The position numbers were made by a program, and so were the translations under genes. This document shows positions 1-51,823 of a stretch of DNA of 51,823 bases, piece after piece. The first letter of the stretch is position 1, and each line of letters starts with the position of its first letter. Source of the DNA: an uncultured Clostridia bacterium (GTDB lineage: Bacteria > Bacillota > Clostridia > Oscillospirales > CAG-382). The notes under the pieces were generated by a model that saw nothing but the letters and a program-made list of their open reading frames with translations, did no database searches and had not been told where the DNA came from. The stretch covers positions 1 through 51,823 of the forward strand of contig CANQTR010000004.1 of NCBI GenBank assembly GCA_947626805.1, given 5' to 3'.

Positions 1-135
1 GGTGTGGTCGTTCGGCGCGGGCGGCACGGTGCGGTCGTTCGGGGTGCGCGGCGCGGTGTGGTCATTCGGCGCGGGCGGCGCGGTGCGGTCGTTCGGGGTG
101 CGCGGCGCGGTGCGGTCGTTCGGCGTGCGCGGCTG
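1..135. repeat. Five imperfect 27-bp tandem repeats
   Basis: Unit ggtgYggtcgttcggSgYgSgcggcgc repeated with 27-bp period. Confidence 0.9.
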
Positions 136-156
136 CCCTTTCGTTTCGCTTTCCAC
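1..156 (-). CDS. 5' part of a hypothetical protein with a 9-aa repeat N-terminus; runs off the window edge
   Basis: GTG at 156 preceded by SD AAGGGGGG and a sigma-A promoter. Frame is open to position 1: MESETKGQPRTPNDRTAPRTPNDRTAPPAPNDHT... Confidence 0.55.
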   Translation of the reverse strand, partial: MESETKGQPRTPNDRTAPRTPNDRTAPPAPNDHTAPRTPNDRTVPPAPNDHT

Positions 157-198
157 TTGCGGTTCCCCCCTTGCTTTCGGTTTGATTCATACAGATTC

Positions 199-227
199 AG
201 TATACACGGTTTCGCGCAACTTGTCAA
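199..227 (-). promoter_or_regulatory. Sigma-A promoter TTGACA-17-TATACT
   Basis: tgtcaa 222-227 and agtata 199-204 on + strand, 17-bp spacer. Confidence 0.8.
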
Positions 228-500
228 GTTTTTCGGTTCGCGGCAAAATCGCGTACCCCGTTGCGACGCGAGCACGAAACGCACAGGAAAATACGGAACC
301 CCGTCGCGATTCAAACGTGAAACGCACAGGCAATGCGTACACGTCGCGCCGCAAGCATAAAACCCCTCGACAATGCCGGTTCGCCGTGCGGCAAAGCAAA
401 TTCCCCCGACAAAAAAGCCCTACAGTCTCCGAAACATATCAAAGACCCGCTTTTATGTTCCGCCGACGCGGTCCGAACAAGCAGATTGCTTCGCTTTGCG

Positions 501-582
501 CACCAAAATGAAAAGTTTTTGAGGATTTTCAAGGAACTTTTTTCAAAAAGTTCCTTGAACGGAAGGGCGGGGCGAATCCGCC
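501..582 (+). repeat. Palindromic dispersed repeat, family Y copy 1
   Basis: TTCAAGGAACTTTTT-TC-AAAAAGTTCCTTGAA hairpin; related copies at ~22261 and ~49363. Confidence 0.8.
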
Positions 583-686
583 GTGAACCTCTTTCGACAA
601 AAAAGAGACCCACGGTCTCCTTTCGGAGCCGAAGGTCCCTTTTGCGCGACGGAAAGCGTTGCGCTCTCCTCGCGATTCCGTTGTTT

Positions 687-1304
687 TCAGAGCCGTTTCT
701 TCAGCGCGTCAAGCAGGATTGCATTCGCATCAGAGTCTCCGAAACCGGCAGTCGTATTGCTGTTGATTAGGGTCACTAAATCATACGCGCCGTCTATGTC
801 CAGCGCGCGGGTCGCCGGCTTGCAATCCTCGTAAAGCCGCATATAGAAGTCAAGCAACTTCTGGTTGGTCGTTTCGCGGCACTTCACCACGTCGGCAATG
901 GCGGCGACTTTCGCCTGGTCCAAATCGTTGCCGGCGTTTTCCCCGTTGTACATCGCGGCGAGACATTCGAGACATTCGAGCGCCTCGTGAATATGCGCGT
1001 TGTCCTGCCGAATGGCTTCCAACTGCTGCAAAACGTACGCGACGGTCGCGTTTCCGGCGTTCGGCGCCGGGGTTTCGAGCGGTTCCTGCACCGGGGTTTC
1101 GAGCGGCTCTTGCGCCGCACCGGGCGCGGTTTTTTTATCTGACATTTTTCGTTCCTCCGTTTTTTGCGGCGGACACGCAAGGCAGATGGTCTGTTCGTCT
1201 ACGAAGCGCGCCCTGCCTTTTTTCACAAGACCTTTCGCCCGTTTCGGGTAGGTCGCTTCATATGCCTTGCCGGTTTCGTCAACGACGGAAATGGTTTTTT
1301 CGAT
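687..1304 (-). CDS. Hypothetical protein with a PLMP/RRXRR-like N-terminal domain; proposed ATC start at 1304 (alternative ATG at 1145)
   Basis: Open frame IEKTISVVDETGKAYEATYPKRAKGLVKKGRARFVDEQTICLACPP precedes MSDKK. SD AAGGGGG lies before the ATC. The C-terminal half is helical-looking (VKCRETTNQKLLDFYMRLYED). Confidence 0.65.
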   Translation of the reverse strand: MEKTISVVDETGKAYEATYPKRAKGLVKKGRARFVDEQTICLACPPQKTEERKMSDKKTAPGAAQEPLETPVQEPLETPAPNAGNATVAYVLQQLEAIRQDNAHIHEALECLECLAAMYNGENAGNDLDQAKVAAIADVVKCRETTNQKLLDFYMRLYEDCKPATRALDIDGAYDLVTLINSNTTAGFGDSDANAILLDALKKRL

Positions 1305-1365
1305 GGGTTCCGACCCCCTTATGCCATTGTTGAAATCCGGTGTAAAAAGTTACGTTTTTTGTGAT
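1279..1365 (-). CDS. Putative 28-aa leader peptide/uORF starting at ATC
   Basis: Strong SD GGAGGAG then ACACTC-ATC; ITKNVTFYTGFQQWHKGVGTHRKNHFRR-stop overlaps the downstream start. Confidence 0.35.
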   Translation of the reverse strand: MTKNVTFYTGFQQWHKGVGTHRKNHFRR

Positions 1366-1389
1366 GAGTGTCTCCTCCGACTTTTCTTC

Positions 1390-1418
1390 AGTATAGCACG
1401 CTTTTCCCGGTTTGTCAT
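1390..1418 (-). promoter_or_regulatory. Sigma-A promoter ATGACA-17-TATACT with extended -10
   Basis: tgtcat 1413-1418, agtata 1390-1395, TG one base upstream of the -10. Confidence 0.65.
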
Positions 1419-3024
1419 CCCTCTTCAACCGAGGGTTGCGGAGCGACCGTTTCCTTGCACGCGGTCCGCAAAATTTCGGTTCTCGTCAAATGGTACTGCC
1501 TTGCGACGTCAATCGCGTAGCTTTGCCCGTAGTCCCCTCGCGCAATCCGGAAAACCCGCTTATGGGACGCTTCGTCCATCAGCGCGCAAATATTGCAGAG
1601 TTTCGATTTTGCGGGACTCGACGTGCGCTCCAGGCGGCAAAGCTCGTGGAAATGCGTCGTCCAGATGCCCCGCGCGCCGATTTCGGCATACGCCGCAAGG
1701 ATTTCGGCGGAAATGGTCGTGGCTTCCGTCGCGTTCGTGCTGGATAGCGCTTCGTCGAACAGGAACAGGCTTCTTTGCGTGATGATTTGGTTGATTTTGT
1801 CGATTTTTTTGCACTCTTCGGACAGTCTGCCGTCCTGATACGAGGTTTTTTGGCGTCGATGAAATGCACCAGAATCGCGTCCGCCATCCGGCAAACCGCC
1901 TTTTCGGCGGGCAGCAAAAGCCCCAAATGCAGCATCGCATAGAGGACGCCGACGGATTTGGTGTAGATGGATTTGCCCCCCTGGTTCGGTCCGGTCAGGA
2001 TATAGATTCCCGCCGTTTCGTCGAAGGACAGGTCGTTTTGCACGATTGCGGACGTGCTCGCCGCCGACAGCGCAAGAATCGGGTGATACAGCCCGGTCAC
2101 GCTGTCGCTCTCCCCGAAGGCGGCTTTGCACAGGGGAAATCCGCTCTTTTTCAGCTCCGCGAGCGGCGTCACGCACGAAACGATGAACCGCCATTCCTCG
2201 AGCAGCGGCAGCAGCGGTTTCAACCGTTCCACAGAGAATCGCTTGACCGCCGACGAACAATGCTTCAGGGAAGCGGAAAAAATCTTGTTGATTGCGGAAT
2301 TGACGGACATGCGGACCGCACCCAACTCCTCGTTGCTCAGCCTACGGTCAATCGGGACCAACGGCGCAAGGCAGTTGTACGTTCGGTTGTCGTCGAACTG
2401 CATCCGAAAAATCCGATTCAGCAGGTCCCCCGATACGTAACATTCGTCGTTCACGGAGACCAGCCCGGCTTCAATCGGGCGCAACTGTGCGTCCAGATTG
2501 ACCCCGACGGTGACGCTTTTGATATGCGTGATGGTGGAAATCCGTTCCCGAACAATCTCGCACAGCTGCTCGTACTCCCGCACGTCGTACAACGTCGATA
2601 CCGTTGCTTCCAGCCGTTTCAGGGAGGCGCTTTCCACCGGATGGTCGGAAAAAATCGCCCGCATTTTCCGCACATACGAAACGTAGGATTCCAACCGTTT
2701 GATGTCGTACAGCAGTTTTTCGTTCGACGGGGCGCCGTCCTTCGCCGTTTGAATCTCGAAGAATTCGCGCAGGATGGAAAAACTCTCGTTCAGCTCGGCG
2801 TAGAGCGTCGGTTTTTGCAAGAGTTCCGCGAACAGCTCCTGCCGCATGGACAGCGTGTCCGCCCGGACGGAGAAGTACCCCCGCAATTCGCGCTTCGGCT
2901 CTCCGACCCGCCTGTCGCGATTCACGTTGAGGAACGAGGACAGGTCCAATTCGTCTATGAAATCGAAATCCTTGAACGACGCTTCCGGCTGACCGTCGAA
3001 CCAAATCAAACTTTCGTTCATCAT
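1415..3024 (-). pseudogene. MutS-related protein (C-terminal MutS ATPase domain), frameshifted at the A6 run 1846-1851
   Basis: Walker A LTGPNQGGKS is in ORF 1579..3024. GRLSEEC, LFLFDEALSST and TTHFHEL continue in the frame of 1415..2260. One extra A restores AKKTSYQDGR. Confidence 0.8.
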
Positions 3025-3042
3025 TGCACCTCCCGTAAAATG

Positions 3043-3348
3043 TTAATCCAGCAGCGCGAGCAGACCGATTGCCGAACAGAATGCCAGGAGCGGATTGAGC
3101 ACCAGGTACACGGTGGAATAGCGGTAGGTTTTCCACAGCTTACAATAGATGTAGTAAAAATACGCTTCAAAAAGGAGGGCGGGGAACGTGACCATGACGA
3201 AATGGGTGAACGAGAGCGCGAACAGCGCGAAATACAGCAGGAAAAACACCGCGCCCATCCGCAAGAGCTTGTGCAGGGGCGAAAAAATCAAATGCACCGT
3301 GTCGCTTGCGTCCAAAATGCGGGAAAGCATCATCGCGAGCCTTGTCAT
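3043..3348 (-). CDS. Small membrane protein
   Basis: ATG 3348 with GAGGGG SD; about three hydrophobic segments; directly upstream of the MutS-like gene. Confidence 0.6.
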   Translation of the reverse strand: MTRLAMMLSRILDASDTVHLIFSPLHKLLRMGAVFFLLYFALFALSFTHFVMVTFPALLFEAYFYYIYCKLWKTYRYSTVYLVLNPLLAFCSAIGLLALLD

Positions 3349-3507
3349 GCCGACCGTCCCCTCGTTTTTGCGGTTGCCGTCCGCGCCGCGCCGCCGGAGG
3401 CGGAAAGGCATGTCCTTTCCGGTTTGTCAACCCCTTTCGGCAGGCAGTTTGCGGTGAACGTTTCTTTACAAATATTTATAAACACGCGTTGCATATGCGC
3501 TTTTCGT

Positions 3508-4407
3508 TCACATTCTTGACGAAAGCGTATTATACACCTTCGAATGCGGCGGGACGGAACGCGTCAGCCACACGTTGCCGCCGATGATGCTGTCGTGACC
3601 GATGACCGTGTCCCCGCCGAGGATGGTCGCGCCGGCGTAAATCACAACCCGGTCCTCGATGTCCGGGTGGCGCTTGATGCCCTTGACCGGGTGCCCGTCG
3701 TCGTCGAGTTCGAAACTACGCGCGCCGAGCGTGACCCCTTGATAGAGCTTGACGTCCTGCCCGATGACGCATGTCTCGCCAATGACGACGCCGGTGCCGT
3801 GGTCGATGAAGAACCGTTCGCCGATTTTCGCGCCCGGGTGGATATCGATGCCGGTTTTCTGGTGGGCGTACTCGCTCATGATGCGCGGCAGGAGCGGCAC
3901 GCCGGCGCAAAGCAGCGCGTGCGCGAGCCGATGAATGCTGACCGCCTCGAACGACGGGTAGGCGAGCAGGATTTCCAGCGGGCTTTTCGCCGCCGGGTCG
4001 CCGAGATATGCCGCGTCGATGTCGGTTTGCAGCACCCGCATGACCTCCGGCAGCGCGCCGACGAACTGCTCGACCGCGCGGACCGCCTGTGTCTCCGGGC
4101 AGACCGTCCCGTCCGCACAACGGAAGGCGGTTTTGGTCAGTTCGCAAAGCAGTTCGGCGCCCTGTTCGAGTTTTTCCGCGACGAAAGCGGGCAAGCCGTC
4201 CGCCGGAATCGGCTCGGTCGAAAACAGGTTCGGGTACATCGCCATGCGGAACAGTTCGGTCGCCCGCTGTGTCCGCAACTTGACCCCGAAGCCGCCCGCT
4301 GCCGCGTCGGTCCCGGCACAGCGGAGGGACAGCAGTCGTTCGGGCAGTCCGTCCGGGACCCGCGCGCCGGTTTTGGGCGGGCGCTCCCCCTTGGTTTGTT
4401 CCGTCAT
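3508..4407 (-). CDS. cysE: Serine O-acetyltransferase
   Basis: [32 protein letters not shown] hexapeptide motifs; SD GGAGG. Confidence 0.93.
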
Positions 4408-4436
4408 GAAATCCACCTCCGTGGTCGATTTATTAC

Positions 4437-4465
4437 AGTATACACGATTCGCGCCGGTTTTGCAA
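4437..4465 (-). promoter_or_regulatory. Sigma-A promoter of cysE (TTGCAA-17-TATACT)
   Basis: ttgcaa 4460-4465, agtata 4437-4442. Confidence 0.6.
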
Positions 4466-4651
4466 GGGGTTTTCCGGTTTTCGGACGGTTTTTTCGGAAG
4501 TCCGCCCAGCACGCATAAAACAGGCGTTCTCGCACATTATTTTGTCGATTCTCGTCGAACAAATGTGCTGCAATGCCGGACAAAAAACGCTCGTTTTCGA
4601 CCCGTAAAAAGGGTGCCGAACACGCGTTCTTGTACCACACTTTGAGAAAAG

Positions 4652-4835
4652 TTATCCACATCGCAATGTGGACAAAATGTGGATAACTTGGCACTTTTCC
4701 ACATGTTATCCACACGTTGTCCACACGGTTATCCACACTGAAAATCCAGCTGTACCAACGGTTTTTCCCACTTTTCCACAAAATCCGCCCGCCTACTACT
4801 ACGACTACTACTTCCATATACCAAAAGAATTTCTT
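4652..4835 (+). other. oriC: Replication origin (oriC): DnaA-box cluster plus basal unwinding system with DnaA-trios
   Basis: TTATCCACA at 4652, 4706, 4729 and reversed at 4678; TTGTCCACA at 4717 and reversed at 4667; TTTTCCACA at 4695 and 4772. Then GC-rich CCGCCCGCC and TAC-TAC-TAC-GAC-TAC-TAC at 4794-4811. Confidence 0.85.
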
Positions 4836-5108
4836 TGTGGTGGGGCGCCCGCGCGGGCAGACGCGCGCGAGGGGTTCGACGGGGGTCGAAATTGCCATGA
4901 ATTTTTCGAGCCTTTTTTGAGCCGAAAAATTCGTTTCGTCCTGTTGCGGTAGGCAAGCGTAAAGAGCAGCGTGCAGATTTTTACAATTTGCACAAATTTT
5001 GAAATTTCAAAAAGCGAAAATTCTATGTTTTGCCAATTGACAAAGAACGTTCGTTCGTGCTATACTGCATTCATGACGAACATGCGTTCTCACTTGCCAA
5101 ACGGATTT

Positions 5109-6482
5109 TCAAGCGAGGACGGACAGCGTCGGGAACGCGCCGAACGACGAACGCACCGAAACGCCGGACGCGGCAAGCGTGTGCAGCCGTTCGGGCAGCC
5201 CCTCCGGGACGCGTTCGCCCGGCAAAAGCACCGGAATGCCCGGCGGATACGCCCAAACGTATTCGAGCGAGATTTCCCCCGCGGACGCGGCGAGCGGAAC
5301 GGTTCGGGACGGCGCGCCATACAGTTCAAACGGCTGGAAAACGGCTTGGGGCAAGGATTTTTGCGTGTTCTGCCCGAACAGCGGCGGGTGTTCCGGCGCC
5401 CCCTCCCCCGTCGCTTCGCCGTCCAGCGTCAGAACCGCGTCGGCGAACCGCCCGAGCGTTTCGCGGTCGTCACAGACCGAGGTCATCGCGAGCAGGCGGT
5501 CCGGGTAGGCGTACTCCACGTCGATGGCGAACCGCTCCCGCAACGCTTTCGCGGTCTCCGCGCCGGACGTCCCGCCGGTCAGGAGCAACAGCTTCCCCGG
5601 CTCGGCGTTTTCGGCGTCATACAGGCGGAAATGCCGCAAGTCATCGAACATCCGTTCTCTTGTCTCGTCCAACGCGTCCGCATAGGCGCGCCAAACCGCC
5701 GCCGCGTCCCCGCGCTCCAGAAAGGCGAGGCACTCGTCGACCGACGCGAGCAGGACGTAGGACGGGCTGGACGTTTCAAAGACGCTGCACGCGAAACGGA
5801 GCCGCTCCGTCCAGTCCGCCGGCGCGTGCAACAGCGCCGTCTGGGTCAGGGCGGGCAGGGTCTTGTGCAGGCTGTGTACGACGAAATCCGCGCCGCACCG
5901 AACGGCTGTTCTTCCCTCCCAACCGGGCAGGAATGCGAGGTGCGAGCCGTGCGCCTCGTCCACCAGCAGGCGCGCGCCGTGTCGGTGGCAAATCGCGGCG
6001 ATGGCGGAAACGTCGCTGACCACGCCCTCATAGGTCGGCGAAGTGATGACCGCAAGTTCGATATTCTGTCCGTTTTGGAACGCTTTCTCGACCGTTTCGG
6101 GCAGAATCGTGCCGTCCGGTTCGGGGACGAGAAAGGCGAGCGGCAGGCGGCAGAGCTCCGCCGCATTGTAGACCGAGCGGTGGCAGTTGCGGGCGATGAG
6201 CAATGTTCCGCGCCCGGTTGCCCGCACGGCGGAAAGCAGCGCGCCGGTCCCGCCGTTCACCAGAACGAACGTCTGTTCACATCTCCAGAGGGCGGACGCG
6301 CGCCGTTCGAGCGTTCGCAAAACGCCGGTCGGGGCGTGAAAGTCGTCGAGGGCGGGCAGTTCGGTCGCGTCGAGGCGGTAGGGCAGTACGGACGGGAAGC
6401 GGCGCTTGCCGCCGGGCATATGCATAGGCAGGGCGGTCTCGGCGAGCCGTTCGAGCAGGGGGAGCAGGCGGTCGTTTCGCAT
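5109..6482 (-). CDS. PLP-dependent Orn/Lys/Arg decarboxylase family protein (YaaO/SpeA-like)
   Basis: HMPGGK, ARNCHRS, TSPTYEG, VDEAHG, SLHKTLPALTQ, YPPGIP motifs; SD AAAGGAG. Confidence 0.9.
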   Translation of the reverse strand: MRNDRLLPLLERLAETALPMHMPGGKRRFPSVLPYRLDATELPALDDFHAPTGVLRTLERRASALWRCEQTFVLVNGGTGALLSAVRATGRGTLLIARNCHRSVYNAAELCRLPLAFLVPEPDGTILPETVEKAFQNGQNIELAVITSPTYEGVVSDVSAIAAICHRHGARLLVDEAHGSHLAFLPGWEGRTAVRCGADFVVHSLHKTLPALTQTALLHAPADWTERLRFACSVFETSSPSYVLLASVDECLAFLERGDAAAVWRAYADALDETRERMFDDLRHFRLYDAENAEPGKLLLLTGGTSGAETAKALRERFAIDVEYAYPDRLLAMTSVCDDRETLGRFADAVLTLDGEATGEGAPEHPPLFGQNTQKSLPQAVFQPFELYGAPSRTVPLAASAGEISLEYVWAYPPGIPVLLPGERVPEGLPERLHTLAASGVSVRSSFGAFPTLSVLA

Positions 6483-6839
6483 GGCGTGGCTCCTTTCGGT
6501 TCGGGTACGCGTGCAGTATAGCACATTTTGCGGGAAAAAGAAAGGGGGTTTCGCAATTTGCGCGGTCGTTTCGCGAAAAAATCGTGCCGTCGGGTCGCCG
6601 ATGCGTGTGAGCGGCATGCGGTGCGCGGGAATTTTGCGTTTTGCCGTGTGAAAGGTTGCGTCCGTCGCAAGAGGAACGTATTTGCGATAATTCCCACAAG
6701 CCGGCAAATCGGGGCAATTATTCCGCGCATCCGCTCGTCACGAGCACCGTTACACACCCCGCAAGAATCTTTATGCTCCGCGAAAACCCCTATATCACGC
6801 CCCGCGAAACCTTTAAGTTTCCCTCGCGAACCACGTTGT

Positions 6840-7107
6840 TCACACACCAGGGAGGAACGGGCGGCGGGCATACGACGCGGCGCCGCCGTAGCACAGACGC
6901 AATACCTCGCGCACACGCGCGTCCGTCCGAAATGCCTCCGAGCGCCGCAACGCCGCCGGACGCGACACGACCGGGACCGTCCGCTTCTTCGCGGTCCGAC
7001 GCAAGAATGCGCGCCCCTCGGCGTTCGCCGCGAGCAAAAGCCCGAACGGCACGTCCCTTCCCGGCGCGTCCGGCGCAAACCCGAACAGCACCGCCCACGC
7101 CGCGCGC
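6840..7107 (-). pseudogene. Detached copy 1 of the tmcAL 3' end (268 bp)
   Basis: Colinear with 9501..9768, no indels, same stop codon, no 5' part. Confidence 0.92.
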
Positions 7108-7416
7108 AAGACAAGGCGGCGCAAGGGTGCGCCGCGTGGAAGGGATTCGCGGAAGTTGACTGGCTATTAAAATTGTGCAATGCAGAACAATCACAAGAAA
7201 TCACATAATCCGGAAAGGGCGGATATATAGGCTATATAAACTATATACGTTACGCAAAGATAATTTTCACAAACCCGAAAAACCGGGGCAGGCTTTCTGC
7301 ATACGTGCTTATCGCAAACCACTTCCCTTTTATGCTCCACGAAAACCCCTTTACTACGCCCCGCAAAAATTTATAGTCCCGCGAAACCTTCACGTTTCCC
7401 CCGCGAACCCCGTTGT

Positions 7417-7684
7417 TCACACCCCGGGGAGGAACGGGCGGCGGGCATACGACGCGGCGCCGCCGTAGCACAGCCGCAACACGTCGCGCACACGCGCGTC
7501 CGTCCGAAATGCCTCCGCGCGCCGTAGCGCCGCCGGACGCGAAACGACCGGGACCGTCCGCTTCTTCGCGGTCCGGCGCATGAATGCGCGCCCCTCGGCG
7601 TTCGCCGCGAGCAAAAGCCCGAACGGCACGTCCCTTCCCGGCGCGTCCGGCACGAATCCGAACAGCACCGCCCACGCCGCGCGC
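7417..7684 (-). pseudogene. Detached copy 2 of the tmcAL 3' end (268 bp)
   Basis: Colinear with 9501..9768; same breakpoint as copy 1. Confidence 0.92.
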
Positions 7685-9500
7685 AAGACAAGTCGGCGCG
7701 GAGCGCGCCGCGTGGAAGGGATTCGCGTGAGTTGATTTGAATGGCTAAATCATACAATGCCGAACAATCATAAAAATTGCGCAATCCGAAAAGGACGGGT
7801 ATATAATCTACACACGATAATTTCCACAGCGTCGGCGAACCGGGGCAATCGTCCCCACCTCCACTCATCGTAGGCACCTTTACAGCCCAGCAAAAGCTTT
7901 ACGGTCCGTTGCACGTCTGTGCCGGATTGAACGGCGCAATGTAAGACGATGCGAGGAAGGGCGATGCGGGGTAAAGCAACGCGGGATATGACGGCGCGGG
8001 GTAGGGCAGCGCGGAGCGCGCCGCGTAAAAGGATTCGCGGAAGTTGCGCGAAAGTTGATTAAAAAGAACACGAAATAATTCCGGTGCCGGTAATTTTTCT
8101 TTGTGGAAATATTGCGGGGACGGACGGTGTGACCCGGAGTGACGGGGACGCAAAAGCGGAACACCGTTCCCCCAGTCCGGGGCGGCGCGAAGGCGCGCCG
8201 CGCGGAAGGGATTCGCAGGAGTTGACAAATTTGGCAAATACAAAAAATGGCGCAAGCAAAAATTATTCCACACACCCAATTCCCACAAGACCCTTTGCAA
8301 TCCCCGCGGTCCTATTTGCAGTCTGGCAGCCCAGGCGGCGCAAAACAGGGCGGCGCGAGGGCGCGCCGCGCGGAAGGGATTCGCGGAAGTTGATTGAAGA
8401 AGAACAGCGAACGATAAAATTAGTTTTCTTTAAGGAAACATTGAAAAAATCATTTCAGACAGGCATAGACTACGAGCATACATATTTCCCCGCCCTTTCC
8501 ACTCCCGGCAGGGGCGGAAGTGTGGTCCGGAGCGGCGCTAGGCGGGGCGGCGCGAGGGTGCGCCGCGCGGAAGGGATTCGCGAGAGTTGATTGAATAAGA
8601 AATTTTTGCAGTTCAAAGTACTTATAAAATCGCTCAATTTAGAAGGGACAGCTATATACCCCACACAGAGAAAAATCCCACAGAGCCGACCAATAGAAGC
8701 GATTGTTCCACGCATTCTCTCGACGCAAACCGTTTTACACGCGCTGTAAACCTTTTCGCCCCATGCGAAAACCCCTTTGCACGCACCACAAAACCTTTAC
8801 GGTACGCCGCAAATTACCTTACAGTCCGGGCGGGATTGAGCCGTGCAAGACAGGGCGGCGCGTGGACGCGCCGCGCAAAAGGATTCGCGGGAGTTGATTT
8901 ATAAAAGAAAAAATGGTTCCACAGATAGCGATATCAAAGATATGGGAAAAGCAATGTGATTGCGGGAATTACTTTGTATACTCGTATACTCACTCACCGC
9001 AAAGCTCCTTAAAGTTTGAGTAAGAATAGATAGCTATACGCTACACAGGGATAATTTCCACAAAGCTGACAAAACGGGGCAATCGTTCCGCACATCGGTT
9101 CGTCACAAGCACCCCTACACGCCCCGCAAGAATCTTTATGCTCCGCGAAAACCCCTTTATCACGCCCCGCAAATCTTTACTGCATCAGAAAAACTTTACT
9201 ACTCGAACAAGAATGGCTTTCTCAAGGTGGGGCGGCGCGGAGCGCGCCGCGCAAAGGAATTCGCGTGAGTTGACTGGCTATTAAAATTGTGCAATGCAGA
9301 ACAATCACAAAAAATCACACAATCCGGAAAGGGCGGATTATAAATCTACATGCGTTACGCAAATATAATTTCCCCAAATCCGGAAAACCAGGGCAGGCTT
9401 TCTGCATACATGCTTATCGCAAACCACTTCCCTTTTATACTCCGCGAAAACCCCTTTATCACGCCCCGCGAAACCTTTAAGTTTCCCTCGCTAACCACGT

Positions 9501-10577
9501 TCACACACCGGGGAGGAACGGGCGGCGGGCATACGACGCGGCGCCGCCGTAGCACAGCCGCAACACATCGCGCACACGCGCGTCCGTCCGAAATGCCTCC
9601 GCGCGCCGTAGCGCCGCCGGGCGCGAAACGACCGGGACCGTCCGCTTCTTCGCGGTCCGGCGCAAGAATGCGCGCCCCTCGGCGTTCGCCGCGAGCAAAA
9701 GTCCGAACGGCACATCCCTTCCGGGCGCGTTCGGCGCGAACCCGAACAGCACCGCCCACGCCGCGCGCCGCACGCGGGACGCGGTGTACACCTTATTCGT
9801 GCAGCGTTTCACCAGCCCGTCGAAGTCGTTCTCGACCGCCGCGCACGCGACCAGCCGGGCGAACAGTTCGTCCGGAACCCCGTACTTTCCCGGTTCCGGG
9901 CGGTTCCGAAGGGCGGCGAGCGCCAATTTGCCCGCGTCCGCCGTCGCGCGCGGGAAGGACGGGTCCTGCCGTAACGCCGCCTCCGCCTCCGCCGGGATAG
10001 ACCCGGACGGGACGCCCCGTTTCCGCAAATCCGTCGAACTTGCGTAGCCCGGTTCGCGTTTCAGCACGTCGCACGGCAGACCGACCCGCGCCGCCGCACG
10101 CAAGTATTCGATGGCGAGGATATCGTTCGGCTTTTGCCGCGTCGCCCGTCCGAGCGCTTGTTCCAGCGCCGCCGGGTAGGACAGCGTTCCGTCCGCGCGA
10201 ATCATCGCTTGCGCCCGCGCTTCCGCACATTCCCGCGCCCGCGCCGCCGCACGCAATCCGTCCGCGTCGCTCTCCGCCGAAAACGCCAACACATCCACGC
10301 CGACCCCCTTCGCGAGCGACACCCCGCCGGACGCGAAATCCCTCGCCGACGCACAGCACCACGGCGCGGGCAGTTCCAAAACCAAATCCGCCCCGCACGC
10401 GACCGCCGCCCGCGCCCGCGCGTACACGTCCGCCACGGCGACCTCCCCCCGCTGGGTCAAATCCCCGCCGAGCAGGCACACGACGGTCCCGTACCGCTCC
10501 CGCAAGCGCTCCAACTGCCGCTTGTGCCCGAAATGGAACGGGTTGTACTCGCAAATCACCGCGCACGCTTTCGTCAT
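9501..10577 (-). CDS. tmcAL: tRNA(Met) cytidine acetate ligase / YlbM-family HIGH nucleotidyltransferase
   Basis: CEYNPFHFGH, TQRGE, RARAA-GADLVLELP, SARDFA, PNDILAIEY motifs; divergent from ackA. Confidence 0.88.
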   Translation of the reverse strand: MTKACAVICEYNPFHFGHKRQLERLRERYGTVVCLLGGDLTQRGEVAVADVYARARAAVACGADLVLELPAPWCCASARDFASGGVSLAKGVGVDVLAFSAESDADGLRAAARARECAEARAQAMIRADGTLSYPAALEQALGRATRQKPNDILAIEYLRAAARVGLPCDVLKREPGYASSTDLRKRGVPSGSIPAEAEAALRQDPSFPRATADAGKLALAALRNRPEPGKYGVPDELFARLVACAAVENDFDGLVKRCTNKVYTASRVRRAAWAVLFGFAPNAPGRDVPFGLLLAANAEGRAFLRRTAKKRTVPVVSRPAALRRAEAFRTDARVRDVLRLCYGGAASYARRPFLPGV

Positions 10578-10592
10578 TTCCCGAAAAACCCC

Positions 10593-10642
10593 TTGCATTT
10601 TTCTTTCAAACGTATTATAATAGATGTAGGAAAAAATGTCAA
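10593..10642. promoter_or_regulatory. Overlapping divergent sigma-A promoters for ackA (+) and tmcAL (-)
   Basis: + strand: TTGCAT 10593, 17 bp, TATAAT 10616. - strand: TTGACA 10642-10637, 17 bp, TATAAT 10619-10614. Confidence 0.75.
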
Positions 10643-10656
10643 GGAGATGTTTGGTT

Positions 10657-11859
10657 ATGTTTGTTCTCGTCGTCAACGCGGGGAGTTCCTCGCTGAAGTA
10701 TCAGCTGTTCGATATGGACCGCTCGGAAATGCTCGCGAAAGGGCTTTGCGAGCGAATCGGCACGGACGGTCTGTTCTCCCATCAAGTCCCCTCGAAGGGC
10801 GTCGAAATCAAGAAAATCGCCGCCCCCATGCCCACCCACGCGGACGCGGTCAGCCTGCTCGTCAAGTACCTGACCGACCCGGTCTACGGCTGTATCAGGG
10901 AGATGTCCGAAATCTCCGCCGTCGGGCACCGTATCGTTCACGGCGGTCCGTGGCTGATTGACTCGGTGCGAATCGACGGTCCCGACGGGAAGGTCCTGTC
11001 CGACCTTCGCAAGTGCGTCGACCTCGCCCCGCTCCACACGAAGGCGCATTTGCAGGGCATCGAGGGCTGTATGCAGGTCATGCCGGACGTTCCGCAAGTG
11101 CTGGTCATGGACACGGCGTTCCACCAGACGATGCCGAAGAAAGCGTATTTCTACCCACTTCCCTACGAGATTTGTGAAAAATACGCGATTCGCCGCTACG
11201 GGTTCCACGGCACCTCGCACCGCTACGTTTCCGGCAAGGCGCTCGAACTGCTCGGCAACCCGAACGCGAAAATCGTCACCTGCCACCTCGGCAACGGCTC
11301 GTCCATCTCGGCGGTCAACGCGGGCAAGTGCGTGGACACGTCGATGGGCTTCACGCCGCTCGACGGGGTCATCATGGGGTCGCGTTGCGGCGGTATCGAC
11401 CCGGCAATCGTGCCGTTCCTGATGGAAAAGGAGCATATCCCCGTGTCCGAAATGGGCGATTGGATGAACAAGAAGTGCGGGTTCCTCGGCGTGTCCGGCG
11501 TTTCGTCCGACTTGCGCGACGTCGGCGCGGCGGCGGAGGCGGGCGACGAGCGCGCGCGGCTCTCGCTGGACATTCTTGCCTACCAAATCAAGAAGTACGT
11601 CGGCGCTTACGCCGCCGCGATGAACGGGCTGGACGCCGTCGTGTTCACGGCGGGTATCGGCGAAAACAACCCGGATATCCGCCGCGAATCCATGGCGGAC
11701 ATGGAGTTCCTCGGCATCCGTATCGACCCGGTCCGCAACGCCGACCGTTCCGCGACCCGTATCAGCGCCGACGACAGCCGCGTGCAGGTGTTCGTCATCC
11801 CGACGAACGAGGAGCTGGTCATCGCGTCCGACACGCTTCGAATCTCGCAACAAAAATAG
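10657..11859 (+). CDS. ackA: Acetate kinase
   Basis: VNAGSSSLK, GHRIVHGG, DTAFHQT, YGFHGTSH, HLGNGSS, TNEE motifs. Confidence 0.97.
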   Translation: MFVLVVNAGSSSLKYQLFDMDRSEMLAKGLCERIGTDGLFSHQVPSKGVEIKKIAAPMPTHADAVSLLVKYLTDPVYGCIREMSEISAVGHRIVHGGPWLIDSVRIDGPDGKVLSDLRKCVDLAPLHTKAHLQGIEGCMQVMPDVPQVLVMDTAFHQTMPKKAYFYPLPYEICEKYAIRRYGFHGTSHRYVSGKALELLGNPNAKIVTCHLGNGSSISAVNAGKCVDTSMGFTPLDGVIMGSRCGGIDPAIVPFLMEKEHIPVSEMGDWMNKKCGFLGVSGVSSDLRDVGAAAEAGDERARLSLDILAYQIKKYVGAYAAAMNGLDAVVFTAGIGENNPDIRRESMADMEFLGIRIDPVRNADRSATRISADDSRVQVFVIPTNEELVIASDTLRISQQK

Positions 11860-11882
11860 CATTGAAAGGGAGTCTATCCCCC

Positions 11883-13259
11883 ATGAAAACCTATGATGTG
11901 GTTATCGTCGGCGCCGGTCCGGGCGGGATTTACGCCGCCTACGAACTGCAGGAGCGCGCCCCGCAACTGAAGGTCGCCGTGCTGGAAGCCGGGCACCCGC
12001 TCGAGCGGCGCAAATGCCCAATCGACGGGAAAACCGTCCTCTCTTGCGTCAACTGCCCGCGTTGCTCAATCATGAGCGGCTTCGGCGGGGCGGGCGCGTT
12101 CTCGGACGGCAAGTACAACATCACCAACGACTTCGGCGGCACGCTCCACGAGCGCATCGGCAAGCGCACCGCTCTCGAACTCATGCGCTACGTCGACAGC
12201 GTCAACCTCGAAAACGGCGGGGCGGGCTGCAAGCTCTATTCGACCGCCGGGAGCCGGTTCCAAAAGCTCTGCCTGCAAAACCGGCTCAAACTGCTGGAGG
12301 CGTCCGTCCGGCACCTCGGCACGGACGTCAACGCGGTCGTTTTGCGCAATCTCTACGACCGGCTCAAGGATTGGGCGGACTTCTATTTCGACACGCCGGT
12401 GCGGCATATTCGTCTTGACGGCGATGGATTCGTGGCGGAATGTGACGGCGAGTCGTTCGCGTGCGCGAAGTGCGTAGCGTCGGTCGGGCGGAGCGGGAGC
12501 AAGTGGATGGAAACGGTTTGCGCGGAATTGGGCATCGGGACGAAGTCCAACCGGGTGGACCTCGGCGTCCGCGTGGAGTTGCCCGCCGTCGTGTTCGAGC
12601 ACCTGACGGACGAGCTGTACGAGAGCAAAATCGTCTACCGGACCGAAAAATTCGAGGACAACGTCCGCACGTTCTGCATGAATCCGCACGGAATCGTCGT
12701 CGAGGAGAACACGAACGGCATCGTCACGGTCAACGGGCACAGCTACGAGGACCCGGCGCTGCAGACCCAGAACACCAACTTCGCACTCCTGGTGTCCAAG
12801 CACTTCTCCGAGCCCTTCAAGGACAGCAACGGCTACGGCGAAAGCATCGCGCGGCTGTCGAACATGCTCGGCGGCGGGGTCATGGTCCAGCGGTTCGGCG
12901 ACCTCACGCGCGGCAGGCGGAGCACCGTGCAGCGCATCGAGGAGGGGTTGGTCGTTCCGACCCTGTCCGCCACGCCCGGCGACCTCAGTCTCGTTTTGCC
13001 CAAGCGGATTCTCGACGGCGTCATCGAGATGATTTCCGCGCTCGACCGCATCGCGCCGGGGACCGCCAACGACGATACCCTGCTCTACGGCGTCGAGGTC
13101 AAGTTCTACAACATGGAGGTCGAACTGTCCGACCGACTCGAAACCTGCCACCCCGGGCTGTTCGTCATCGGCGACGGCAGCGGTATCACCCATTCCCTGT
13201 CCCACGCGTCCGCCAGCGGCGTGTTCGTCGCCCGCGAAATCGCGGAAAGCGTTTCGTAG
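11883..13259 (+). CDS. FAD-dependent oxidoreductase (COG2509-like)
   Basis: VIVGAGPGG dinucleotide motif, GFGGAGAFSDGK, VRTFCMNP, YGVEVKFY, GDGSG. Confidence 0.88.
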   Translation: MKTYDVVIVGAGPGGIYAAYELQERAPQLKVAVLEAGHPLERRKCPIDGKTVLSCVNCPRCSIMSGFGGAGAFSDGKYNITNDFGGTLHERIGKRTALELMRYVDSVNLENGGAGCKLYSTAGSRFQKLCLQNRLKLLEASVRHLGTDVNAVVLRNLYDRLKDWADFYFDTPVRHIRLDGDGFVAECDGESFACAKCVASVGRSGSKWMETVCAELGIGTKSNRVDLGVRVELPAVVFEHLTDELYESKIVYRTEKFEDNVRTFCMNPHGIVVEENTNGIVTVNGHSYEDPALQTQNTNFALLVSKHFSEPFKDSNGYGESIARLSNMLGGGVMVQRFGDLTRGRRSTVQRIEEGLVVPTLSATPGDLSLVLPKRILDGVIEMISALDRIAPGTANDDTLLYGVEVKFYNMEVELSDRLETCHPGLFVIGDGSGITHSLSHASASGVFVAREIAESVS

Positions 13260-13914
13260 GGGTACGAAGAGTACGGTGGGGGTAGTAACTACCCCCACAC
13301 CCCCGTAGCGCGAAGTCAACTGTCGTTGACTTCGGGGGATAAAATTTTTGAACGCGTCGGCTGGAATTTGCGCCTTCCCACAAAAAAGCCGTCACCCCCA
13401 AGGTCTGTAGGTTGCTATCGCAATTCGCAAAAGTCACGGACTTTTGCGAACGCCGAAGTTTCCCCTTGCGGCTCAACCGCGAGCCGCATTTTCGCCCTGC
13501 GCGTTGCGCTGGGCGAAAACCGTGGAAATTCGAGCTGGCGCCCCCAATTTTCGTTATTAGCTTGAAACAAACAAAAATTCCGGCGGACAGCAGTCCGTCG
13601 GAATCTTTTACGCAATTTGGGTGCGAGCGAGGGCGGCTTGCAGGCAAGCCGCCGGAGCCGGTGAACACCGGGTCGCGAAGGCAAAATCGAGAGAGCACCG
13701 AACGAAAACCCCGAGGCGGGGCGGTAAAAAACCCGGGCGAGCAAGCACCGCACGCAAACCCGAGGCAGGGAGGCGGAATTTTATCTAAAAACCCCTCGAA
13801 TTTACCGGCGTAGCCGGGAAATTCGCGCTACGGGGGGTGTGGGGGGGACGAGTTCCCCCACCGTACCCCTCGTACCCCTCCGTACCCTCGTACCCCTCCG
13901 TACCCGCGTACCCC
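13256..13914. repeat. Composite REP-like element (family X) with inverted ends, between convergent genes
   Basis: Left GTACGGTGGGGG..CCCCCACACCCCCGTAGCGCGAA and its inverse at 13821-13866; core shared with ~29504-29551. Confidence 0.85.
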
Positions 13915-14643
13915 TCAAAACAACCCCTTCAAAAACGACGTGATTTCGTCGTACCAGTACACGAACGGGACAATCAAGGCAACGGAAAGGACGCAAACGG
14001 CGGCGAGGACGGCAAATTGCGTTTTGGTGTAGGACAGCGCGGCGCCGTCCGGCAGGGCGCCCATCTGGTGCAAGGGGTGGCGAAGGGCGCGTAGGAGCGC
14101 GCAAATGACGAACACCTCCAGCGGGAGGAGGAGCAGGTTCTTCGCGCCGGAAAGCGTGGCGAGGTAGCCGAACATTCCGAAGTTGCCGCCGTAGCGGAGC
14201 AAAACGTTCCAAACCGAACCGAGCAGGACGTTGCAAAAGACGTTGATGATCCCCTTCGCGAGCAGGACGCGCGTGAAGCTGGGCTTGGCGCGGTAGAGAA
14301 AGAGGGCGTAGACGAGCGCGGTGAGGACGGCGGTCAGGGTGTAACCGGGAAAAAACGGGTCCGGCGAGAGCGCAATCCCCACGAGGTCGACGAGCAGGGC
14401 GCAAGGAATCGCCATGACCGGTCCGGTTATCATCGAGCAGAGCGCGACGACCGGGAACGAGAACATGACCCGTAGGTTGTTGGACAGCACGGGAATGTAG
14501 ATACGCTCGAGCGCGATGGCGAGCGCGCAAAGCAGCGCCGCCGTGACGAGGGAACGGAGCCGCGTCATTTCGGTCGCCGCCTGCCGCCAATAGGCGCGGG
14601 AGAACGGGTGCGGGAAGGTTTGCGGTTCGACGGTTTTTTGCAT
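13915..14643 (-). CDS. folT: Folate ECF transporter S component
   Basis: Hydrophobic protein with FFPGYTL motif; THF riboswitch upstream; SD AGGAGG. Confidence 0.88.
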   Translation of the reverse strand: MQKTVEPQTFPHPFSRAYWRQAATEMTRLRSLVTAALLCALAIALERIYIPVLSNNLRVMFSFPVVALCSMITGPVMAIPCALLVDLVGIALSPDPFFPGYTLTAVLTALVYALFLYRAKPSFTRVLLAKGIINVFCNVLLGSVWNVLLRYGGNFGMFGYLATLSGAKNLLLLPLEVFVICALLRALRHPLHQMGALPDGAALSYTKTQFAVLAAVCVLSVALIVPFVYWYDEITSFLKGLF

Positions 14644-14716
14644 ACAAAAATGCCTCCTTTCCGTACAGAACTCCTGCAAGAAAAGAGACAAAAAACACAT
14701 TGCCCCGTGGATTTTT

Positions 14717-14815
14717 TCAGCGGGATGCGGCGAACGCACCGCGGGGCGGCAACCCCTTCGTCCGAAAGACAACTCCCCGTCCTTCCGGCACTGTACGCGC
14801 GAACGCCTACTCTGT
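14717..14815 (-). ncRNA. THF riboswitch
   Basis: ACAGAGTAGG..GCGTACAGTG..GGACGGGGAGTTG..ACGAA..GCGG..CCGCATCCCGCTG upstream of folT. Confidence 0.88.
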
Positions 14816-14825
14816 AGGTAGGGTC

Positions 14826-14854
14826 AGTATAGCACAGTTCCGGGCGGATTGCAA
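14826..14854 (-). promoter_or_regulatory. Sigma-A promoter of THF riboswitch-folT
   Basis: TTGCAA-17-TATACT with TG extension. Confidence 0.7.
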
Positions 14855-14879
14855 GAGAAAACCGCAAAAAACGGCGTTT

Positions 14880-15383
14880 TCACGAAAAGCGAACCGATTC
14901 GGGAAGGATTTTCCACGCATCGCACAGGCGCGGGAGGGTCCACGCGGCGTTCGCCGGGCTGGTCGAGGGCAGGCAGACGGCGGGAACGCCGGTGCGCGGC
15001 AGGATATACCGCCGGTAGCACGCGTCGGACGCTTTGCCGTTGGTAAAGACGCGCAAACCCGGACAGGCGGCGAAGAGCGGGGACAGGTCGTTCGGGCGTG
15101 CGTCGCGGATGCTGCTGTCGGCGCTCCCGCGCAATTCGCAAGACGCGACGGAATCCCAGAGCGCGACGCGGTTGCGGAGCAGGAAGGCGGTCTTTTCTTC
15201 CCGCGTCAGGGGGAGCGGCTCGTCGAACAGGTGCGAAAGGACCTTCCAAAAGCGGTTTTGCGGGTGGGCGTAGTAAAAGTTTTCCTCCCGCGAGCGGACG
15301 GACGGGAACGAGCCGAGGACCAGTGCGCGGGAATGTTCGTCGTAGACGGGCGGAAAGGGGTGCGTGACGCGGACGGGGTCCAT
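14880..15383 (-). CDS. DNA-deoxyinosine glycosylase (UDG superfamily)
   Basis: LVLGSFPS, YYAHPQNRFW, GSADSSI, LPSTSPANA motifs. Confidence 0.9.
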   Translation of the reverse strand: MDPVRVTHPFPPVYDEHSRALVLGSFPSVRSREENFYYAHPQNRFWKVLSHLFDEPLPLTREEKTAFLLRNRVALWDSVASCELRGSADSSIRDARPNDLSPLFAACPGLRVFTNGKASDACYRRYILPRTGVPAVCLPSTSPANAAWTLPRLCDAWKILPESVRFS

Positions 15384-15643
15384 GGGCGTTGCTCCTTGAA
15401 GAAAAATGAGGTAAAAATACGCAAAAATACAATAAAAATATCGTTTCGGAGGCGGACATGAGCCGACTCCGAAACCCCTTAAGAGAAAAACGGCGAAGGC
15501 GGCGTCAGAAGTGGCGCAAGCCGAGCCGTTTTTTGACGTGCCGACAATGTCGGCACGTCCTGAAAGGGGGTATTTGGGGGAGAAACGCAGAGCGAGACAA
15601 CGCGTAGCGGTGGCGACGCGATTGTGGTTCTCCCCCGAAATAT

Positions 15644-18600
15644 TTACCCGACCGTGAATGTGACGGTGCAGGGGGACGACTCGCCGAGGTAGTGGTTGTA
15701 GGTATAGGTGAAGCTGTCCTCGCCGGTGTAGCCCTTGTCCGGGAAGTAGGCGAACTGCCCGTCGAGCGTCAGGGTGATACTGCCGTGCGCGGTCGAGCCG
15801 ACGAGCGTGTACAGGGCGGGCGCGCCGTCGCCGTCGGGGACGAGGGTCCCGCGGGTGACGGAATCGGCGGACGCGGAAAGGCGAAGTTCCTCGCGGTCGT
15901 CGGGGGTGATGTCGAGGTCCTGCTTGGTGAAGTGGTAGGTCGCGTCGTACTGCATACGGCAGAGCGGGGAATCGCTGTACGCAAGCGCGGCGTAGTTGTT
16001 GACGTCGTCGTAGTAGACGTGAATCGCTTCGTCGTAGCCGGTCAGCACGCCGTAGTGGAGGTACTGCATATACTGCCGGGCGTAGCGCGAATCGGAGAGC
16101 GCGTAGAAGGTGTGCTCGATTTCCACGCACATGCCCATCGCCTTGGTGCGGTCCGCCGTGACGGGCAGACGGTAGAGCGGGCGGTCAAGCTGGAAGACGT
16201 AGTTGGGCTGCATACAGACCATGTCGAACCCCAGCTCGTAGCCGAGGAAGTAGCGGTTGGCGGTGTAGTACGGGACCCAGAGGAACGGCATATCCACGGC
16301 GTGGACGTATTCGGAGACCTCCTTGATAAGGTCCGCGTCGTCCCGTTCCCAGATGACGCACTCGCTGACCCAGTAGAACCCGTTGAGTTCGATGTTTTCG
16401 TACCCGCGGGACGCGAATTCGTCGATACAGCGGTTCAGGTACCAGTCGAAAATCTTCGCGCGCCCCTCCGGGGTTGCCATGGATTCGCTCACGCCGTCCC
16501 CGTCGACGTCGCCGAAGTCCGTGACGTCCGGGTGGGGGTAGAGAATGGTGCAGTAGACGTAAACCTTGTAATCCGGCTTGTTGAGGGCGGACTTGACCTG
16601 CCCGACGACCTCGTCGAGCTTGTCGAGACCGGTGACCCCGTTGAAGGTGTTGTCAAAGAGGAAGTCCCAGTCCACCTTCTTGGTGGTTTCGTGGGCGCCG
16701 ACGCCGGACGGGAGCGCGCCGGTCGGGCAGTAGAGGAAGCCGTCCATGAACGTATCGACGATGTTGCCCTGCTCGTCGAGGTAGGCGACGAAGGGCAGGA
16801 GGGTGTTCTCGTCCCCCTTTTCGCCGTAGACGATGGCGATGTCCTTCGCCTTGACCGGGGTGTTCTCTGTCGTCGCGTAGGATTCGGTTTCGTCCGCCGC
16901 GTAGTAGAGCACCGGGTCGACGCCGAGGTCGGCAAGGCGCGTCGCGCCGTCCGCGACTTCCTTCGTGCCGATTGCCTCGAGCTCGTTGAGGAAGAGCATG
17001 GCGGATTCGATACGGAACCGCACGAACCGCGCCGCGACGGGGGACGCGGGCGTCAGGTCAAACTCCATTTGCGTCGCGCCGGGGTTGTAGGTCACGTTCG
17101 CTTCGCGGTCGTAATGCGCGACCGGGTACCAATGCACGGCGTCCTCGGAGAGGAAGGCGGTCATGTGGCTCGGGCGGGAAATGCCCCATTCGGACTGCTC
17201 AAGCAGGTAGACGCGCAGGTTTTCGACCGTCGAGAGCTTGCCGAGGTCGTAGAAGATGTTCAGCGCGCCGCCGCCGCGGTGGAAGAACCAGCCGTCGGAA
17301 TAGCAGTAAAGGTCGTCGGTGACGTCGCCGTCGGTCAGGACCGGCGAATCGGCGGGGGTCTCGCCGGACTGCCCCTTCGTGTGGGCGGTCGCGGTGTCCT
17401 CGTAGAAGGAGGCCGCCATCTGCTGGGGCAGACCGAGCAGGAGGTTCTGGCTGGTGCGGTAGTCGGGTTCACTGCTGTCCCAGCGCAATTCTTCGGTCAC
17501 GGTCGGGAAGGAGACAGCGGGGTAGAATTCGCTCTCCGTTTCGCCCGTCCCCGCGAGCACTTCCGCCTCTTCCACCCACCAGTAGCCGTCGGGTTCGCCG
17601 GTGAAGGCGTAACGGATATAGCGGGCGCGAATGTATTCCGGCAGGAGCAGGGTGTAGGCGTAGTTGTCCCCGGCGGGCGGGGCGTACATGCGACCGAGCA
17701 GGGTGTAGTTTTCCCCGTCCTCGGACGCGTAGACGTCCACCGCGTCCGGGTAGACCACGTTCAACCCGGCGCCGAGCGCGTGCAGGCGGAACGCGAACAG
17801 GTCGTCGCGCGTCTTGCCGAGGTCCAGCGTCAGCGTCGCCGTTTCGCCTTCCTTCGGGCGGAACCCGACCCAGACGGATTCGCCGAACAGCCGTCCCGTC
17901 GGTTCCCCGTCGACCAGCGTCGTGTCCGCGAACGGGGCGCGTTCGTCGGTTTCGCACCCGTCGAGCGAGCAGGGCGCGAGCAGGGCGACGTTCTCCGACG
18001 GCTCCGAACCGACCGTTTTGCCGGTCGAGAGGGCTTGCCACGCCGTGCGGTCGACGGATTCGTTCTGATAGGCGAGGGCGACCGTGTCGGTCTTTTCGGG
18101 TTCCGGCACGTCGGCGTAGACTTCAATCTCGTCGAGGAAGAAGAATCCGCCGCCGACGCCCATGGTCACCATGACGCGGACGTAGCGGTAGTCCACCGGC
18201 TCGTCGAGGTCGAGGCTGCAGGACCCGACGGTCTGCACGCCGTTCGATGTAAAGGTCTTGATGCCGAGGCGGACCCATTCCTCGCCGTCTGTCGAGCCGT
18301 AGAAGGACGCGCCGCGCGCGAGGCGGACGCCGTCCCGGTCAAAATCGAGCGAACGGACGCGGAAACCGGTCAGCCGCTTGCCGTCGTCGCCGAGGTCGAT
18401 GTCGAACCGCGTGGTCGTCGTGTAGCCGACCATGCGGACGTCCCGGTATTCGGCGGCGATGTCCGGGGCTTTCTGCCCGTCGGTCAATTGCTGTCCGTAC
18501 ACGTCGGGATAGGTCGCGTTCGCTTCGGTGGACGCCTTGTAGGGCTTGCCGACGCTGACGAGCGTCTTGCGAAGTCCGCCGGACGGGTTCGAGCCGTCCG

Positions 18601-18700
18601 AAGCGTCGTCGGACGAGGTGTCGCCGGGCGAACCGCCGCAAGCGGTGAACAGGAGCGCGCCGGTCAACAGGAGCAGTAGGAATTTCGCGAAGTGTTTCAT
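15644..18700 (-). CDS. Large lipoprotein: discoidin/F5-8-like repeats, DUF4855 domain, C-terminal Ig-like domain
   Basis: Lipobox LFTAC; repeated DLG..RYVR modules; PFVAYLD..FMDGFLY..GFYW..WVPYY..GFD..MQPNY; YTGEDSFTY tail. Confidence 0.8.
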   Translation of the reverse strand: MKHFAKFLLLLLTGALLFTACGGSPGDTSSDDASDGSNPSGGLRKTLVSVGKPYKASTEANATYPDVYGQQLTDGQKAPDIAAEYRDVRMVGYTTTTRFDIDLGDDGKRLTGFRVRSLDFDRDGVRLARGASFYGSTDGEEWVRLGIKTFTSNGVQTVGSCSLDLDEPVDYRYVRVMVTMGVGGGFFFLDEIEVYADVPEPEKTDTVALAYQNESVDRTAWQALSTGKTVGSEPSENVALLAPCSLDGCETDERAPFADTTLVDGEPTGRLFGESVWVGFRPKEGETATLTLDLGKTRDDLFAFRLHALGAGLNVVYPDAVDVYASEDGENYTLLGRMYAPPAGDNYAYTLLLPEYIRARYIRYAFTGEPDGYWWVEEAEVLAGTGETESEFYPAVSFPTVTEELRWDSSEPDYRTSQNLLLGLPQQMAASFYEDTATAHTKGQSGETPADSPVLTDGDVTDDLYCYSDGWFFHRGGGALNIFYDLGKLSTVENLRVYLLEQSEWGISRPSHMTAFLSEDAVHWYPVAHYDREANVTYNPGATQMEFDLTPASPVAARFVRFRIESAMLFLNELEAIGTKEVADGATRLADLGVDPVLYYAADETESYATTENTPVKAKDIAIVYGEKGDENTLLPFVAYLDEQGNIVDTFMDGFLYCPTGALPSGVGAHETTKKVDWDFLFDNTFNGVTGLDKLDEVVGQVKSALNKPDYKVYVYCTILYPHPDVTDFGDVDGDGVSESMATPEGRAKIFDWYLNRCIDEFASRGYENIELNGFYWVSECVIWERDDADLIKEVSEYVHAVDMPFLWVPYYTANRYFLGYELGFDMVCMQPNYVFQLDRPLYRLPVTADRTKAMGMCVEIEHTFYALSDSRYARQYMQYLHYGVLTGYDEAIHVYYDDVNNYAALAYSDSPLCRMQYDATYHFTKQDLDITPDDREELRLSASADSVTRGTLVPDGDGAPALYTLVGSTAHGSITLTLDGQFAYFPDKGYTGEDSFTYTYNHYLGESSPCTVTFTVG

Positions 18701-19863
18701 ACGGTTTTCTCGCTTTCTTTTGAAATCGCGTCCGCGCGAATGGACACCGGCACGCCGTTGACGGTCAGCGTCCCTTCCGCGCGAATGATGACACACGGTT
18801 TGCCGTCGAGCAGGCGGACCTGCACGAGGTCGCTTCGGGAGGCGTCCACCCGGATATGCACGTCCTCCGTTTTCAGTTCCGCCGCGCCGCCGTCGGTCAG
18901 GTTCTGGGGCGGCAGGGCGGTCTGTTCGCCGAATCGTTCGTTGTAGTCCTTTTCGAACCGTTCGAGCTTGTCCGCCGAAACCCCGCAATAGGCGAGGGTG
19001 GTCTTGAGCTGCTCGCATGTGACCGGCGGGACCGGCTCCTCCGGGGTCTCCTTTTGCGCCTGCACGCGGGCGAGCAGGGAATCCTGCACGGTCTGCACCA
19101 CGCCGTAACTGCATTCCTCGCCGAGGGAATCCGAAAGCAGGTCCCGGAAGGAATCCTTCTGCTCGTCGGCGGGCATCGGCAACGGCGCGCCGAACAGCGC
19201 CGAGGCGAGTTCCGGGTGGTTGTCCCGCAAATTCCGCGCCGCGTAGAGCGCCCCGTAGAGGTTGGCGCACCGGTCGTCGAAGGCGGGGAACAGGAATCCC
19301 ACTTCCGGCGACGAAACCACCTGCTCCGCCTCGCGCGACTGGAACAACTGCCGGAACGCGTCGTAGCGCAAGGCGGGTTTGTTCAGTTTCATCGGGCAGA
19401 TACAGCAAAGCAGGTAGGAAAACACGGTGTCCGAACCGTCCTCCCGCGCTTCGCCGTCCTTGCCGTAAGTCGGGACGTCGTAGGCGTCCTCCGCGAGCAG
19501 GATGAGGAACGCGCCGTCCGTTTCGAAGGACGAGATGACTTTGGCGTAAAAGTCGCTCAGCGCCTGCTCGTCCTTGAGTTTGCTGTCCCGCAAGGCGCAC
19601 AGCAGGCGGTGCTCGTCGCCGTTCACGACCTGCTCGTTCGGAAAGGCGACGTCGAGCAGCTGCTTGCCGACCGAGCCGGAAAAGGTTCGGCGGAACAGCG
19701 CGAGGTAGCGCTCGGATTCCTCCGGACCGAGCATGGGCATGGACTGCCGGAAGGTGGTGACGATTTCCTTCTTGTCGTTGACGTAACAGCCGCAAAGGGA
19801 GGCGATGTTGTTCTTTTCGTAGCGGAACCGGCGGCGCAATTCCGCAATCTCCTTGTCGAGCAT
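18697..19863 (-). CDS. DUF4317 family protein
   Basis: KEIAELRRRF, GCYVN, YDVP, LCCICP, GFLFPAFDDR, VNGVPV. Confidence 0.85.
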   Translation of the reverse strand: MLDKEIAELRRRFRYEKNNIASLCGCYVNDKKEIVTTFRQSMPMLGPEESERYLALFRRTFSGSVGKQLLDVAFPNEQVVNGDEHRLLCALRDSKLKDEQALSDFYAKVISSFETDGAFLILLAEDAYDVPTYGKDGEAREDGSDTVFSYLLCCICPMKLNKPALRYDAFRQLFQSREAEQVVSSPEVGFLFPAFDDRCANLYGALYAARNLRDNHPELASALFGAPLPMPADEQKDSFRDLLSDSLGEECSYGVVQTVQDSLLARVQAQKETPEEPVPPVTCEQLKTTLAYCGVSADKLERFEKDYNERFGEQTALPPQNLTDGGAAELKTEDVHIRVDASRSDLVQVRLLDGKPCVIIRAEGTLTVNGVPVSIRADAISKESEKTV

Positions 19864-19989
19864 GGGGTGTTTCCTTTCGTCGGTATTTGTTTTTTCAGTA
19901 TACCATATTTTTTTGAAAAAAGCAACCGCGTTTTGCGGTTTTTTTCGGTTTTTACGGTTATCGTCCGGCGAATACGGGAAGAATATGTC

Positions 19990-20018
19990 TTGACAAGGGC
20001 GAAGTTCTGTGCTACAGT
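19990..20018 (+). promoter_or_regulatory. Sigma-A promoter TTGACA-17-TACAGT
   Basis: Upstream of the 60-aa ORF, with TG extension. Confidence 0.6.
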
Positions 20019-20042
20019 AGTTCCGAAAGGCAGGGAACACGC

Positions 20043-20225
20043 ATGGAAAATCATTTCAAGGTCCGCGCGGCATACGTCGCCGATTGGCGGAAGCGACTGG
20101 GCGACGACGCGTACGAGGCGCTCGAACGGAAGGGCGTGGATATCGAGGACGTCGTGGCGTTCGCCCGGCAGTGGGATATGGCGCTGCAGGCGGTTTTGGA
20201 CCAGGTCGAGGAGAAGGACGCGTAA
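20043..20225 (+). CDS. Small hypothetical protein (60 aa)
   Basis: Own promoter, purine-rich SD, host-like codon usage. Confidence 0.65.
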   Translation: MENHFKVRAAYVADWRKRLGDDAYEALERKGVDIEDVVAFARQWDMALQAVLDQVEEKDA

Positions 20226-20250
20226 CTTTTTCGGGGGCAAACGCGCTCGC

Positions 20251-20716
20251 GGCGGCATATGCCCGCCCACGGGGCGATATTTTGACTGTTTTTCGACAAA
20301 AACGCGCCCGCAAATCGCGCTCGCGGCAACACACGTCCGCCAACGGGTCGATATTTTGACTGTTTTTCGGCAAAAAAGAGCGCCCGCAAACGCGCTCGCG
20401 GCGGTGTCAGCGGCTTTGTTGCCGCGCCGCTTTACTCTGTGGCTTTCTCATGCAAAACGTCAAGCCGTTTTTTCCATTCAAAACATCACGCCGTTTCGAA
20501 TCGCAATTATCCCCTTTTCGGAACGTGCCGACAATGTCGACTCGTCAAAAAACGCTTCGGCTTGCGCCAATCCTGACGCCGTCTTTGCCGGTTTTCTCGC
20601 AAGGTGCCCAACCCCGAACACGATTGCGTTCGAAGCGGGCGGCATATGCCCGCCCACGGGGCGATATTTTGCCTGTTTTTCGACAAAAACGCGCCCGCAA
20701 ATCGCGCTCGCGGCAA
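20251..20716 (+). repeat. Three copies of a ~75-bp intergenic repeat
   Basis: GGCGATATTTTGACTGTTTTTCGACAAAAACGCGCCCGCAAATCGCGCTCGCGGC units at ~20251, ~20330, ~20638. Confidence 0.85.
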
Positions 20717-20751
20717 ATTTCCTACATATTTATATATAAGGAGATTTGCAC

Positions 20752-21282
20752 ATGGATTTCACCGGAACACGCACGGAAAAGAATTTGCACGACGCGTTTG
20801 CCGCCGAGGCGTCCGCGTACACCCGCTACGGCTTTTACGCCGCCGCGGCGCGGGCGGAGGGGAGCAACGCCGTCGCCGACCTGTTCGAGCAGACCGCCGT
20901 CAACGAGCGGGCGCACGCCGACATCTTCTTTCGCCTGATTCACGGCACCCGTATGCCCGACACGTCCACCAATTTGCGCGACGCGGCGGGCGTCGAACAC
21001 TACGAATGGGCGGACTTCTACGCGAACGCGGCGAAAACCGCCAAGGCGGAGGGGTTCGACGAGGTCGCAAAGCGGTTCGAGCAGGTCGCCGCCATCGAGC
21101 AGGAACATGAAAAACGCTACCTCGCCATGCTGGACGCGTGGAATACCCGGCGTCTGTTCGTCACGGAGGAGGTTTCGGTTTGGCAGTGCGCCAATTGCGG
21201 GCATATCTACACCGGCACGCAAGCGCCGTCGGTCTGCCCCGTGTGCGCCTATCCGCAAGCGTATTTTTTGCGGCAGAATTAA
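20752..21282 (+). CDS. rbr: Rubrerythrin
   Basis: TEKNL..AFAAE, NERAHA, EHYE, EQEHE; C-terminal CANCG..CPVC rubredoxin-like domain. Confidence 0.92.
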   Translation: MDFTGTRTEKNLHDAFAAEASAYTRYGFYAAAARAEGSNAVADLFEQTAVNERAHADIFFRLIHGTRMPDTSTNLRDAAGVEHYEWADFYANAAKTAKAEGFDEVAKRFEQVAAIEQEHEKRYLAMLDAWNTRRLFVTEEVSVWQCANCGHIYTGTQAPSVCPVCAYPQAYFLRQN

Positions 21283-21740
21283 CGAAGTTTTTACAATTTT
21301 TCAAAAATCGTGGGGGTGTTTCCCCTTTCGGAACGTTTTTTGGTATGCGGAAAGCAGACGAAAGCGGGGCGGACCCCGTGGGAAATGGTCCGTTTCCGCG
21401 AAAACCCCGTTTGCGCGGAACGTCGCCGCGCCCGCTGTCCGCGCGGCAGGGGCTGGGCTTTCCTGCCTGTCGACGCCCCGAAACGGGGAGGAATAGGCGC
21501 TTTTCCGGTGGCGGGTTTGCACTGAGTACGCGGTCGTTCGGGGCGGCGCGCGCGGATTTTTAAGCGCGTACCTGTTCCCCACCCCGCTGTTTGTGGTAGA
21601 CGGGGCGGCGTGTTTGACGTTCCCGCCGCGCGCGGAACGTCGCCGGAAACAGAAAACACGGCGCACGCATAAAAAAACGGAAGAAAGCGCGCGTCGGCTT
21701 GTCGATTTTTGACGGGTTTTGCCGTGAAAAATCCCTCGGA

Positions 21741-21768
21741 TTAACAGTTTTGTTACAGTTTATTTACA
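21741..21768. promoter_or_regulatory. Triple OmpR/PhoB-family (WalR/PhoP-type) box
   Basis: TTAACA/GTTACA/TTTACA at 21741, 21752, 21763 (11-bp period); reverse strand reads TGTAAA-N5-TGTAAC-N5-TGTTAA. Confidence 0.6.
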
Positions 21769-21844
21769 AATACAACAAGATTTTTGTGTAACGCTATATT
21801 ATAATAAGGATGGAACAAGGGAAGAAGAAAGAAAAAGTAAGGGA

Positions 21845-22015
21845 GAAAGAGGTGAGTCCAATGAACAGTGAAGCGTTCTTCGAAATTTCGGAAGGGCGGT
21901 GTGTCCAATGGGCTGACCGGAAGCGGCGGTAAGATACCGCATCATGTTCGAATCGGTGGGCGGAATGCCCATGGCGGAACGCCATAGAAATGTTGTTCCC
22001 CCGGCAAATAACCTG
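21845..22015 (+). ncRNA. Structured ncRNA, probably Clostridiales-1-like
   Basis: Hairpins GCGGT/ACCGC, GGGC/GCCC, ATGGCG/CGCCAT. The blocks GAGGTGAGTCCAATG, CATGTTCGAA, ATGGCGG..GCCAT-AGAA resemble that motif as I recall it. TATAAT upstream, terminator downstream. Confidence 0.5.
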
Positions 22016-22016
22016 C

Positions 22017-22044
22017 AAAGCGCACCTTCGGGTGCGCCTTTTTT
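22017..22044 (+). terminator. Intrinsic terminator
   Basis: GCGCACC-TTCG-GGTGCGC followed by a T tract. Confidence 0.85.
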
Positions 22045-22260
22045 GCGTGTAATGAAAACAACATGTGTTTTGGGTGGCAGCCACGGTCGCGGCGTGTTGC
22101 GCAATCATTTCGTCGCGGGGCAATGCCACGACCTTGTGCCGCATTTTTCTCGTCAAATGCGAAAAATGCGGTAAGCACTTTTGCTATTCAAAAACCGTGC
22201 CGTTTTGCATGACGAAAGTCCCCGTTGTCGGAACGCATAGGCAGATTGCCTTATGATAAA

Positions 22261-22430
22261 CCCCAAAAGGAAAAGTTTTCGGGGGTTTTCAGGGGACATT
22301 TTTCAAAAAGTCCCCTGAATGGGGTTTGGGGCAAAGCCCCAATACAAGTGCGCGAGGTGCGCGAGGCAAAGCCCCAATACAGGAGCGCGGGGCAAAGCGC
22401 CAACACAGGTGCGCGGAGCAAAGCGCTAAC
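22261..22430 (+). repeat. Family Y copy 2 plus ~26-bp tandem GGCAAAGCCCCAATACA units
   Basis: TTCAGGGGAC..GTCCCCTGAA hairpin followed by four related units. Confidence 0.75.
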
Positions 22431-22610
22431 TCAACGACTCCCCTTTCGGCAAACCGGGCGCGCCGGCGGGTGCGCTTTTTTTACGGAAAAATTTGCCAAC
22501 CGCCACGGGACGGGCGGAAAAAATGTTCCACTTATATTTTGTTCCGCGCGTGCCGAAACTAACCGTGCGGCAAGCAAAAAGCACAAACCAGAAAGGAAAG
22601 GTCAAATCCA

Positions 22611-23642
22611 ATGAACAGAACCGTTTTCAGACCGTTCCTCGTTTTTTTGAGCGCGTGTCTGCTGTTTTGCGTGCTCCTCGGCGCGCCGGCGACGGCGGCG
22701 GACGGCGGCGTGCGGGAGGTCATTCCGGGCGGAATGGCGTTCGGCGTGAAATTTTACGCGAAGGGCGCTATCATCATCGGCGTTTGCGACGTCGAAACGG
22801 CGGGCGGGCTCTGCTCCCCGGCGCGGGACGCGGGTCTTGCGGCGGGCGACGTCGTCACATCGGCGGGCGGCGCGGAGGTCGAAACGCTCGAACAACTTCT
22901 GGAACTGGTCAAGAGCAGCGGCGGGCAAAAAATCGAGTTGGAATACCGTAGGGAAAACGAAACGCAATCCACGACCGTCACCCCGGTCGTCGACAAAGGA
23001 AGCAACGAATACCGTATCGGCGTCTGGGTGCGGGACAGCACGGCGGGCATCGGGACCATCACGTTCATCGACGCGAAAACCAAACGCTTCGGCGGGCTGG
23101 GGCACGGAATCAACGATTCCACGACCGGACTGCTCATGCCGTTCGGGCGGGGGACCGTGACCGACGTGCGCGTCGAGGGCGTCGTGCGGGGGCGCAAGAA
23201 CCTGCCGGGCGAGCTGAAGGGCAGTTTCGGCACGCGGGACCTCGGCACGCTGGACTGCAACACGGAAGTCGGCGTGTTCGGGGCGTATGACGTCCTGCCG
23301 GAAGGGTTGTCGGACCCGGTCGAGGTCGCGCCCGCAAGCGCGCTGCATACCGGCGACGCGACCGTTCGCACGGCGGCGGACGGGCAGGTGCGCGAGTACG
23401 CGGTGCGTATCGAGGAGGTCTATACCGACGCGGGGCGGACCAAAAACTTCCTCGTGTGCGTGACCGACGAGCGGTTGCTCTCGCTGACCGGCGGCATCGT
23501 GCAGGGGATGTCCGGCAGTCCGATTTTGCAGGACGGGCGGCTGGTCGGCGCGGTCACGCACGTCCTGGTCAGCGACCCGACGCGGGGATACGGCATTCGC
23601 ATCGAAAATATGCTTTCGGAACTCGAAAAATCGGTATCCTGA
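22611..23642 (+). CDS. spoIVB: SpoIVB peptidase (S55)
   Basis: PGG..FGVK, PDZ-like segment, WVRDSTAGIGT, LGHGI, GGIVQGMSGSPILQDG. Confidence 0.95.
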   Translation: MNRTVFRPFLVFLSACLLFCVLLGAPATAADGGVREVIPGGMAFGVKFYAKGAIIIGVCDVETAGGLCSPARDAGLAAGDVVTSAGGAEVETLEQLLELVKSSGGQKIELEYRRENETQSTTVTPVVDKGSNEYRIGVWVRDSTAGIGTITFIDAKTKRFGGLGHGINDSTTGLLMPFGRGTVTDVRVEGVVRGRKNLPGELKGSFGTRDLGTLDCNTEVGVFGAYDVLPEGLSDPVEVAPASALHTGDATVRTAADGQVREYAVRIEEVYTDAGRTKNFLVCVTDERLLSLTGGIVQGMSGSPILQDGRLVGAVTHVLVSDPTRGYGIRIENMLSELEKSVS

Positions 23643-23655
23643 ACCAAAAAAATGC

Positions 23656-23684
23656 TTGACAAGCCGGGGCGGGTATGCTATACT
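23656..23684 (+). promoter_or_regulatory. Sigma-A promoter of the uraA-upp unit
   Basis: TTGACA-17-TATACT with TG extension. Confidence 0.8.
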
Positions 23685-23811
23685 GTAGAAAAATGCAGAA
23701 AGGCGTCGTTTCCGCTGTCCCGGCTTTCGGGCGGCGCGGGGTTTCCGCCTTTCGCGTCCCCCGCGCGGGGGCGTGCGTCCAGCAAAACGGAATGAGAGAG
23801 GACCGTGCGGC

Positions 23812-25188
23812 ATGAAACTTATCTACGGAGTCAAGGACAAACCCAAGTTCGGGCAGTTGATCGTTTTCGCGATTCAGCAACTGCTCGCCATCATGGCGGC
23901 GACGCTGGTCGTCCCGGTCATCACGAACGGCACGGCGAAGCTGACCGGCGCGAACGCGATGAGCACGGCGGCGGCGCTGCTCGGCGCCGGTCTCGGCACG
24001 TTGGTCTATGTGCTGTTCACGAAGGCAAAAAGCCCGGTGTTCCTCGGTTCGTCGTTCGCGTTCCTCGGTTCGATGGCGGCGGCGTTCGCGGGGGCGGTGT
24101 CGGTGCAGGTCGGCTACGTCGGCTTGATTCTCGGCGCGGTGTTCGCGGGGCTGGTGTACGTGGTGATTGCGCTGATTGTCAAGCTGGTCGGCTCCGGTTG
24201 GGTCAATAAGTTAATGCCCGCCGTGGTCATCGGACCGACGGTCGCCATCATCGGGTTGTCGCTCGCCGGAAACGCCGTCGGGGATTTGACCTCCGGCGGG
24301 GTGGAAGGCACTTCCGTCTACGTCGCGCTGGTTTGCGGACTGGTGACGCTCGCGGTGACCATGCTCTGCTCGACCTTCGGAAAGAAGATGGCGCGGCTCA
24401 TTCCGTTCATCATCGGCATTCTCGCCGGGTACGCCGTCGCTTGCGTTTTCACGGTTATCGGCAACGTCGCGGAGATTGATTCGCTCAAGGTCATCGATTT
24501 TACCCCGTTCCAGAACCTGCTGACCGACGGGAAAGTGACGCTCAACACCTTCGTTTCCGTCCCGGCGATGACGTTCGTGACCGCTTTCAAGGGCGTCAAG
24601 GACCTCGACGCCGCCTATGTCGGCACGATTGCCGTCGCGTACATACCGGTCGCGCTCGTGGTCTTTGCGGAACACATCGCCGACCACAAGAACATCTCCT
24701 CCATCATCGAGACCGACCTGCTTGAGGACCCCGGTCTGCACCGGACCCTGCTCGGCGACGGCGTCGGCTCCATGGTGGGCGCCTTCTTCGGCGGCTGCCC
24801 GAACACGACCTACGGCGAATCCGTCGGTTGCGTCGCGATTACCCGCAACGCTTCCGTCGCGACCATCGTTGCGGCGGCTATCGGCGCGATTCTCATCTCG
24901 TTCGTCAACCCGTTCGTGGCGTTCGTCAACTCCATTCCGTCCTGCGTCATGGGCGGCGTGTGCATGGCGCTCTACGGTTTCATCGCCGTTTCCGGTCTGA
25001 AAATGCTCCAGAAGGTGGACCTCGAACGGAACGAGAACCTGTTCACGGCGTCGGTCATCTTCATCGCCGGTATCGGCGGGCTGACCGTCAGCTTCGGCAA
25101 GGTGACCATCACGTCCATCGCTTGCGCGCTGATTCTCGGAATCCTGACGAACCTCATGCTTTCCCGCAAAAACCGCAAGGACGACTGA
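23812..25188 (+). CDS. uraA: Uracil permease (NCS2 family)
   Basis: PVFLGSSFAF, EHIADH, DPGLHRTLLGDG, PNTTYGE; upstream of upp. Confidence 0.9.
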   Translation: MKLIYGVKDKPKFGQLIVFAIQQLLAIMAATLVVPVITNGTAKLTGANAMSTAAALLGAGLGTLVYVLFTKAKSPVFLGSSFAFLGSMAAAFAGAVSVQVGYVGLILGAVFAGLVYVVIALIVKLVGSGWVNKLMPAVVIGPTVAIIGLSLAGNAVGDLTSGGVEGTSVYVALVCGLVTLAVTMLCSTFGKKMARLIPFIIGILAGYAVACVFTVIGNVAEIDSLKVIDFTPFQNLLTDGKVTLNTFVSVPAMTFVTAFKGVKDLDAAYVGTIAVAYIPVALVVFAEHIADHKNISSIIETDLLEDPGLHRTLLGDGVGSMVGAFFGGCPNTTYGESVGCVAITRNASVATIVAAAIGAILISFVNPFVAFVNSIPSCVMGGVCMALYGFIAVSGLKMLQKVDLERNENLFTASVIFIAGIGGLTVSFGKVTITSIACALILGILTNLMLSRKNRKDD

Positions 25189-25203
25189 GAAAGGAAAACC
25201 ATC

Positions 25204-25833
25204 ATGGCGCAACTGCATATCATCGACCACCCGCTGATTCAGCATAAACTCACCATCATGCGCAGCCGCAAGACCGGCTCGAAGGACTTCCGCGAACTGT
25301 TGCGCGAAATCGCGATGCTCATGGGCTACGAGATTACGCGCGACCTCCCGCTGGAGGACGTCCGCATCGAGACCCCGCTCTGCCCGATGAACGCGAAGAA
25401 AATTTCCGGTAAAAAGCTCGCAATCGTCCCGATTTTGCGGGCGGGTATCGGCATGGTGGACGGGTTGCTCTCGCTCGTTCCGGTCGCCCGCGTCGGGCAC
25501 ATCGGATTGTATCGCGACCCGGAAACGCACCAGCCGGTCGAATACTACTGCAAACTACCGCCGGACGTGGCGGAGCGGACGGTCATTCTCGTCGACCCGA
25601 TGCTCGCGACCGGCGGGAGCGCGTCCGACGCGCTCTGCAAACTCAAGGAACGCGGCGTGACGGACATTCGGCTGATGTGCCTCGTCGGCGCGCCGGAAGG
25701 CGTCGCGAAGGTGCAGGCGGACCACCCGGACGTGCCGATTTATCTCGCCGCGCTGGATGAAAAACTCAACGAGAACGCGTACATTCTGCCCGGTCTCGGC
25801 GACGCCGGGGACCGCATTTTCGGCACCATTTGA
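25204..25833 (+). CDS. upp: Uracil phosphoribosyltransferase
   Basis: [32 protein letters not shown]. Confidence 0.97.
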
Positions 25834-25942
25834 CCTTGCCCGCCCGTTTCGCGTTGCGGCGGGACGGAGAACGGTTCTTTGGGGGGACGGCGGACTTTTC
25901 CGCGCGTCCCCTGTTTCTTTTCTGGACAGAAAGGAGTTCGAT

Positions 25943-27313
25943 ATGGGTATCAACGACAACCTCCCGGCGGCATTTCGGGAGCGCATGGCGGGGCTTTTGG
26001 GGGCGGACGGACCGCGGTTCTTCGCGTCCTACGCGTCGGCGGCGGAACGGGCGCTGTTCGTGCCCGCCGGGCGGTGTTCTTCGGAGGCGTTCGGGCGTAT
26101 CTGCCCGTTTCCGGTCGAGCGCATCCCGTACCTGCCGGGGGCGTACCGGTTCGACTGCCCGTCGCCGGGGAACCAGCCCCTGCACCACGCGGGGGCGTTC
26201 TATGTGCAGGACCCGTCGGCGATGGCGACGGTGAGCGCCGCGCCGCTCAAGCCCGGCATGAAATGTCTCGACCTGTGCGCCGCGCCGGGCGGAAAGTCCG
26301 TTCAGCTCGCGTCGGGGGTCGGCTGTTACGAAGGCGGGGCGGGGTTTTTGGTGTCCAACGAGATACAGCCCGCCCGCTGCAAGGTGCTTTGCGGCAACCT
26401 CGAACGCATGGGGTTCGCGAACCTGCTCGTGACCAACGCGGACGCGAAACGGCTTGCGGCGTGGTACCCGTCGTACTTCGACCTCGTGCTGGTGGACGCG
26501 CCCTGCTCCGGCGAAGGGATGTTCCGCAAGGACCCGGCGGCAATCGCCGAATGGTCGCCGTCCGCCCCGGCGTACTGCGCGAAACGGCAGGCGATGTTGC
26601 TCGCGGAGGCGGCGAAAACCGTTGCGCCCGGCGGATTCCTGCTCTATTCGACCTGCACATTTGCCCCGGAGGAGAACGAGCGGGTCGTCCTCGCGTTCCT
26701 CGACGCGCACCCGTCGTTTGCCCCGTGCGAGGTCCCGGAGGGCTTGCGCGCCGTCACGGCGGCGGGGGTCGGTCTGCCGTCCGCGCGGCGGTGGTACCCG
26801 CATATCGCGCCCGGCGAGGGGCAGTTCTTCGCGTTGCTTCGGCGCGAACCCGGCGGCGAGCCGTCCGCCCCGCTGTTCCCGGACGCGCGGTCGCCGCTCA
26901 CGGCGGAGGAAGCGTACGCCGTGCAGGAGTTCCTCGCGGACACGCTCCTTTCGCACGCGGACCTGTCGCTCTGTGCGCTCGGGCGCGCGCGGCGAATCGC
27001 GGTCTGCCCGTTCCCGGTGCCGCCGGAGAACGTGTTCGCCGCCGGGGTGACGCTCGGGACGGTCGAAAAAGGGCGGCTCGTGCCGCACCATCAGTTGTTC
27101 AAGGCGTTCTCCGAGCGGTTCGCGCGGAAAATCGAACTGCCACCCGACGACCCGCGCGTCGCCGCGTACCTTTCCGGCGCGGAGATTCCGTGCGACGTTT
27201 CCGGGTCCGGCTGGGCTGTCGTCACCCTCGCCGGGCTGCCCCTCGGCGGCGCCAAGGTGTCGAACGGCGTCGCGAAAAACCACTACCCGAAGGGCTTGCG
27301 ACTTCACGCGTAG
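25943..27313 (+). CDS. rsmF: RsmF/YebU-type RNA cytosine C5-methyltransferase
   Basis: YVQDPSAM, DLCAAPGGKS, VDAPCSGEGMFRK, YSTCTF, KNHYPKGLR. Confidence 0.85.
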   Translation: MGINDNLPAAFRERMAGLLGADGPRFFASYASAAERALFVPAGRCSSEAFGRICPFPVERIPYLPGAYRFDCPSPGNQPLHHAGAFYVQDPSAMATVSAAPLKPGMKCLDLCAAPGGKSVQLASGVGCYEGGAGFLVSNEIQPARCKVLCGNLERMGFANLLVTNADAKRLAAWYPSYFDLVLVDAPCSGEGMFRKDPAAIAEWSPSAPAYCAKRQAMLLAEAAKTVAPGGFLLYSTCTFAPEENERVVLAFLDAHPSFAPCEVPEGLRAVTAAGVGLPSARRWYPHIAPGEGQFFALLRREPGGEPSAPLFPDARSPLTAEEAYAVQEFLADTLLSHADLSLCALGRARRIAVCPFPVPPENVFAAGVTLGTVEKGRLVPHHQLFKAFSERFARKIELPPDDPRVAAYLSGAEIPCDVSGSGWAVVTLAGLPLGGAKVSNGVAKNHYPKGLRLHA

Positions 27314-27700
27314 GGGGTGCGCGGGCACAAAGGGGTACGAGGGGGTACGGTGGGGGAACTCGTCCCCCCACACCCCCCGTAGCGCGAATTTCCCGGCTAC
27401 GCCGGCAAATTCGAGGGGTGAAAAAACAAGATTCAGCCTCCCTGCCTCGGGGTTTGCGCGCTGTGCTTGCTCGCTCGGGTTTTTACCGTCCTGCCTTGAA
27501 ATTTGCGTTCGGTGCCCTCTCGATTTTACCTTCGCGACCCGCATTTCGCCTGCTCCCGCAAAGCGCTCGCTCGCACCCAATTTGCGTTTTTTGTTTCGCG
27601 GAGGGGTACGTTTGGGGGTGCCAACACCCCCAAGCCCCCTAACGCGCATTCGACTGCCGTCGAATGCGGGAGGGCAGACAACATTCCGCCTCCCTGCCTT
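27310..27700 (+). repeat. Family X REP-like element
   Basis: Near-identical to 29076-29150 and onward; GTAG start overlaps the rsmF stop. Confidence 0.85.
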
Positions 27701-27752
27701 AGGGGCGTCGATTAGAAATCGTAAAAATAAAATAAAAAAGGAAGTGTTGTCC

Positions 27753-29045
27753 ATGAAGAAGGAAGAATTTGAAACCTATTACGTTCATGCCAAGTCCGAA
27801 CCGATTCCGCCGGAGCGGATTGAACCGTTGCGACACCTGAAACCGCAAGGACCGACCGAACCGACCGACGGCGAAAAACACATTTCCCGCGGGGAAGCGG
27901 CGGAGGACATCGGGCTGTTCTTTGAACTGCTTCGGTACAACTACGCGGGGTATGCGTATTACCGGGATAAGGTGGATTTTTCCGCCGTGGAGCGGGAACT
28001 GCTCGACGGGCTCCCGGCGGACGGCACGACCGCGCGGGCGCTCCTGCACGCCATACATTCCGCCCTTTTTCCGTTCCTCAACGACAGCCACTTTACCTTA
28101 AAAGCGGGCGAGGAATATGCATCCTTTCAAAAACTCTTCAATGCGTTCTTCACCGGGCTGGTTCTCGCGCCGGACGGGGAGGACTATACCGTCGTGAACG
28201 GCACGGACGCCGTCCCGGCGGGGCGGAAATTCTCCGGGCAGGAGGTTTCCCCCTACCTTTTTGAAACGCTGCCGACGCCGGACGGGGAAAAACGGTATTT
28301 GCTCGGCGTGTATACGGATAATCCGGTCGAAAGTCTTTCCGTCGGCGGGACGGAACTGCCGCTCCACCGTTGTCGGACGGACAGTTGGCAGGCTGATTGC
28401 GATTATTTCGCACGCATGGAGAACGGCATTCCCATCGTGCATCACGGGAATTATAGAAACGAAAGCCTCCAATGGAATTACGAGCGCTTCCGCCGAATGG
28501 GAGAGTTGTTCCGGGACGCGCCGGAACTGATTTTCTCCCTCCTTTCCAACAGCGGCGGGAACAGCAATTACCCGATGCACTTCATCGAAGGATTGAACGG
28601 AAATGCGTGCTGGGAGATCGCTTGCGCCGTCGTCCAAAGTCCGTTGCTGACCGACGGCAAAAACGAGCCGGTCAAAACCTACAGGATCGAAGATAGCGAG
28701 GCGTCGGACCCCTCCAAAGGCACCTACGATGGGACGCTCTACGTTTTGATGAATAAATACGTCGCTTCCTCCGGCGAAGCGGCGCTCAAGTACGCTTCGA
28801 GCGTGCGAAACGTCAAGTTCATCGGAAGCGCGTCGATGGGGTGCGGGCAGTTCGGGGAAATTCTCCGCTATCGCCTGCCGCATTCCGGTGTTTATGTGTG
28901 GATGGGGTATAAGGTTTTCAATATGAACGGCTTCGAGGAGGGAAAGGGGATTCTGCCGGACTACTGGTTGGACGAGGACGACCCGATTTCCGCGCTCAAG
29001 ACGTATCTGCTCGCGAAGAATGCCGCGCAAAACCCGAACGTATGA
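27753..29045 (+). CDS. S41 family peptidase, no signal peptide visible
   Basis: YNYAGY, NDSHF, NSGGNS, VLMNKYVASSGE, EGKGILPDYW. Confidence 0.75.
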   Translation: MKKEEFETYYVHAKSEPIPPERIEPLRHLKPQGPTEPTDGEKHISRGEAAEDIGLFFELLRYNYAGYAYYRDKVDFSAVERELLDGLPADGTTARALLHAIHSALFPFLNDSHFTLKAGEEYASFQKLFNAFFTGLVLAPDGEDYTVVNGTDAVPAGRKFSGQEVSPYLFETLPTPDGEKRYLLGVYTDNPVESLSVGGTELPLHRCRTDSWQADCDYFARMENGIPIVHHGNYRNESLQWNYERFRRMGELFRDAPELIFSLLSNSGGNSNYPMHFIEGLNGNACWEIACAVVQSPLLTDGKNEPVKTYRIEDSEASDPSKGTYDGTLYVLMNKYVASSGEAALKYASSVRNVKFIGSASMGCGQFGEILRYRLPHSGVYVWMGYKVFNMNGFEEGKGILPDYWLDEDDPISALKTYLLAKNAAQNPNV

Positions 29046-29967
29046 CCCCGTATGTGGGTACGAGGGGGACGAAGAGTACGGTGGGGGAACTCGTCCCCCC
29101 ACACCCCCCGTAGCGCGAATTTCCCGGCTACGCCGGCAAATTCGAGGGGTTTTTAGATAAAATTCCGCTTCTCTGCCTCGGGATTTGCGTTCGGTGTTTG
29201 TTCGCTCGGGTTTTTTACCGCCCTGCCTCGGGGTTTTCGTTCGGTGTTTGTTCGCTCGGGTTTTTTACCGCCCTGCCTCGGGGTTTTCGTTCGGTGCCCT
29301 CTCGATTTTGCCTTCGCGACCCGCATTTCGCCTGCTCCGACGGTCCGCATTTGCGAACCGCCCTCGCTCGCACCCAATCCGCGTTTGTTTTTCGTGGAGG
29401 GGTACGTTTGGGGGTGCCGGCACCCACAAGCACCCTATGTTTGGGAATATATAAAAGGAAGGTACAAGTCAGAACCTTCCTTCTTTTCTTTTACGGACTT
29501 CCCGTTACCCCCAAGGTCTGTAGGTTGCTATCGCAACCAGCGCCCCCAATTGACCGCTCTGCCGTGAATCCAAAAACGCGGATTGAGTGCGGGCGAGGGC
29601 GGTTCAAAAACGCGGCTCGCCGAATTTCTTCACGTTATTTGGGTGCGAGCGAGGACGGTTCGCAAATGCGGACCGTCGGAGCAGGCAAAATGCGGGTCGC
29701 GAAGGTAAAATCGAGGGGGCACCGAACGCAAACCCCGAGGCGGGGCGGTAAAAAAACCGAGCAAGCACCGAACGAAAACCCCGAGGCGGGGCGGTAAAAA
29801 AACCGAGCAAGCACCGAACGAAAACCCCGAGGCAGGGAGGCGGAATTTTATCTAAAACCCCTCGAATTTACCGGCGTAGCCGGGAAATTCGCGCTACGGG
29901 GGTGTGGGGGTAGTTACTACCCCCACCGTACTCCTCGTCCCCCTCTGTACCCCTCTGTACCCCGTTG
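29046..29967. repeat. ~0.9-kb imperfect palindromic family X element with internal ~50-bp tandem repeats
   Basis: Arm ~29055-29378 is inverted at ~29638-29963; CGGGGTTTTCGTTCGGTG..TTTTACCGCCCTGCCT units are repeated in each arm. Confidence 0.88.
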
Positions 29968-31215
29968 TCAGCAGGTAAACAAACCGTACGGACCGCGGTC
30001 GGCGTCGGGGAACTCGGTACGCAACACCCAGCGACCGCCGGTAAAATCGGGAATCGCGACGGGCGCGCCGCCCATCGCGGCGGAATCGCCGGAAAGCGGC
30101 GTAATGCAAAGGAGCGTCGCGGTGTCGTAGGTGTCGATTGGCGGCACGAGCCCGTTCAGAACGCTGTCAAAGAACGCGTTGTAGACCAGCCAGTCGATGC
30201 CGTCGTGCCCGCCGATGGGGTCCTTGCGGTACTCCCGCCAAATCGGGTGCTCGTACCGCTCGGCGTAGCCCTCGGCGTTGCCGGCGACCTTGACGACGTT
30301 ATCGAACTCCGGCTCGCCGTCCATATGGATATAATCCCCGTCCTCGCAATACATGCCCTTCGTGCCGCGGACGGTGAACCCACGCGAATACATCCGCGGG
30401 AGGGTCGTATCCAGCGTCAGGACGATGGTCTGCCCGTTGGCGCATTTGATGACCGTCGTCGTCACGTCGCCCTGATTGAAGGTTTTCTCGGCGAGCGGGC
30501 TGTCCTGCCGGTGCTCGCGGACGTAGGCGCGCATGCCGAACGCTCCGGACGTGACCGTGTTGAGCGTCAGCATACGGTTTCCGTGGTTGATGTCCAGCAC
30601 CGCCATGATGGGTCCCAGTTCGTGCGTCGGGTAGTTTTCACAGTTGCGAAGGAGGTAATTCCGTTGCCGGTAGTGGCGGTTGACGTCGCCGTTGCCGATT
30701 TCGGCGCGCAAATCGTGCAGGTAGCCCCCGGCGCAATGGACAATCTCGCCGAATACCCCCTGCCGCACCATATGCAGCGCCATCAACTCCCGCCTGCCGT
30801 AACAGCAGTTCTCCAACAGCATACAGTGCACGCCGGTCTCCTCGTAGGTACGGACCAGCCGCCAGCAGTCCTCGACCGTGTACGCGCCGCCGACCTCCAT
30901 GCCGACCGGAATCCCCGCGCGCATCGCCTCGACGGCAATCCCGACGTGACTCTCCCACGCCGAAAGGACCAAAAGCGCTTGCGGACGGGACGCGATGACC
31001 TCGCGGTAATCCCGCGTGCAGAGCGGACGCGCGCCGGTTTGCGCCTCCACGCGGTCCGCGACGCTCTTCGCGCGGTCGTCGTACACGTCGCACACGGCGG
31101 TCAGCGCGAGTTTCCCGCGTTTGACCAACGGCAAAAGCACCGTATCCACGATGCCGCCGCCCCGCACGCCGAGCCCGACCACCCCGACGTGGAGCGGTGA
31201 ATGTTTCTGTTCCAT
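29968..31215 (-). CDS. Gfo/Idh/MocA-family, GH109-like NAD-dependent glycosidase
   Basis: GLGVRG, LENCCY, GGYLHDLR, NYPTHELGP, GGHDGID. Confidence 0.85.
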   Translation of the reverse strand: MEQKHSPLHVGVVGLGVRGGGIVDTVLLPLVKRGKLALTAVCDVYDDRAKSVADRVEAQTGARPLCTRDYREVIASRPQALLVLSAWESHVGIAVEAMRAGIPVGMEVGGAYTVEDCWRLVRTYEETGVHCMLLENCCYGRRELMALHMVRQGVFGEIVHCAGGYLHDLRAEIGNGDVNRHYRQRNYLLRNCENYPTHELGPIMAVLDINHGNRMLTLNTVTSGAFGMRAYVREHRQDSPLAEKTFNQGDVTTTVIKCANGQTIVLTLDTTLPRMYSRGFTVRGTKGMYCEDGDYIHMDGEPEFDNVVKVAGNAEGYAERYEHPIWREYRKDPIGGHDGIDWLVYNAFFDSVLNGLVPPIDTYDTATLLCITPLSGDSAAMGGAPVAIPDFTGGRWVLRTEFPDADRGPYGLFTC

Positions 31216-31250
31216 AGGTAATTCCCTCTCTTTCGGATTTCAACACCCAA

Positions 31251-31279
31251 ATGATAACACACCCGACCCGGTTTGTCAA
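31251..31279 (-). promoter_or_regulatory. Sigma-A promoter TTGACA-17-TATCAT
   Basis: tgtcaa 31274-31279, atgata 31251-31256. Confidence 0.65.
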
Positions 31280-31414
31280 CCGTTTTTTCGCACGCGGCGG
31301 GCGCGAAGAAAAATTTTTTGCCGAAAAATTCCGTTACCCCCTTTACTTTAGCGCCGTTTTGTTGTAAAATTAGGATGTATCACTATCTATCGAGAGAGAA
31401 AGAGAGAAACAGTC

Positions 31415-32314
31415 ATGACGCTTTTGGTAATGGCGGCCGGACTGGGGAGCCGCTACGGCGGGCTCAAGCAAATGGACCCGGTCGGCCCGAACGGGGAATT
31501 CATTTTGGACTATACCGTGTACGACGCGGTGCGCGCCGGTTTCGACCGGGTGATTTTCGTGATTCGGCCGGAAAACGAGCAGGCGTTCCGCGAAACGCTC
31601 GGCGACCGTATCGCGTCGCGGCACGGGGGGCGCGTGGAGGTGCGGTACGCGTTTCAGGCGCTGTCCGACCTGCCGGCGGGATTCGCGGTCCCGGCGGGAC
31701 GGGAAAAGCAGTGGGGCACCGCCCACGCCGTGCTTGCCGCGCGGGAGCTGTTGCGCGACGAGGGGTTCGCGGTGGTCAACGCCGACGACCTCTACGGCAA
31801 GGAGACCTTCCGCCTTCTGCATAACTTCCTCGCGGACGGGACGGGGCGCGCTTGCGGCTGTATGGTCGGGTTCCCGTTGCGGAACACGATGACCGAAAAC
31901 GGCACGGTGTCCCGCGGGGTATGCGTCTGCGACGAAAACGGCAACCTGCTCGACATTTGCGAGCGCACCGAAATCGGCACGCGCCCGGACGGGAGCGCCG
32001 CCTACCGCGAGGACGGCGTCTGGCACCCGCTGGATAAGGACTGCACCGTTTCCATGAACGCGTGGGCGCTCGACGGCGGCTTCTTGCGTTCGGCGGAGGC
32101 GGGGTTCGCGGACTTTTTGCGGACGCTGAAAGACCCGCTGAAGCAGGAATACTACCTCCCGACCGCCGTCTGGGCGTACCGCAACGCATGCGGGCGTCCC
32201 TTGCGCGTCCTTCGCACGGGCGACCGCTGGTACGGCGTGACCTACCGCGAGGACCGTCCGCGGGTGGTCGAATACTTGCGCGAACAAACCGCGAACGGCG
32301 CGTATCCCTTTTGA
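31415..32314 (+). CDS. Sugar-phosphate nucleotidyltransferase family protein
   Basis: MAAGLGSRYGGLKQ, WGTAHAV, NADDLYG, WYGVTYRED. Confidence 0.88.
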   Translation: MTLLVMAAGLGSRYGGLKQMDPVGPNGEFILDYTVYDAVRAGFDRVIFVIRPENEQAFRETLGDRIASRHGGRVEVRYAFQALSDLPAGFAVPAGREKQWGTAHAVLAARELLRDEGFAVVNADDLYGKETFRLLHNFLADGTGRACGCMVGFPLRNTMTENGTVSRGVCVCDENGNLLDICERTEIGTRPDGSAAYREDGVWHPLDKDCTVSMNAWALDGGFLRSAEAGFADFLRTLKDPLKQEYYLPTAVWAYRNACGRPLRVLRTGDRWYGVTYREDRPRVVEYLREQTANGAYPF

Positions 32315-32341
32315 GGAACATCGAAAAGAAAGGAAATCTCT

Positions 32342-33271
32342 ATGAAAATCGGCATTGACCTCGGCGGCACGAACGTCGACATCGGCGCGGTGGACGACAA
32401 CTACCGTATTCTACATTCGCTCGAATTCCGCACGGCGGACTGCCGCACGCCGGAAGCACTGCAAACCATCGTCCTCGACGGCGCCCGCAAACTCATCACG
32501 GAGGCGGGACTGGACGGGGAGCACATCGACTTCATCGGCATGGGCTGTCCGGGGGAAATCGACACGGAAAAGGGCGTCGCCCTCGCCGCGGATAACCTCC
32601 CCATCGACCGTATTCCGTTCGCGAAACTGCTGTCCGACGCGTTCGGCGCCCCCGCGAAACTGGACAACGACGCGAATTGCGCCGCCTGGGGCGAATATAT
32701 GGCGGGCGTTTCGAAGGGCTACCGCAACGTCGTGACGGTCACGCTCGGCACGGGCATCGGCGGCGGCATCATCGTCGACGGGAAACTGCTGCACGGCAAG
32801 GAGAACCACGCCGGGGAAATCGGGCATATGGTCATCGATATCCACGGCAAACGGTGCGGTTGCGGCCGTATCGGCTGCTGGGAAACGGTCGCGTCCACCC
32901 GCGCGCTGACGCGGGAGGTCGAACACCAGGCGCAATACGCCCCGAACAGCCGCCTCGGCAAACTGATTGCCGCCAACGGCGGTCGCGCGAACGGAAAGAC
33001 CCTCTTCATCGCCATGAGCGAGGAGGACAATATGGCACGAAGTATCTTCAACGACTGGATTCGCTCGCTGGAGGTCGGGATGTGGAACATCATCAACATC
33101 TTCCGCCCGGACATGATTGTCATCTCCGGCGGTATCAGCAAGGAAGGCGAAACGCTGCTGCAGCCGCTCCGCGCGGCGGTCGGAAAATGCTCGACCATGA
33201 TTCGCGCCGGGCGGCTCGGCGGACAGGCGGGGCTCATCGGCGCGGCGGCGCTGGACGAACTGTCCATCTGA
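32342..33271 (+). CDS. ROK family sugar kinase
   Basis: IGIDLGGT, NDANCAA, TLGTGIGGG, GEIGH, CGCGRIGCWE; no HTH. Confidence 0.9.
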   Translation: MKIGIDLGGTNVDIGAVDDNYRILHSLEFRTADCRTPEALQTIVLDGARKLITEAGLDGEHIDFIGMGCPGEIDTEKGVALAADNLPIDRIPFAKLLSDAFGAPAKLDNDANCAAWGEYMAGVSKGYRNVVTVTLGTGIGGGIIVDGKLLHGKENHAGEIGHMVIDIHGKRCGCGRIGCWETVASTRALTREVEHQAQYAPNSRLGKLIAANGGRANGKTLFIAMSEEDNMARSIFNDWIRSLEVGMWNIINIFRPDMIVISGGISKEGETLLQPLRAAVGKCSTMIRAGRLGGQAGLIGAAALDELSI

Positions 33272-33314
33272 CGCGCACGAAGCGAAAAAACGTCATTCAG
33301 GAAGGAATTTCCGC

Positions 33315-34322
33315 ATGATTATCCTGCTCAAACCCCGCGTACCGCAAAAGAAAACCGACGAACTGGTGGATTGGCTCCGCTCGAAGGGGCTCGACGTGCA
33401 CCGCTCCGTCGGGCAGTACCAGACCGTCCTCGGACTGATTGGCGACACGTCCCGCGTCGACGCGGACCTGCTGTCCGGTCTGGAAATCGTCGAAAAGGTC
33501 CAGCGCGTTTCCGAGCCGTTCAAAATGGCCAACCGCAAGTTCCACGAGGCGGACACTTGCGTCGAAACCGGTCCGTTCCGGGTCGGCGGCGGGCAGTTTG
33601 CCTTGCTCGCGGGTCCCTGCTCGGTCGAAAGCGAGGAGCAGATCCTGCAGGTCGCGCGGGCGGTCAAGCAGGCGGGCGCGACGGCGCTCCGCGGGGGCGC
33701 GTTCAAGCCCCGTACGTCGCCCTACGCCTTTCAGGGGCTCGGCGCGGACGGTATCGAACTGCTGCTGAAAGCCAAGGCGGAAACCGGGCTCCCCATCGTC
33801 ACCGAAATCATGAACGCTTCCCACCTGCCCCTGTTCGAACAGGTCGACATCATTCAGGTGGGCGCGCGGAATATGCAGAATTTCGAACTGCTCAAGGAAC
33901 TCGGACGCCTCCGCAAGCCGATTCTGCTCAAGCGCGGGCTTGCGAACACCGTGCAGGAACTGCTCATGTCGGCGGAATACATTCTCGCCGGCGGGAACGA
34001 GCAGGTCATTCTTTGCGAGCGCGGTATCCGCACGTTCGAGACCGTCACCCGCAACACCCTCGACCTCTCCGCCGTCCCGGCGCTCAAGGAGTTGACCCAC
34101 CTGCCCGTGGTCGTCGACCCGAGCCACGCGACCGGCGTCGCGCGCTACGTCCCGCCGCTGGCGCTCGCCGCGACGGCTGCCGGCGCGGACGGACTGCTGA
34201 TTGAGGTCCACAACCGGCCCGAGCGCGCCCTTTGCGACGGGCCGCAATCCCTCACGCCCGAGCAGTTCTCGTCGCTCGCGGACCGCGTTTTCAAATTGCG
34301 GGATACGCTCGGGAACGCCTGA
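33315..34322 (+). CDS. aroF: DAHP synthase, type I-beta with N-terminal ACT-like domain
   Basis: [34 protein letters not shown]. Confidence 0.95.
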
Positions 34323-34349
34323 ATTCCATTTCCACGGAGGTTTCCCTTT

Positions 34350-35201
34350 ATGAAAATCGGCATCGTTGGCCTCGGGACCATCGGCGGTTCCCTCGCCAAA
34401 GCCATTAAAAGCCATACAGAACACGAAGTTTACGGGGCGGACGCCGATTCGGACGCCATCGCGTTCGCCCATTTTACCGACCTCATCGACGGCGAACTGG
34501 ACGAGGCGGTCCTGCCGTCGCTCGACCTGCTCCTGCTCGCGCTCTATCCGCAGGACGCGGTGGCGTACCTGCAAAAAGCCGCCCCGCTCCTGCCGACCTC
34601 CTGCGTCGCGCTGGACTGTTGCGGCGTCAAGCGGGCGGTATTCCCGGCGTTCGTCGCGGCGGCGGAGGCGCACGGGTTCCGGTTCGTCGGCGGTCACCCG
34701 ATGGCGGGCGCGGTCGCGAGCGGTTTTCGCGCGTCGCGGGAGAAGATGTTCAAGGGCGCGAGCATGGTGCTGGTCCCCGGCGCGAACGCCGACCTGCCGA
34801 CGCTGGATATGCTTTGCGCGTTCTTCCGTTCGCTCGGCTTCACCCGTATCGTCACCGCCACGCCCGAACAGCACGACCGCATGATCGCGTTCACGTCCCA
34901 ACTCCCCCACGTCCTGTCGAACGCCTACGTCAAAAGCCCGTCCGCACGCGACCACCGCGGCTTTTCCGCCGGCAGTTACCGCGACATGGCACGCGTCGCC
35001 GGTCTGAACGTCCCGATGTGGACCGAACTGTTCCTGGACAACGCCGACTACCTGACCGACGAGCTCGACACCCTGCTCGCCAACCTCACCGCCTACCGCG
35101 ACGCGCTCGCGAACCGCGACGCCGCAGCGCTGACCGCCCTGCTGCAGGCCGGCGTCGACTGCAAGACCGCCGCGGACGCGTCCGACCCCGCCGACGGCTG
35201 A
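34350..35201 (+). CDS. tyrA: Prephenate dehydrogenase
   Basis: GLGTIGGS, GGHPMAG, HDRMIAFTSQLPH. Confidence 0.92.
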   Translation: MKIGIVGLGTIGGSLAKAIKSHTEHEVYGADADSDAIAFAHFTDLIDGELDEAVLPSLDLLLLALYPQDAVAYLQKAAPLLPTSCVALDCCGVKRAVFPAFVAAAEAHGFRFVGGHPMAGAVASGFRASREKMFKGASMVLVPGANADLPTLDMLCAFFRSLGFTRIVTATPEQHDRMIAFTSQLPHVLSNAYVKSPSARDHRGFSAGSYRDMARVAGLNVPMWTELFLDNADYLTDELDTLLANLTAYRDALANRDAAALTALLQAGVDCKTAADASDPADG

Positions 35202-35221
35202 ACGAAAGGAGCGCACTTCCC

Positions 35222-36292
35222 ATGCCCACCATTTCCGTCCGCACCGCCCGCCCCTACGAGGTGACCATTCAAACCGGACTGCTCGACCGCGTCGGCGAAC
35301 GTTCCGCCCCGCTCCTGCCCGGCAGGACCGCCGCGCTCGTCACGGATTCGACGGTCGACCCGCTCTACGGCGACCGCGCGCAAGCGTCGCTCGAACGGGC
35401 GGGGTTTCGGGTCTGCAAACTGGTCCTCCCGGCGGGCGAACAGACAAAATGCCTGTCCCGCCTCGGCGAAACGCTGGAATTCCTCGCGTCCAACCGCCTG
35501 ACCCGCACGGACGCGGTGTTCGCGCTCGGCGGCGGCGTGATTGGCGACCTTGCGGGGTTCGCTTCGGCGGTCTACCTACGGGGGATACGCTACGTCCAGC
35601 TCCCGACGACCCTGCTCGCGGCCGTGGATTCCTCGGTCGGCGGCAAGACCGCAATCGACCTCGCGGCGGGCAAGAACCTCGCGGGCGCGTTCCACCAGCC
35701 CACGGCGGTTTTTTGCGACCCGACGCTGCTTTCGACGCTCCCGGCGGAGACCGTTTCGGACGGGTGCGCGGAAGTCGTCAAGTACGCCCTGCTCGACGGG
35801 GAGCCGCTGCGCACCCTGCTCGCCGACCCCGCGAAGGTGGATTGGGAGCGCGTCGTCGCCGCTTGCGTCGCGGTCAAACGCGACCTCGTCGAAAAGGACG
35901 AGCATGACCTCGGCGAACGCATGCTGCTCAACCTCGGACACACGTTCGGTCACGCCGTCGAGCAGGCGTCCGCCCTGACCGTGACCCACGGCAAGGCCGT
36001 CGCCATCGGCATGGTCGCCGCGTCCCGGCTGTCCGCCGCCCTCGGGCTTTGCGGCGCGGACCTGCCGGCGGAGGTCGCCGACCTGCTGACCCGCTACGGG
36101 CTGCCGGTCGAATCCCCCTACCCGCCGTCCCGCCTGCTCCCCGCGATGGGAACGGACAAGAAACGGGCGGGGCAGGTCCTGCGGCTGGTCCTGCCGGAGC
36201 GGTTCGGGAAGTGCGTCCTGCGCGAAACGCCCGTCGACGAACTGCCGTCGCTCCTGCCGCTTGCGTTCCCCGGAAAGGAGGTCAACCCGTGA
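35222..36292 (+). CDS. aroB: 3-dehydroquinate synthase
   Basis: GGGVIGDLAGF, PTTLLAAVDSSVGGKT, LNLGHTFGHAVE. Confidence 0.95.
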   Translation: MPTISVRTARPYEVTIQTGLLDRVGERSAPLLPGRTAALVTDSTVDPLYGDRAQASLERAGFRVCKLVLPAGEQTKCLSRLGETLEFLASNRLTRTDAVFALGGGVIGDLAGFASAVYLRGIRYVQLPTTLLAAVDSSVGGKTAIDLAAGKNLAGAFHQPTAVFCDPTLLSTLPAETVSDGCAEVVKYALLDGEPLRTLLADPAKVDWERVVAACVAVKRDLVEKDEHDLGERMLLNLGHTFGHAVEQASALTVTHGKAVAIGMVAASRLSAALGLCGADLPAEVADLLTRYGLPVESPYPPSRLLPAMGTDKKRAGQVLRLVLPERFGKCVLRETPVDELPSLLPLAFPGKEVNP

Positions 36293-37545
36293 CGGTCGTC
36301 GTCCCCCCCGCCCGGCTCGCCGGGTCCGTCCGCGCCATCCCGTCGAAGTCGCATATGCACCGCGCGCTGATTTGCGCGTCCCTCGCCGACCGCCCGACCG
36401 ACCTGCTCTGCCCGGAAACCAACCGGGACATCGAGGCGACCGTCGGCTGTCTCCGTGCGCTGGGCGCGGAAATCGTCGAGCGCGACGGCGTCTGCACGGT
36501 CCGTCCCGTCGCCCGTCCGACCCCCCGCTCGCGGGAGCGCGTCCTGCTGGATTGCGGCGAAAGCGGGTCGACTTTGCGGTTCCTCCTGCCGCTCGCCCCG
36601 GCGCTGGGCGTTTCCGCCGCGTTCGTCGGGCGCGGACGGCTCGCCGAACGGCCGCTGTCCCCGCTGTATGAGCAGCTGCTCGCGCACGGCGCGGCGCTCT
36701 CCCCCGCCGGCGCTTTCCCGCTGACGGTCGACGGACAGCTGACCCCCGGCGAATACCGCATGGACGGCGGCGTCAGTTCGCAATTTTTCACCGGACTCCT
36801 GCTCGCCCTGCCGCTCCTGAACGGCGAAAGCCGCGTCGTCGTGGAGGGGACGCTCGCGTCCGCCCCGTACATCGCGCTGACGGAAACGGTGCAGTGCGCC
36901 TTCGGCGTCGTCGCACGGCGGGACGGTCCGCAAATCGCCGTTTCCCCGCAATCCTACCGTTCCCCCGGCACGCTCGCCGTCGAGGGGGACTGGTCGAACG
37001 CCGCCTTTTGGCTGGTCGCGGGCGCGCTGAACGGCGAAGTCACCGTCACCGGCTTACGTCCGGATTCCGCGCAAGGGGACCGCGCGATTCTGCCGCTCCT
37101 ACGCCGAATGGGGGCGGACATCCGCGCCGACGGGGATTCCGTCACGGTGTCCCGTTCCCGCCTGCACGGCGTCGAAATCGACGCGACGGACATTCCCGAC
37201 CTCGTGCCGGTGCTTGCCGTCGCCGCCGCCGCCGCGGAGGGGGAAACCCGTATCGTCGGCGCGTCCCGCCTGCGCCTGAAGGAAAGCGACCGTATCCGTT
37301 CGGTATGCGGTCTGTTGCGCGCGCTCGGCGCGCCCTGCTTTGAAACGCCGGACGGGCTTCGCATTCCCGGCGGCGGGCTTGTCGGCGGGGACGCGGACGC
37401 CTGCAACGACCACCGCATCGCCATGAGCGCCGCCGTCGCCGCTTGCGCTTGCGCGTCCCCCGTCCGTATCAGCGGCGCCGAGTCCGCCGAAAAGTCCTAT
37501 CCCGCTTTCTTCCGCGATTTCGAATCCTTGCGGCAGGGCGGGTAG
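36289..37545 (+). CDS. aroA: EPSP synthase
   Basis: PSKSHMHR, GESGSTLRF, SSQF, LRLKESDR, NDHRIAM; GTG start overlaps the aroB stop. Confidence 0.95.
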   Translation: MTVVVPPARLAGSVRAIPSKSHMHRALICASLADRPTDLLCPETNRDIEATVGCLRALGAEIVERDGVCTVRPVARPTPRSRERVLLDCGESGSTLRFLLPLAPALGVSAAFVGRGRLAERPLSPLYEQLLAHGAALSPAGAFPLTVDGQLTPGEYRMDGGVSSQFFTGLLLALPLLNGESRVVVEGTLASAPYIALTETVQCAFGVVARRDGPQIAVSPQSYRSPGTLAVEGDWSNAAFWLVAGALNGEVTVTGLRPDSAQGDRAILPLLRRMGADIRADGDSVTVSRSRLHGVEIDATDIPDLVPVLAVAAAAAEGETRIVGASRLRLKESDRIRSVCGLLRALGAPCFETPDGLRIPGGGLVGGDADACNDHRIAMSAAVAACACASPVRISGAESAEKSYPAFFRDFESLRQGG

Positions 37546-37790
37546 AAAGTACGAGGGGTACGAGGAGGAGTACGTTGGGGGTGCCAGCACCCCCAAGCCC
37601 CCCTAGCGCGAAGTCGACTGCCGTCGACTTCGGGGGTGGACGATAAAAAAGACTTCCTGCCTGGAAATGAGCGTCGGCGCGCCTCCCAATCCCGGTATTC
37701 GCCGGCTCCGACGGCTTGTCCCAAGCCGTCCTCGCTCGCACCCATTTTACGTGGGATACACGCGACGGGGACATTTTCCGACGCCCCCAA
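37542..37790 (+). repeat. Family X REP-like element inside the aro operon
   Basis: GTACG..GGGGTGCCAGCACCCC..CGAAGTCGACTGCCGTCGACTTCG; CCTCGCTCGCACCCA block shared with other copies. Confidence 0.75.
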
Positions 37791-37821
37791 AACTTACGTA
37801 ACGCGAAAGGATTGTGAAACC

Positions 37822-38883
37822 GTGTTCACCTTCGGAACCAAACTCAAACTGCAAATTTTCGGGCAGTCGCACTCGCCGTGCATGGGCGCGGTGCTGGACG
37901 GACTGCCGTCCGGGATACGCGTGGACGAGGAAAAATTGGCGGCGTTCATGGAGCGCCGCGCCCCCGGTCGCGATGAATTTTCGACCCAGCGGCGGGAAAC
38001 CGACCGGGTCGAATTCGTTTCCGGCGTGCTGGACGGCAAAACGACGGGCGCGCCGGTCTGCCTGCTGCTGCACAACGAGGACACGCGTTCCGGCGACTAC
38101 GACCGCTTGCGGTTCGTCCCCCGCCCGTCGCACGCGGACTACCCGGCGTTCGTCCGGTTCGGCGAATCCCGCGACCACCGCGGCGGCGGCGAATTTTCCG
38201 GCCGGCTGACCGCGCCGCTGTGCGCGGCGGGGTTCCTGTGCATGGAGCTCTTGCGGGAGAGGGGCGTGGAGATCGGCGCGCACATTTCGTCCGTCGGCGT
38301 GTGTGAGGACGACCGGTTCGACCCGCTCGCCCCGGCGCTGCACGCGGCGAAAGCCAAGGCGTTTCCGGTCCTGAACGACGACAAAGGCATGCAAATGCAG
38401 ACGCTAATCCGCGAGGCGCGGACGCAAGGGGACTCCGTCGGCGGCACGGTCGAATGTGGCGTGACCGGGTTCCCGGCGGGCGCGGGCGGCACCTCGTTCG
38501 ACAGCCTTGAAGGGCGGCTCTCGCTCGCGCTTTTCGCCATTCCGGCGGTCAAAGGGGTGGAATTCGGCAGCGGTTTTGCCGGTTCCCGCCTTCGCGGCAC
38601 GGAAAACAACGACCCCTACACCGCCGACGGCGGACGCGTCGCCACCCGCACCAACCACGCGGGCGGCGTCCTCGGCGGGCTCGCGACCGGCATGCCCATT
38701 CTGTTCCGCGTCGCCTTCAAGCCCACCGCCTCCATCGCTCGCGAACAGGAAAGCGTTTCCCTGCCCGACCTGCACGCGGTCCGGCTGCAAATCGTCGGTC
38801 GTCACGACCCCTGCATCGTCCCCCGCGCCGTCCCGGTCGTCGAAGCGGCCGCCGCCGTCGCGCTTTTGGACGCAATCCTCTGA
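37822..38883 (+). CDS. aroC: Chorismate synthase
   Basis: FGQSH, PRPSHAD, FSGRLTA, DSVGG, GRHDPCIVPRA; GTG start after GAAAGGA. Confidence 0.95.
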   Translation: MFTFGTKLKLQIFGQSHSPCMGAVLDGLPSGIRVDEEKLAAFMERRAPGRDEFSTQRRETDRVEFVSGVLDGKTTGAPVCLLLHNEDTRSGDYDRLRFVPRPSHADYPAFVRFGESRDHRGGGEFSGRLTAPLCAAGFLCMELLRERGVEIGAHISSVGVCEDDRFDPLAPALHAAKAKAFPVLNDDKGMQMQTLIREARTQGDSVGGTVECGVTGFPAGAGGTSFDSLEGRLSLALFAIPAVKGVEFGSGFAGSRLRGTENNDPYTADGGRVATRTNHAGGVLGGLATGMPILFRVAFKPTASIAREQESVSLPDLHAVRLQIVGRHDPCIVPRAVPVVEAAAAVALLDAIL

Positions 38884-38904
38884 AAAAACCCGAAAGGAAC
38901 CACC

Positions 38905-40047
38905 ATGGAGATTCAAGACTACCGCGACGCGCTGGACGAACTGGACGCGGAACTCGTCCGCCTGTTCTGCAAGCGCATGGAACTTTGCGGCGGCGTCGCC
39001 CAATGGAAACAGGCGCACGGCAAGCCCATCTACGACCGAAGCCGCGAACGGGAAAAGCTGCTGCAGGTCAGCGCCCTCGCGGACGAGCGGTTTTCCGCCT
39101 ACACGCGCTGTCTGTTCCGCTCCCTGCTCGGCTACAGCCGCGCCTACCAGCACGAATTGCTCGACGCCCCGTCCGAACTCGCGGAGCGCATTCACGCCGC
39201 GCGCCTTGCGACGCCCGAACTCTTCCCCACCCGCGCGACGGTCGCCTGTCAGGGCGTGGAGGGCGCGTATTCCTCGCTCGCTTGCGAAAAACTGTTCGCC
39301 GAGCCGGAAATCCGCTTCTGCCCGACCTTCGAGGACGTTTTCGCCGCCGTCGAGCGCGGGGATTGCCGATACGGCGTCCTGCCGATTGAAAACAGCACAG
39401 CCGGTTCCGTCCGGGCGAATTACGACCTGCTCGTCAAGTACCAATGCTACATCGTCCGTTCCACCCGCCTGCTCGTCGGGCACAGCCTGCTCGCCAAACC
39501 CGGCACGTCGCTGTCGGACCTTCGGGTCGTGTACTCCCACGAACAGGCGCTCGAACAGTGCGCGAAGTACCTCGCGTCCCTGCCGAACGTCGAAGTCCGC
39601 CCTTGCGCCAACACGGCGTTAGCAGCCAAGCAGGTCGCCGAAAGCGGCGAACCCGGCGCGGCGGCGCTGTCCTCCCGCCATTGCGCGGAACTGTACGGAC
39701 TTCGCGTGCTCGCCCAAAACGTGCAGGACGCCGGCGCGAACCGGACCCGCTTCCTCTGCATTTCCAAACGACCGGAAATCTACCCCGGCGCCAACCGCAC
39801 GACGCTGCTGCTCGTGCTCAAGCACCGCCCCGGTTCGCTGTTTGCGGTGCTGGAACGCTGCAACGAATTGGGGGTCAACCTCGTCAAGCTGGAGAGCCGC
39901 CCGATTCCCGAGCGCGACTTCGAGGTGCAGTTCTGCTTCGACCTCGACATCGCCGCCGCCTCCCCGACGCTCACCCGGCTCATCCCGGCGCTGGAAGCGG
40001 AGGCGGAGGAGCTGAAATACCTCGGCAGCTACAGCGAAATCGTCTGA
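38905..40047 (+). CDS. pheA: Chorismate mutase / prephenate dehydratase
   Basis: N-terminal CM domain; QGVEGAYS, PIENSTAGSV, SHEQAL, N-TRF, LESRP. Confidence 0.93.
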   Translation: MEIQDYRDALDELDAELVRLFCKRMELCGGVAQWKQAHGKPIYDRSREREKLLQVSALADERFSAYTRCLFRSLLGYSRAYQHELLDAPSELAERIHAARLATPELFPTRATVACQGVEGAYSSLACEKLFAEPEIRFCPTFEDVFAAVERGDCRYGVLPIENSTAGSVRANYDLLVKYQCYIVRSTRLLVGHSLLAKPGTSLSDLRVVYSHEQALEQCAKYLASLPNVEVRPCANTALAAKQVAESGEPGAAALSSRHCAELYGLRVLAQNVQDAGANRTRFLCISKRPEIYPGANRTTLLLVLKHRPGSLFAVLERCNELGVNLVKLESRPIPERDFEVQFCFDLDIAAASPTLTRLIPALEAEAEELKYLGSYSEIV

Positions 40048-40078
40048 CACATATATATTAAGGAAGGAAACTACCGTT

Positions 40079-41353
40079 TTGAAGCCATACGGTCTGCTCG
40101 GAGAGAAGCTCGGGCACAGCTTCTCCCCGCTTATCCACGCCCGGTTCGGGTCCTACCCCTACGAGCTTTTCGAGGTGCCGAAGGACGGGCTGACCGCGTT
40201 CCTGCAGGCGCGCGCGTTCGCCGGTCTCAACGTCACCATTCCGTACAAGAAGGCGGTCCTGCCCTTCTGTGACGACCTTTCCCCGCTCGCGTCGCGCATC
40301 GGCAGCGTCAACACGGTCACGGTCGACGAAAACGGCGGTCTGCACGGCTACAACACCGACTACTTCGGCTTTCGCCGCATGCTTGCGGAGGCAGACCTCC
40401 CGGTCGCGGGCCTGCATTGCGTCGTCATCGGCGCGGGCGGCGCGTCGGCGACCGTTTGCGCGGTGCTCGAGGACCTCGGCGCCGGGCGCGTCACGGTGGT
40501 GTCGCACCGGGAGAACACGCCGGAATACCTTTCCACCCTGTCCGACGCGGGGCTGCTCGTCAACACCTCCCCGGTCGGCATGTACCCGAAAAACGGCGAA
40601 TGCCCGGTCGATTTGTCCGTATTTCCCGCCCTGCGCGGGGTCGCGGACCTGATTTTCAACCCGCTCCGGACCGCTCTGCTGTTACAGGCGGAGGAACGCG
40701 GCATCCCTTGCGCGGGCGGTCTGACCATGCTCGTCGCGCAAGCGAAACAGGCGTCCGAACTGTTTCAGGGGGTCGCCCTGCCGGACGCGTCCGTTTCCTC
40801 GGTCGCGGCGGAGATTCGGCGGCAGTGCGAGAATATCCTGCTCGTCGGAATGCCCGGCAGCGGCAAATCCGTCGTCGGCGGCGTCATCGCGCGGCGCACC
40901 GGCAAGCCTTTCGTGGATACCGACGCCGAAATCGTGCGTCGCGCCGGAAAACCCATTCCGGAAATCTTCGCGCAGGACGGCGAGGACGCGTTCCGGCAGC
41001 TGGAAACCGAAGTCCTCCGGGACGTCACGGCGAAGGGCGGTCAGGTCGTCGCGACCGGCGGCGGGGCAGTGACCCGCCCGGAAAACCTCCCGCTGTTGCG
41101 GCAGAACGGGCGCGTGGTGTTTCTCGAACGTCCCCTTCGCCTGCTTGCCCGCCACGGTCGACCGCTGTCCTCGTCCGAGGACGCCGTGCGGGAACTCTAC
41201 CGGACCCGCCTCCCGCTCTACCGGTCCGTCAGCGACTTGCGCGTCAGCAATACCCGCAGCGTGCACGACACGGTCCGCGCGATTCTCGACGCGCTCGGCT
41301 ATCCCGTCACGATTCGAGCAAAATCGTCCGGTCAGCGCCGAAAAAACCGATAA
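40079..41353 (+). CDS. aroE-aroK: Shikimate dehydrogenase-shikimate kinase fusion
   Basis: HSFSP, NVTIPYK, NTD, GAGGA, then GMPGSGKS, GEDAFR, TGGG, RPL. Confidence 0.92.
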   Translation: MKPYGLLGEKLGHSFSPLIHARFGSYPYELFEVPKDGLTAFLQARAFAGLNVTIPYKKAVLPFCDDLSPLASRIGSVNTVTVDENGGLHGYNTDYFGFRRMLAEADLPVAGLHCVVIGAGGASATVCAVLEDLGAGRVTVVSHRENTPEYLSTLSDAGLLVNTSPVGMYPKNGECPVDLSVFPALRGVADLIFNPLRTALLLQAEERGIPCAGGLTMLVAQAKQASELFQGVALPDASVSSVAAEIRRQCENILLVGMPGSGKSVVGGVIARRTGKPFVDTDAEIVRRAGKPIPEIFAQDGEDAFRQLETEVLRDVTAKGGQVVATGGGAVTRPENLPLLRQNGRVVFLERPLRLLARHGRPLSSSEDAVRELYRTRLPLYRSVSDLRVSNTRSVHDTVRAILDALGYPVTIRAKSSGQRRKNR

Positions 41354-41380
41354 AAAATTTTACATTTTCTCCAAAACCCA

Positions 41381-41409
41381 TTGACAAATTGCCGAACGCG
41401 TGGTATACT
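41381..41409 (+). promoter_or_regulatory. Sigma-A promoter TTGACA-17-TATACT
   Basis: Near-consensus with TG extension. Confidence 0.8.
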
Positions 41410-41448
41410 ATGGGCAGAACACAAAAAAGATAAAAAGGAGACATTATC

Positions 41449-42234
41449 ATGAAAAGATTCCTCGCGCTTCTCTTGGTCGTGGCTCTCACGGCCTGCTTCG
41501 CGGTCGTCGCTTCCGCGGCGGACCCCCAGTACACGGACGTAGTCAACCTGCTGCCGACGGACGCTTCCAAGGTGTCGCAAGTGGACGGCACAACGGAATG
41601 GTCTGTTGACGGCGGCAAACTGACGATCGCTATGGCGGAGGGTTCCAACCCGGCGTGGCCGTCTGTCGAGCTTACCGAAGCTGCCGGCAAAGAGATTGAC
41701 CTTTCCGCAACGCCCTATCTGCATCTGGACTTCACGGTTCCGGAAACGACGGGCGAGGCTGGCATCAACGGTATGATTTATTACACCGAAGAAGGCAGCA
41801 CCGAAGCAAAGACCGCCCAGCTCTCTATGGTTGCGACGGGCAAAGCGGACGATTTCAGAGGCACGACCAGCGCTTACTATGATTTCTCCAAATTTGCCGG
41901 AACGACCGGTAAGATCACCATCACGAAGGTCACGCTGAGCATCTATGTGTGGAAGGTCACCTGGAATACCCTCGCATTCGCAAAGGAAGGCGTTGACGAG
42001 CCGTCTACGTCCGAACCGTCGACCTCTACCCCCTCGACTTCTACCCCGTCGACTTCTACGCCGTCGACCTCTACCCCGTCGACCTCTACCCCCTCGACGT
42101 CTGCCCCGGCGACCTCTTCGCCCGCGGCGTCCTCCAGCGGTCCGTCGACCGGTGACGCCGGCGTTCTGGTGTTCGCGGTGCTGGGCGTTGTCGCCATCGT
42201 CGGTGTCGCTGTCGCGGTCAAGACCAGACACTAA
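41449..42234 (+). CDS. Cell-surface protein: signal peptide, PSTST linker, PSTGD sorting-like motif, TM, basic tail
   Basis: MKRFLALLLV..ASA; 15-bp repeats ~42001-42110; GPSTGD-hydrophobic-KTRH. Confidence 0.88.
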   Translation: MKRFLALLLVVALTACFAVVASAADPQYTDVVNLLPTDASKVSQVDGTTEWSVDGGKLTIAMAEGSNPAWPSVELTEAAGKEIDLSATPYLHLDFTVPETTGEAGINGMIYYTEEGSTEAKTAQLSMVATGKADDFRGTTSAYYDFSKFAGTTGKITITKVTLSIYVWKVTWNTLAFAKEGVDEPSTSEPSTSTPSTSTPSTSTPSTSTPSTSTPSTSAPATSSPAASSSGPSTGDAGVLVFAVLGVVAIVGVAVAVKTRH

Positions 42235-42278
42235 TCCGACCTGACACGGTCGACTCAATTTCCCACGGGTTTCTGAAC

Positions 42279-42325
42279 GCTCCCGCCTGTCCTTGTGGAA
42301 AGGGCGGGCGGGAGCCGACCTTTTT
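42279..42325 (+). terminator. Probable intrinsic terminator
   Basis: GCTCCCGCC..GGCGGGAGC stem followed by a T run. Confidence 0.55.
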
Positions 42326-42373
42326 AAAGAAACGTTCTAAAATAAAGCCATTGCAAAAGGAGACACAAGACCC

Positions 42374-43527
42374 ATGAAAAAAGTACTCGCATTTCTGCTG
42401 GTCGCGGCGCTCGCGCTCAGTTTTGCGGTCGTTGCGTCCGCGGACGAGCAGGCGGCGACCACAGTGACCGCTCCGGACACCGTTGAATTCAACAAAGACG
42501 ACGTCGCGAAACTGACCGACGGCAAGACCGACGAAGCAGTCGTGTTCACGAATACGGCGGACGGCGCCGCGACGGTCGAAATTTCCTTCGACCTCGGCGA
42601 AGTCAAGACCCTCAGCGCGGTGGACTTCACTTGCGCGGACGACGCGAAACCGTCCGCTCTGGACGTTTTCGTTTCGCTTGACGGCAAGGACTACTACTCC
42701 GTAACGGCGGAGGAAGGTTCCTGCACGGTCGCCGCCGACGCGACCGCCGTGACCACCAACTTCTCGGCGCGCATCGCGGTCAACGCCCGCTATGTCAAGG
42801 CGAAGGTCACCTTCACCGGCAAGACCCTTTCCATCTCCGAAATCGCCGCCGCGGTCGCCGCGGAGAACACGACGAACTTCGACCCGAACAACGCTTTCGC
42901 CTACACGGAAGATGGCACCGCGTCCGGCACGTTCCGTACCGCCGTGTTTAAGGATACGGGCGACTACACGCTCAACGGCGGCGACCACCCCAAGGCGTTC
43001 ACCGGTTGCCAAATCACGATTGCGACCTGGGATGATACCGTCAAGGCGTACAAGATTCGTTTCAACGAAAGCAACACCTGGGACCCGGTGGCCAGCGCAA
43101 GCAAACACGCTACCGAAACCGTGACGCTCGCGGAGAACGAAATCCTGCTCGCCATATCTCTACGCAAGGCAACATCAACAAGGACAGCAACGACGACACG
43201 ACCTATGCCGCCGCGAAATGGCTCATGCGCGGCATGAAGGCAGGCGACTGGATTGTCCTGGACGAAAACGCCAAGACCTTCCAGATGTTCCCGGCGTCCC
43301 ACGATTTCACCAAGGCGGATACCCCGTCGACCTCCGAGCCGGCCGAATCCACGCCGGCCGAGTCTACGCCGTCCGAGTCTACGCCCGCCGAATCCACGCC
43401 GGCCGAGTCCACGCCTGCCGCTTCTTCCACCGCGCCCGCGGCCGGTGACAGCGGAATGCTGGTGTTCGCCGTTCTCGGCGTCCTCTCCGTTGCCGGCGTC
43501 GCCGTCGCGCTGAAGGCAAGACGTTAA
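42374..43527 (+). pseudogene. Cell-surface protein (discoidin-like domain, PAEST linker, PAAGD-TM anchor), frameshifted near 43155
   Basis: ORFs 42374..43237 and 43225..43527 join if one base is added at GCCATATCTCT, giving A-I-I-S-T-Q-G-N. Confidence 0.8.
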
Positions 43528-43578
43528 GCGCAAGGCGCTATAAACGGAACTGCACCCGTCGGTAATACGGGTCATGCG

Positions 43579-43609
43579 AAGGGTTGCAACCGAAAATTGC
43601 AACCCTTTT
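43579..43609 (+). terminator. Intrinsic terminator
   Basis: AAGGGTTGCAA/TTGCAACCCTT followed by Ts. Confidence 0.75.
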
Positions 43610-43690
43610 GTTTCGAAAATCGGCGCGTCCCGCGTCGCGAACCGAGGCGGGACGTTCGAAACCGCCCCTACGGGGAGGAAGGCAAAACCG

Positions 43691-44827
43691 ATGAAACTAC
43701 TGCTTTTGAGCTGTCCGACCGGCGAAGGGCATAACAGCGCCCGCCGGGCGCTCGCGGAAGAACTGAAACGGCAGGGTGTCGACTATGTGCTCGCGGACCC
43801 GGTCGGGTTCCAGAGCAAGCGGGCGCGCGAACTGGTCGCGGCGGCGTACAACGGGCTCATCCGCCGGGCGCCGGCGGCGTTCGGAATGGTCTACCGCGTC
43901 GGCGCGGTCTACGAATCGACCGGACTTCCCTCCCCGGTCTACTATGCCAACGCCCACTACGCGCCCAACCTGCACGAATACCTGCTGTCGGAACGGTTCG
44001 ACGGCGTGCTTTCGACCCACCTGTTCGGGCTCGAGGCAATCACGGCGATTCGGCGGCGGACCGGCGCGCACATTCCGAGTTTCGGCGTCCTGACCGACTA
44101 CACCTGTATCCCGTTCTTCGCGGAGGTCGACGCGGACCTCTACTTCGTCCCGCACGAGCAGGTCGCCGAAGAATTGGTCCGCAAAGGCGTGCCGTCCGAC
44201 CGCGTCGTCGCGAGCGGTATCCCGGTTTCCCGCCGGTTCCGCGTCCCGGTCGAGCCGGAAAAGGCGCGCTCGATGCTCGGTCTGCCGCAAGAGCGCAAGA
44301 TTTACCTGTTGCTGACCGGCGGGGTCGGTTGCGGACACGTTTGCGTGCTGTGCGAGGAACTGCTGAAGCGAATCGGCGAGGACGGGTTCCTCTGTGTGCT
44401 GACCGGTCGCAACGACGCCTTGTGCGAGCAGCTGACCGGGCGTTTCGGCGCGTTCCCGTTCCGCGCCGTCCCGTTCACAAGCGACGTGCCGCTGTTCCTA
44501 CGCGCCGCCGACGCGGTCATTTCCAAGCCCGGCGGTCTTTCCGCGACGGAAGCGGCGGTTTCCAACGTCCCGCTCGTGCATTTCGGGGCAATACCGGGGT
44601 GCGAGACCCGCAACGCCGCCTTTTTCGCCGACCACGGAATGTCCCTCTGGGCGAAAAACGTGCCGGACGCGGTGTCCTGCGCCGTCGAACTCGCCCACGA
44701 CCCCGACCGCGCCGAGCAAATCCGGCAAAAACAGCGTGAAACGCTCTCCCCCGTCGCGGCGGAAACCGTCGTGACGCGCATACGCGAACAACTTCGAAAG
44801 GATGGTGCGCCATGCCCGACCGTCTGA
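43691..44827 (+). CDS. MGDG synthase/UgtP-like glycosyltransferase (GT28)
   Basis: TGEGHNSA, STHLF, TDYT, SGIPV, SKPGGLS, IPGCETRNA. Confidence 0.88.
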   Translation: MKLLLLSCPTGEGHNSARRALAEELKRQGVDYVLADPVGFQSKRARELVAAAYNGLIRRAPAAFGMVYRVGAVYESTGLPSPVYYANAHYAPNLHEYLLSERFDGVLSTHLFGLEAITAIRRRTGAHIPSFGVLTDYTCIPFFAEVDADLYFVPHEQVAEELVRKGVPSDRVVASGIPVSRRFRVPVEPEKARSMLGLPQERKIYLLLTGGVGCGHVCVLCEELLKRIGEDGFLCVLTGRNDALCEQLTGRFGAFPFRAVPFTSDVPLFLRAADAVISKPGGLSATEAAVSNVPLVHFGAIPGCETRNAAFFADHGMSLWAKNVPDAVSCAVELAHDPDRAEQIRQKQRETLSPVAAETVVTRIREQLRKDGAPCPTV

Positions 44828-45513
44828 CCCTCTGGTTGCTGCTCCTCGCGGGCGGTTTCCTCAGCGGGAGCGTCCTTTACAGCCGTATCCTGCCGCTGTT
44901 GCTGACCGGCAAGGACGTCAGCGCCGAAAGCGACGACCGCAACCCCGGCGCCGCGAACGCTTTCATGGCTTGCGGTCCTGCCGTCGGCGCGCTCTGCCTG
45001 TTGCTGGACATCGGCAAGGGGCTGTTGCCCGTACTGCTCAGCCGCCGGTTCCTCGACCCCGCCGAGCCGCTTTTCGCGCTGATTCTCCTCGCGCCGGTGC
45101 TCGGTCACGCGGTCGCGCCGTTCAACCGGTTCCGCGGCGGGAAGTGCATCGCGACCTCTTTCGGCGTACTGCTCGGGATTTTGCCGCAATGCCTCGCGGT
45201 CGTCGCGCTCGCAATCCTGTACATCTTTTTTTCGACGGTCATCCGCGTCCGTCCGCACCGCCGCCGGAGTATCCTCGTGTACGCGCTGTTCGCGGCCGTC
45301 ATGACGCCGTTACTGCTGTACGCGGGCAAACTTTCCTACGCGCTCGGTTGCGTCGGGATTGCCGCGACGGTCATTTGGCGGCACCTCCGCGCCCCGTCCG
45401 AAGCCCCCGCGTCACAAGCGGAACAACCGGCGGCAGAAGCGGCGGAGGAAGCGGCAGCAGAAGCGGCGGAAAAAACCGTGGAAGCCCCGTCGGAAGGTAC
45501 CCCTCATAATTGA
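44812..45513 (+). CDS. plsY: Glycerol-3-phosphate acyltransferase PlsY family
   Basis: NPGAAN, DIGKG, LGH, FRGGKCIAT. Confidence 0.8.
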   Translation: MPDRLTLWLLLLAGGFLSGSVLYSRILPLLLTGKDVSAESDDRNPGAANAFMACGPAVGALCLLLDIGKGLLPVLLSRRFLDPAEPLFALILLAPVLGHAVAPFNRFRGGKCIATSFGVLLGILPQCLAVVALAILYIFFSTVIRVRPHRRRSILVYALFAAVMTPLLLYAGKLSYALGCVGIAATVIWRHLRAPSEAPASQAEQPAAEAAEEAAAEAAEKTVEAPSEGTPHN

Positions 45514-45633
45514 GAGGAAAAACATACGGAACTAATGAAAGGAGTGATTTTGATGAGGAAATCAGCATTGTTCTTCTCAATGAAACTAAGGAGGGCGACT
45601 ATACTTTAACCCTCCTAAAACATGGAGGATTTT

Positions 45634-46458
45634 ATGTCTTACAATTGGATTAAAGCAGAAGATTATACAATGGACACCGTCTTGTTATTTGATAGATGGG
45701 TAATCCGTTACGTCATGAACGAAAATCAATGCGGTTGGTATGACAACGGAACGCGCAGCTATACTTCCGATATGGCAAAAGCGCTGAGCCGATATCCATA
45801 TATAATCCCTTTCTGCAAACGAAAAGCGCCGGAATGTGCGAATTTCTTAAACGAAGTTCTCAGCGTAAGCACAAAGAACCTAAGCGAAAAAGAAGCGCGC
45901 AATGCGGAAATTGCGATTCTTTCCGCGCTCGAAACTTTTGTGGTATACACCTATCCCGAAGTCATGGATCAGGTCAATTATATCCGCAATTGGAATCCGC
46001 AATCTCTGTATAAATTGGCAGATTTACGAGGAAAAATCGTTCTGGACGTCGGTTCGGGAACGGGACGTCTTGCGTTTGCAGCGTCAAAACTGGCAAAGCG
46101 GGTATATGCGAGCGAACCTTGCGATATACTGCGCGAATATATGCGGGACAGAATCAAGCGCGAAAACATCGCCAACATAAAAGTTCTTGATGGCGAGGTG
46201 ATGAACCTGCCGTACGAGGACAACACATTTGACATCGTAATGTCCGGTCATGTCGTCGGCGATTCATATGATGAAGAAATCGCCGAAATGACCCGTGTTA
46301 CAAAAAGCGGTGGGTACATTATATGCTGTAACGGCGATGATGAGTTTAAGAGAACATCGGCAAATCAGAATCTTGTATCAAGAGGATTTAAGTTTTTTGT
46401 GCATGAAAGCCGCGAAGGCGGAATCATTTACGATTATCGAAAACGAATCTTCAAGTGA
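45634..46458 (+). CDS. Class I SAM-dependent methyltransferase (lower GC than neighbours)
   Basis: VLDVGSGTG, LPYEDNTFD, RVTKSGG; SD GGAGG. Confidence 0.88.
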   Translation: MSYNWIKAEDYTMDTVLLFDRWVIRYVMNENQCGWYDNGTRSYTSDMAKALSRYPYIIPFCKRKAPECANFLNEVLSVSTKNLSEKEARNAEIAILSALETFVVYTYPEVMDQVNYIRNWNPQSLYKLADLRGKIVLDVGSGTGRLAFAASKLAKRVYASEPCDILREYMRDRIKRENIANIKVLDGEVMNLPYEDNTFDIVMSGHVVGDSYDEEIAEMTRVTKSGGYIICCNGDDEFKRTSANQNLVSRGFKFFVHESREGGIIYDYRKRIFK

Positions 46459-46480
46459 TATATAAATCAGCAAGTAGAAT

Positions 46481-46513
46481 ACTCCTCACCGCCTATATGG
46501 TAGTGAGGAGTTT
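46481..46513 (+). terminator. Probable terminator
   Basis: ACTCCTCAC..GTGAGGAGT hairpin. Confidence 0.55.
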
Positions 46514-46594
46514 CCGTTCGTATCAAAATCATCACGAACACCGACCCGCCATGCAATCAAAAAATTTCCGGCGATTCTATCAAAACACCCCTAC

Positions 46595-46632
46595 AAAAAA
46601 GCAGGATTGACAAGAATCAATCCCGCTTTTTT
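46595..46632. terminator. Bidirectional intrinsic terminator
   Basis: AAAAAAGCAGGATTGA..TCAATCCCGCTTTTTT. Confidence 0.75.
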
Positions 46633-47582
46633 TATTTCACCCGCACGGACACCTCGCCGCTTTGCAGCGCGCGAATCGTCCCGTCGCCGGGGTCGACCAG
46701 CAGTTCCCCGCGCGGACCGACGTCCACGGCGCGGGCGCAAAATTGCTCGTTCCCGCGAAAAACCGTCACGTCCTTCCCCAGCACGAAGCACCGCGCGCGG
46801 TACGCGTCCAGAAACGACCGTTCCCGCAACGCGGTTTCCACGTCCGCGAACCGCCGCAACAGCGCCGACGCGAACAGATTCCGGTCCGCCTGCACGCCGG
46901 TTTCCGTTTCCAAATCCGTCGCGACGGACGCGAGTTCGGGCGGCCATTCCCGCTTGCGAAGGTTGACCCCGATGCCGACGACCGCGTAGGAGAACCCGCC
47001 GCTCTCGAAATCGACCGACCCTTCCGTCAGGATTCCGCAAATTTTTTTCCCGCCGACGTACACGTCGTTGACCCACTTGATTTCCGCCCGCGCGCCGGTC
47101 ATGGATTCGACGGTCTCGGCGACGGCGACGGCGGCGTAGGTCGTCAGCAACGCCGCGTCCTCCCCGCGCAACGACGGGCGCAACACGCAAGACAGGTACA
47201 GCCCCGCCCCCGGCGGCGAAAGGAAATGCCGACCCATGCGCCCCTTGCCGCGCGCCTGCCGGTCGGCGAGGACACAGACCCGCTCCGCCCCCTCCGCCGC
47301 TAACTGCTTGGCGCGGTCGTTGGTCGAACCGACGCAATCGTGTATCTCCAGCGAAAACCCGCCGTTCCCGGCGCGGTCGATGGCCGCCGCGGACAGCCCT
47401 TCGCAAGCGCGCAAACGGTACCCCCGGTTTGTCGCCGCCTCCACGTTGAACCCGTCCCGCCGCAATCGGTCCACCGCTTTCCACACCGCGCTACGCGACA
47501 CGCCGAACCGCTCCGCGAGCGCTTCGCCCGAAAGCGTTTCCCCGCCGCGCAACGCGTCGAGCACCCGTTCCTGCAGGTTCAT
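46632..47582 (-). CDS. birA: Bifunctional biotin ligase/repressor
   Basis: N-terminal HTH SGEALA..VSRSAVWK; STND, GKGRMGR, KWVND, KICGIL. Confidence 0.95.
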   Translation of the reverse strand: MNLQERVLDALRGGETLSGEALAERFGVSRSAVWKAVDRLRRDGFNVEAATNRGYRLRACEGLSAAAIDRAGNGGFSLEIHDCVGSTNDRAKQLAAEGAERVCVLADRQARGKGRMGRHFLSPPGAGLYLSCVLRPSLRGEDAALLTTYAAVAVAETVESMTGARAEIKWVNDVYVGGKKICGILTEGSVDFESGGFSYAVVGIGVNLRKREWPPELASVATDLETETGVQADRNLFASALLRRFADVETALRERSFLDAYRARCFVLGKDVTVFRGNEQFCARAVDVGPRGELLVDPGDGTIRALQSGEVSVRVK

Positions 47583-48598
47583 CGCTGTACCCGACCGGAA
47601 CCGTCCCCGCCGCAAAGGGCGAGCACTTCCCCGACCGTCACGGCGTTGAAGTCCCCCTCGACGCTGTGCTTGAGGCAGGACGCGGCGACCGCGAATTCCA
47701 CCGCGTCCGCGCCGCGCATCCCGTCGGTCAGCGCGTAAATCAGCCCCGCGGCGAAACTGTCCCCGCCGCCGACGCGGTCGACGATTTGCATATCGTACTT
47801 TTTGGAAACGAACAGCTCCCCGCCGTCATACAGCAGCCCCGAAAAGCGGTTCCGCGACGCGGAAACGGACTCCCGGAGCGTGATTGCCACGCGTTTCACG
47901 CCGAACCGCCCGACAAGTTGCTCTGCGACGCTACGGTAGCCGTCGAGGTCTATCTCGCCCTTCGTCACGTCGCTGTTTGCGGCGCGAATGCCGAACACGT
48001 CGGACGCGTCCTCCTCGTTGGCAATCAGCAGGTCGACGAACGGCATCAGCCCCGCCATGACCGTCCCCGCCTTCTCGCGGGTCCAGAGTTTCTTTCGGTA
48101 GTTCAAATCGCACGAAACCGTCGCGCCCGCCCGTTTTGCCGCCTCGCACGCCTCCTTCGTGAGCGCCGCGACGCTGTCGCCGAGCGCCGGGGTGATTCCG
48201 GTGAAGTGGAACCATTCCGCACCGTCGAACACCCGGTCCCAATCGAAGTCGCCCGGCTGAAGTCCCGCCGCGACCGACCCGGCGCGGTCGTACAGCACCT
48301 TCGACGGGCGTTGCGACGCGCCTTTTTCGCAAAAATACAGCCCCAAACGCCCCGGACGGCGCAAAACGAACCGGGTATCCACGCCCCACCGGCGCAACTG
48401 CCCGACGCAAGCCGTCCCCAGTTCGTTCTCCGGCAGTCCCGTCACGAACCGCGTTTCCCGCCCGAAATTGCAGAGCGAAACGGCGACGTTCGCCTCCCCG
48501 CCGCCGAAGGTCGCCTCGTAACTCCCCGTTTGTGTGAACCGCTGGTATCCCGGCGGCTGCAGACGCATCATGATTTCCCCGAATGTGACGATTGCCAT
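47579..48598 (-). CDS. kdgK: 2-dehydro-3-deoxygluconokinase (PfkB family)
   Basis: FGEIMMRL, GGGEANVA, YDRAGS, DLNYRKKLW, VDRVGGGDSF. Confidence 0.88.
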   Translation of the reverse strand: MAIVTFGEIMMRLQPPGYQRFTQTGSYEATFGGGEANVAVSLCNFGRETRFVTGLPENELGTACVGQLRRWGVDTRFVLRRPGRLGLYFCEKGASQRPSKVLYDRAGSVAAGLQPGDFDWDRVFDGAEWFHFTGITPALGDSVAALTKEACEAAKRAGATVSCDLNYRKKLWTREKAGTVMAGLMPFVDLLIANEEDASDVFGIRAANSDVTKGEIDLDGYRSVAEQLVGRFGVKRVAITLRESVSASRNRFSGLLYDGGELFVSKKYDMQIVDRVGGGDSFAAGLIYALTDGMRGADAVEFAVAASCLKHSVEGDFNAVTVGEVLALCGGDGSGRVQR

Positions 48599-48633
48599 AG
48601 AAAACCTCTCCTTTTTCCGTTCTTTTCCCCTTC

Positions 48634-48662
48634 ATCATACCACGTTTCCGCCCGTCTGTCAA
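48634..48662 (-). promoter_or_regulatory. Sigma-A promoter of kdgK-birA
   Basis: TTGACA-17-TATGAT. Confidence 0.7.
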
Positions 48663-48670
48663 GGGAATCC

Positions 48671-48700
48671 GCATATTCTCCGCCGCCGCCGCATACGCAT
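48671..48700 (+). promoter_or_regulatory. Possible sigma-E (sporulation) promoter
   Basis: GCATATT-N14-CATACG resembles the TCATATT..CATACGAT consensus. Confidence 0.4.
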
Positions 48701-48730
48701 GGAACACCAAACGAAAGGAAGGACTTCCCT

Positions 48731-49201
48731 ATGAAACATTCCCCCGCCCGTTCCCCGCGCGCCGACCGCCGTGCCGGGGGCGGGAACCCTCTGTTCCGCG
48801 CCGGGGTCGGCGGGTTCCTGCTTGGGCTTGCGATTCTGTTCGCACTCGCGTTCGCGCTCGCGTTCGTCGCTTTGCAGACGTCCGACCCGTCGTCCGCGGT
48901 GTTCCCCGCCTCCCTGTTTTGCACCGCCGCGGCGGGATACGGCGGTTCGCTCCTCGCCGCCGGGACCGCGTCGTCGCGGGACGTCAACCCGTTCCTCGGC
49001 GCGCTGACCGCCGGGGGCGCGCTGACGCTGTTCGTGCTCCTGCTTTCCCTCGCCGTGCCGGCGACCGGCGCGAGTCTGCTGCACCGCGTTTCCCCCCTGC
49101 TCCTGTTCCCCGCGTCCTCCGCCCTCGCCGGTCTGACCGTTTCCGCCCACCGCCCCAACCGGAACCGCCGCCTGAAGAAACTGCAGAAACGGATACGGTA
49201 G
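48731..49201 (+). CDS. Membrane protein, TIGR04086/DUF3792-like
   Basis: Four hydrophobic segments and a basic C-terminal tail; SD AAGGA. Confidence 0.65.
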   Translation: MKHSPARSPRADRRAGGGNPLFRAGVGGFLLGLAILFALAFALAFVALQTSDPSSAVFPASLFCTAAAGYGGSLLAAGTASSRDVNPFLGALTAGGALTLFVLLLSLAVPATGASLLHRVSPLLLFPASSALAGLTVSAHRPNRNRRLKKLQKRIR

Positions 49202-49444
49202 GGGTGCGAAAAAGGAACGTGTGGGGGAACACGTTCCCCCACGCCCCCATTCCGCAAAATCGACTGTCGTCGATTTTGATGTCCGTAAAAAACGTTTCCC
49301 CGCGCCCCCATTACGCGAAAACGAGAAGTCTACGGTCGTAGACTTCTCGTTTTCGAATAAAACACCAAATTGAAACGTTTTTGAGGATTTTCAGGGGACT
49401 TTTTTCAAAAAGTTTCTTGAATGGGGCTTGGGGCAACGCCCCAA
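49198..49444 (+). repeat. Short family X element plus family Y copy 3
   Basis: GGGGGAACACGTTCCCCC, CAAAATCGACTGTCGTCGATTTTG, then TTCAGGGGACTTTTTTCAAAAAGTTTCTTGAA. Confidence 0.75.
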
Positions 49445-49464
49445 TGAATCCCGTTCTTCGCCCC

Positions 49465-50652
49465 CTACGTTTGCCGGAACACCTGCAAACTCCGGTCGAG
49501 GATCCCGTGCATTTTCGCGATGGCGACACCGTAATTGACGACCGGCACGCCGGCGTCCGCCGCGCGGCGCAACCGGCTCGCGACCTCGGCGGCGTTGAGC
49601 ATACACGCCCCGCAATGGATCACCAGCGAAAACGGCGAAAGGTCCTCCGGGAACTCCCCGCCGGACGTGAACGTATAGACCGGTTTCGCGCCGGTATACC
49701 CTTCCAGCCACGCGGGCAGTTTGACGGTCCCGATGTCCCCGCACTGCCGGTGGTGCGTACACCCCTCGGCAATCAGCACCCGGTCGCCGTCGCGCACATG
49801 CGAAAGCGCCTCGGCGCCCCGGACAAGCTGTCCGAGTTCTCCTTTATAGCGGGCGAACAGAATGGAAAACGACGTCAGAAGTTGCTCCGGCGGCAGGACG
49901 GACGCGACCTTCCCGAACGCTTGCGAATCCGTCACGACCAGTTTCGGCGGACGCGAAAGCGCGGATAGCGTTTCCCGCAATTCCGTATCCTGACAGGCGA
50001 CGAACGGCAGGTGCGCGTCGAGCAATTCGCGCATGACCTGCTGTTGCGGCAGAATCAGCCGTCCCTTCGGCGCGGCGGCGTCGATGGGAATGACCAGCAC
50101 CGTCACGTCCCCCGGAGCAAGCAGGTCGGCGACCAATTTCTTCGGGTTTTCCAGCGTTTTGGCGAAACTGCCGAGCCGCTCCTTCAGTTCCCGCACGCCC
50201 TCTCCGGTCAGCGCGCTGACGTACAGCCCGTCCGGCGGCAGCGGCGGTCGCTCGGCGAGCAGGTCCGCCTTGTTATAGGCGACCACATACGGCAGTTTCC
50301 GCTCCCGAAAGCGGGCGAGCAGTTCCTCGTCCTCCGACGAAAGCCCCGCGCGCGCGTCCACGGCGAGCACGGCGAGGTCGGTTTGCGCGAGCGTCTGTTT
50401 CGCCTTGCGGACCCGCAACTCGCCCAGTTCCCCCTCGTCGTCCAGTCCGGGCGTGTCGATGATGAGCACCGGACCGAGCGGCAGAAGTTCCATCGCCTTC
50501 CGGACCGGGTCGGTCGTCGTCCCGCGCACCGGCGAAACCACCGAAAGCGCCTGCCCCGTCACGGCGTTGACCAGACTGGACTTCCCGGCGTTGCGTTTCC
50601 CGAAAAACCCGATATGCACCCGTTCCGCCGAAACCGTTTCCTGCAAACTCAT
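49465..50652 (-). CDS. hydF: [FeFe]-hydrogenase maturation GTPase
   Basis: GKRNAGKSS, TTTDPV, DTPG, PKGRLILPQ, EGCTHH, HCGACM. Confidence 0.96.
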   Translation of the reverse strand: MSLQETVSAERVHIGFFGKRNAGKSSLVNAVTGQALSVVSPVRGTTTDPVRKAMELLPLGPVLIIDTPGLDDEGELGELRVRKAKQTLAQTDLAVLAVDARAGLSSEDEELLARFRERKLPYVVAYNKADLLAERPPLPPDGLYVSALTGEGVRELKERLGSFAKTLENPKKLVADLLAPGDVTVLVIPIDAAAPKGRLILPQQQVMRELLDAHLPFVACQDTELRETLSALSRPPKLVVTDSQAFGKVASVLPPEQLLTSFSILFARYKGELGQLVRGAEALSHVRDGDRVLIAEGCTHHRQCGDIGTVKLPAWLEGYTGAKPVYTFTSGGEFPEDLSPFSLVIHCGACMLNAAEVASRLRRAADAGVPVVNYGVAIAKMHGILDRSLQVFRQT

Positions 50653-50758
50653 AAATCCTACCCCTTTTCGACGTTGTTTCTACGAAAAATCCGAATCGCT
50701 CCCCGCAAACTTCGCGCGAGCGCCCGCATTTGCGCTTTTGCGAATCCCGGCAGGGGGT

Positions 50759-51823
50759 TCAAAAGCGGAAGTCCCGCCGCCCGTCGTTCCGAATCGCCGC
50801 GATGTTCCGCCGCGCGATTTCGCGGACCTTCTCCTTCGGGATTCGCTCCAGTTCCCGCTCGATGAGCCGCTCGCCAATCGCTTTGGTTTCCGGTGACGCG
50901 TAGTCCTCCAAATATTCGGCGAGGGTCATCAACGCGTTCGGGTGACAGCAATTGAGGATTTGCCCGCTCTTGCACAGGCTCATGAACCGGTCGCCCGTGC
51001 GCCCCTCGCGGTAGCACGCCGTGCAGAAGGACGGGATATGCCCGTTCTCCATCAGCCACCGGACGACCTCGTCGAGCGTGCGCTGGTCGGACACGTCGAA
51101 CTGCTCCGTATCGTGCGGGCGCTCCTCCTCGGCATACCCGCCCACGGACGTCCGCGAACCGCCGCTGACCTGGGAAATGCCCAACCGCAACAGTTTCTCC
51201 CGAACCGCTTGCGTTTCGCGGGTGGAGATAATCATGCCGGTGTACGGGACCGCGAGGCGAATGCAGGCGGTGATTTTGGCGAATGTCTCGTCGTCGATGC
51301 CGTTGTCGAACGCGTCCGGGTCGATGTCGTCGGCGCGCTTGACGCGGGGAACGCTGATGGTGTGCGGTCCGACGCCGTGAACCGCCTCAAGGTGTTCGGC
51401 GTGCATGAGCAACCCCGCAAATTCATACGCGTACCGCTCCAGCCCGAACAGCACGCCCAGCCCCACGTCGTCTATCCCGCCGTCCATCGCGCGGTCCATC
51501 GCCTCGGTGTGGTAATCGTAATCGTGTTTCGGTCCGGTCGGGTGCAGGGCGAGGTAACTCTCCTTGTGGTAGGTCTCCTGAAAGAGGATATAGGTCCCGA
51601 TTCCCGCCTCCTTGAGCCGGCGGTAGTTCTCGACGGTCGTCGCCGCGATATTGACGTTGACCCTTCGGATATCGCCGTTCTTGTGGTGGACGCCGTAAAT
51701 CGTGCGGATACAGTCGAGAATGTACTCGATTGGGTTGTTGACCGGGTCCTCCCCCGCCTCGATGGCGAGCCGCTTATGCCCCATGTCCTGCAGGGCGATG
51801 ACTTCCTTGCGGACCTCCTCCTG
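50759..51823 (-). CDS. hydG: [FeFe]-hydrogenase maturation radical SAM protein, 5' end outside the window
   Basis: IRRVNVNIAA, FQETY, GPHTISVPR, PSFCTACYREGRTGDRFM, C-PNA, RDFRF. Confidence 0.95.
   Translation of the reverse strand, partial: QEEVRKEVIALQDMGHKRLAIEAGEDPVNNPIEYILDCIRTIYGVHHKNGDIRRVNVNIAATTVENYRRLKEAGIGTYILFQETYHKESYLALHPTGPKHDYDYHTEAMDRAMDGGIDDVGLGVLFGLERYAYEFAGLLMHAEHLEAVHGVGPHTISVPRVKRADDIDPDAFDNGIDDETFAKITACIRLAVPYTGMIISTRETQAVREKLLRLGISQVSGGSRTSVGGYAEEERPHDTEQFDVSDQRTLDEVVRWLMENGHIPSFCTACYREGRTGDRFMSLCKSGQILNCCHPNALMTLAEYLEDYASPETKAIGERLIERELERIPKEKVREIARRNIAAIRNDGRRDFRF

What the first reader, a model, noticed from the sequence alone, without database searches (positions are those of the whole stretch)
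6840..9768. Archive of alternative tmcAL 3' ends that look selected as protein
Seen: the last 268 bp of tmcAL (9501-9768) recur at 6840-7107 and 7417-7684 with no indels and the same stop. Both copies break at the same point (CCACGCCGCGCGC|AAGACAAG), fused to the 45-bp hairpin repeat. By hand count, copy 1 differs from the gene in ~14 codons, ~11 synonymous (others D>E, A>S, N>D). Copy 2 differs in ~10 codons, ~7 synonymous. Inference: neutral decay of a dead duplicate would give mostly non-synonymous changes, so these look like once-functional alleles. That fits repeated integration of a ~577-bp unit (repeat + spacer + tmcAL tail) that targets and restores tmcAL, or cassette-like gene conversion of the C-terminus of a tRNA ac4C34 enzyme. 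No recombinase is in the window. This is the best candidate for an undescribed system here.
Basis: partly seen in the sequence, partly recalled or inferred. Interest (0 to 1): 0.85.

Follow-up and report, generated by a model that had tools for sequence, protein, structure and literature searches.

The report
Stacked spare ends of tmcAL gene
Two extra copies of the last 268 bases of a tRNA-modifying enzyme gene sit downstream of it inside an array of hairpin-bounded non-coding cassettes, and they look like displaced, once-working gene ends, much as a prophage leaves a spare end beside the E. coli icd gene.

Summary
The last 268 bp of the HIGH_NTase1/TmcAL-family gene (9501-9768) recur at 7417-7684 (96.3%) and 6840-7107 (94.4%). 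There are no indels, the stop is the same, and both dead copies join a hairpin repeat at the same point. Formal dN/dS is 0.09-0.16.

The copies lie in a ~2.9-kb array of eight hairpin-bounded non-coding cassettes. The array replaces a lipoprotein gene that sister species carry there. The same hairpin family forms arrays in two other rabbit-gut Clostridia genomes, one of them distant. It also occurs in a phage- or GTA-like head-gene cluster, so it moves horizontally.

Best reading (0.4): the dead tails are displaced gene ends, like icdC beside prophage e14. They were left by successive insertions of small cassettes that carry their own tmcAL end, as in CIME-type accretion. The recombinase lies elsewhere or the step used homology.

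Rivals remain. One is a single microhomology duplication followed by import of alleles. Another is wrong phasing of strain alleles in a low-coverage MAG. A third is chance. No recombinase could be linked, no circle was seen and no conspecific genome was found. I rate it a new variant of a known kind, of moderate interest.

The parts
9501..10676 (-). Intact TmcAL-family gene (HIGH_NTase1/UPF0348). The longest ORF has 391 aa, and the family match starts at residue 36, so the true start is probably about 100 nt inside.
   Evidence: Pfam PF05636 E 3e-58, 198 bits against a cut-off of 27, residues 36-376. Solved TmcAL of Thermotoga (5y0r) E 2e-21 over residues 36-215. NCBIfam NF010191 scores 169 bits, below its cut-off of 360.
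9501..9768 (-). Active 3' end ('tail G'): the last 89 codons plus stop.
   Evidence: A Logan contig of run X1 (record 7, 9694-9934, 0 mismatches) bridges 9768/9769.
7417..7684 (-). Dead copy 2 of the 3' end. It is 96.3% identical to tail G and is fused at 7684/7685 to hairpin H2.
   Evidence: No Shine-Dalgarno sequence lies ahead of the only in-frame start (TTG at 7686), read.
6840..7107 (-). Dead copy 1 of the 3' end. It is 94.4% identical to tail G and is fused at 7107/7108 to hairpin H1. It is the outermost and most diverged copy.
   Evidence: The tree (c1,(c2,G)) follows from shared derived sites.
7108..7160 (+). Hairpin repeat H1: an 8-bp GC stem plus a conserved 3' flank ...GGAAGGGATTCGCGGAAGTTGAC.
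7685..7737 (+). Hairpin repeat H2.
7996..9275 (+). Six further hairpin repeats (H3 about 7996-8065, H4 8174-8226, H5 8342-8395, H6 8539-8592, H7 8847-8899, H8 9222-9275) with five tail-less cassettes between them (U3 to U7, 105-320 nt); U2 (7738-7995) precedes H3.
   Evidence: On the minus strand three of the hairpins score as intrinsic terminators.
7161..7416 (+). Spacer U1. It is homologous to U8 (11.6% substitutions plus indels, counted over the H+U blocks 7108-7416 and 9222-9500) and has a GATAAT-like box and about 20-nt iteron-like repeats.
9276..9500 (+). Spacer U8, which abuts the stop codon of the live gene. It supplies the gene's last 2-3 codons and its stop (PGV*).
6575..6839 (+). 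Spacer U0. It is U7-like (6683-6806) and then U8-like at its end. Left of about 6575 the native decarboxylase promoter region resumes.
   Evidence: and comparison with G024 locus L003.
6575..9510 (.). The whole cassette array. In sister species this space holds a lipoprotein-like ORF (about 1.25 kb where it is seen complete, in G024).

Best explanation
The two outer copies are displaced 3' ends of tmcAL. They are gene-end pseudogenes of the same kind as icdC beside prophage e14 in E. coli.

Proposed steps (inferred): a small hairpin-bounded cassette of the form [tmcAL tail - spacer - hairpin] entered the gene at one fixed point. That point is the GCGC overlap at 9768/9769. The cassette's own tail took over as the working end of the gene. 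The previous tail was pushed downstream, now headed by the cassette's hairpin. This happened at least twice, so the tails are stacked in order of age: copy 1 oldest, then copy 2, then the live tail.

Because each tail served as the real gene end in some lineage before it was displaced, the copies differ mainly at synonymous sites.

The cassettes carry no genes. They are either deletion scars of larger integrated elements, collapsed between direct hairpin repeats, or non-autonomous units. Non-autonomous units could be moved by a recombinase encoded elsewhere, or by RecA acting on the 268-bp homology.

Shown: the anatomy, the shared junction, the constraint signal, the horizontal spread of the hairpin family, and reshuffling of cassettes between samples. 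Inferred: the order of events, the circular or incoming intermediate, and the enzyme.
For: - There are three in-register copies with the same break point, each dead copy fused to a hairpin unit, and the gene is intact.
- dN/dS is 0.09, 0.16 and 0.15. Synonymous single-base changes number 12 of 15, 7 of 10 and 10 of 14, against 4.2, 2.5 and 3.7 expected at random (P <5e-5, 0.002, 0.0003). The two dead copies compared with each other also show this.
- The three tails are 94.5-96.5% alike but only 87-89% like the tails of the nearest species. They share a derived end (PGV* plus spacer).
- The neighbouring hairpin-plus-spacer blocks (7108-7416 vs 9222-9500) differ by 11.6%, much as the synonymous sites of their tails do (dS 0.10), while dN is 0.016.
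- The array is an insertion. G078, G001 and G024 have tmcAL followed directly by a lipoprotein-like ORF.
- The hairpin family is mobile. It is found in 2 of 164 genomes of the family. It also occurs in G180, whose TmcAL homologue is only 31% identical. It sits in a terminase-portal-head cluster. In all, 52 copies (51 distinct) were found in the 8 stretches examined.
- Contigs from two other studies' samples join the same cassettes in another order.
- Precedents: e14/icd/icdC (PMC13626634, passages read); CIME accretion (PMC5704250, passages); tandem ssrA islands (PMC3146451, passages).
Against: - No integrase, transposase or reverse transcriptase was found among the 40 window ORFs scanned. The recombinases found elsewhere in the genome cannot be tied to this site.
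- No phage, plasmid or viral contig carries the unit or a tmcAL tail.
- 0 of 3 related genomes inspected has anything inserted at this point of tmcAL.
- No circular form was seen.
- The tree (c1,(c2,G)) matches the physical order, which in-situ serial duplication also predicts.
- The private changes of copy 2 (2 non-synonymous, 3 synonymous) fit neutral decay. Against omega = 0.5, P is only 0.006, 0.10 and 0.04.
- Six cassettes without tails lie between copy 2 and the gene. They need a second way of entry.
- The 4-nt GCGC overlap at the break is equally typical of illegitimate recombination.
- The haplotype phasing rests on a low-coverage short-read MAG.
Confidence: 0.4

Rival explanations
1. 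One illegitimate event made the first tandem duplication. For example, replication could have switched template between the GCGC in tmcAL and the GCGC at the foot of a hairpin. Unequal crossing-over then made the third copy. The allelic differences came later, by ordinary homologous recombination or gene conversion that wrote alleles from diverged strains into any of the three copies. No dedicated mobile unit is involved.
For: The identical junction in both dead copies needs only one origin. A 4-nt microhomology lies at the break, next to a stable 8-bp GC hairpin. The tree (c1,(c2,G)) equals the physical order. Strains 90-99% alike co-occur in rabbit-gut samples. No recombinase lies nearby.
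Against: It needs imports into the silent copies frequent enough to hide their neutral decay. The mosaic test on the tails is not significant (max chi-square P = 0.16, 0.83, 0.87). It does not explain why the hairpin family builds arrays at several loci and crosses between distant hosts.
Confidence: 0.25
2. Phasing artefact. Tail-to-hairpin junctions are real, but the short-read assembler threaded alleles from co-resident strains through a repeat. Some 'dead' sequence would then really be another strain's live gene end. Low dN/dS would be the trivial between-strain pattern, and the copy number per genome may be lower.
For: The MAG has 168 contigs and is 81% complete. Depth is about 2-6x per run. 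The k=31 Logan contig of X1 crosses from the copy-2 to the copy-1 haplotype, and its 11 listed substitution types fit a switch at the 32-nt identical stretch 7544-7575 in all but one. Identical stretches of 70 nt between copies exceed common k-mer sizes (site table).
Against: Each copy has a unique flank (U0 to the left of copy 1, H2-U2 to the right of copy 2, the gene body to the right of tail G). The junction-proximal haplotypes differ within 46 nt of each junction, so three distinct joined forms must exist in the reads. All other X1 contigs listed match the window with 0 mismatches.
Confidence: 0.15
3. Plain in-situ serial duplication with neutral decay of the dead copies. The excess of synonymous changes is partly due to the live branch and partly to chance in a small sample (10-15 differences).
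For: Tree and order agree. The private changes of copy 2 look neutral (2 non-synonymous, 3 synonymous). P against omega = 0.5 is 0.10 for gene vs copy 2.
Against: Gene vs copy 1 gives P = 0.006 and copy 1 vs copy 2 gives P = 0.04 against omega = 0.5. The private changes of copy 1 are 1 non-synonymous to 3-6 synonymous. My hand binomial on the site table gives P of about 0.003-0.08. Non-synonymous divergence (1.6%) is far below that of the adjacent hairpin-plus-spacer blocks (11.6%).
Confidence: 0.08
4. The copies are kept for use. They could be a store for programmed switching of the TmcAL C-terminus by gene conversion or deletion. They could be expressed as free C-terminal fragments. Or they could be templates for antisense RNA against tmcAL, made from the GATAAT-like boxes in the spacers, which point into the tails.
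For: The reading frames are open (107 and 110 aa). GC3 of the copy-1 ORF is 0.83 against 0.81 for the gene. Promoter-like boxes in U1/U8 face the tails. A deletion between tails would put a stored tail back in service, as e14 excision does for icdC (PMC13626634).
Against: Only 3-4 conservative residue differences exist and there is no hypervariable patch. The enzyme is a cytoplasmic housekeeping one. No ribosome-binding site precedes the tail ORFs, and a terminator-like hairpin lies directly upstream. Constraint from antisense pairing would not spare third codon positions. The locus is absent from sister species.
Confidence: 0.05

Closest known systems
e14 prophage in the E. coli icd gene, with the icdC C-terminal pseudogene (phage 21 recalled as similar)
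   Same: An element sits in the 3' part of a protein-coding housekeeping gene and supplies a replacement C-terminal coding segment. The displaced original end stays as a pseudogene at the far side. The differences are multiple synonymous changes plus conservative ones (D>E). Recombination between the two ends gives a working chimera (PMC13626634, passages read).
   Different: e14 is a 15-kb prophage with its own integrase and makes one displaced end. Here the intervening DNA is 309 bp and 1.8 kb of non-coding hairpin cassettes. There are two displaced ends, no recombinase is nearby, and no excision was observed.
CIMEs and tandem accretion at a gene's 3' end (ICESt1-type elements; Dehalococcoides ssrA islands)
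   Same: [quoted passage not shown] Later arrivals integrate into the att site next to the gene, which gives tandem units each bounded by a repeat of the gene end (PMC5704250; PMC3146451).
   Different: Known CIMEs are kilobases long and still carry genes, and their att repeats are about 20-30 bp. Here the units are 0.58-2.1 kb with no ORF, the repeat is 268 bp of coding sequence, and no cognate integrase or intact relative of the element was found.
Integron cassette arrays / CALINs
   Same: Same-orientation arrays of variable cassettes, each ending in a conserved imperfect-hairpin site. The order of cassettes differs between strains. The arrays are found without a neighbouring integrase.
   Different: The repeat lacks the attC architecture. 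There is no inverse-core R''/R' pairing, and the hairpin is a simple 8-bp stem with an asymmetric 22-nt flank. The cassettes have no ORFs. No IntI was linked.
REP/BIME or IS200/IS605-derived palindrome elements (PATEs)
   Same: Short GC-rich hairpins spread through intergenic DNA and are often clustered. They act as terminators on one strand. An IS200-type TnpA exists in G000 and G078.
   Different: The IS200 copy has its own, unrelated hairpin and a low GC content. No RAYT is flanked by these repeats. The cassettes between the hairpins are long and varied.

Membership tests
TmcAL / HIGH_NTase1 (UPF0348) for the host gene | Full-length match to the family profile above the curated cut-off | tested here: met
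   PF05636: 198 bits against a cut-off of 27, residues 36-376 of 391.
TmcAL / HIGH_NTase1 (UPF0348) for the host gene | Similarity to experimentally solved TmcAL | tested here: met
   5y0r (T. maritima TmcAL) E 1.7e-21 and 5y0p (B. subtilis) E 1.6e-18, N-terminal 180 residues only.
TmcAL / HIGH_NTase1 (UPF0348) for the host gene | NCBIfam equivalog score | tested here: not met
   NF010191 scores 169 bits against a cut-off of 360. It is a family member, but the exact function (ac4C34 of tRNA-Met) is inferred.
Integrative element that replaces its target gene's 3' end (e14/icd type; CIME accretion) | Direct repeats of the target gene's 3' end bound each unit and all start at one point of the gene | tested here: met
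   Three copies in register with the same break.
Integrative element that replaces its target gene's 3' end (e14/icd type; CIME accretion) | The target gene stays intact, and the displaced ends differ mostly synonymously | tested here: met
   Open 391-aa ORF. dN/dS 0.09-0.16.
Integrative element that replaces its target gene's 3' end (e14/icd type; CIME accretion) | A site-specific recombinase in the element, or a related intact element elsewhere with the same att | tested here: not met
   None among the 40 window ORFs scanned. No tail or unit in phage, plasmid or viral collections. The G078 phage-like cluster carries hairpins but no tmcAL tail.
Integrative element that replaces its target gene's 3' end (e14/icd type; CIME accretion) | Excision to a circle and an empty site in some cells or strains | not testable with these tools
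   Only short Logan contigs at low depth were available. No circle junction can be told apart from the tandem junction.
Integron / CALIN | attC site with R''-L''...L'-R' imperfect palindrome and GTTRRRY core | tested here: not met
   The unit ends in GTTGAY, but no inverse core pairs with it. The stem is a simple 8-bp hairpin with a one-sided flank.
Integron / CALIN | Cassettes carry promoterless ORFs | tested here: not met
   No credible ORFs lie in the cassettes. 1-nt indels in the conserved part rule out coding.
Diversity-generating retroelement (template/variable repeat at a gene's 3' end) | Differences confined to template adenines; a reverse transcriptase nearby | tested here: not met
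   At the 15 sites that differ, copy 1 has A at only one. No RT among the ORFs scanned.
Silent-cassette variation systems (pilS, vls type) | Donor copies differ from the expressed gene mainly by amino-acid changes in variable patches of a surface protein | tested here: not met
   3 of 14 and 3 of 10 differing codons change a residue, all conservatively, and the enzyme is cytoplasmic.
IS200/IS605-type palindrome elements | The transposase's own end hairpins match the dispersed hairpins | tested here: not met
   The TnpA on C110 has a different AT-richer hairpin.

The most novel reading that the evidence does not exclude
The hairpin-bounded cassettes are a new kind of non-autonomous mobile cassette. 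They are carried between rabbit-gut Clostridia by a phage- or GTA-like particle and inserted hairpin-edge-first by an enzyme encoded elsewhere. They can pick up the 3' end of a host gene and then use it as a homing address. This builds, integron-fashion but without coding cassettes, an ordered archive of former gene ends that can be put back in service by deletion.
Probability: 0.12. Interest if true: 0.8.

Novelty: new variant of a known kind. Interest (0 to 1): 0.45.

Why it matters
If the stacked tails are displaced working ends, this locus records repeated replacement of part of a housekeeping tRNA-modification gene. The replacing units are tiny and gene-less, far smaller than the prophages and islands known to do this. 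That would extend accretion at a gene's 3' end down to sub-kilobase non-coding cassettes. It would also point to an uncharacterised hairpin-cassette family that moves between distant gut Clostridia. If the signal is instead a phasing artefact, it is a useful warning for dN/dS on repeats in low-coverage MAGs.

Tried and rejected
**Readings tested and rejected**
- DGR: the changes are not at template adenines.
- CRISPR: the only Rfam hits were CRISPR-DR20 at 21 bits (gathering score 42), inside a tail, and isrG at 16 bits (gathering score 100). The four related loci gave nothing either.
- tRNA target: 0 tRNA or tmRNA genes in the window.
- Integron attC: no inverse core.
- Coding repeat: 1-nt indels in the conserved part.
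- IS200 link: the transposase's hairpin is unrelated.
- IS91/Y2 transposase: no hit, but the control genomes were silent too, so this says nothing.
- Gene fragments captured in the arrays of G078 and G180: tblastx and blastn against G000 found only repeats and the phage-like region.

**Searches that found nothing useful**
- Collections of phages and plasmids gave no match.
- Viral contigs gave 0 matches for the hairpin pattern. The tail protein gave one irrelevant 27-residue match.
- Metagenome contigs: the best TmcAL relative is only 52% identical, so there are no conspecific loci.
- Protein database: the best clusters are 91% and 81% identical, and clustering at 90% hides alleles.

**Weak or uninformative results**
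- Strand of the hairpin from wobble pairs: 3 copies favour one strand and 4 the other, by my reading of the table.
- Mosaic test on the tails: not significant.
- Sequencing runs: no RNA holder was listed.
- In X1 the stretches 6808-7061 and 9348-9601 had no contig cover. I draw no conclusion from that.

**Papers**
- The search for 'tmcAL' plus 'integration site' listed 10 of 25 papers; none of the 10 was relevant by title or abstract. So I found no printed report of tmcAL as an attachment site in that search.
- Paper supplements were not consulted.


Full report
**1. The observation**

The minus-strand ORF 9501-10676 is a HIGH_NTase1/TmcAL-family gene. Pfam PF05636 gives E 3e-58. Solved TmcAL of Thermotoga and Bacillus match at E 1e-18 to 1e-21 over the catalytic half. 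The NCBIfam equivalog score is below its cut-off.

The last 268 bp of the gene recur at 7417-7684 and 6840-7107. There are no indels, the frame and stop are the same, and these are the only three places in the 1.97-Mb assembly.

Both dead copies end at CCACGCCGCGCGC and run straight into AAGACAAG plus a hairpin repeat. The break is ambiguous by four bases. The left edge of other hairpin units also reads GCGC or GTGC (H5, H7, contig C40). So the join lies in a GCGC microhomology. In G000 the gene reads CGC at this codon, where three sister species read CGT or AGA.

**2. Is the 'selected as protein' signal real?**

Nei-Gojobori dN/dS is 0.09 (gene vs copy 1), 0.16 (gene vs copy 2) and 0.15 (copy 1 vs copy 2). 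I placed the same base changes at random positions for comparison. That gives 4.2, 2.5 and 3.7 synonymous changes, against 12 of 15, 7 of 10 and 10 of 14 observed (P <5e-5, 0.002, 0.0003).

Neutrality of both branches is too easy a null. If a dead copy decays while the live gene is constrained, omega should be about 0.5. Against that, binomial P is 0.006, 0.10 and 0.04.

I polarised the changes with three outgroup tails. Copy 1 has 1 non-synonymous to 3-6 synonymous private changes, and copy 2 has 2 to 3 (site table). The signal therefore rests mostly on copy 1.

A second line of evidence comes from the neighbouring hairpin-plus-spacer blocks (7108-7416 and 9222-9500). They differ by 11.6%, like dS of their tails (0.10), while dN is 0.016. 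So constraint is likely but not overwhelming with 10-15 sites.

**3. Context**

The copies lie in an array (about 6575-9510) of eight copies of a conserved unit of about 53 nt. The unit has an 8-bp GC stem, a small loop and a flank GGAAGGGATTCGCGNNAGTTGAY. All copies are in one orientation. They are separated by non-coding cassettes of 105-320 nt, or 520 nt where a tail is included.

On the tmcAL strand the hairpins look like intrinsic terminators. Three of the window's copies (H1, H2 and H5) and 6 in G078 locus L016 score as such.

The longer cassettes share a GATAAT-like box and 2-6 tandem repeats of about 20 nt (CGCGAAAnCCnTTTA-like).

Sister species G078 (TmcAL 92% identical), G001 and G024 have a single tmcAL followed directly by a lipoprotein-like ORF, and in G024 then by the decarboxylase. 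So the array is an insertion that replaced that ORF and the last 3-4 codons of tmcAL. G000 ends ...PGV*, while G078 ends ...PGMGD*.

All three tails share this derived end and the first 39 nt or more of spacer. They are 94.5-96.5% alike, against 87-89% to other species. They are therefore copies made after the array joined the gene, and they belong to one species-level lineage.

**4. The hairpin family is mobile**

A pattern scan found it in 2 of 164 genomes of the taxonomic family: G000, and G078 with 13 matches. A scan of 185,579 species' genomes returned 6 stretches: 5 in two rabbit-gut 'uncultured Clostridia' MAGs (G078, and G180, which I looked at next) and a single match in a Hyphomicrobium MAG that I take as chance.

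G180 has a TmcAL homologue only 31% identical to G000's, yet its hairpins are near-identical. It also shares 1.1 kb at 84-87% nucleotide identity with G000 contig C40.

C40 carries terminase, portal, major head and holin genes. The only hairpin copy outside the window sits there, between terminase and portal. The matching cluster in G078 contig C19 is studded with hairpin cassettes.

In all I found 52 copies (51 distinct) in the 8 stretches examined. Stem changes include compensated pairs: A-T to G-C at the loop end, and G-C to A-T in G078 C6.

**5. Reads**

Of the 11 runs listed as holders, four are from one rabbit-gut sample and hold 48-68% of the sampled words. The others hold 19% or less.

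Laid Logan contigs are short and shallow. In X1, 7 of the 8 records listed match the window with no mismatch. One of them (9694-9934) bridges the tail-G/gene junction.

The eighth (526 nt, 7235-7735) has 13 mismatches, and its loose end reads like the start of U1/U8. The 11 substitution types listed for X1 fit, in all but one, a path that follows copy 2 up to the 32-nt stretch 7544-7575. That stretch is identical in both copies. The path then follows copy 1 into H1 and U1. That is what a k=31 assembler would do on the structure as assembled.

This supports the adjacencies U1 to tail 2 and tail 1 to H1 to U1. It also shows how fragile the phasing is.

Contigs from two other studies (X5 record 10, X7 record 24) join the same cassettes in another order. 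H6 is followed by U4, and H5 joins U7 with U5, H6 and U6 skipped. So cassettes are reshuffled at the hairpins between strains. These joints were laid at 90% likeness and should be read with care.

**6. Mechanism**

The anatomy is that of an element in the 3' part of a gene that brings its own replacement end and leaves the old end behind. In E. coli, e14 sits between icd and the icdC C-terminal pseudogene. The two differ by several synonymous changes and two D>E changes, and excision gives a working chimera (PMC13626634, passages).

Decayed elements that keep only their att repeats (CIMEs) are joined in tandem by later arrivals at the att site next to the gene (PMC5704250). Dehalococcoides stacks many islands behind ssrA, each ending in a repeat of the gene's end (PMC3146451).

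I therefore read the tails as displaced ends stacked by at least two insertions at one point. The units are either scars of larger elements, collapsed between direct hairpin repeats, or gene-less cassettes moved in trans or by homology.

What is missing is the enzyme and any intact relative.
- None of the 40 window ORFs scanned is a recombinase.
- Tyrosine recombinases lie on C2, C6, C54 and C66.
- An IS200 TnpA lies on C110, but its hairpin is unrelated.
- Serine-recombinase fragments lie at the ends of C29 and C72.
- None of these can be tied to the site.
- Nothing similar is in the phage, plasmid or viral collections.

**7. Rivals**

(a) One microhomology-mediated duplication, then unequal crossing-over, then import of diverged alleles by homologous recombination. 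This fits the single junction and the tree (c1,(c2,G)).

(b) Wrong phasing of co-resident strain alleles, which would make low dN/dS trivial. Three distinct junction-linked haplotypes argue that at least the joined forms are real.

(c) Chance.

(d) A programmed or expressed use of the copies. The few conservative residue changes, the missing ribosome site and the absence from sister species speak against this.

**8. Verdict**

This is a new variant of a known kind: gene-end displacement by integration or accretion. It is unusual for the tiny, gene-less, hairpin-bounded units and for the mobile hairpin-cassette family in which they sit. Long reads from the source sample are the decisive test.

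Noticed in passing
L016 1-2300; L018 400-2560 and 6640-7816; L014 1-1950; L013 2900-5740 and 7030-8000: Arrays of the same hairpin unit, with varied non-coding cassettes, occur in two other rabbit-gut Clostridia MAGs (G078, same genus; G180, TmcAL only 31% identical). Several cassette types recur: one with TGnCATAAT-like boxes, one with TATAAAT plus a hairpin, and one with GCAA-tetraloop stems. The arrays often sit at contig ends. Their function is unknown.
   Followed up: partly
G000 contig C40 (L132) 1-13659; G078 C19 21.7-35.2 kb; G180 C94: A roughly 13.5-kb phage- or GTA-like cluster (large terminase, portal, major head protein, holin; no integrase seen) is shared by all three genomes. G000 C40 and G180 C94 are 84-87% identical over 1.1 kb despite the distant hosts. 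Hairpin cassettes lie in its intergenic regions.
   Followed up: partly
window 13264-13773, 27437-27556, 29213-29387, 29637-29799: A second dispersed repeat family of about 100-200 nt (with TTCGCAAAAGTC...GACTTTTGCGAA palindromes) matches G078 C19 and at least 10 other G000 contigs (C25, C33, C40, C58, C70, C91, C96, C98, C121, C136, C152).
   Followed up: no
window 10636-11859 (+): Acetate kinase (PF00871, E 1e-138) is transcribed divergently from tmcAL, an enzyme of a family that uses acetate and ATP. The same pairing is seen in G001, G024 and G078.
   Followed up: no
window 9498-9510: The live gene lacks a GTT triplet just after the stop codon. Both dead copies have it, and so do contigs from three other samples (X5, X6, X7). 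The gene's last codons (PGV*) come from the spacer, not from the ancestral gene (PGMGD* in G078).
   Followed up: partly
G000 contig C110 48-404: An IS200-type TnpA (Y1_Tnp, E 1e-39) sits on a low-GC stretch at a contig end. A partial homologue sits at a contig end in G078. None was found in G001, and only a weak fragment (21 bits, below the cut-off, with an internal stop) in G024. This is co-occurrence with the hairpin family, but its own hairpin differs.
   Followed up: partly
G000 contigs C29 7-246 and C72 8259-8498: Two equal-scoring serine-recombinase (Resolvase) matches lie at contig ends. They are probably one large serine recombinase gene broken by the assembly, or a repeat.
   Followed up: no
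L016 2437-3603; L018 5175-6464 (-); L013 5749-7023 (-); G000 C13 13516-14295: A Ser/Thr-rich lipoprotein gene with a conserved leader lies divergently next to hairpin arrays in G078 (two paralogous loci) and G180. G000 has a homologue on C13 with no hairpin detected nearby.
   Followed up: no
window 20329-20390 and 20716-20777 (minus strand): Two near-identical repeats of about 60 nt (…GCCGCGAGCGCGATTTGCGGGCGCGTTTTTGTCGAAAAACAG…) lie about 390 nt apart, just upstream of a rubrerythrin gene. I saw them by chance in a loose motif scan.
   Followed up: no

Follow-up and report, generated by a model that had tools for sequence, protein, structure and literature searches.

Mosaic repeat arrays that drive the exchange of neighbouring genes are well known in Neisseria, where they are called NIMEs (neisserial intergenic mosaic elements), and in T4-type phages, where the elements are called PeSLs (promoter-early stem-loops). 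NIMEs consist of dRS3 inverted repeats that flank RS elements (PMC1797815; PMC11893778), such that a short GC-rich palindromic repeat separates many families of non-coding units (50-150+ bp) in long arrays whose number and length vary between strains, with GC content peaking at the repeat and dipping in the units (PMC1797815). These arrays lie near surface-protein genes and are linked to a phage (PMC1797815; PMC11893778). PeSLs are small conserved stem-loops located between non-essential segments, where they act as exchange points for modular shuffling. In each of them, an effective terminator accompanies a strong sigma-70 promoter (PMC2839356; PMC4122927).

Herein we describe an array from an uncultured rabbit-gut Clostridia lineage. 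It lies in a stretch of DNA of 51,823 nt (the window) from a metagenome-assembled genome (MAG; G000) of 1.97 Mb, which comprises 168 contigs and is 81% complete. The array is built around a repeat (R) of approximately 45-60 nt, a GC-rich stem-loop consisting of a 45-nt core plus edges, and it has the defining feature of a NIME-type array, as a kind and not by homology: a short GC-rich palindromic repeat separates diverse non-coding units, and the arrays vary between strains. Our best explanation, which we hold tentatively and which could well prove wrong, is a mosaic array of the NIME/PeSL kind. In this reading R provides portable homology at which recombination takes place, and its opposite strand is an intrinsic terminator in decay.

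An insertion hot spot between two housekeeping genes

The array sits in a non-coding stretch that separates two housekeeping genes, both on the minus strand. One codes for a HIGH nucleotidyltransferase (positions 9501-10676; Pfam PF05636) and is of a type that we take to be tmcAL. The other belongs to the Orn/Lys/Arg-decarboxylase family (5109-6485), and in nine congeners it directly follows tmcAL with a gap of 11-43 nt between the matched ranges. The two genes overlap as ATGA in relative G008. Inserts are found at this junction in closer relatives, namely 1.4 kb with one lipoprotein gene in G024, 2.8 kb with two lipoprotein genes in G073, and three lipoprotein paralogs each in G001 and G061, the last of which also carries R arrays at this locus on both contig ends. 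The insert in the window spans 3.0 kb and contains zero lipoprotein genes, only the array and two displaced tmcAL 3' ends. The pair ancestrally abutted, and its junction is an insertion hot spot.

Lipoprotein pseudogenes within the array were considered and rejected (best tblastn E not below 0.03). No tRNA or tmRNA genes were found in positions 5000-11000, and Tandem Repeats Finder returned only minor entries at the locus.

Eight copies of R in one orientation

An earlier note, made from the letters of the window, had claimed eight same-strand copies with core starts from 7115 to 9231, and all are present, far beyond chance. All are on the plus strand. R1 (7101-7164; core 7115-7159; 77.8 bits) abuts a displaced tmcAL 3' end with its left edge, and R2 (7678-7740; core 7692-7735; 65.9 bits) is joined to the other displaced 3' end by an identical junction. 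R3 (7991-8052; core 8005-8046; 46.1 bits) is the most degenerate copy, and is followed by R4 (8167-8230; core from 8181; 66.8 bits), R5 (8335-8398; core from 8349), R6 (8532-8595; core from 8546) and R7 (8840-8902; core from 8854). R8 (9217-9278; core from 9231) lies, as read on the minus strand, 230 nt past the stop codon of tmcAL. Covariance-model scores for the eight fall in the range 46-80 bits, with E values of 7e-11 to 1e-21. A degenerate core pattern, which misses three copies with a 1-nt deletion, matches five times in the window and not once in 100 shuffles.

GC content is 67-76% in the repeat cores and 43-52% in the spacers, and it falls to 27-38% in the first 60 nt 3' of the repeat, which confirms the abrupt switch to AT-rich DNA described earlier and resembles the GC profile of NIMEs. 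The conserved AGTTGA that the same note placed after the repeat is found in seven of the eight copies, whereas R3 reads AGTTGC, with AGTTGA 11 nt further on. R differs from the Neisseria elements in that it has no likeness to dRS3 (ATTCCC-N8-GGGAAT) or to NTS, belongs to another phylum, occurs at 10-40 copies per genome instead of hundreds, is longer at 45-60 nt, and is oriented, with copies that are always direct within an array.

Non-coding modules and displaced gene ends

Spacers between successive copies measure 129-538 nt with AGTTG included, close to the ~120-530 bp estimated before. Module C0 (6504-7114) contains intergenic DNA that looks native, together with a motif module (6686-6815) and one of the displaced tmcAL 3' ends (6840-7107, minus strand), and module C1 (7160-7691) consists of an AT-rich part, the motif module and the second displaced 3' end (7417-7684, minus strand). 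Modules C2 (7736-8004), C3 (8047-8180), C4 (8226-8348), C5 (8394-8545), C6 (8591-8853) and C7 (8898-9230) are non-coding and have no further copy in the source genome; the motif module is common to C2, C6 and C7. Module C8 (9274-9500), also non-coding, extends from R8 to the tmcAL stop codon. The spacer homologies reported earlier hold, with 88% identity between 7160-7691 and 9274-9768 and 87% between 6686-6815 and 9050-9179. No credible ORFs were found in the modules, and the type-A modules of G061 differ from one another by frame-shifting indels. One small ORF in C7 (32 codons, with a Shine-Dalgarno-like site) was rejected on finding that an 8-nt deletion in run X7 disrupts its frame.

The displaced tmcAL 3' ends, each approximately 270 nt and located in two of the spacers, had been overlooked in the earlier note. 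Counting the gene itself, the last 267 nt of tmcAL are present in three copies at this locus, and these diverge by 4-6% in the coding part. Pairwise differences at codon positions one, two and three number 2, 1 and 7; 3, 0 and 12; and 3, 1 and 10, and the corresponding ratios of synonymous to non-synonymous codons are 7:3, 11:3 and 9:4. The divergence is of the coding type, with differences mainly at third positions, and therefore each 3' end evolved inside a working gene.

Rearrangement between samples

Contigs from other rabbit-gut samples (runs X5 and X7) carry the module order C3-C5-C4-C7, although these re-ordered contigs are 3-9% diverged and may derive from another locus or species. Further joints in other samples connect 7137 to 7718, 7137 to 8206, 7700 to 9242, 8189 to 8361 and 8361 to 8867. 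All rearrangement joints fall inside R, some contigs skip modules, and loose contig ends begin right after AGTTGA or right before 7115. Modules also recur across the arrays of relatives in differing orders. Hence R delimits non-coding modules that are deleted, duplicated and re-ordered at R in other samples, and both the order and the content of the spacers vary, which the earlier note had named as a point to check. This strain variation is a further likeness to NIMEs.

Given that the source is a metagenome bin, the array or its module order might have been created by assembly. The fragmentation and incompleteness of the MAG would permit this, R arrays break contigs in the relative G061, and the full stretch is not covered by any one Logan contig. 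However, independent contigs of run X1 bridge R3 and R4 (7790-8268) and R5, R6 and R7 (8251-8917) with 0 differences, and also extend from C1 into R2 (7235-7735). Moreover, reads are usually longer than the repeat (45-60 nt), differences of 4-6% in the coding part set the gene-end copies apart, and similar arrays are present in two other assemblies. We therefore judge an assembly artefact to be very improbable.

In a junction mosaic test with 10 pairs per class, R columns 1-16 track the upstream module (94% versus 62% identity) and columns 56-66 track the downstream module (95.5% versus 81%), and the hairpin core is common to both sides with no fixed crossover point. Among the 10 pairs with the same upstream and a different downstream module, identity is already down within columns 38-55 (82%).

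Distribution of R and its phage-like context

The covariance model finds 10 strong copies in the source genome: the eight in the array, one on contig C40 and one on contig C32. A survey of the genus places R in only two of 61 genomes (E<=1e-6), which is to say in one of 60 congeners besides the source, and a search of 60 relatives beside G000 returned only three weak matches (20-26 bits). There are 39 R matches in G061/G086 and 13 in G062. The R family is small, with about 10-40 copies in each genome, and its range is limited to a few related Clostridia of the rabbit gut. With 10 strong copies in 1.97 Mb, eight of them in a single array, R is no ordinary genome-wide REP, an outcome on which the reading in the earlier note had depended.

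On contig C40 of the source, R is located between terL and the portal gene of a phage-like terS-terL-portal cluster. The G061 packaging cluster has the order terS, 12 R, terL, 2 R, portal. R is on the sense strand at all intergenic positions examined in this cluster, which is the non-terminating orientation. In relatives, R also lies beside variable surface-lipoprotein genes. Both settings recall the surface-protein and phage links of NIMEs, and the occurrence in a phage-like gene cluster is shared with PeSLs.

The two R-bearing contigs of G062 resemble G061 (74-93% nucleotide identity), and the G062 tmcAL is only 32% identical to that of the window. G062 may not be an independent host, and because mis-binning and transfer are indistinguishable here, we make no claim of horizontal transfer from it. 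A blastn search of phage records with 7100-9500 gave no match, and pattern scans of IMG/VR gave 0 matches with both the strict and the relaxed R pattern. The strict pattern likewise matched 0 of the JGI metagenome contigs and the relaxed pattern two, neither of which was scored by the model at E<=0.01. Relaxed-pattern matches in MAGs of Comamonas, Deltaproteobacteria, Chthoniobacterales and Acidobacteriota were taken as chance, being at 20 bits or less, or unscored.

Folding of R and a possible role as RNA

Hairpin 1 has a perfect 8-bp stem and a loop of 3-4 nt. The stem of R1 (GCGGCGCA/TGCGCCGC) has an A-T closing pair where other copies have G-C and R6 has G-T, and thus the compensatory pair and the G-T variant claimed for these copies are both borne out. 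The double hairpin proposed in the same place fares less well. Its first part is solid and the hairpin-2 sequence GCGGA-AGGGA-TTCGC is present, but hairpin 2 is weak, and is predicted neither in minimum-free-energy folds nor by RNAalifold on 61 copies. Fold z-scores of the window copies range from -0.02 to -1.2. In the 20-nt stretch before AGTTGA that includes hairpin 2, 93.0% of cells are paired on the plus strand versus 73.8% on the opposite strand, and an extra pair (15-39; GU 38, GC 20, AU 3) likewise pairs on the plus strand only. This G.U pattern may mildly favour a plus-strand fold, whereas the T-tract seen in relatives would favour a terminator on the minus strand. An extended terminator stem that pairs columns 11-14 with 36-39 was rejected, as its covariation is inconsistent on either strand.

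The strand preference just described, the strong conservation outside hairpin 1 and the invariably sense-strand placement of R inside the terS-terL-portal cluster could indicate that the array works as RNA, a reading we consider unlikely. On the plus strand, it might be co-transcribed with late genes of the phage-like cluster as repeated folded R units, yielding a decoy, processing or anti-defence transcript. On the minus strand, it might produce sRNA or 3' UTR modules, each ending in an R terminator that is preceded by a single-stranded, C-rich anti-Shine-Dalgarno sequence (CUCCC, UCCCUUCC). The minus strand does present an unpaired C-rich stretch, then a hairpin and a T-tract, and this layout is common in Firmicutes sRNAs. 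However, Rfam has no match to the array (E<=1) or to five related loci (E<=0.1), three arrays show no excess of promoter-like sites on either strand, hairpin 2 is missing from the predicted folds with z-scores as given above, and the candidate small ORF in C7 is broken by the 8-nt deletion in another sample.

Two specific RNA functions were tried and rejected. A sponge for CsrA, which might bind GGA in the hairpin-2 loop and UUGGA, is made unlikely by the finding of no CsrA gene in the three R-bearing genomes, of which G061 is 97% complete. A CRISPR-repeat mimic of the Racr-like type shows weak likeness only (score 15.3 versus 11.8 +/- 1.7 for shuffles). The host has a CRISPR array of 26 repeats on contig C13 with a repeat ending in GTGGATTGAAAT, and GTGGA is not conserved, with just 20 of the 61 R copies carrying it after the hairpin.

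Comparison with site-specific and cassette systems

Integron attC core sites comprise R'' (RYYYAAC) and R' (GTTRRRY). Complete integrons have an adjacent intI gene and ORF-carrying cassettes, and CALINs are attC arrays without integrase. REP/BIME elements with RAYT occur as tens to hundreds of dispersed extragenic copies, with a Y1 gene flanked by the repeat. R resembles CALINs in that structured repeats in one orientation delimit cassettes and have a conserved GTT-containing 3' end, and it resembles REP/BIME elements as a clustered, extragenic GC-rich palindrome with possible effects on transcript ends.

R might be recognised by a recombination or transposition system of its own, one that inserts and excises R-bounded modules, a view along the lines of the earlier note. 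Candidates are a folded single-stranded DNA site (attC, REP/RAYT or IS200/IS605) and a dRS3-like sequence targeted by a phage recombinase. Several features fit. The stem is strictly conserved, whereas loops differ between copies in both sequence and length (3-4 nt), which points to an extruded hairpin and not a duplex site. AGTTG is nearly invariant and AGTTGAT is found in 48 of 61 copies, all array copies share one orientation, modules are found again in other arrays and orders, the distribution is patchy with a link to a phage-like cluster, the two gene-end duplications resemble integration scars, and the G.U pairs suit one strand only.

Other evidence stands against this proposal. The 3' motif GTTGAYT departs from GTTRRRY at position 6, and it has no complementary R'' partner: RTCAAC is absent upstream of the hairpin, where relatives have AAAAAAC and the window copies have CAAGACA or similar. 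The perfect 8-bp stem of R differs from attC, a single long hairpin whose stem is imperfect and whose bottom strand carries extrahelical bases, and module linkage shows no switch at a G|TT cassette boundary, albeit in a small sample of 10 pairs. Moreover, the modules are non-coding, recombinase genes are absent from the window, and tyrosine recombinase genes occur in all three R-bearing genomes on other contigs, none beside an array. R is also not dispersed genome-wide, and it shows neither an inverted-pair arrangement nor an accompanying RAYT. In G000 the Y1 transposase is on contig C110, which lacks R, and the Y1 family is present in 20 of 60 congeners versus one of 60 for R. Membership in the attC or REP classes, to which the earlier note had likened R, is therefore not supported. 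An Ssn/NTS pairing was likewise rejected when no small GIY-YIG gene was found, as the sole match per genome is an ORF of ~640 aa that is UvrC-sized and not Ssn-like. We know of no phage recombinase that targets R. A Y2 transposase of the rolling-circle type (IS91/Helitron-like) was not found, although control genomes gave nothing either. On balance, we doubt that a dedicated system acts at R.

The exclusion of a CRISPR-like array in the earlier note was sound: the spacers are 129-538 nt long and partly homologous, R has no CRISPR-DR match, the spacers recur in other arrays of relatives, and the flanks are tmcAL and the decarboxylase gene instead of cas genes.

Proposed recombination and termination at R

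Returning to the mosaic array that we prefer, we propose that short non-coding modules, joined in tandem by one portable R of ~60 nt, would have entered the hot spot and split the ancestral tmcAL-decarboxylase pair, at a place where relatives carry 1-3 lipoprotein paralogs. R would supply common homology, and recombination there would delete, duplicate, re-order and import modules. Small circles entering by a Campbell-type event are a possible route, and would account for the two extra tmcAL 3' ends; mini-circles described in the PeSL work would fit the duplicated gene ends here (PMC2839356; PMC4122927). We infer that the recombination is homologous and not site-specific. Two features sit uneasily with this scheme. 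The R homology, ~45 nt at ~85% identity, is short for RecA-type recombination, and the 20 conserved nucleotides between hairpin 1 and AGTTGA exceed the needs of a terminator or a homology patch.

On the minus strand, which is that of tmcAL and of the lipoprotein genes in relatives, the R consensus would resemble an intrinsic terminator, a feature that appears largely decayed in the eight window copies. The T-tract of the family begins 3-6 nt past the stem, and R is found in terminator orientation downstream of tmcAL or lipoprotein genes. Opposite-strand T-runs of at least five are present in 23 of 38 G061 copies, five of 13 G062 copies and two of 10 G000 copies. A terminator scan flags three of the eight window copies, five R copies in the terS-terL array of G061 and six of nine in the array on contig C30 of that genome. 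R may terminate transcription, but termination at this array is doubtful because only one of its eight copies, R5, keeps a T-run of at least four (of exactly four).

Sigma-70-like promoters show no enrichment on either strand of three arrays (found versus expected: 2/1.5, 0/0.5 and 1/1.2), and the one site of the third scan is that of the lipoprotein gene. The analogy to PeSLs, with their strong promoter and effective terminator, is therefore incomplete; the terminator features of R are partial, its modules have no ORFs, and the array studied is chromosomal.

A more speculative combination of these ideas, to which we give little credence, is that R-bounded modules are the units of a cassette system for non-coding RNA that is carried by phages and new to the literature. 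The arrays would be expressed together with late genes of a compact particle cluster, phage-like and perhaps GTA-like, and would fold on the sense strand and be cut or bound at R, and a recombination activity would move modules between the particle genome and chromosomal loci. If true, this would be an array comparable to an integron or CRISPR but loaded with RNA modules in place of genes or spacers.

Implications

Among the matches listed by one full-text literature search, which cannot establish absence, none described such a system in gut Clostridia. A single repeat family connects a phage-like packaging cluster, a family of variable lipoproteins of the cell surface and a hot spot on the chromosome that five related species have each rebuilt in a different way. 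Should R have its own recombinase or a role as RNA, it would represent a new cassette system. If R promotes exchange, it would mark the turnover of surface-protein and accessory DNA in an uncultured gut lineage, and would offer a tractable strain-tracking marker for metagenomes.

Architecture of the repeat array

Eight copies of a GC-rich stem-loop repeat of ~45-60 nt (R; copies R1 to R8) lie within positions 7100-9280 of the window, all on the + strand, and each was found where the earlier note had placed it and in the single orientation reported there. Their alignment has 29 invariant columns among 81. A degenerate pattern of the core, which is blind to three copies carrying a 1-nt deletion, gives five matches in the window and none in 100 shuffles, and under a covariance model trained on 36 copies (the eight in the window plus 28 from a related MAG) the window copies score 46-80 bits. 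Spacers of 129-538 nt separate the copies, and GC content is 67-76% in the R cores, 43-52% in the spacers and 27-38% in the first 60 nt 3' of each R. The AGTTGA described as conserved is present in seven of the eight copies; the exception is R3, which carries AGTTGC, with an AGTTGA 11 nt downstream.

Two stems had been proposed in R, and the first of these (hairpin 1) is solid. It comprises 8 bp and a loop of 3-4 nt, the share of paired cells is 97.5% for the + strand and 97.9% for the - strand (60 distinct copies, three assemblies), and the claimed A-T/G-C compensatory closing pair of R1 and G-T pair of R6 are both present. Hairpin 2 (GCGGA-AGGGA-TTCGC) is not produced by minimum-free-energy folds, an RNAalifold consensus of 61 copies contains hairpin 1 alone plus one additional pair (15-39), and variation in hairpin 2 is confined to one side of each pair. 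Its paired cells reach 93.0% on the + strand versus 73.8% on the - strand, because two of its pairs are mostly G.U. Given that hairpin 2 is weak though strand-biased, we regard the ‘double hairpin’ as half established. Relative to shuffles, the window copies show no excess folding stability (z -0.02 to -1.2), and we consider it unlikely that the array functions as RNA.

Strain variation at the repeat

The non-coding modules between the copies (C1 7160-7691, C2 7736-8004, C3 8047-8180, C4 8226-8348, C5 8394-8545, C6 8591-8853 and C7 8898-9230) are absent elsewhere in the window's own MAG, G000. Contigs from three other rabbit or gut samples of two other studies were placed on 5800-10400 at a likeness of at least 88%; none of the runs listed as containing the stretch is an RNA run. 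The window reads C3-C4-C5-C6-C7, a 1007-nt contig from sequencing run X5 reads C3-C5-C4-C7, and a 426-nt contig from run X7 reads C5-C4-C7. Joints in other-sample contigs skip C1 (7137>7718), C1-C3 (7137>8206), C2-C7 (7700>9242), C4 (8189>8361) or C5-C6 (8361>8867). All module joints in these contigs fall within R, and loose ends with other modules start directly after AGTTGA (7159) or AGTTGAYTGG (7163), and directly before 7115. These contigs, which are 3-9% diverged and may derive from another locus, show the same modules assembled in different orders at R, and the proposal that R delimits non-coding cassettes of variable order and content is thereby upheld. An assembly artefact, either of the array or of its module order, is highly improbable: contigs from run X1 are identical to the window over R3-R4 and R5-R7 (0 differences), which speaks against misassembly.

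Pairs of R copies that agree in a single flank (10 per class, a small sample) were compared along the repeat. When the upstream or the downstream module is the same, respectively, identity is 94% and 62% in columns 1-16, 93% in both cases in columns 17-37, 82% and 85% in columns 38-55, and 81% and 95.5% in columns 56-66. Columns 1-16 therefore go with the module upstream and columns 56-66 with the one downstream, whereas the hairpin core goes with neither. This pattern fits exchange that may take place anywhere inside the conserved R core. Unlike attC, R exhibits no abrupt switch of linkage at G|TT among these 10 pairs per class.

The locus between tmcAL and the decarboxylase gene

The array separates a tmcAL-type HIGH nucleotidyltransferase gene (PF05636; 9501-10676, - strand), here called tmcAL, from an Orn/Lys/Arg-decarboxylase-family gene (5109-6485, - strand). 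These genes are 11-43 nt apart in nine congeners (matched ranges), and in the relative G008 they overlap by a stop and a start codon combined in one ATGA. In closer relatives the pair is split, by 1.4 kb with one lipoprotein gene in G024 (tmcAL 82% identical to that of the window) and by 2.8 kb with two lipoprotein paralogs in G073 (61%). Three paralogs are followed by the contig end in G001 (91%) and by an R copy in G061 (92%), where the following contig opens with an R array reaching the decarboxylase gene. R is absent from the inserts of G024, G073 and G001. In the window, the 3.0 kb between the genes holds the array only, with no sign of lipoprotein-gene sequence. Alignment of the window with G061 extends as far as the tmcAL stop codon (9508) and resumes at 6503; R alone is common between these points.

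The lipoproteins (~440-510 aa; loci L047 of G061, L071 of G001, L070 of G073 and L069 of G024) have no Pfam match, have expanded from one to three tandem paralogs precisely at this site in the closest relatives, and are absent from G000 as assembled. Just upstream of the decarboxylase gene, the window carries an extended -10 promoter (TGTGCTATACT; 6510-6540, - strand). No such promoter is present in congeners, where the gene overlaps tmcAL; separation from tmcAL thus seems to have been accompanied by the gain of a putative promoter.

The last 267 nt of tmcAL are present three times on the - strand, as the real end (9501-9768) and as two extra ends (7417-7684 and 6840-7107). On that strand each end is followed by a related non-coding module and then by an R copy, and both extra ends join R at one identical junction. 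Between the three ends there are 10-15 nt differences, the majority at third codon positions (positions 1/2/3: [2,1,7], [3,0,12] and [3,1,10]), with synonymous to non-synonymous codons at 7:3, 11:3 and 9:4 and nearly identical peptides. This pattern contradicts dead fragments drifting in place, of which such a third-position bias is not expected, and indicates that each 3' copy evolved as the end of a functioning gene. It looks like the tmcAL 3' end was serially replaced by incoming DNA. Judging from the coding-type divergence, each entering DNA would have brought its own tmcAL end, perhaps as a small circle recombining in Campbell fashion or as part of an integrating element.

Six spacers contain a recurrent module (6686-6815, 7259-7373, 7816-7913, 8670-8811, 9050-9180 and 9364-9479) in which a GATAATTTCCACA...GGGGCAATCG motif is followed by units containing CTTTA at ~21-nt spacing (families D4 and D6). 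It is not flagged by Tandem Repeats Finder, and on the - strand three copies come after a tmcAL stop codon. A role in regulator binding or as a promoter is conceivable for this module.

Distribution of R and its other sites

G000 (1.97 Mb, 168 contigs) yields 14 covariance-model matches at E<=1, four of them weak (E 0.03-0.9). The 10 strong copies comprise the eight of the window and one each on contigs C40 and C32, and thus R is not an ordinary genome-wide REP, an alternative that the earlier note had raised. At E<=1e-6, R is present in two of 61 genomes of the genus, G000 and G086, the latter being the same assembly as G061 reached via a public MAG. Apart from G000, 60 relatives were searched, 36 from the genus and 24 from other families within the order; they gave three weak matches of 20-26 bits and nothing stronger. 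G061 has 39 R matches, nearly all in arrays at contig ends, and G062 has 13 on two small contigs. Because these two contigs resemble G061 (74-93% nt) while the G062 tmcAL is 32% identical to that of the window, we leave G062 out of the tally of independent hosts. R matched nothing in Rfam, phage records or IMG/VR. Two metagenome contigs matching a relaxed pattern were rejected as R members after covariance-model scoring.

On contig C40 the isolated copy is flanked by the gene for the terminase large subunit and that for a P22-like portal protein, within the 1.1 kb of non-coding DNA that separates them and on the same strand as both. The cluster is ordered terS-like, terL, portal, major head protein and holin. 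The homologous cluster of G061 carries 12 R between terS (Pfam GP3_package) and terL, two between terL and portal and one beyond, all on the sense strand. Other R arrays lie up- or downstream of lipoprotein genes, in the orientation opposite to that in the phage-like cluster.

Within the terL-portal gap (C40 3396-4364, L040), inverted repeats of 108-125 nt (89-98% complementary) bracket the R copy, and a 102-nt direct repeat is also present. The bracketed stretch is a predicted MITE-like or invertible segment, whose inversion would flip the orientation of R within the packaging operon. On contig C32, a tandem array (4081-4897, L041; 22.8 copies of a 36-nt unit, 85% match) has a short CCCGC...GCGGG hairpin in each unit. 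A near-consensus promoter (TTGACA, 17 nt, TATACT) is immediately upstream of this tandem array, which is ~230 nt away from the isolated R copy (C32:5178-5241) and is possibly a transcribed repeat RNA. A second lipoprotein family adjoins R arrays (L003 5175-6464, L002 2437-3603 and L037 5749-7023), as well as a SpaA/Cna-B-type surface protein and terS. Signal peptide, Ser/Thr-rich linker and Cys-rich segment are common to its members and the C-terminal domains differ, pointing to variable surface proteins as cargo of the phage-like cluster.

Possible terminator function

In relatives an A-run precedes hairpin 1, and the opposite strand reads as a stem-loop, then CCCGTG, then TTTTTT. Opposite-strand T-runs of at least 5 nt occur in 23 of 38 copies in G061, 5 of 13 in G062 and 2 of 10 in G000, both of the latter being isolated copies. 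A terminator consensus scan flags three of the eight window copies, five R in one G061 array and six of nine in another. The putative terminating orientation is found behind tmcAL in the window and behind lipoprotein genes in G061 and G062, and every intergenic position examined within terS-terL-portal clusters has the reverse, non-terminating orientation, as expected if the opposite strand terminates. If so, that strand would be an intrinsic terminator, a reading that involves few independent events, a T-tract 3-6 nt from the stem and window copies that have mostly lost the tract. Promoter-like sites are not enriched in the three R arrays scanned, and therefore a row of small self-contained genes is unlikely.

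Comparison with known systems

The likeness to attC drawn by the earlier note does not hold, as there is no R''/R' pair, attC fold, G|TT boundary or ORF, and no intI gene in the window. Its other model, a REP served by a RAYT/Y1 enzyme, also fails: the 10 copies of R are all direct, and the Y1 gene lies elsewhere, its family being present in 20 of 60 congeners versus one of 60 for R. We therefore find it doubtful that R is the recognition site of a dedicated recombination or transposition system.

CRISPR identity was rejected, as the real CRISPR array of G000 is on contig C13 and its repeat is only weakly like R. That array (11381-13110; 26 copies of a 33-nt repeat whose end reads GTGGATTGAAAT) is presumably type I-C-like, and a homologue of the relatives' array-associated lipoprotein adjoins it (~13516-14295). 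An Ssn/NTS system was set aside because no small GIY-YIG gene was found in the R-bearing genomes, and a CsrA sponge because no csrA gene was found in the three R-bearing genomes.

NIMEs of Neisseria (PMC1797815; PMC11893778) are short palindromes alternating with non-coding units of many families; their arrays are dynamic, GC content runs in waves along them, surface-protein genes are neighbours and there is a link to a phage. PeSLs of T4-type phages (PMC2839356; PMC4122927) are stem-loop motifs where modules shuffle and mini-circles form. Compared with both, R is alike in behaviour but differs in sequence, copy number and the promoter part.

The R array is real, strain-variable and lineage-restricted, and is most likely a mosaic that recombination at a portable stem-loop repeat has assembled and remodelled. 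R may have come with, or be common to, the phage-like cluster and the lipoprotein island, and the G000 array would then be a remnant at the site of that island.
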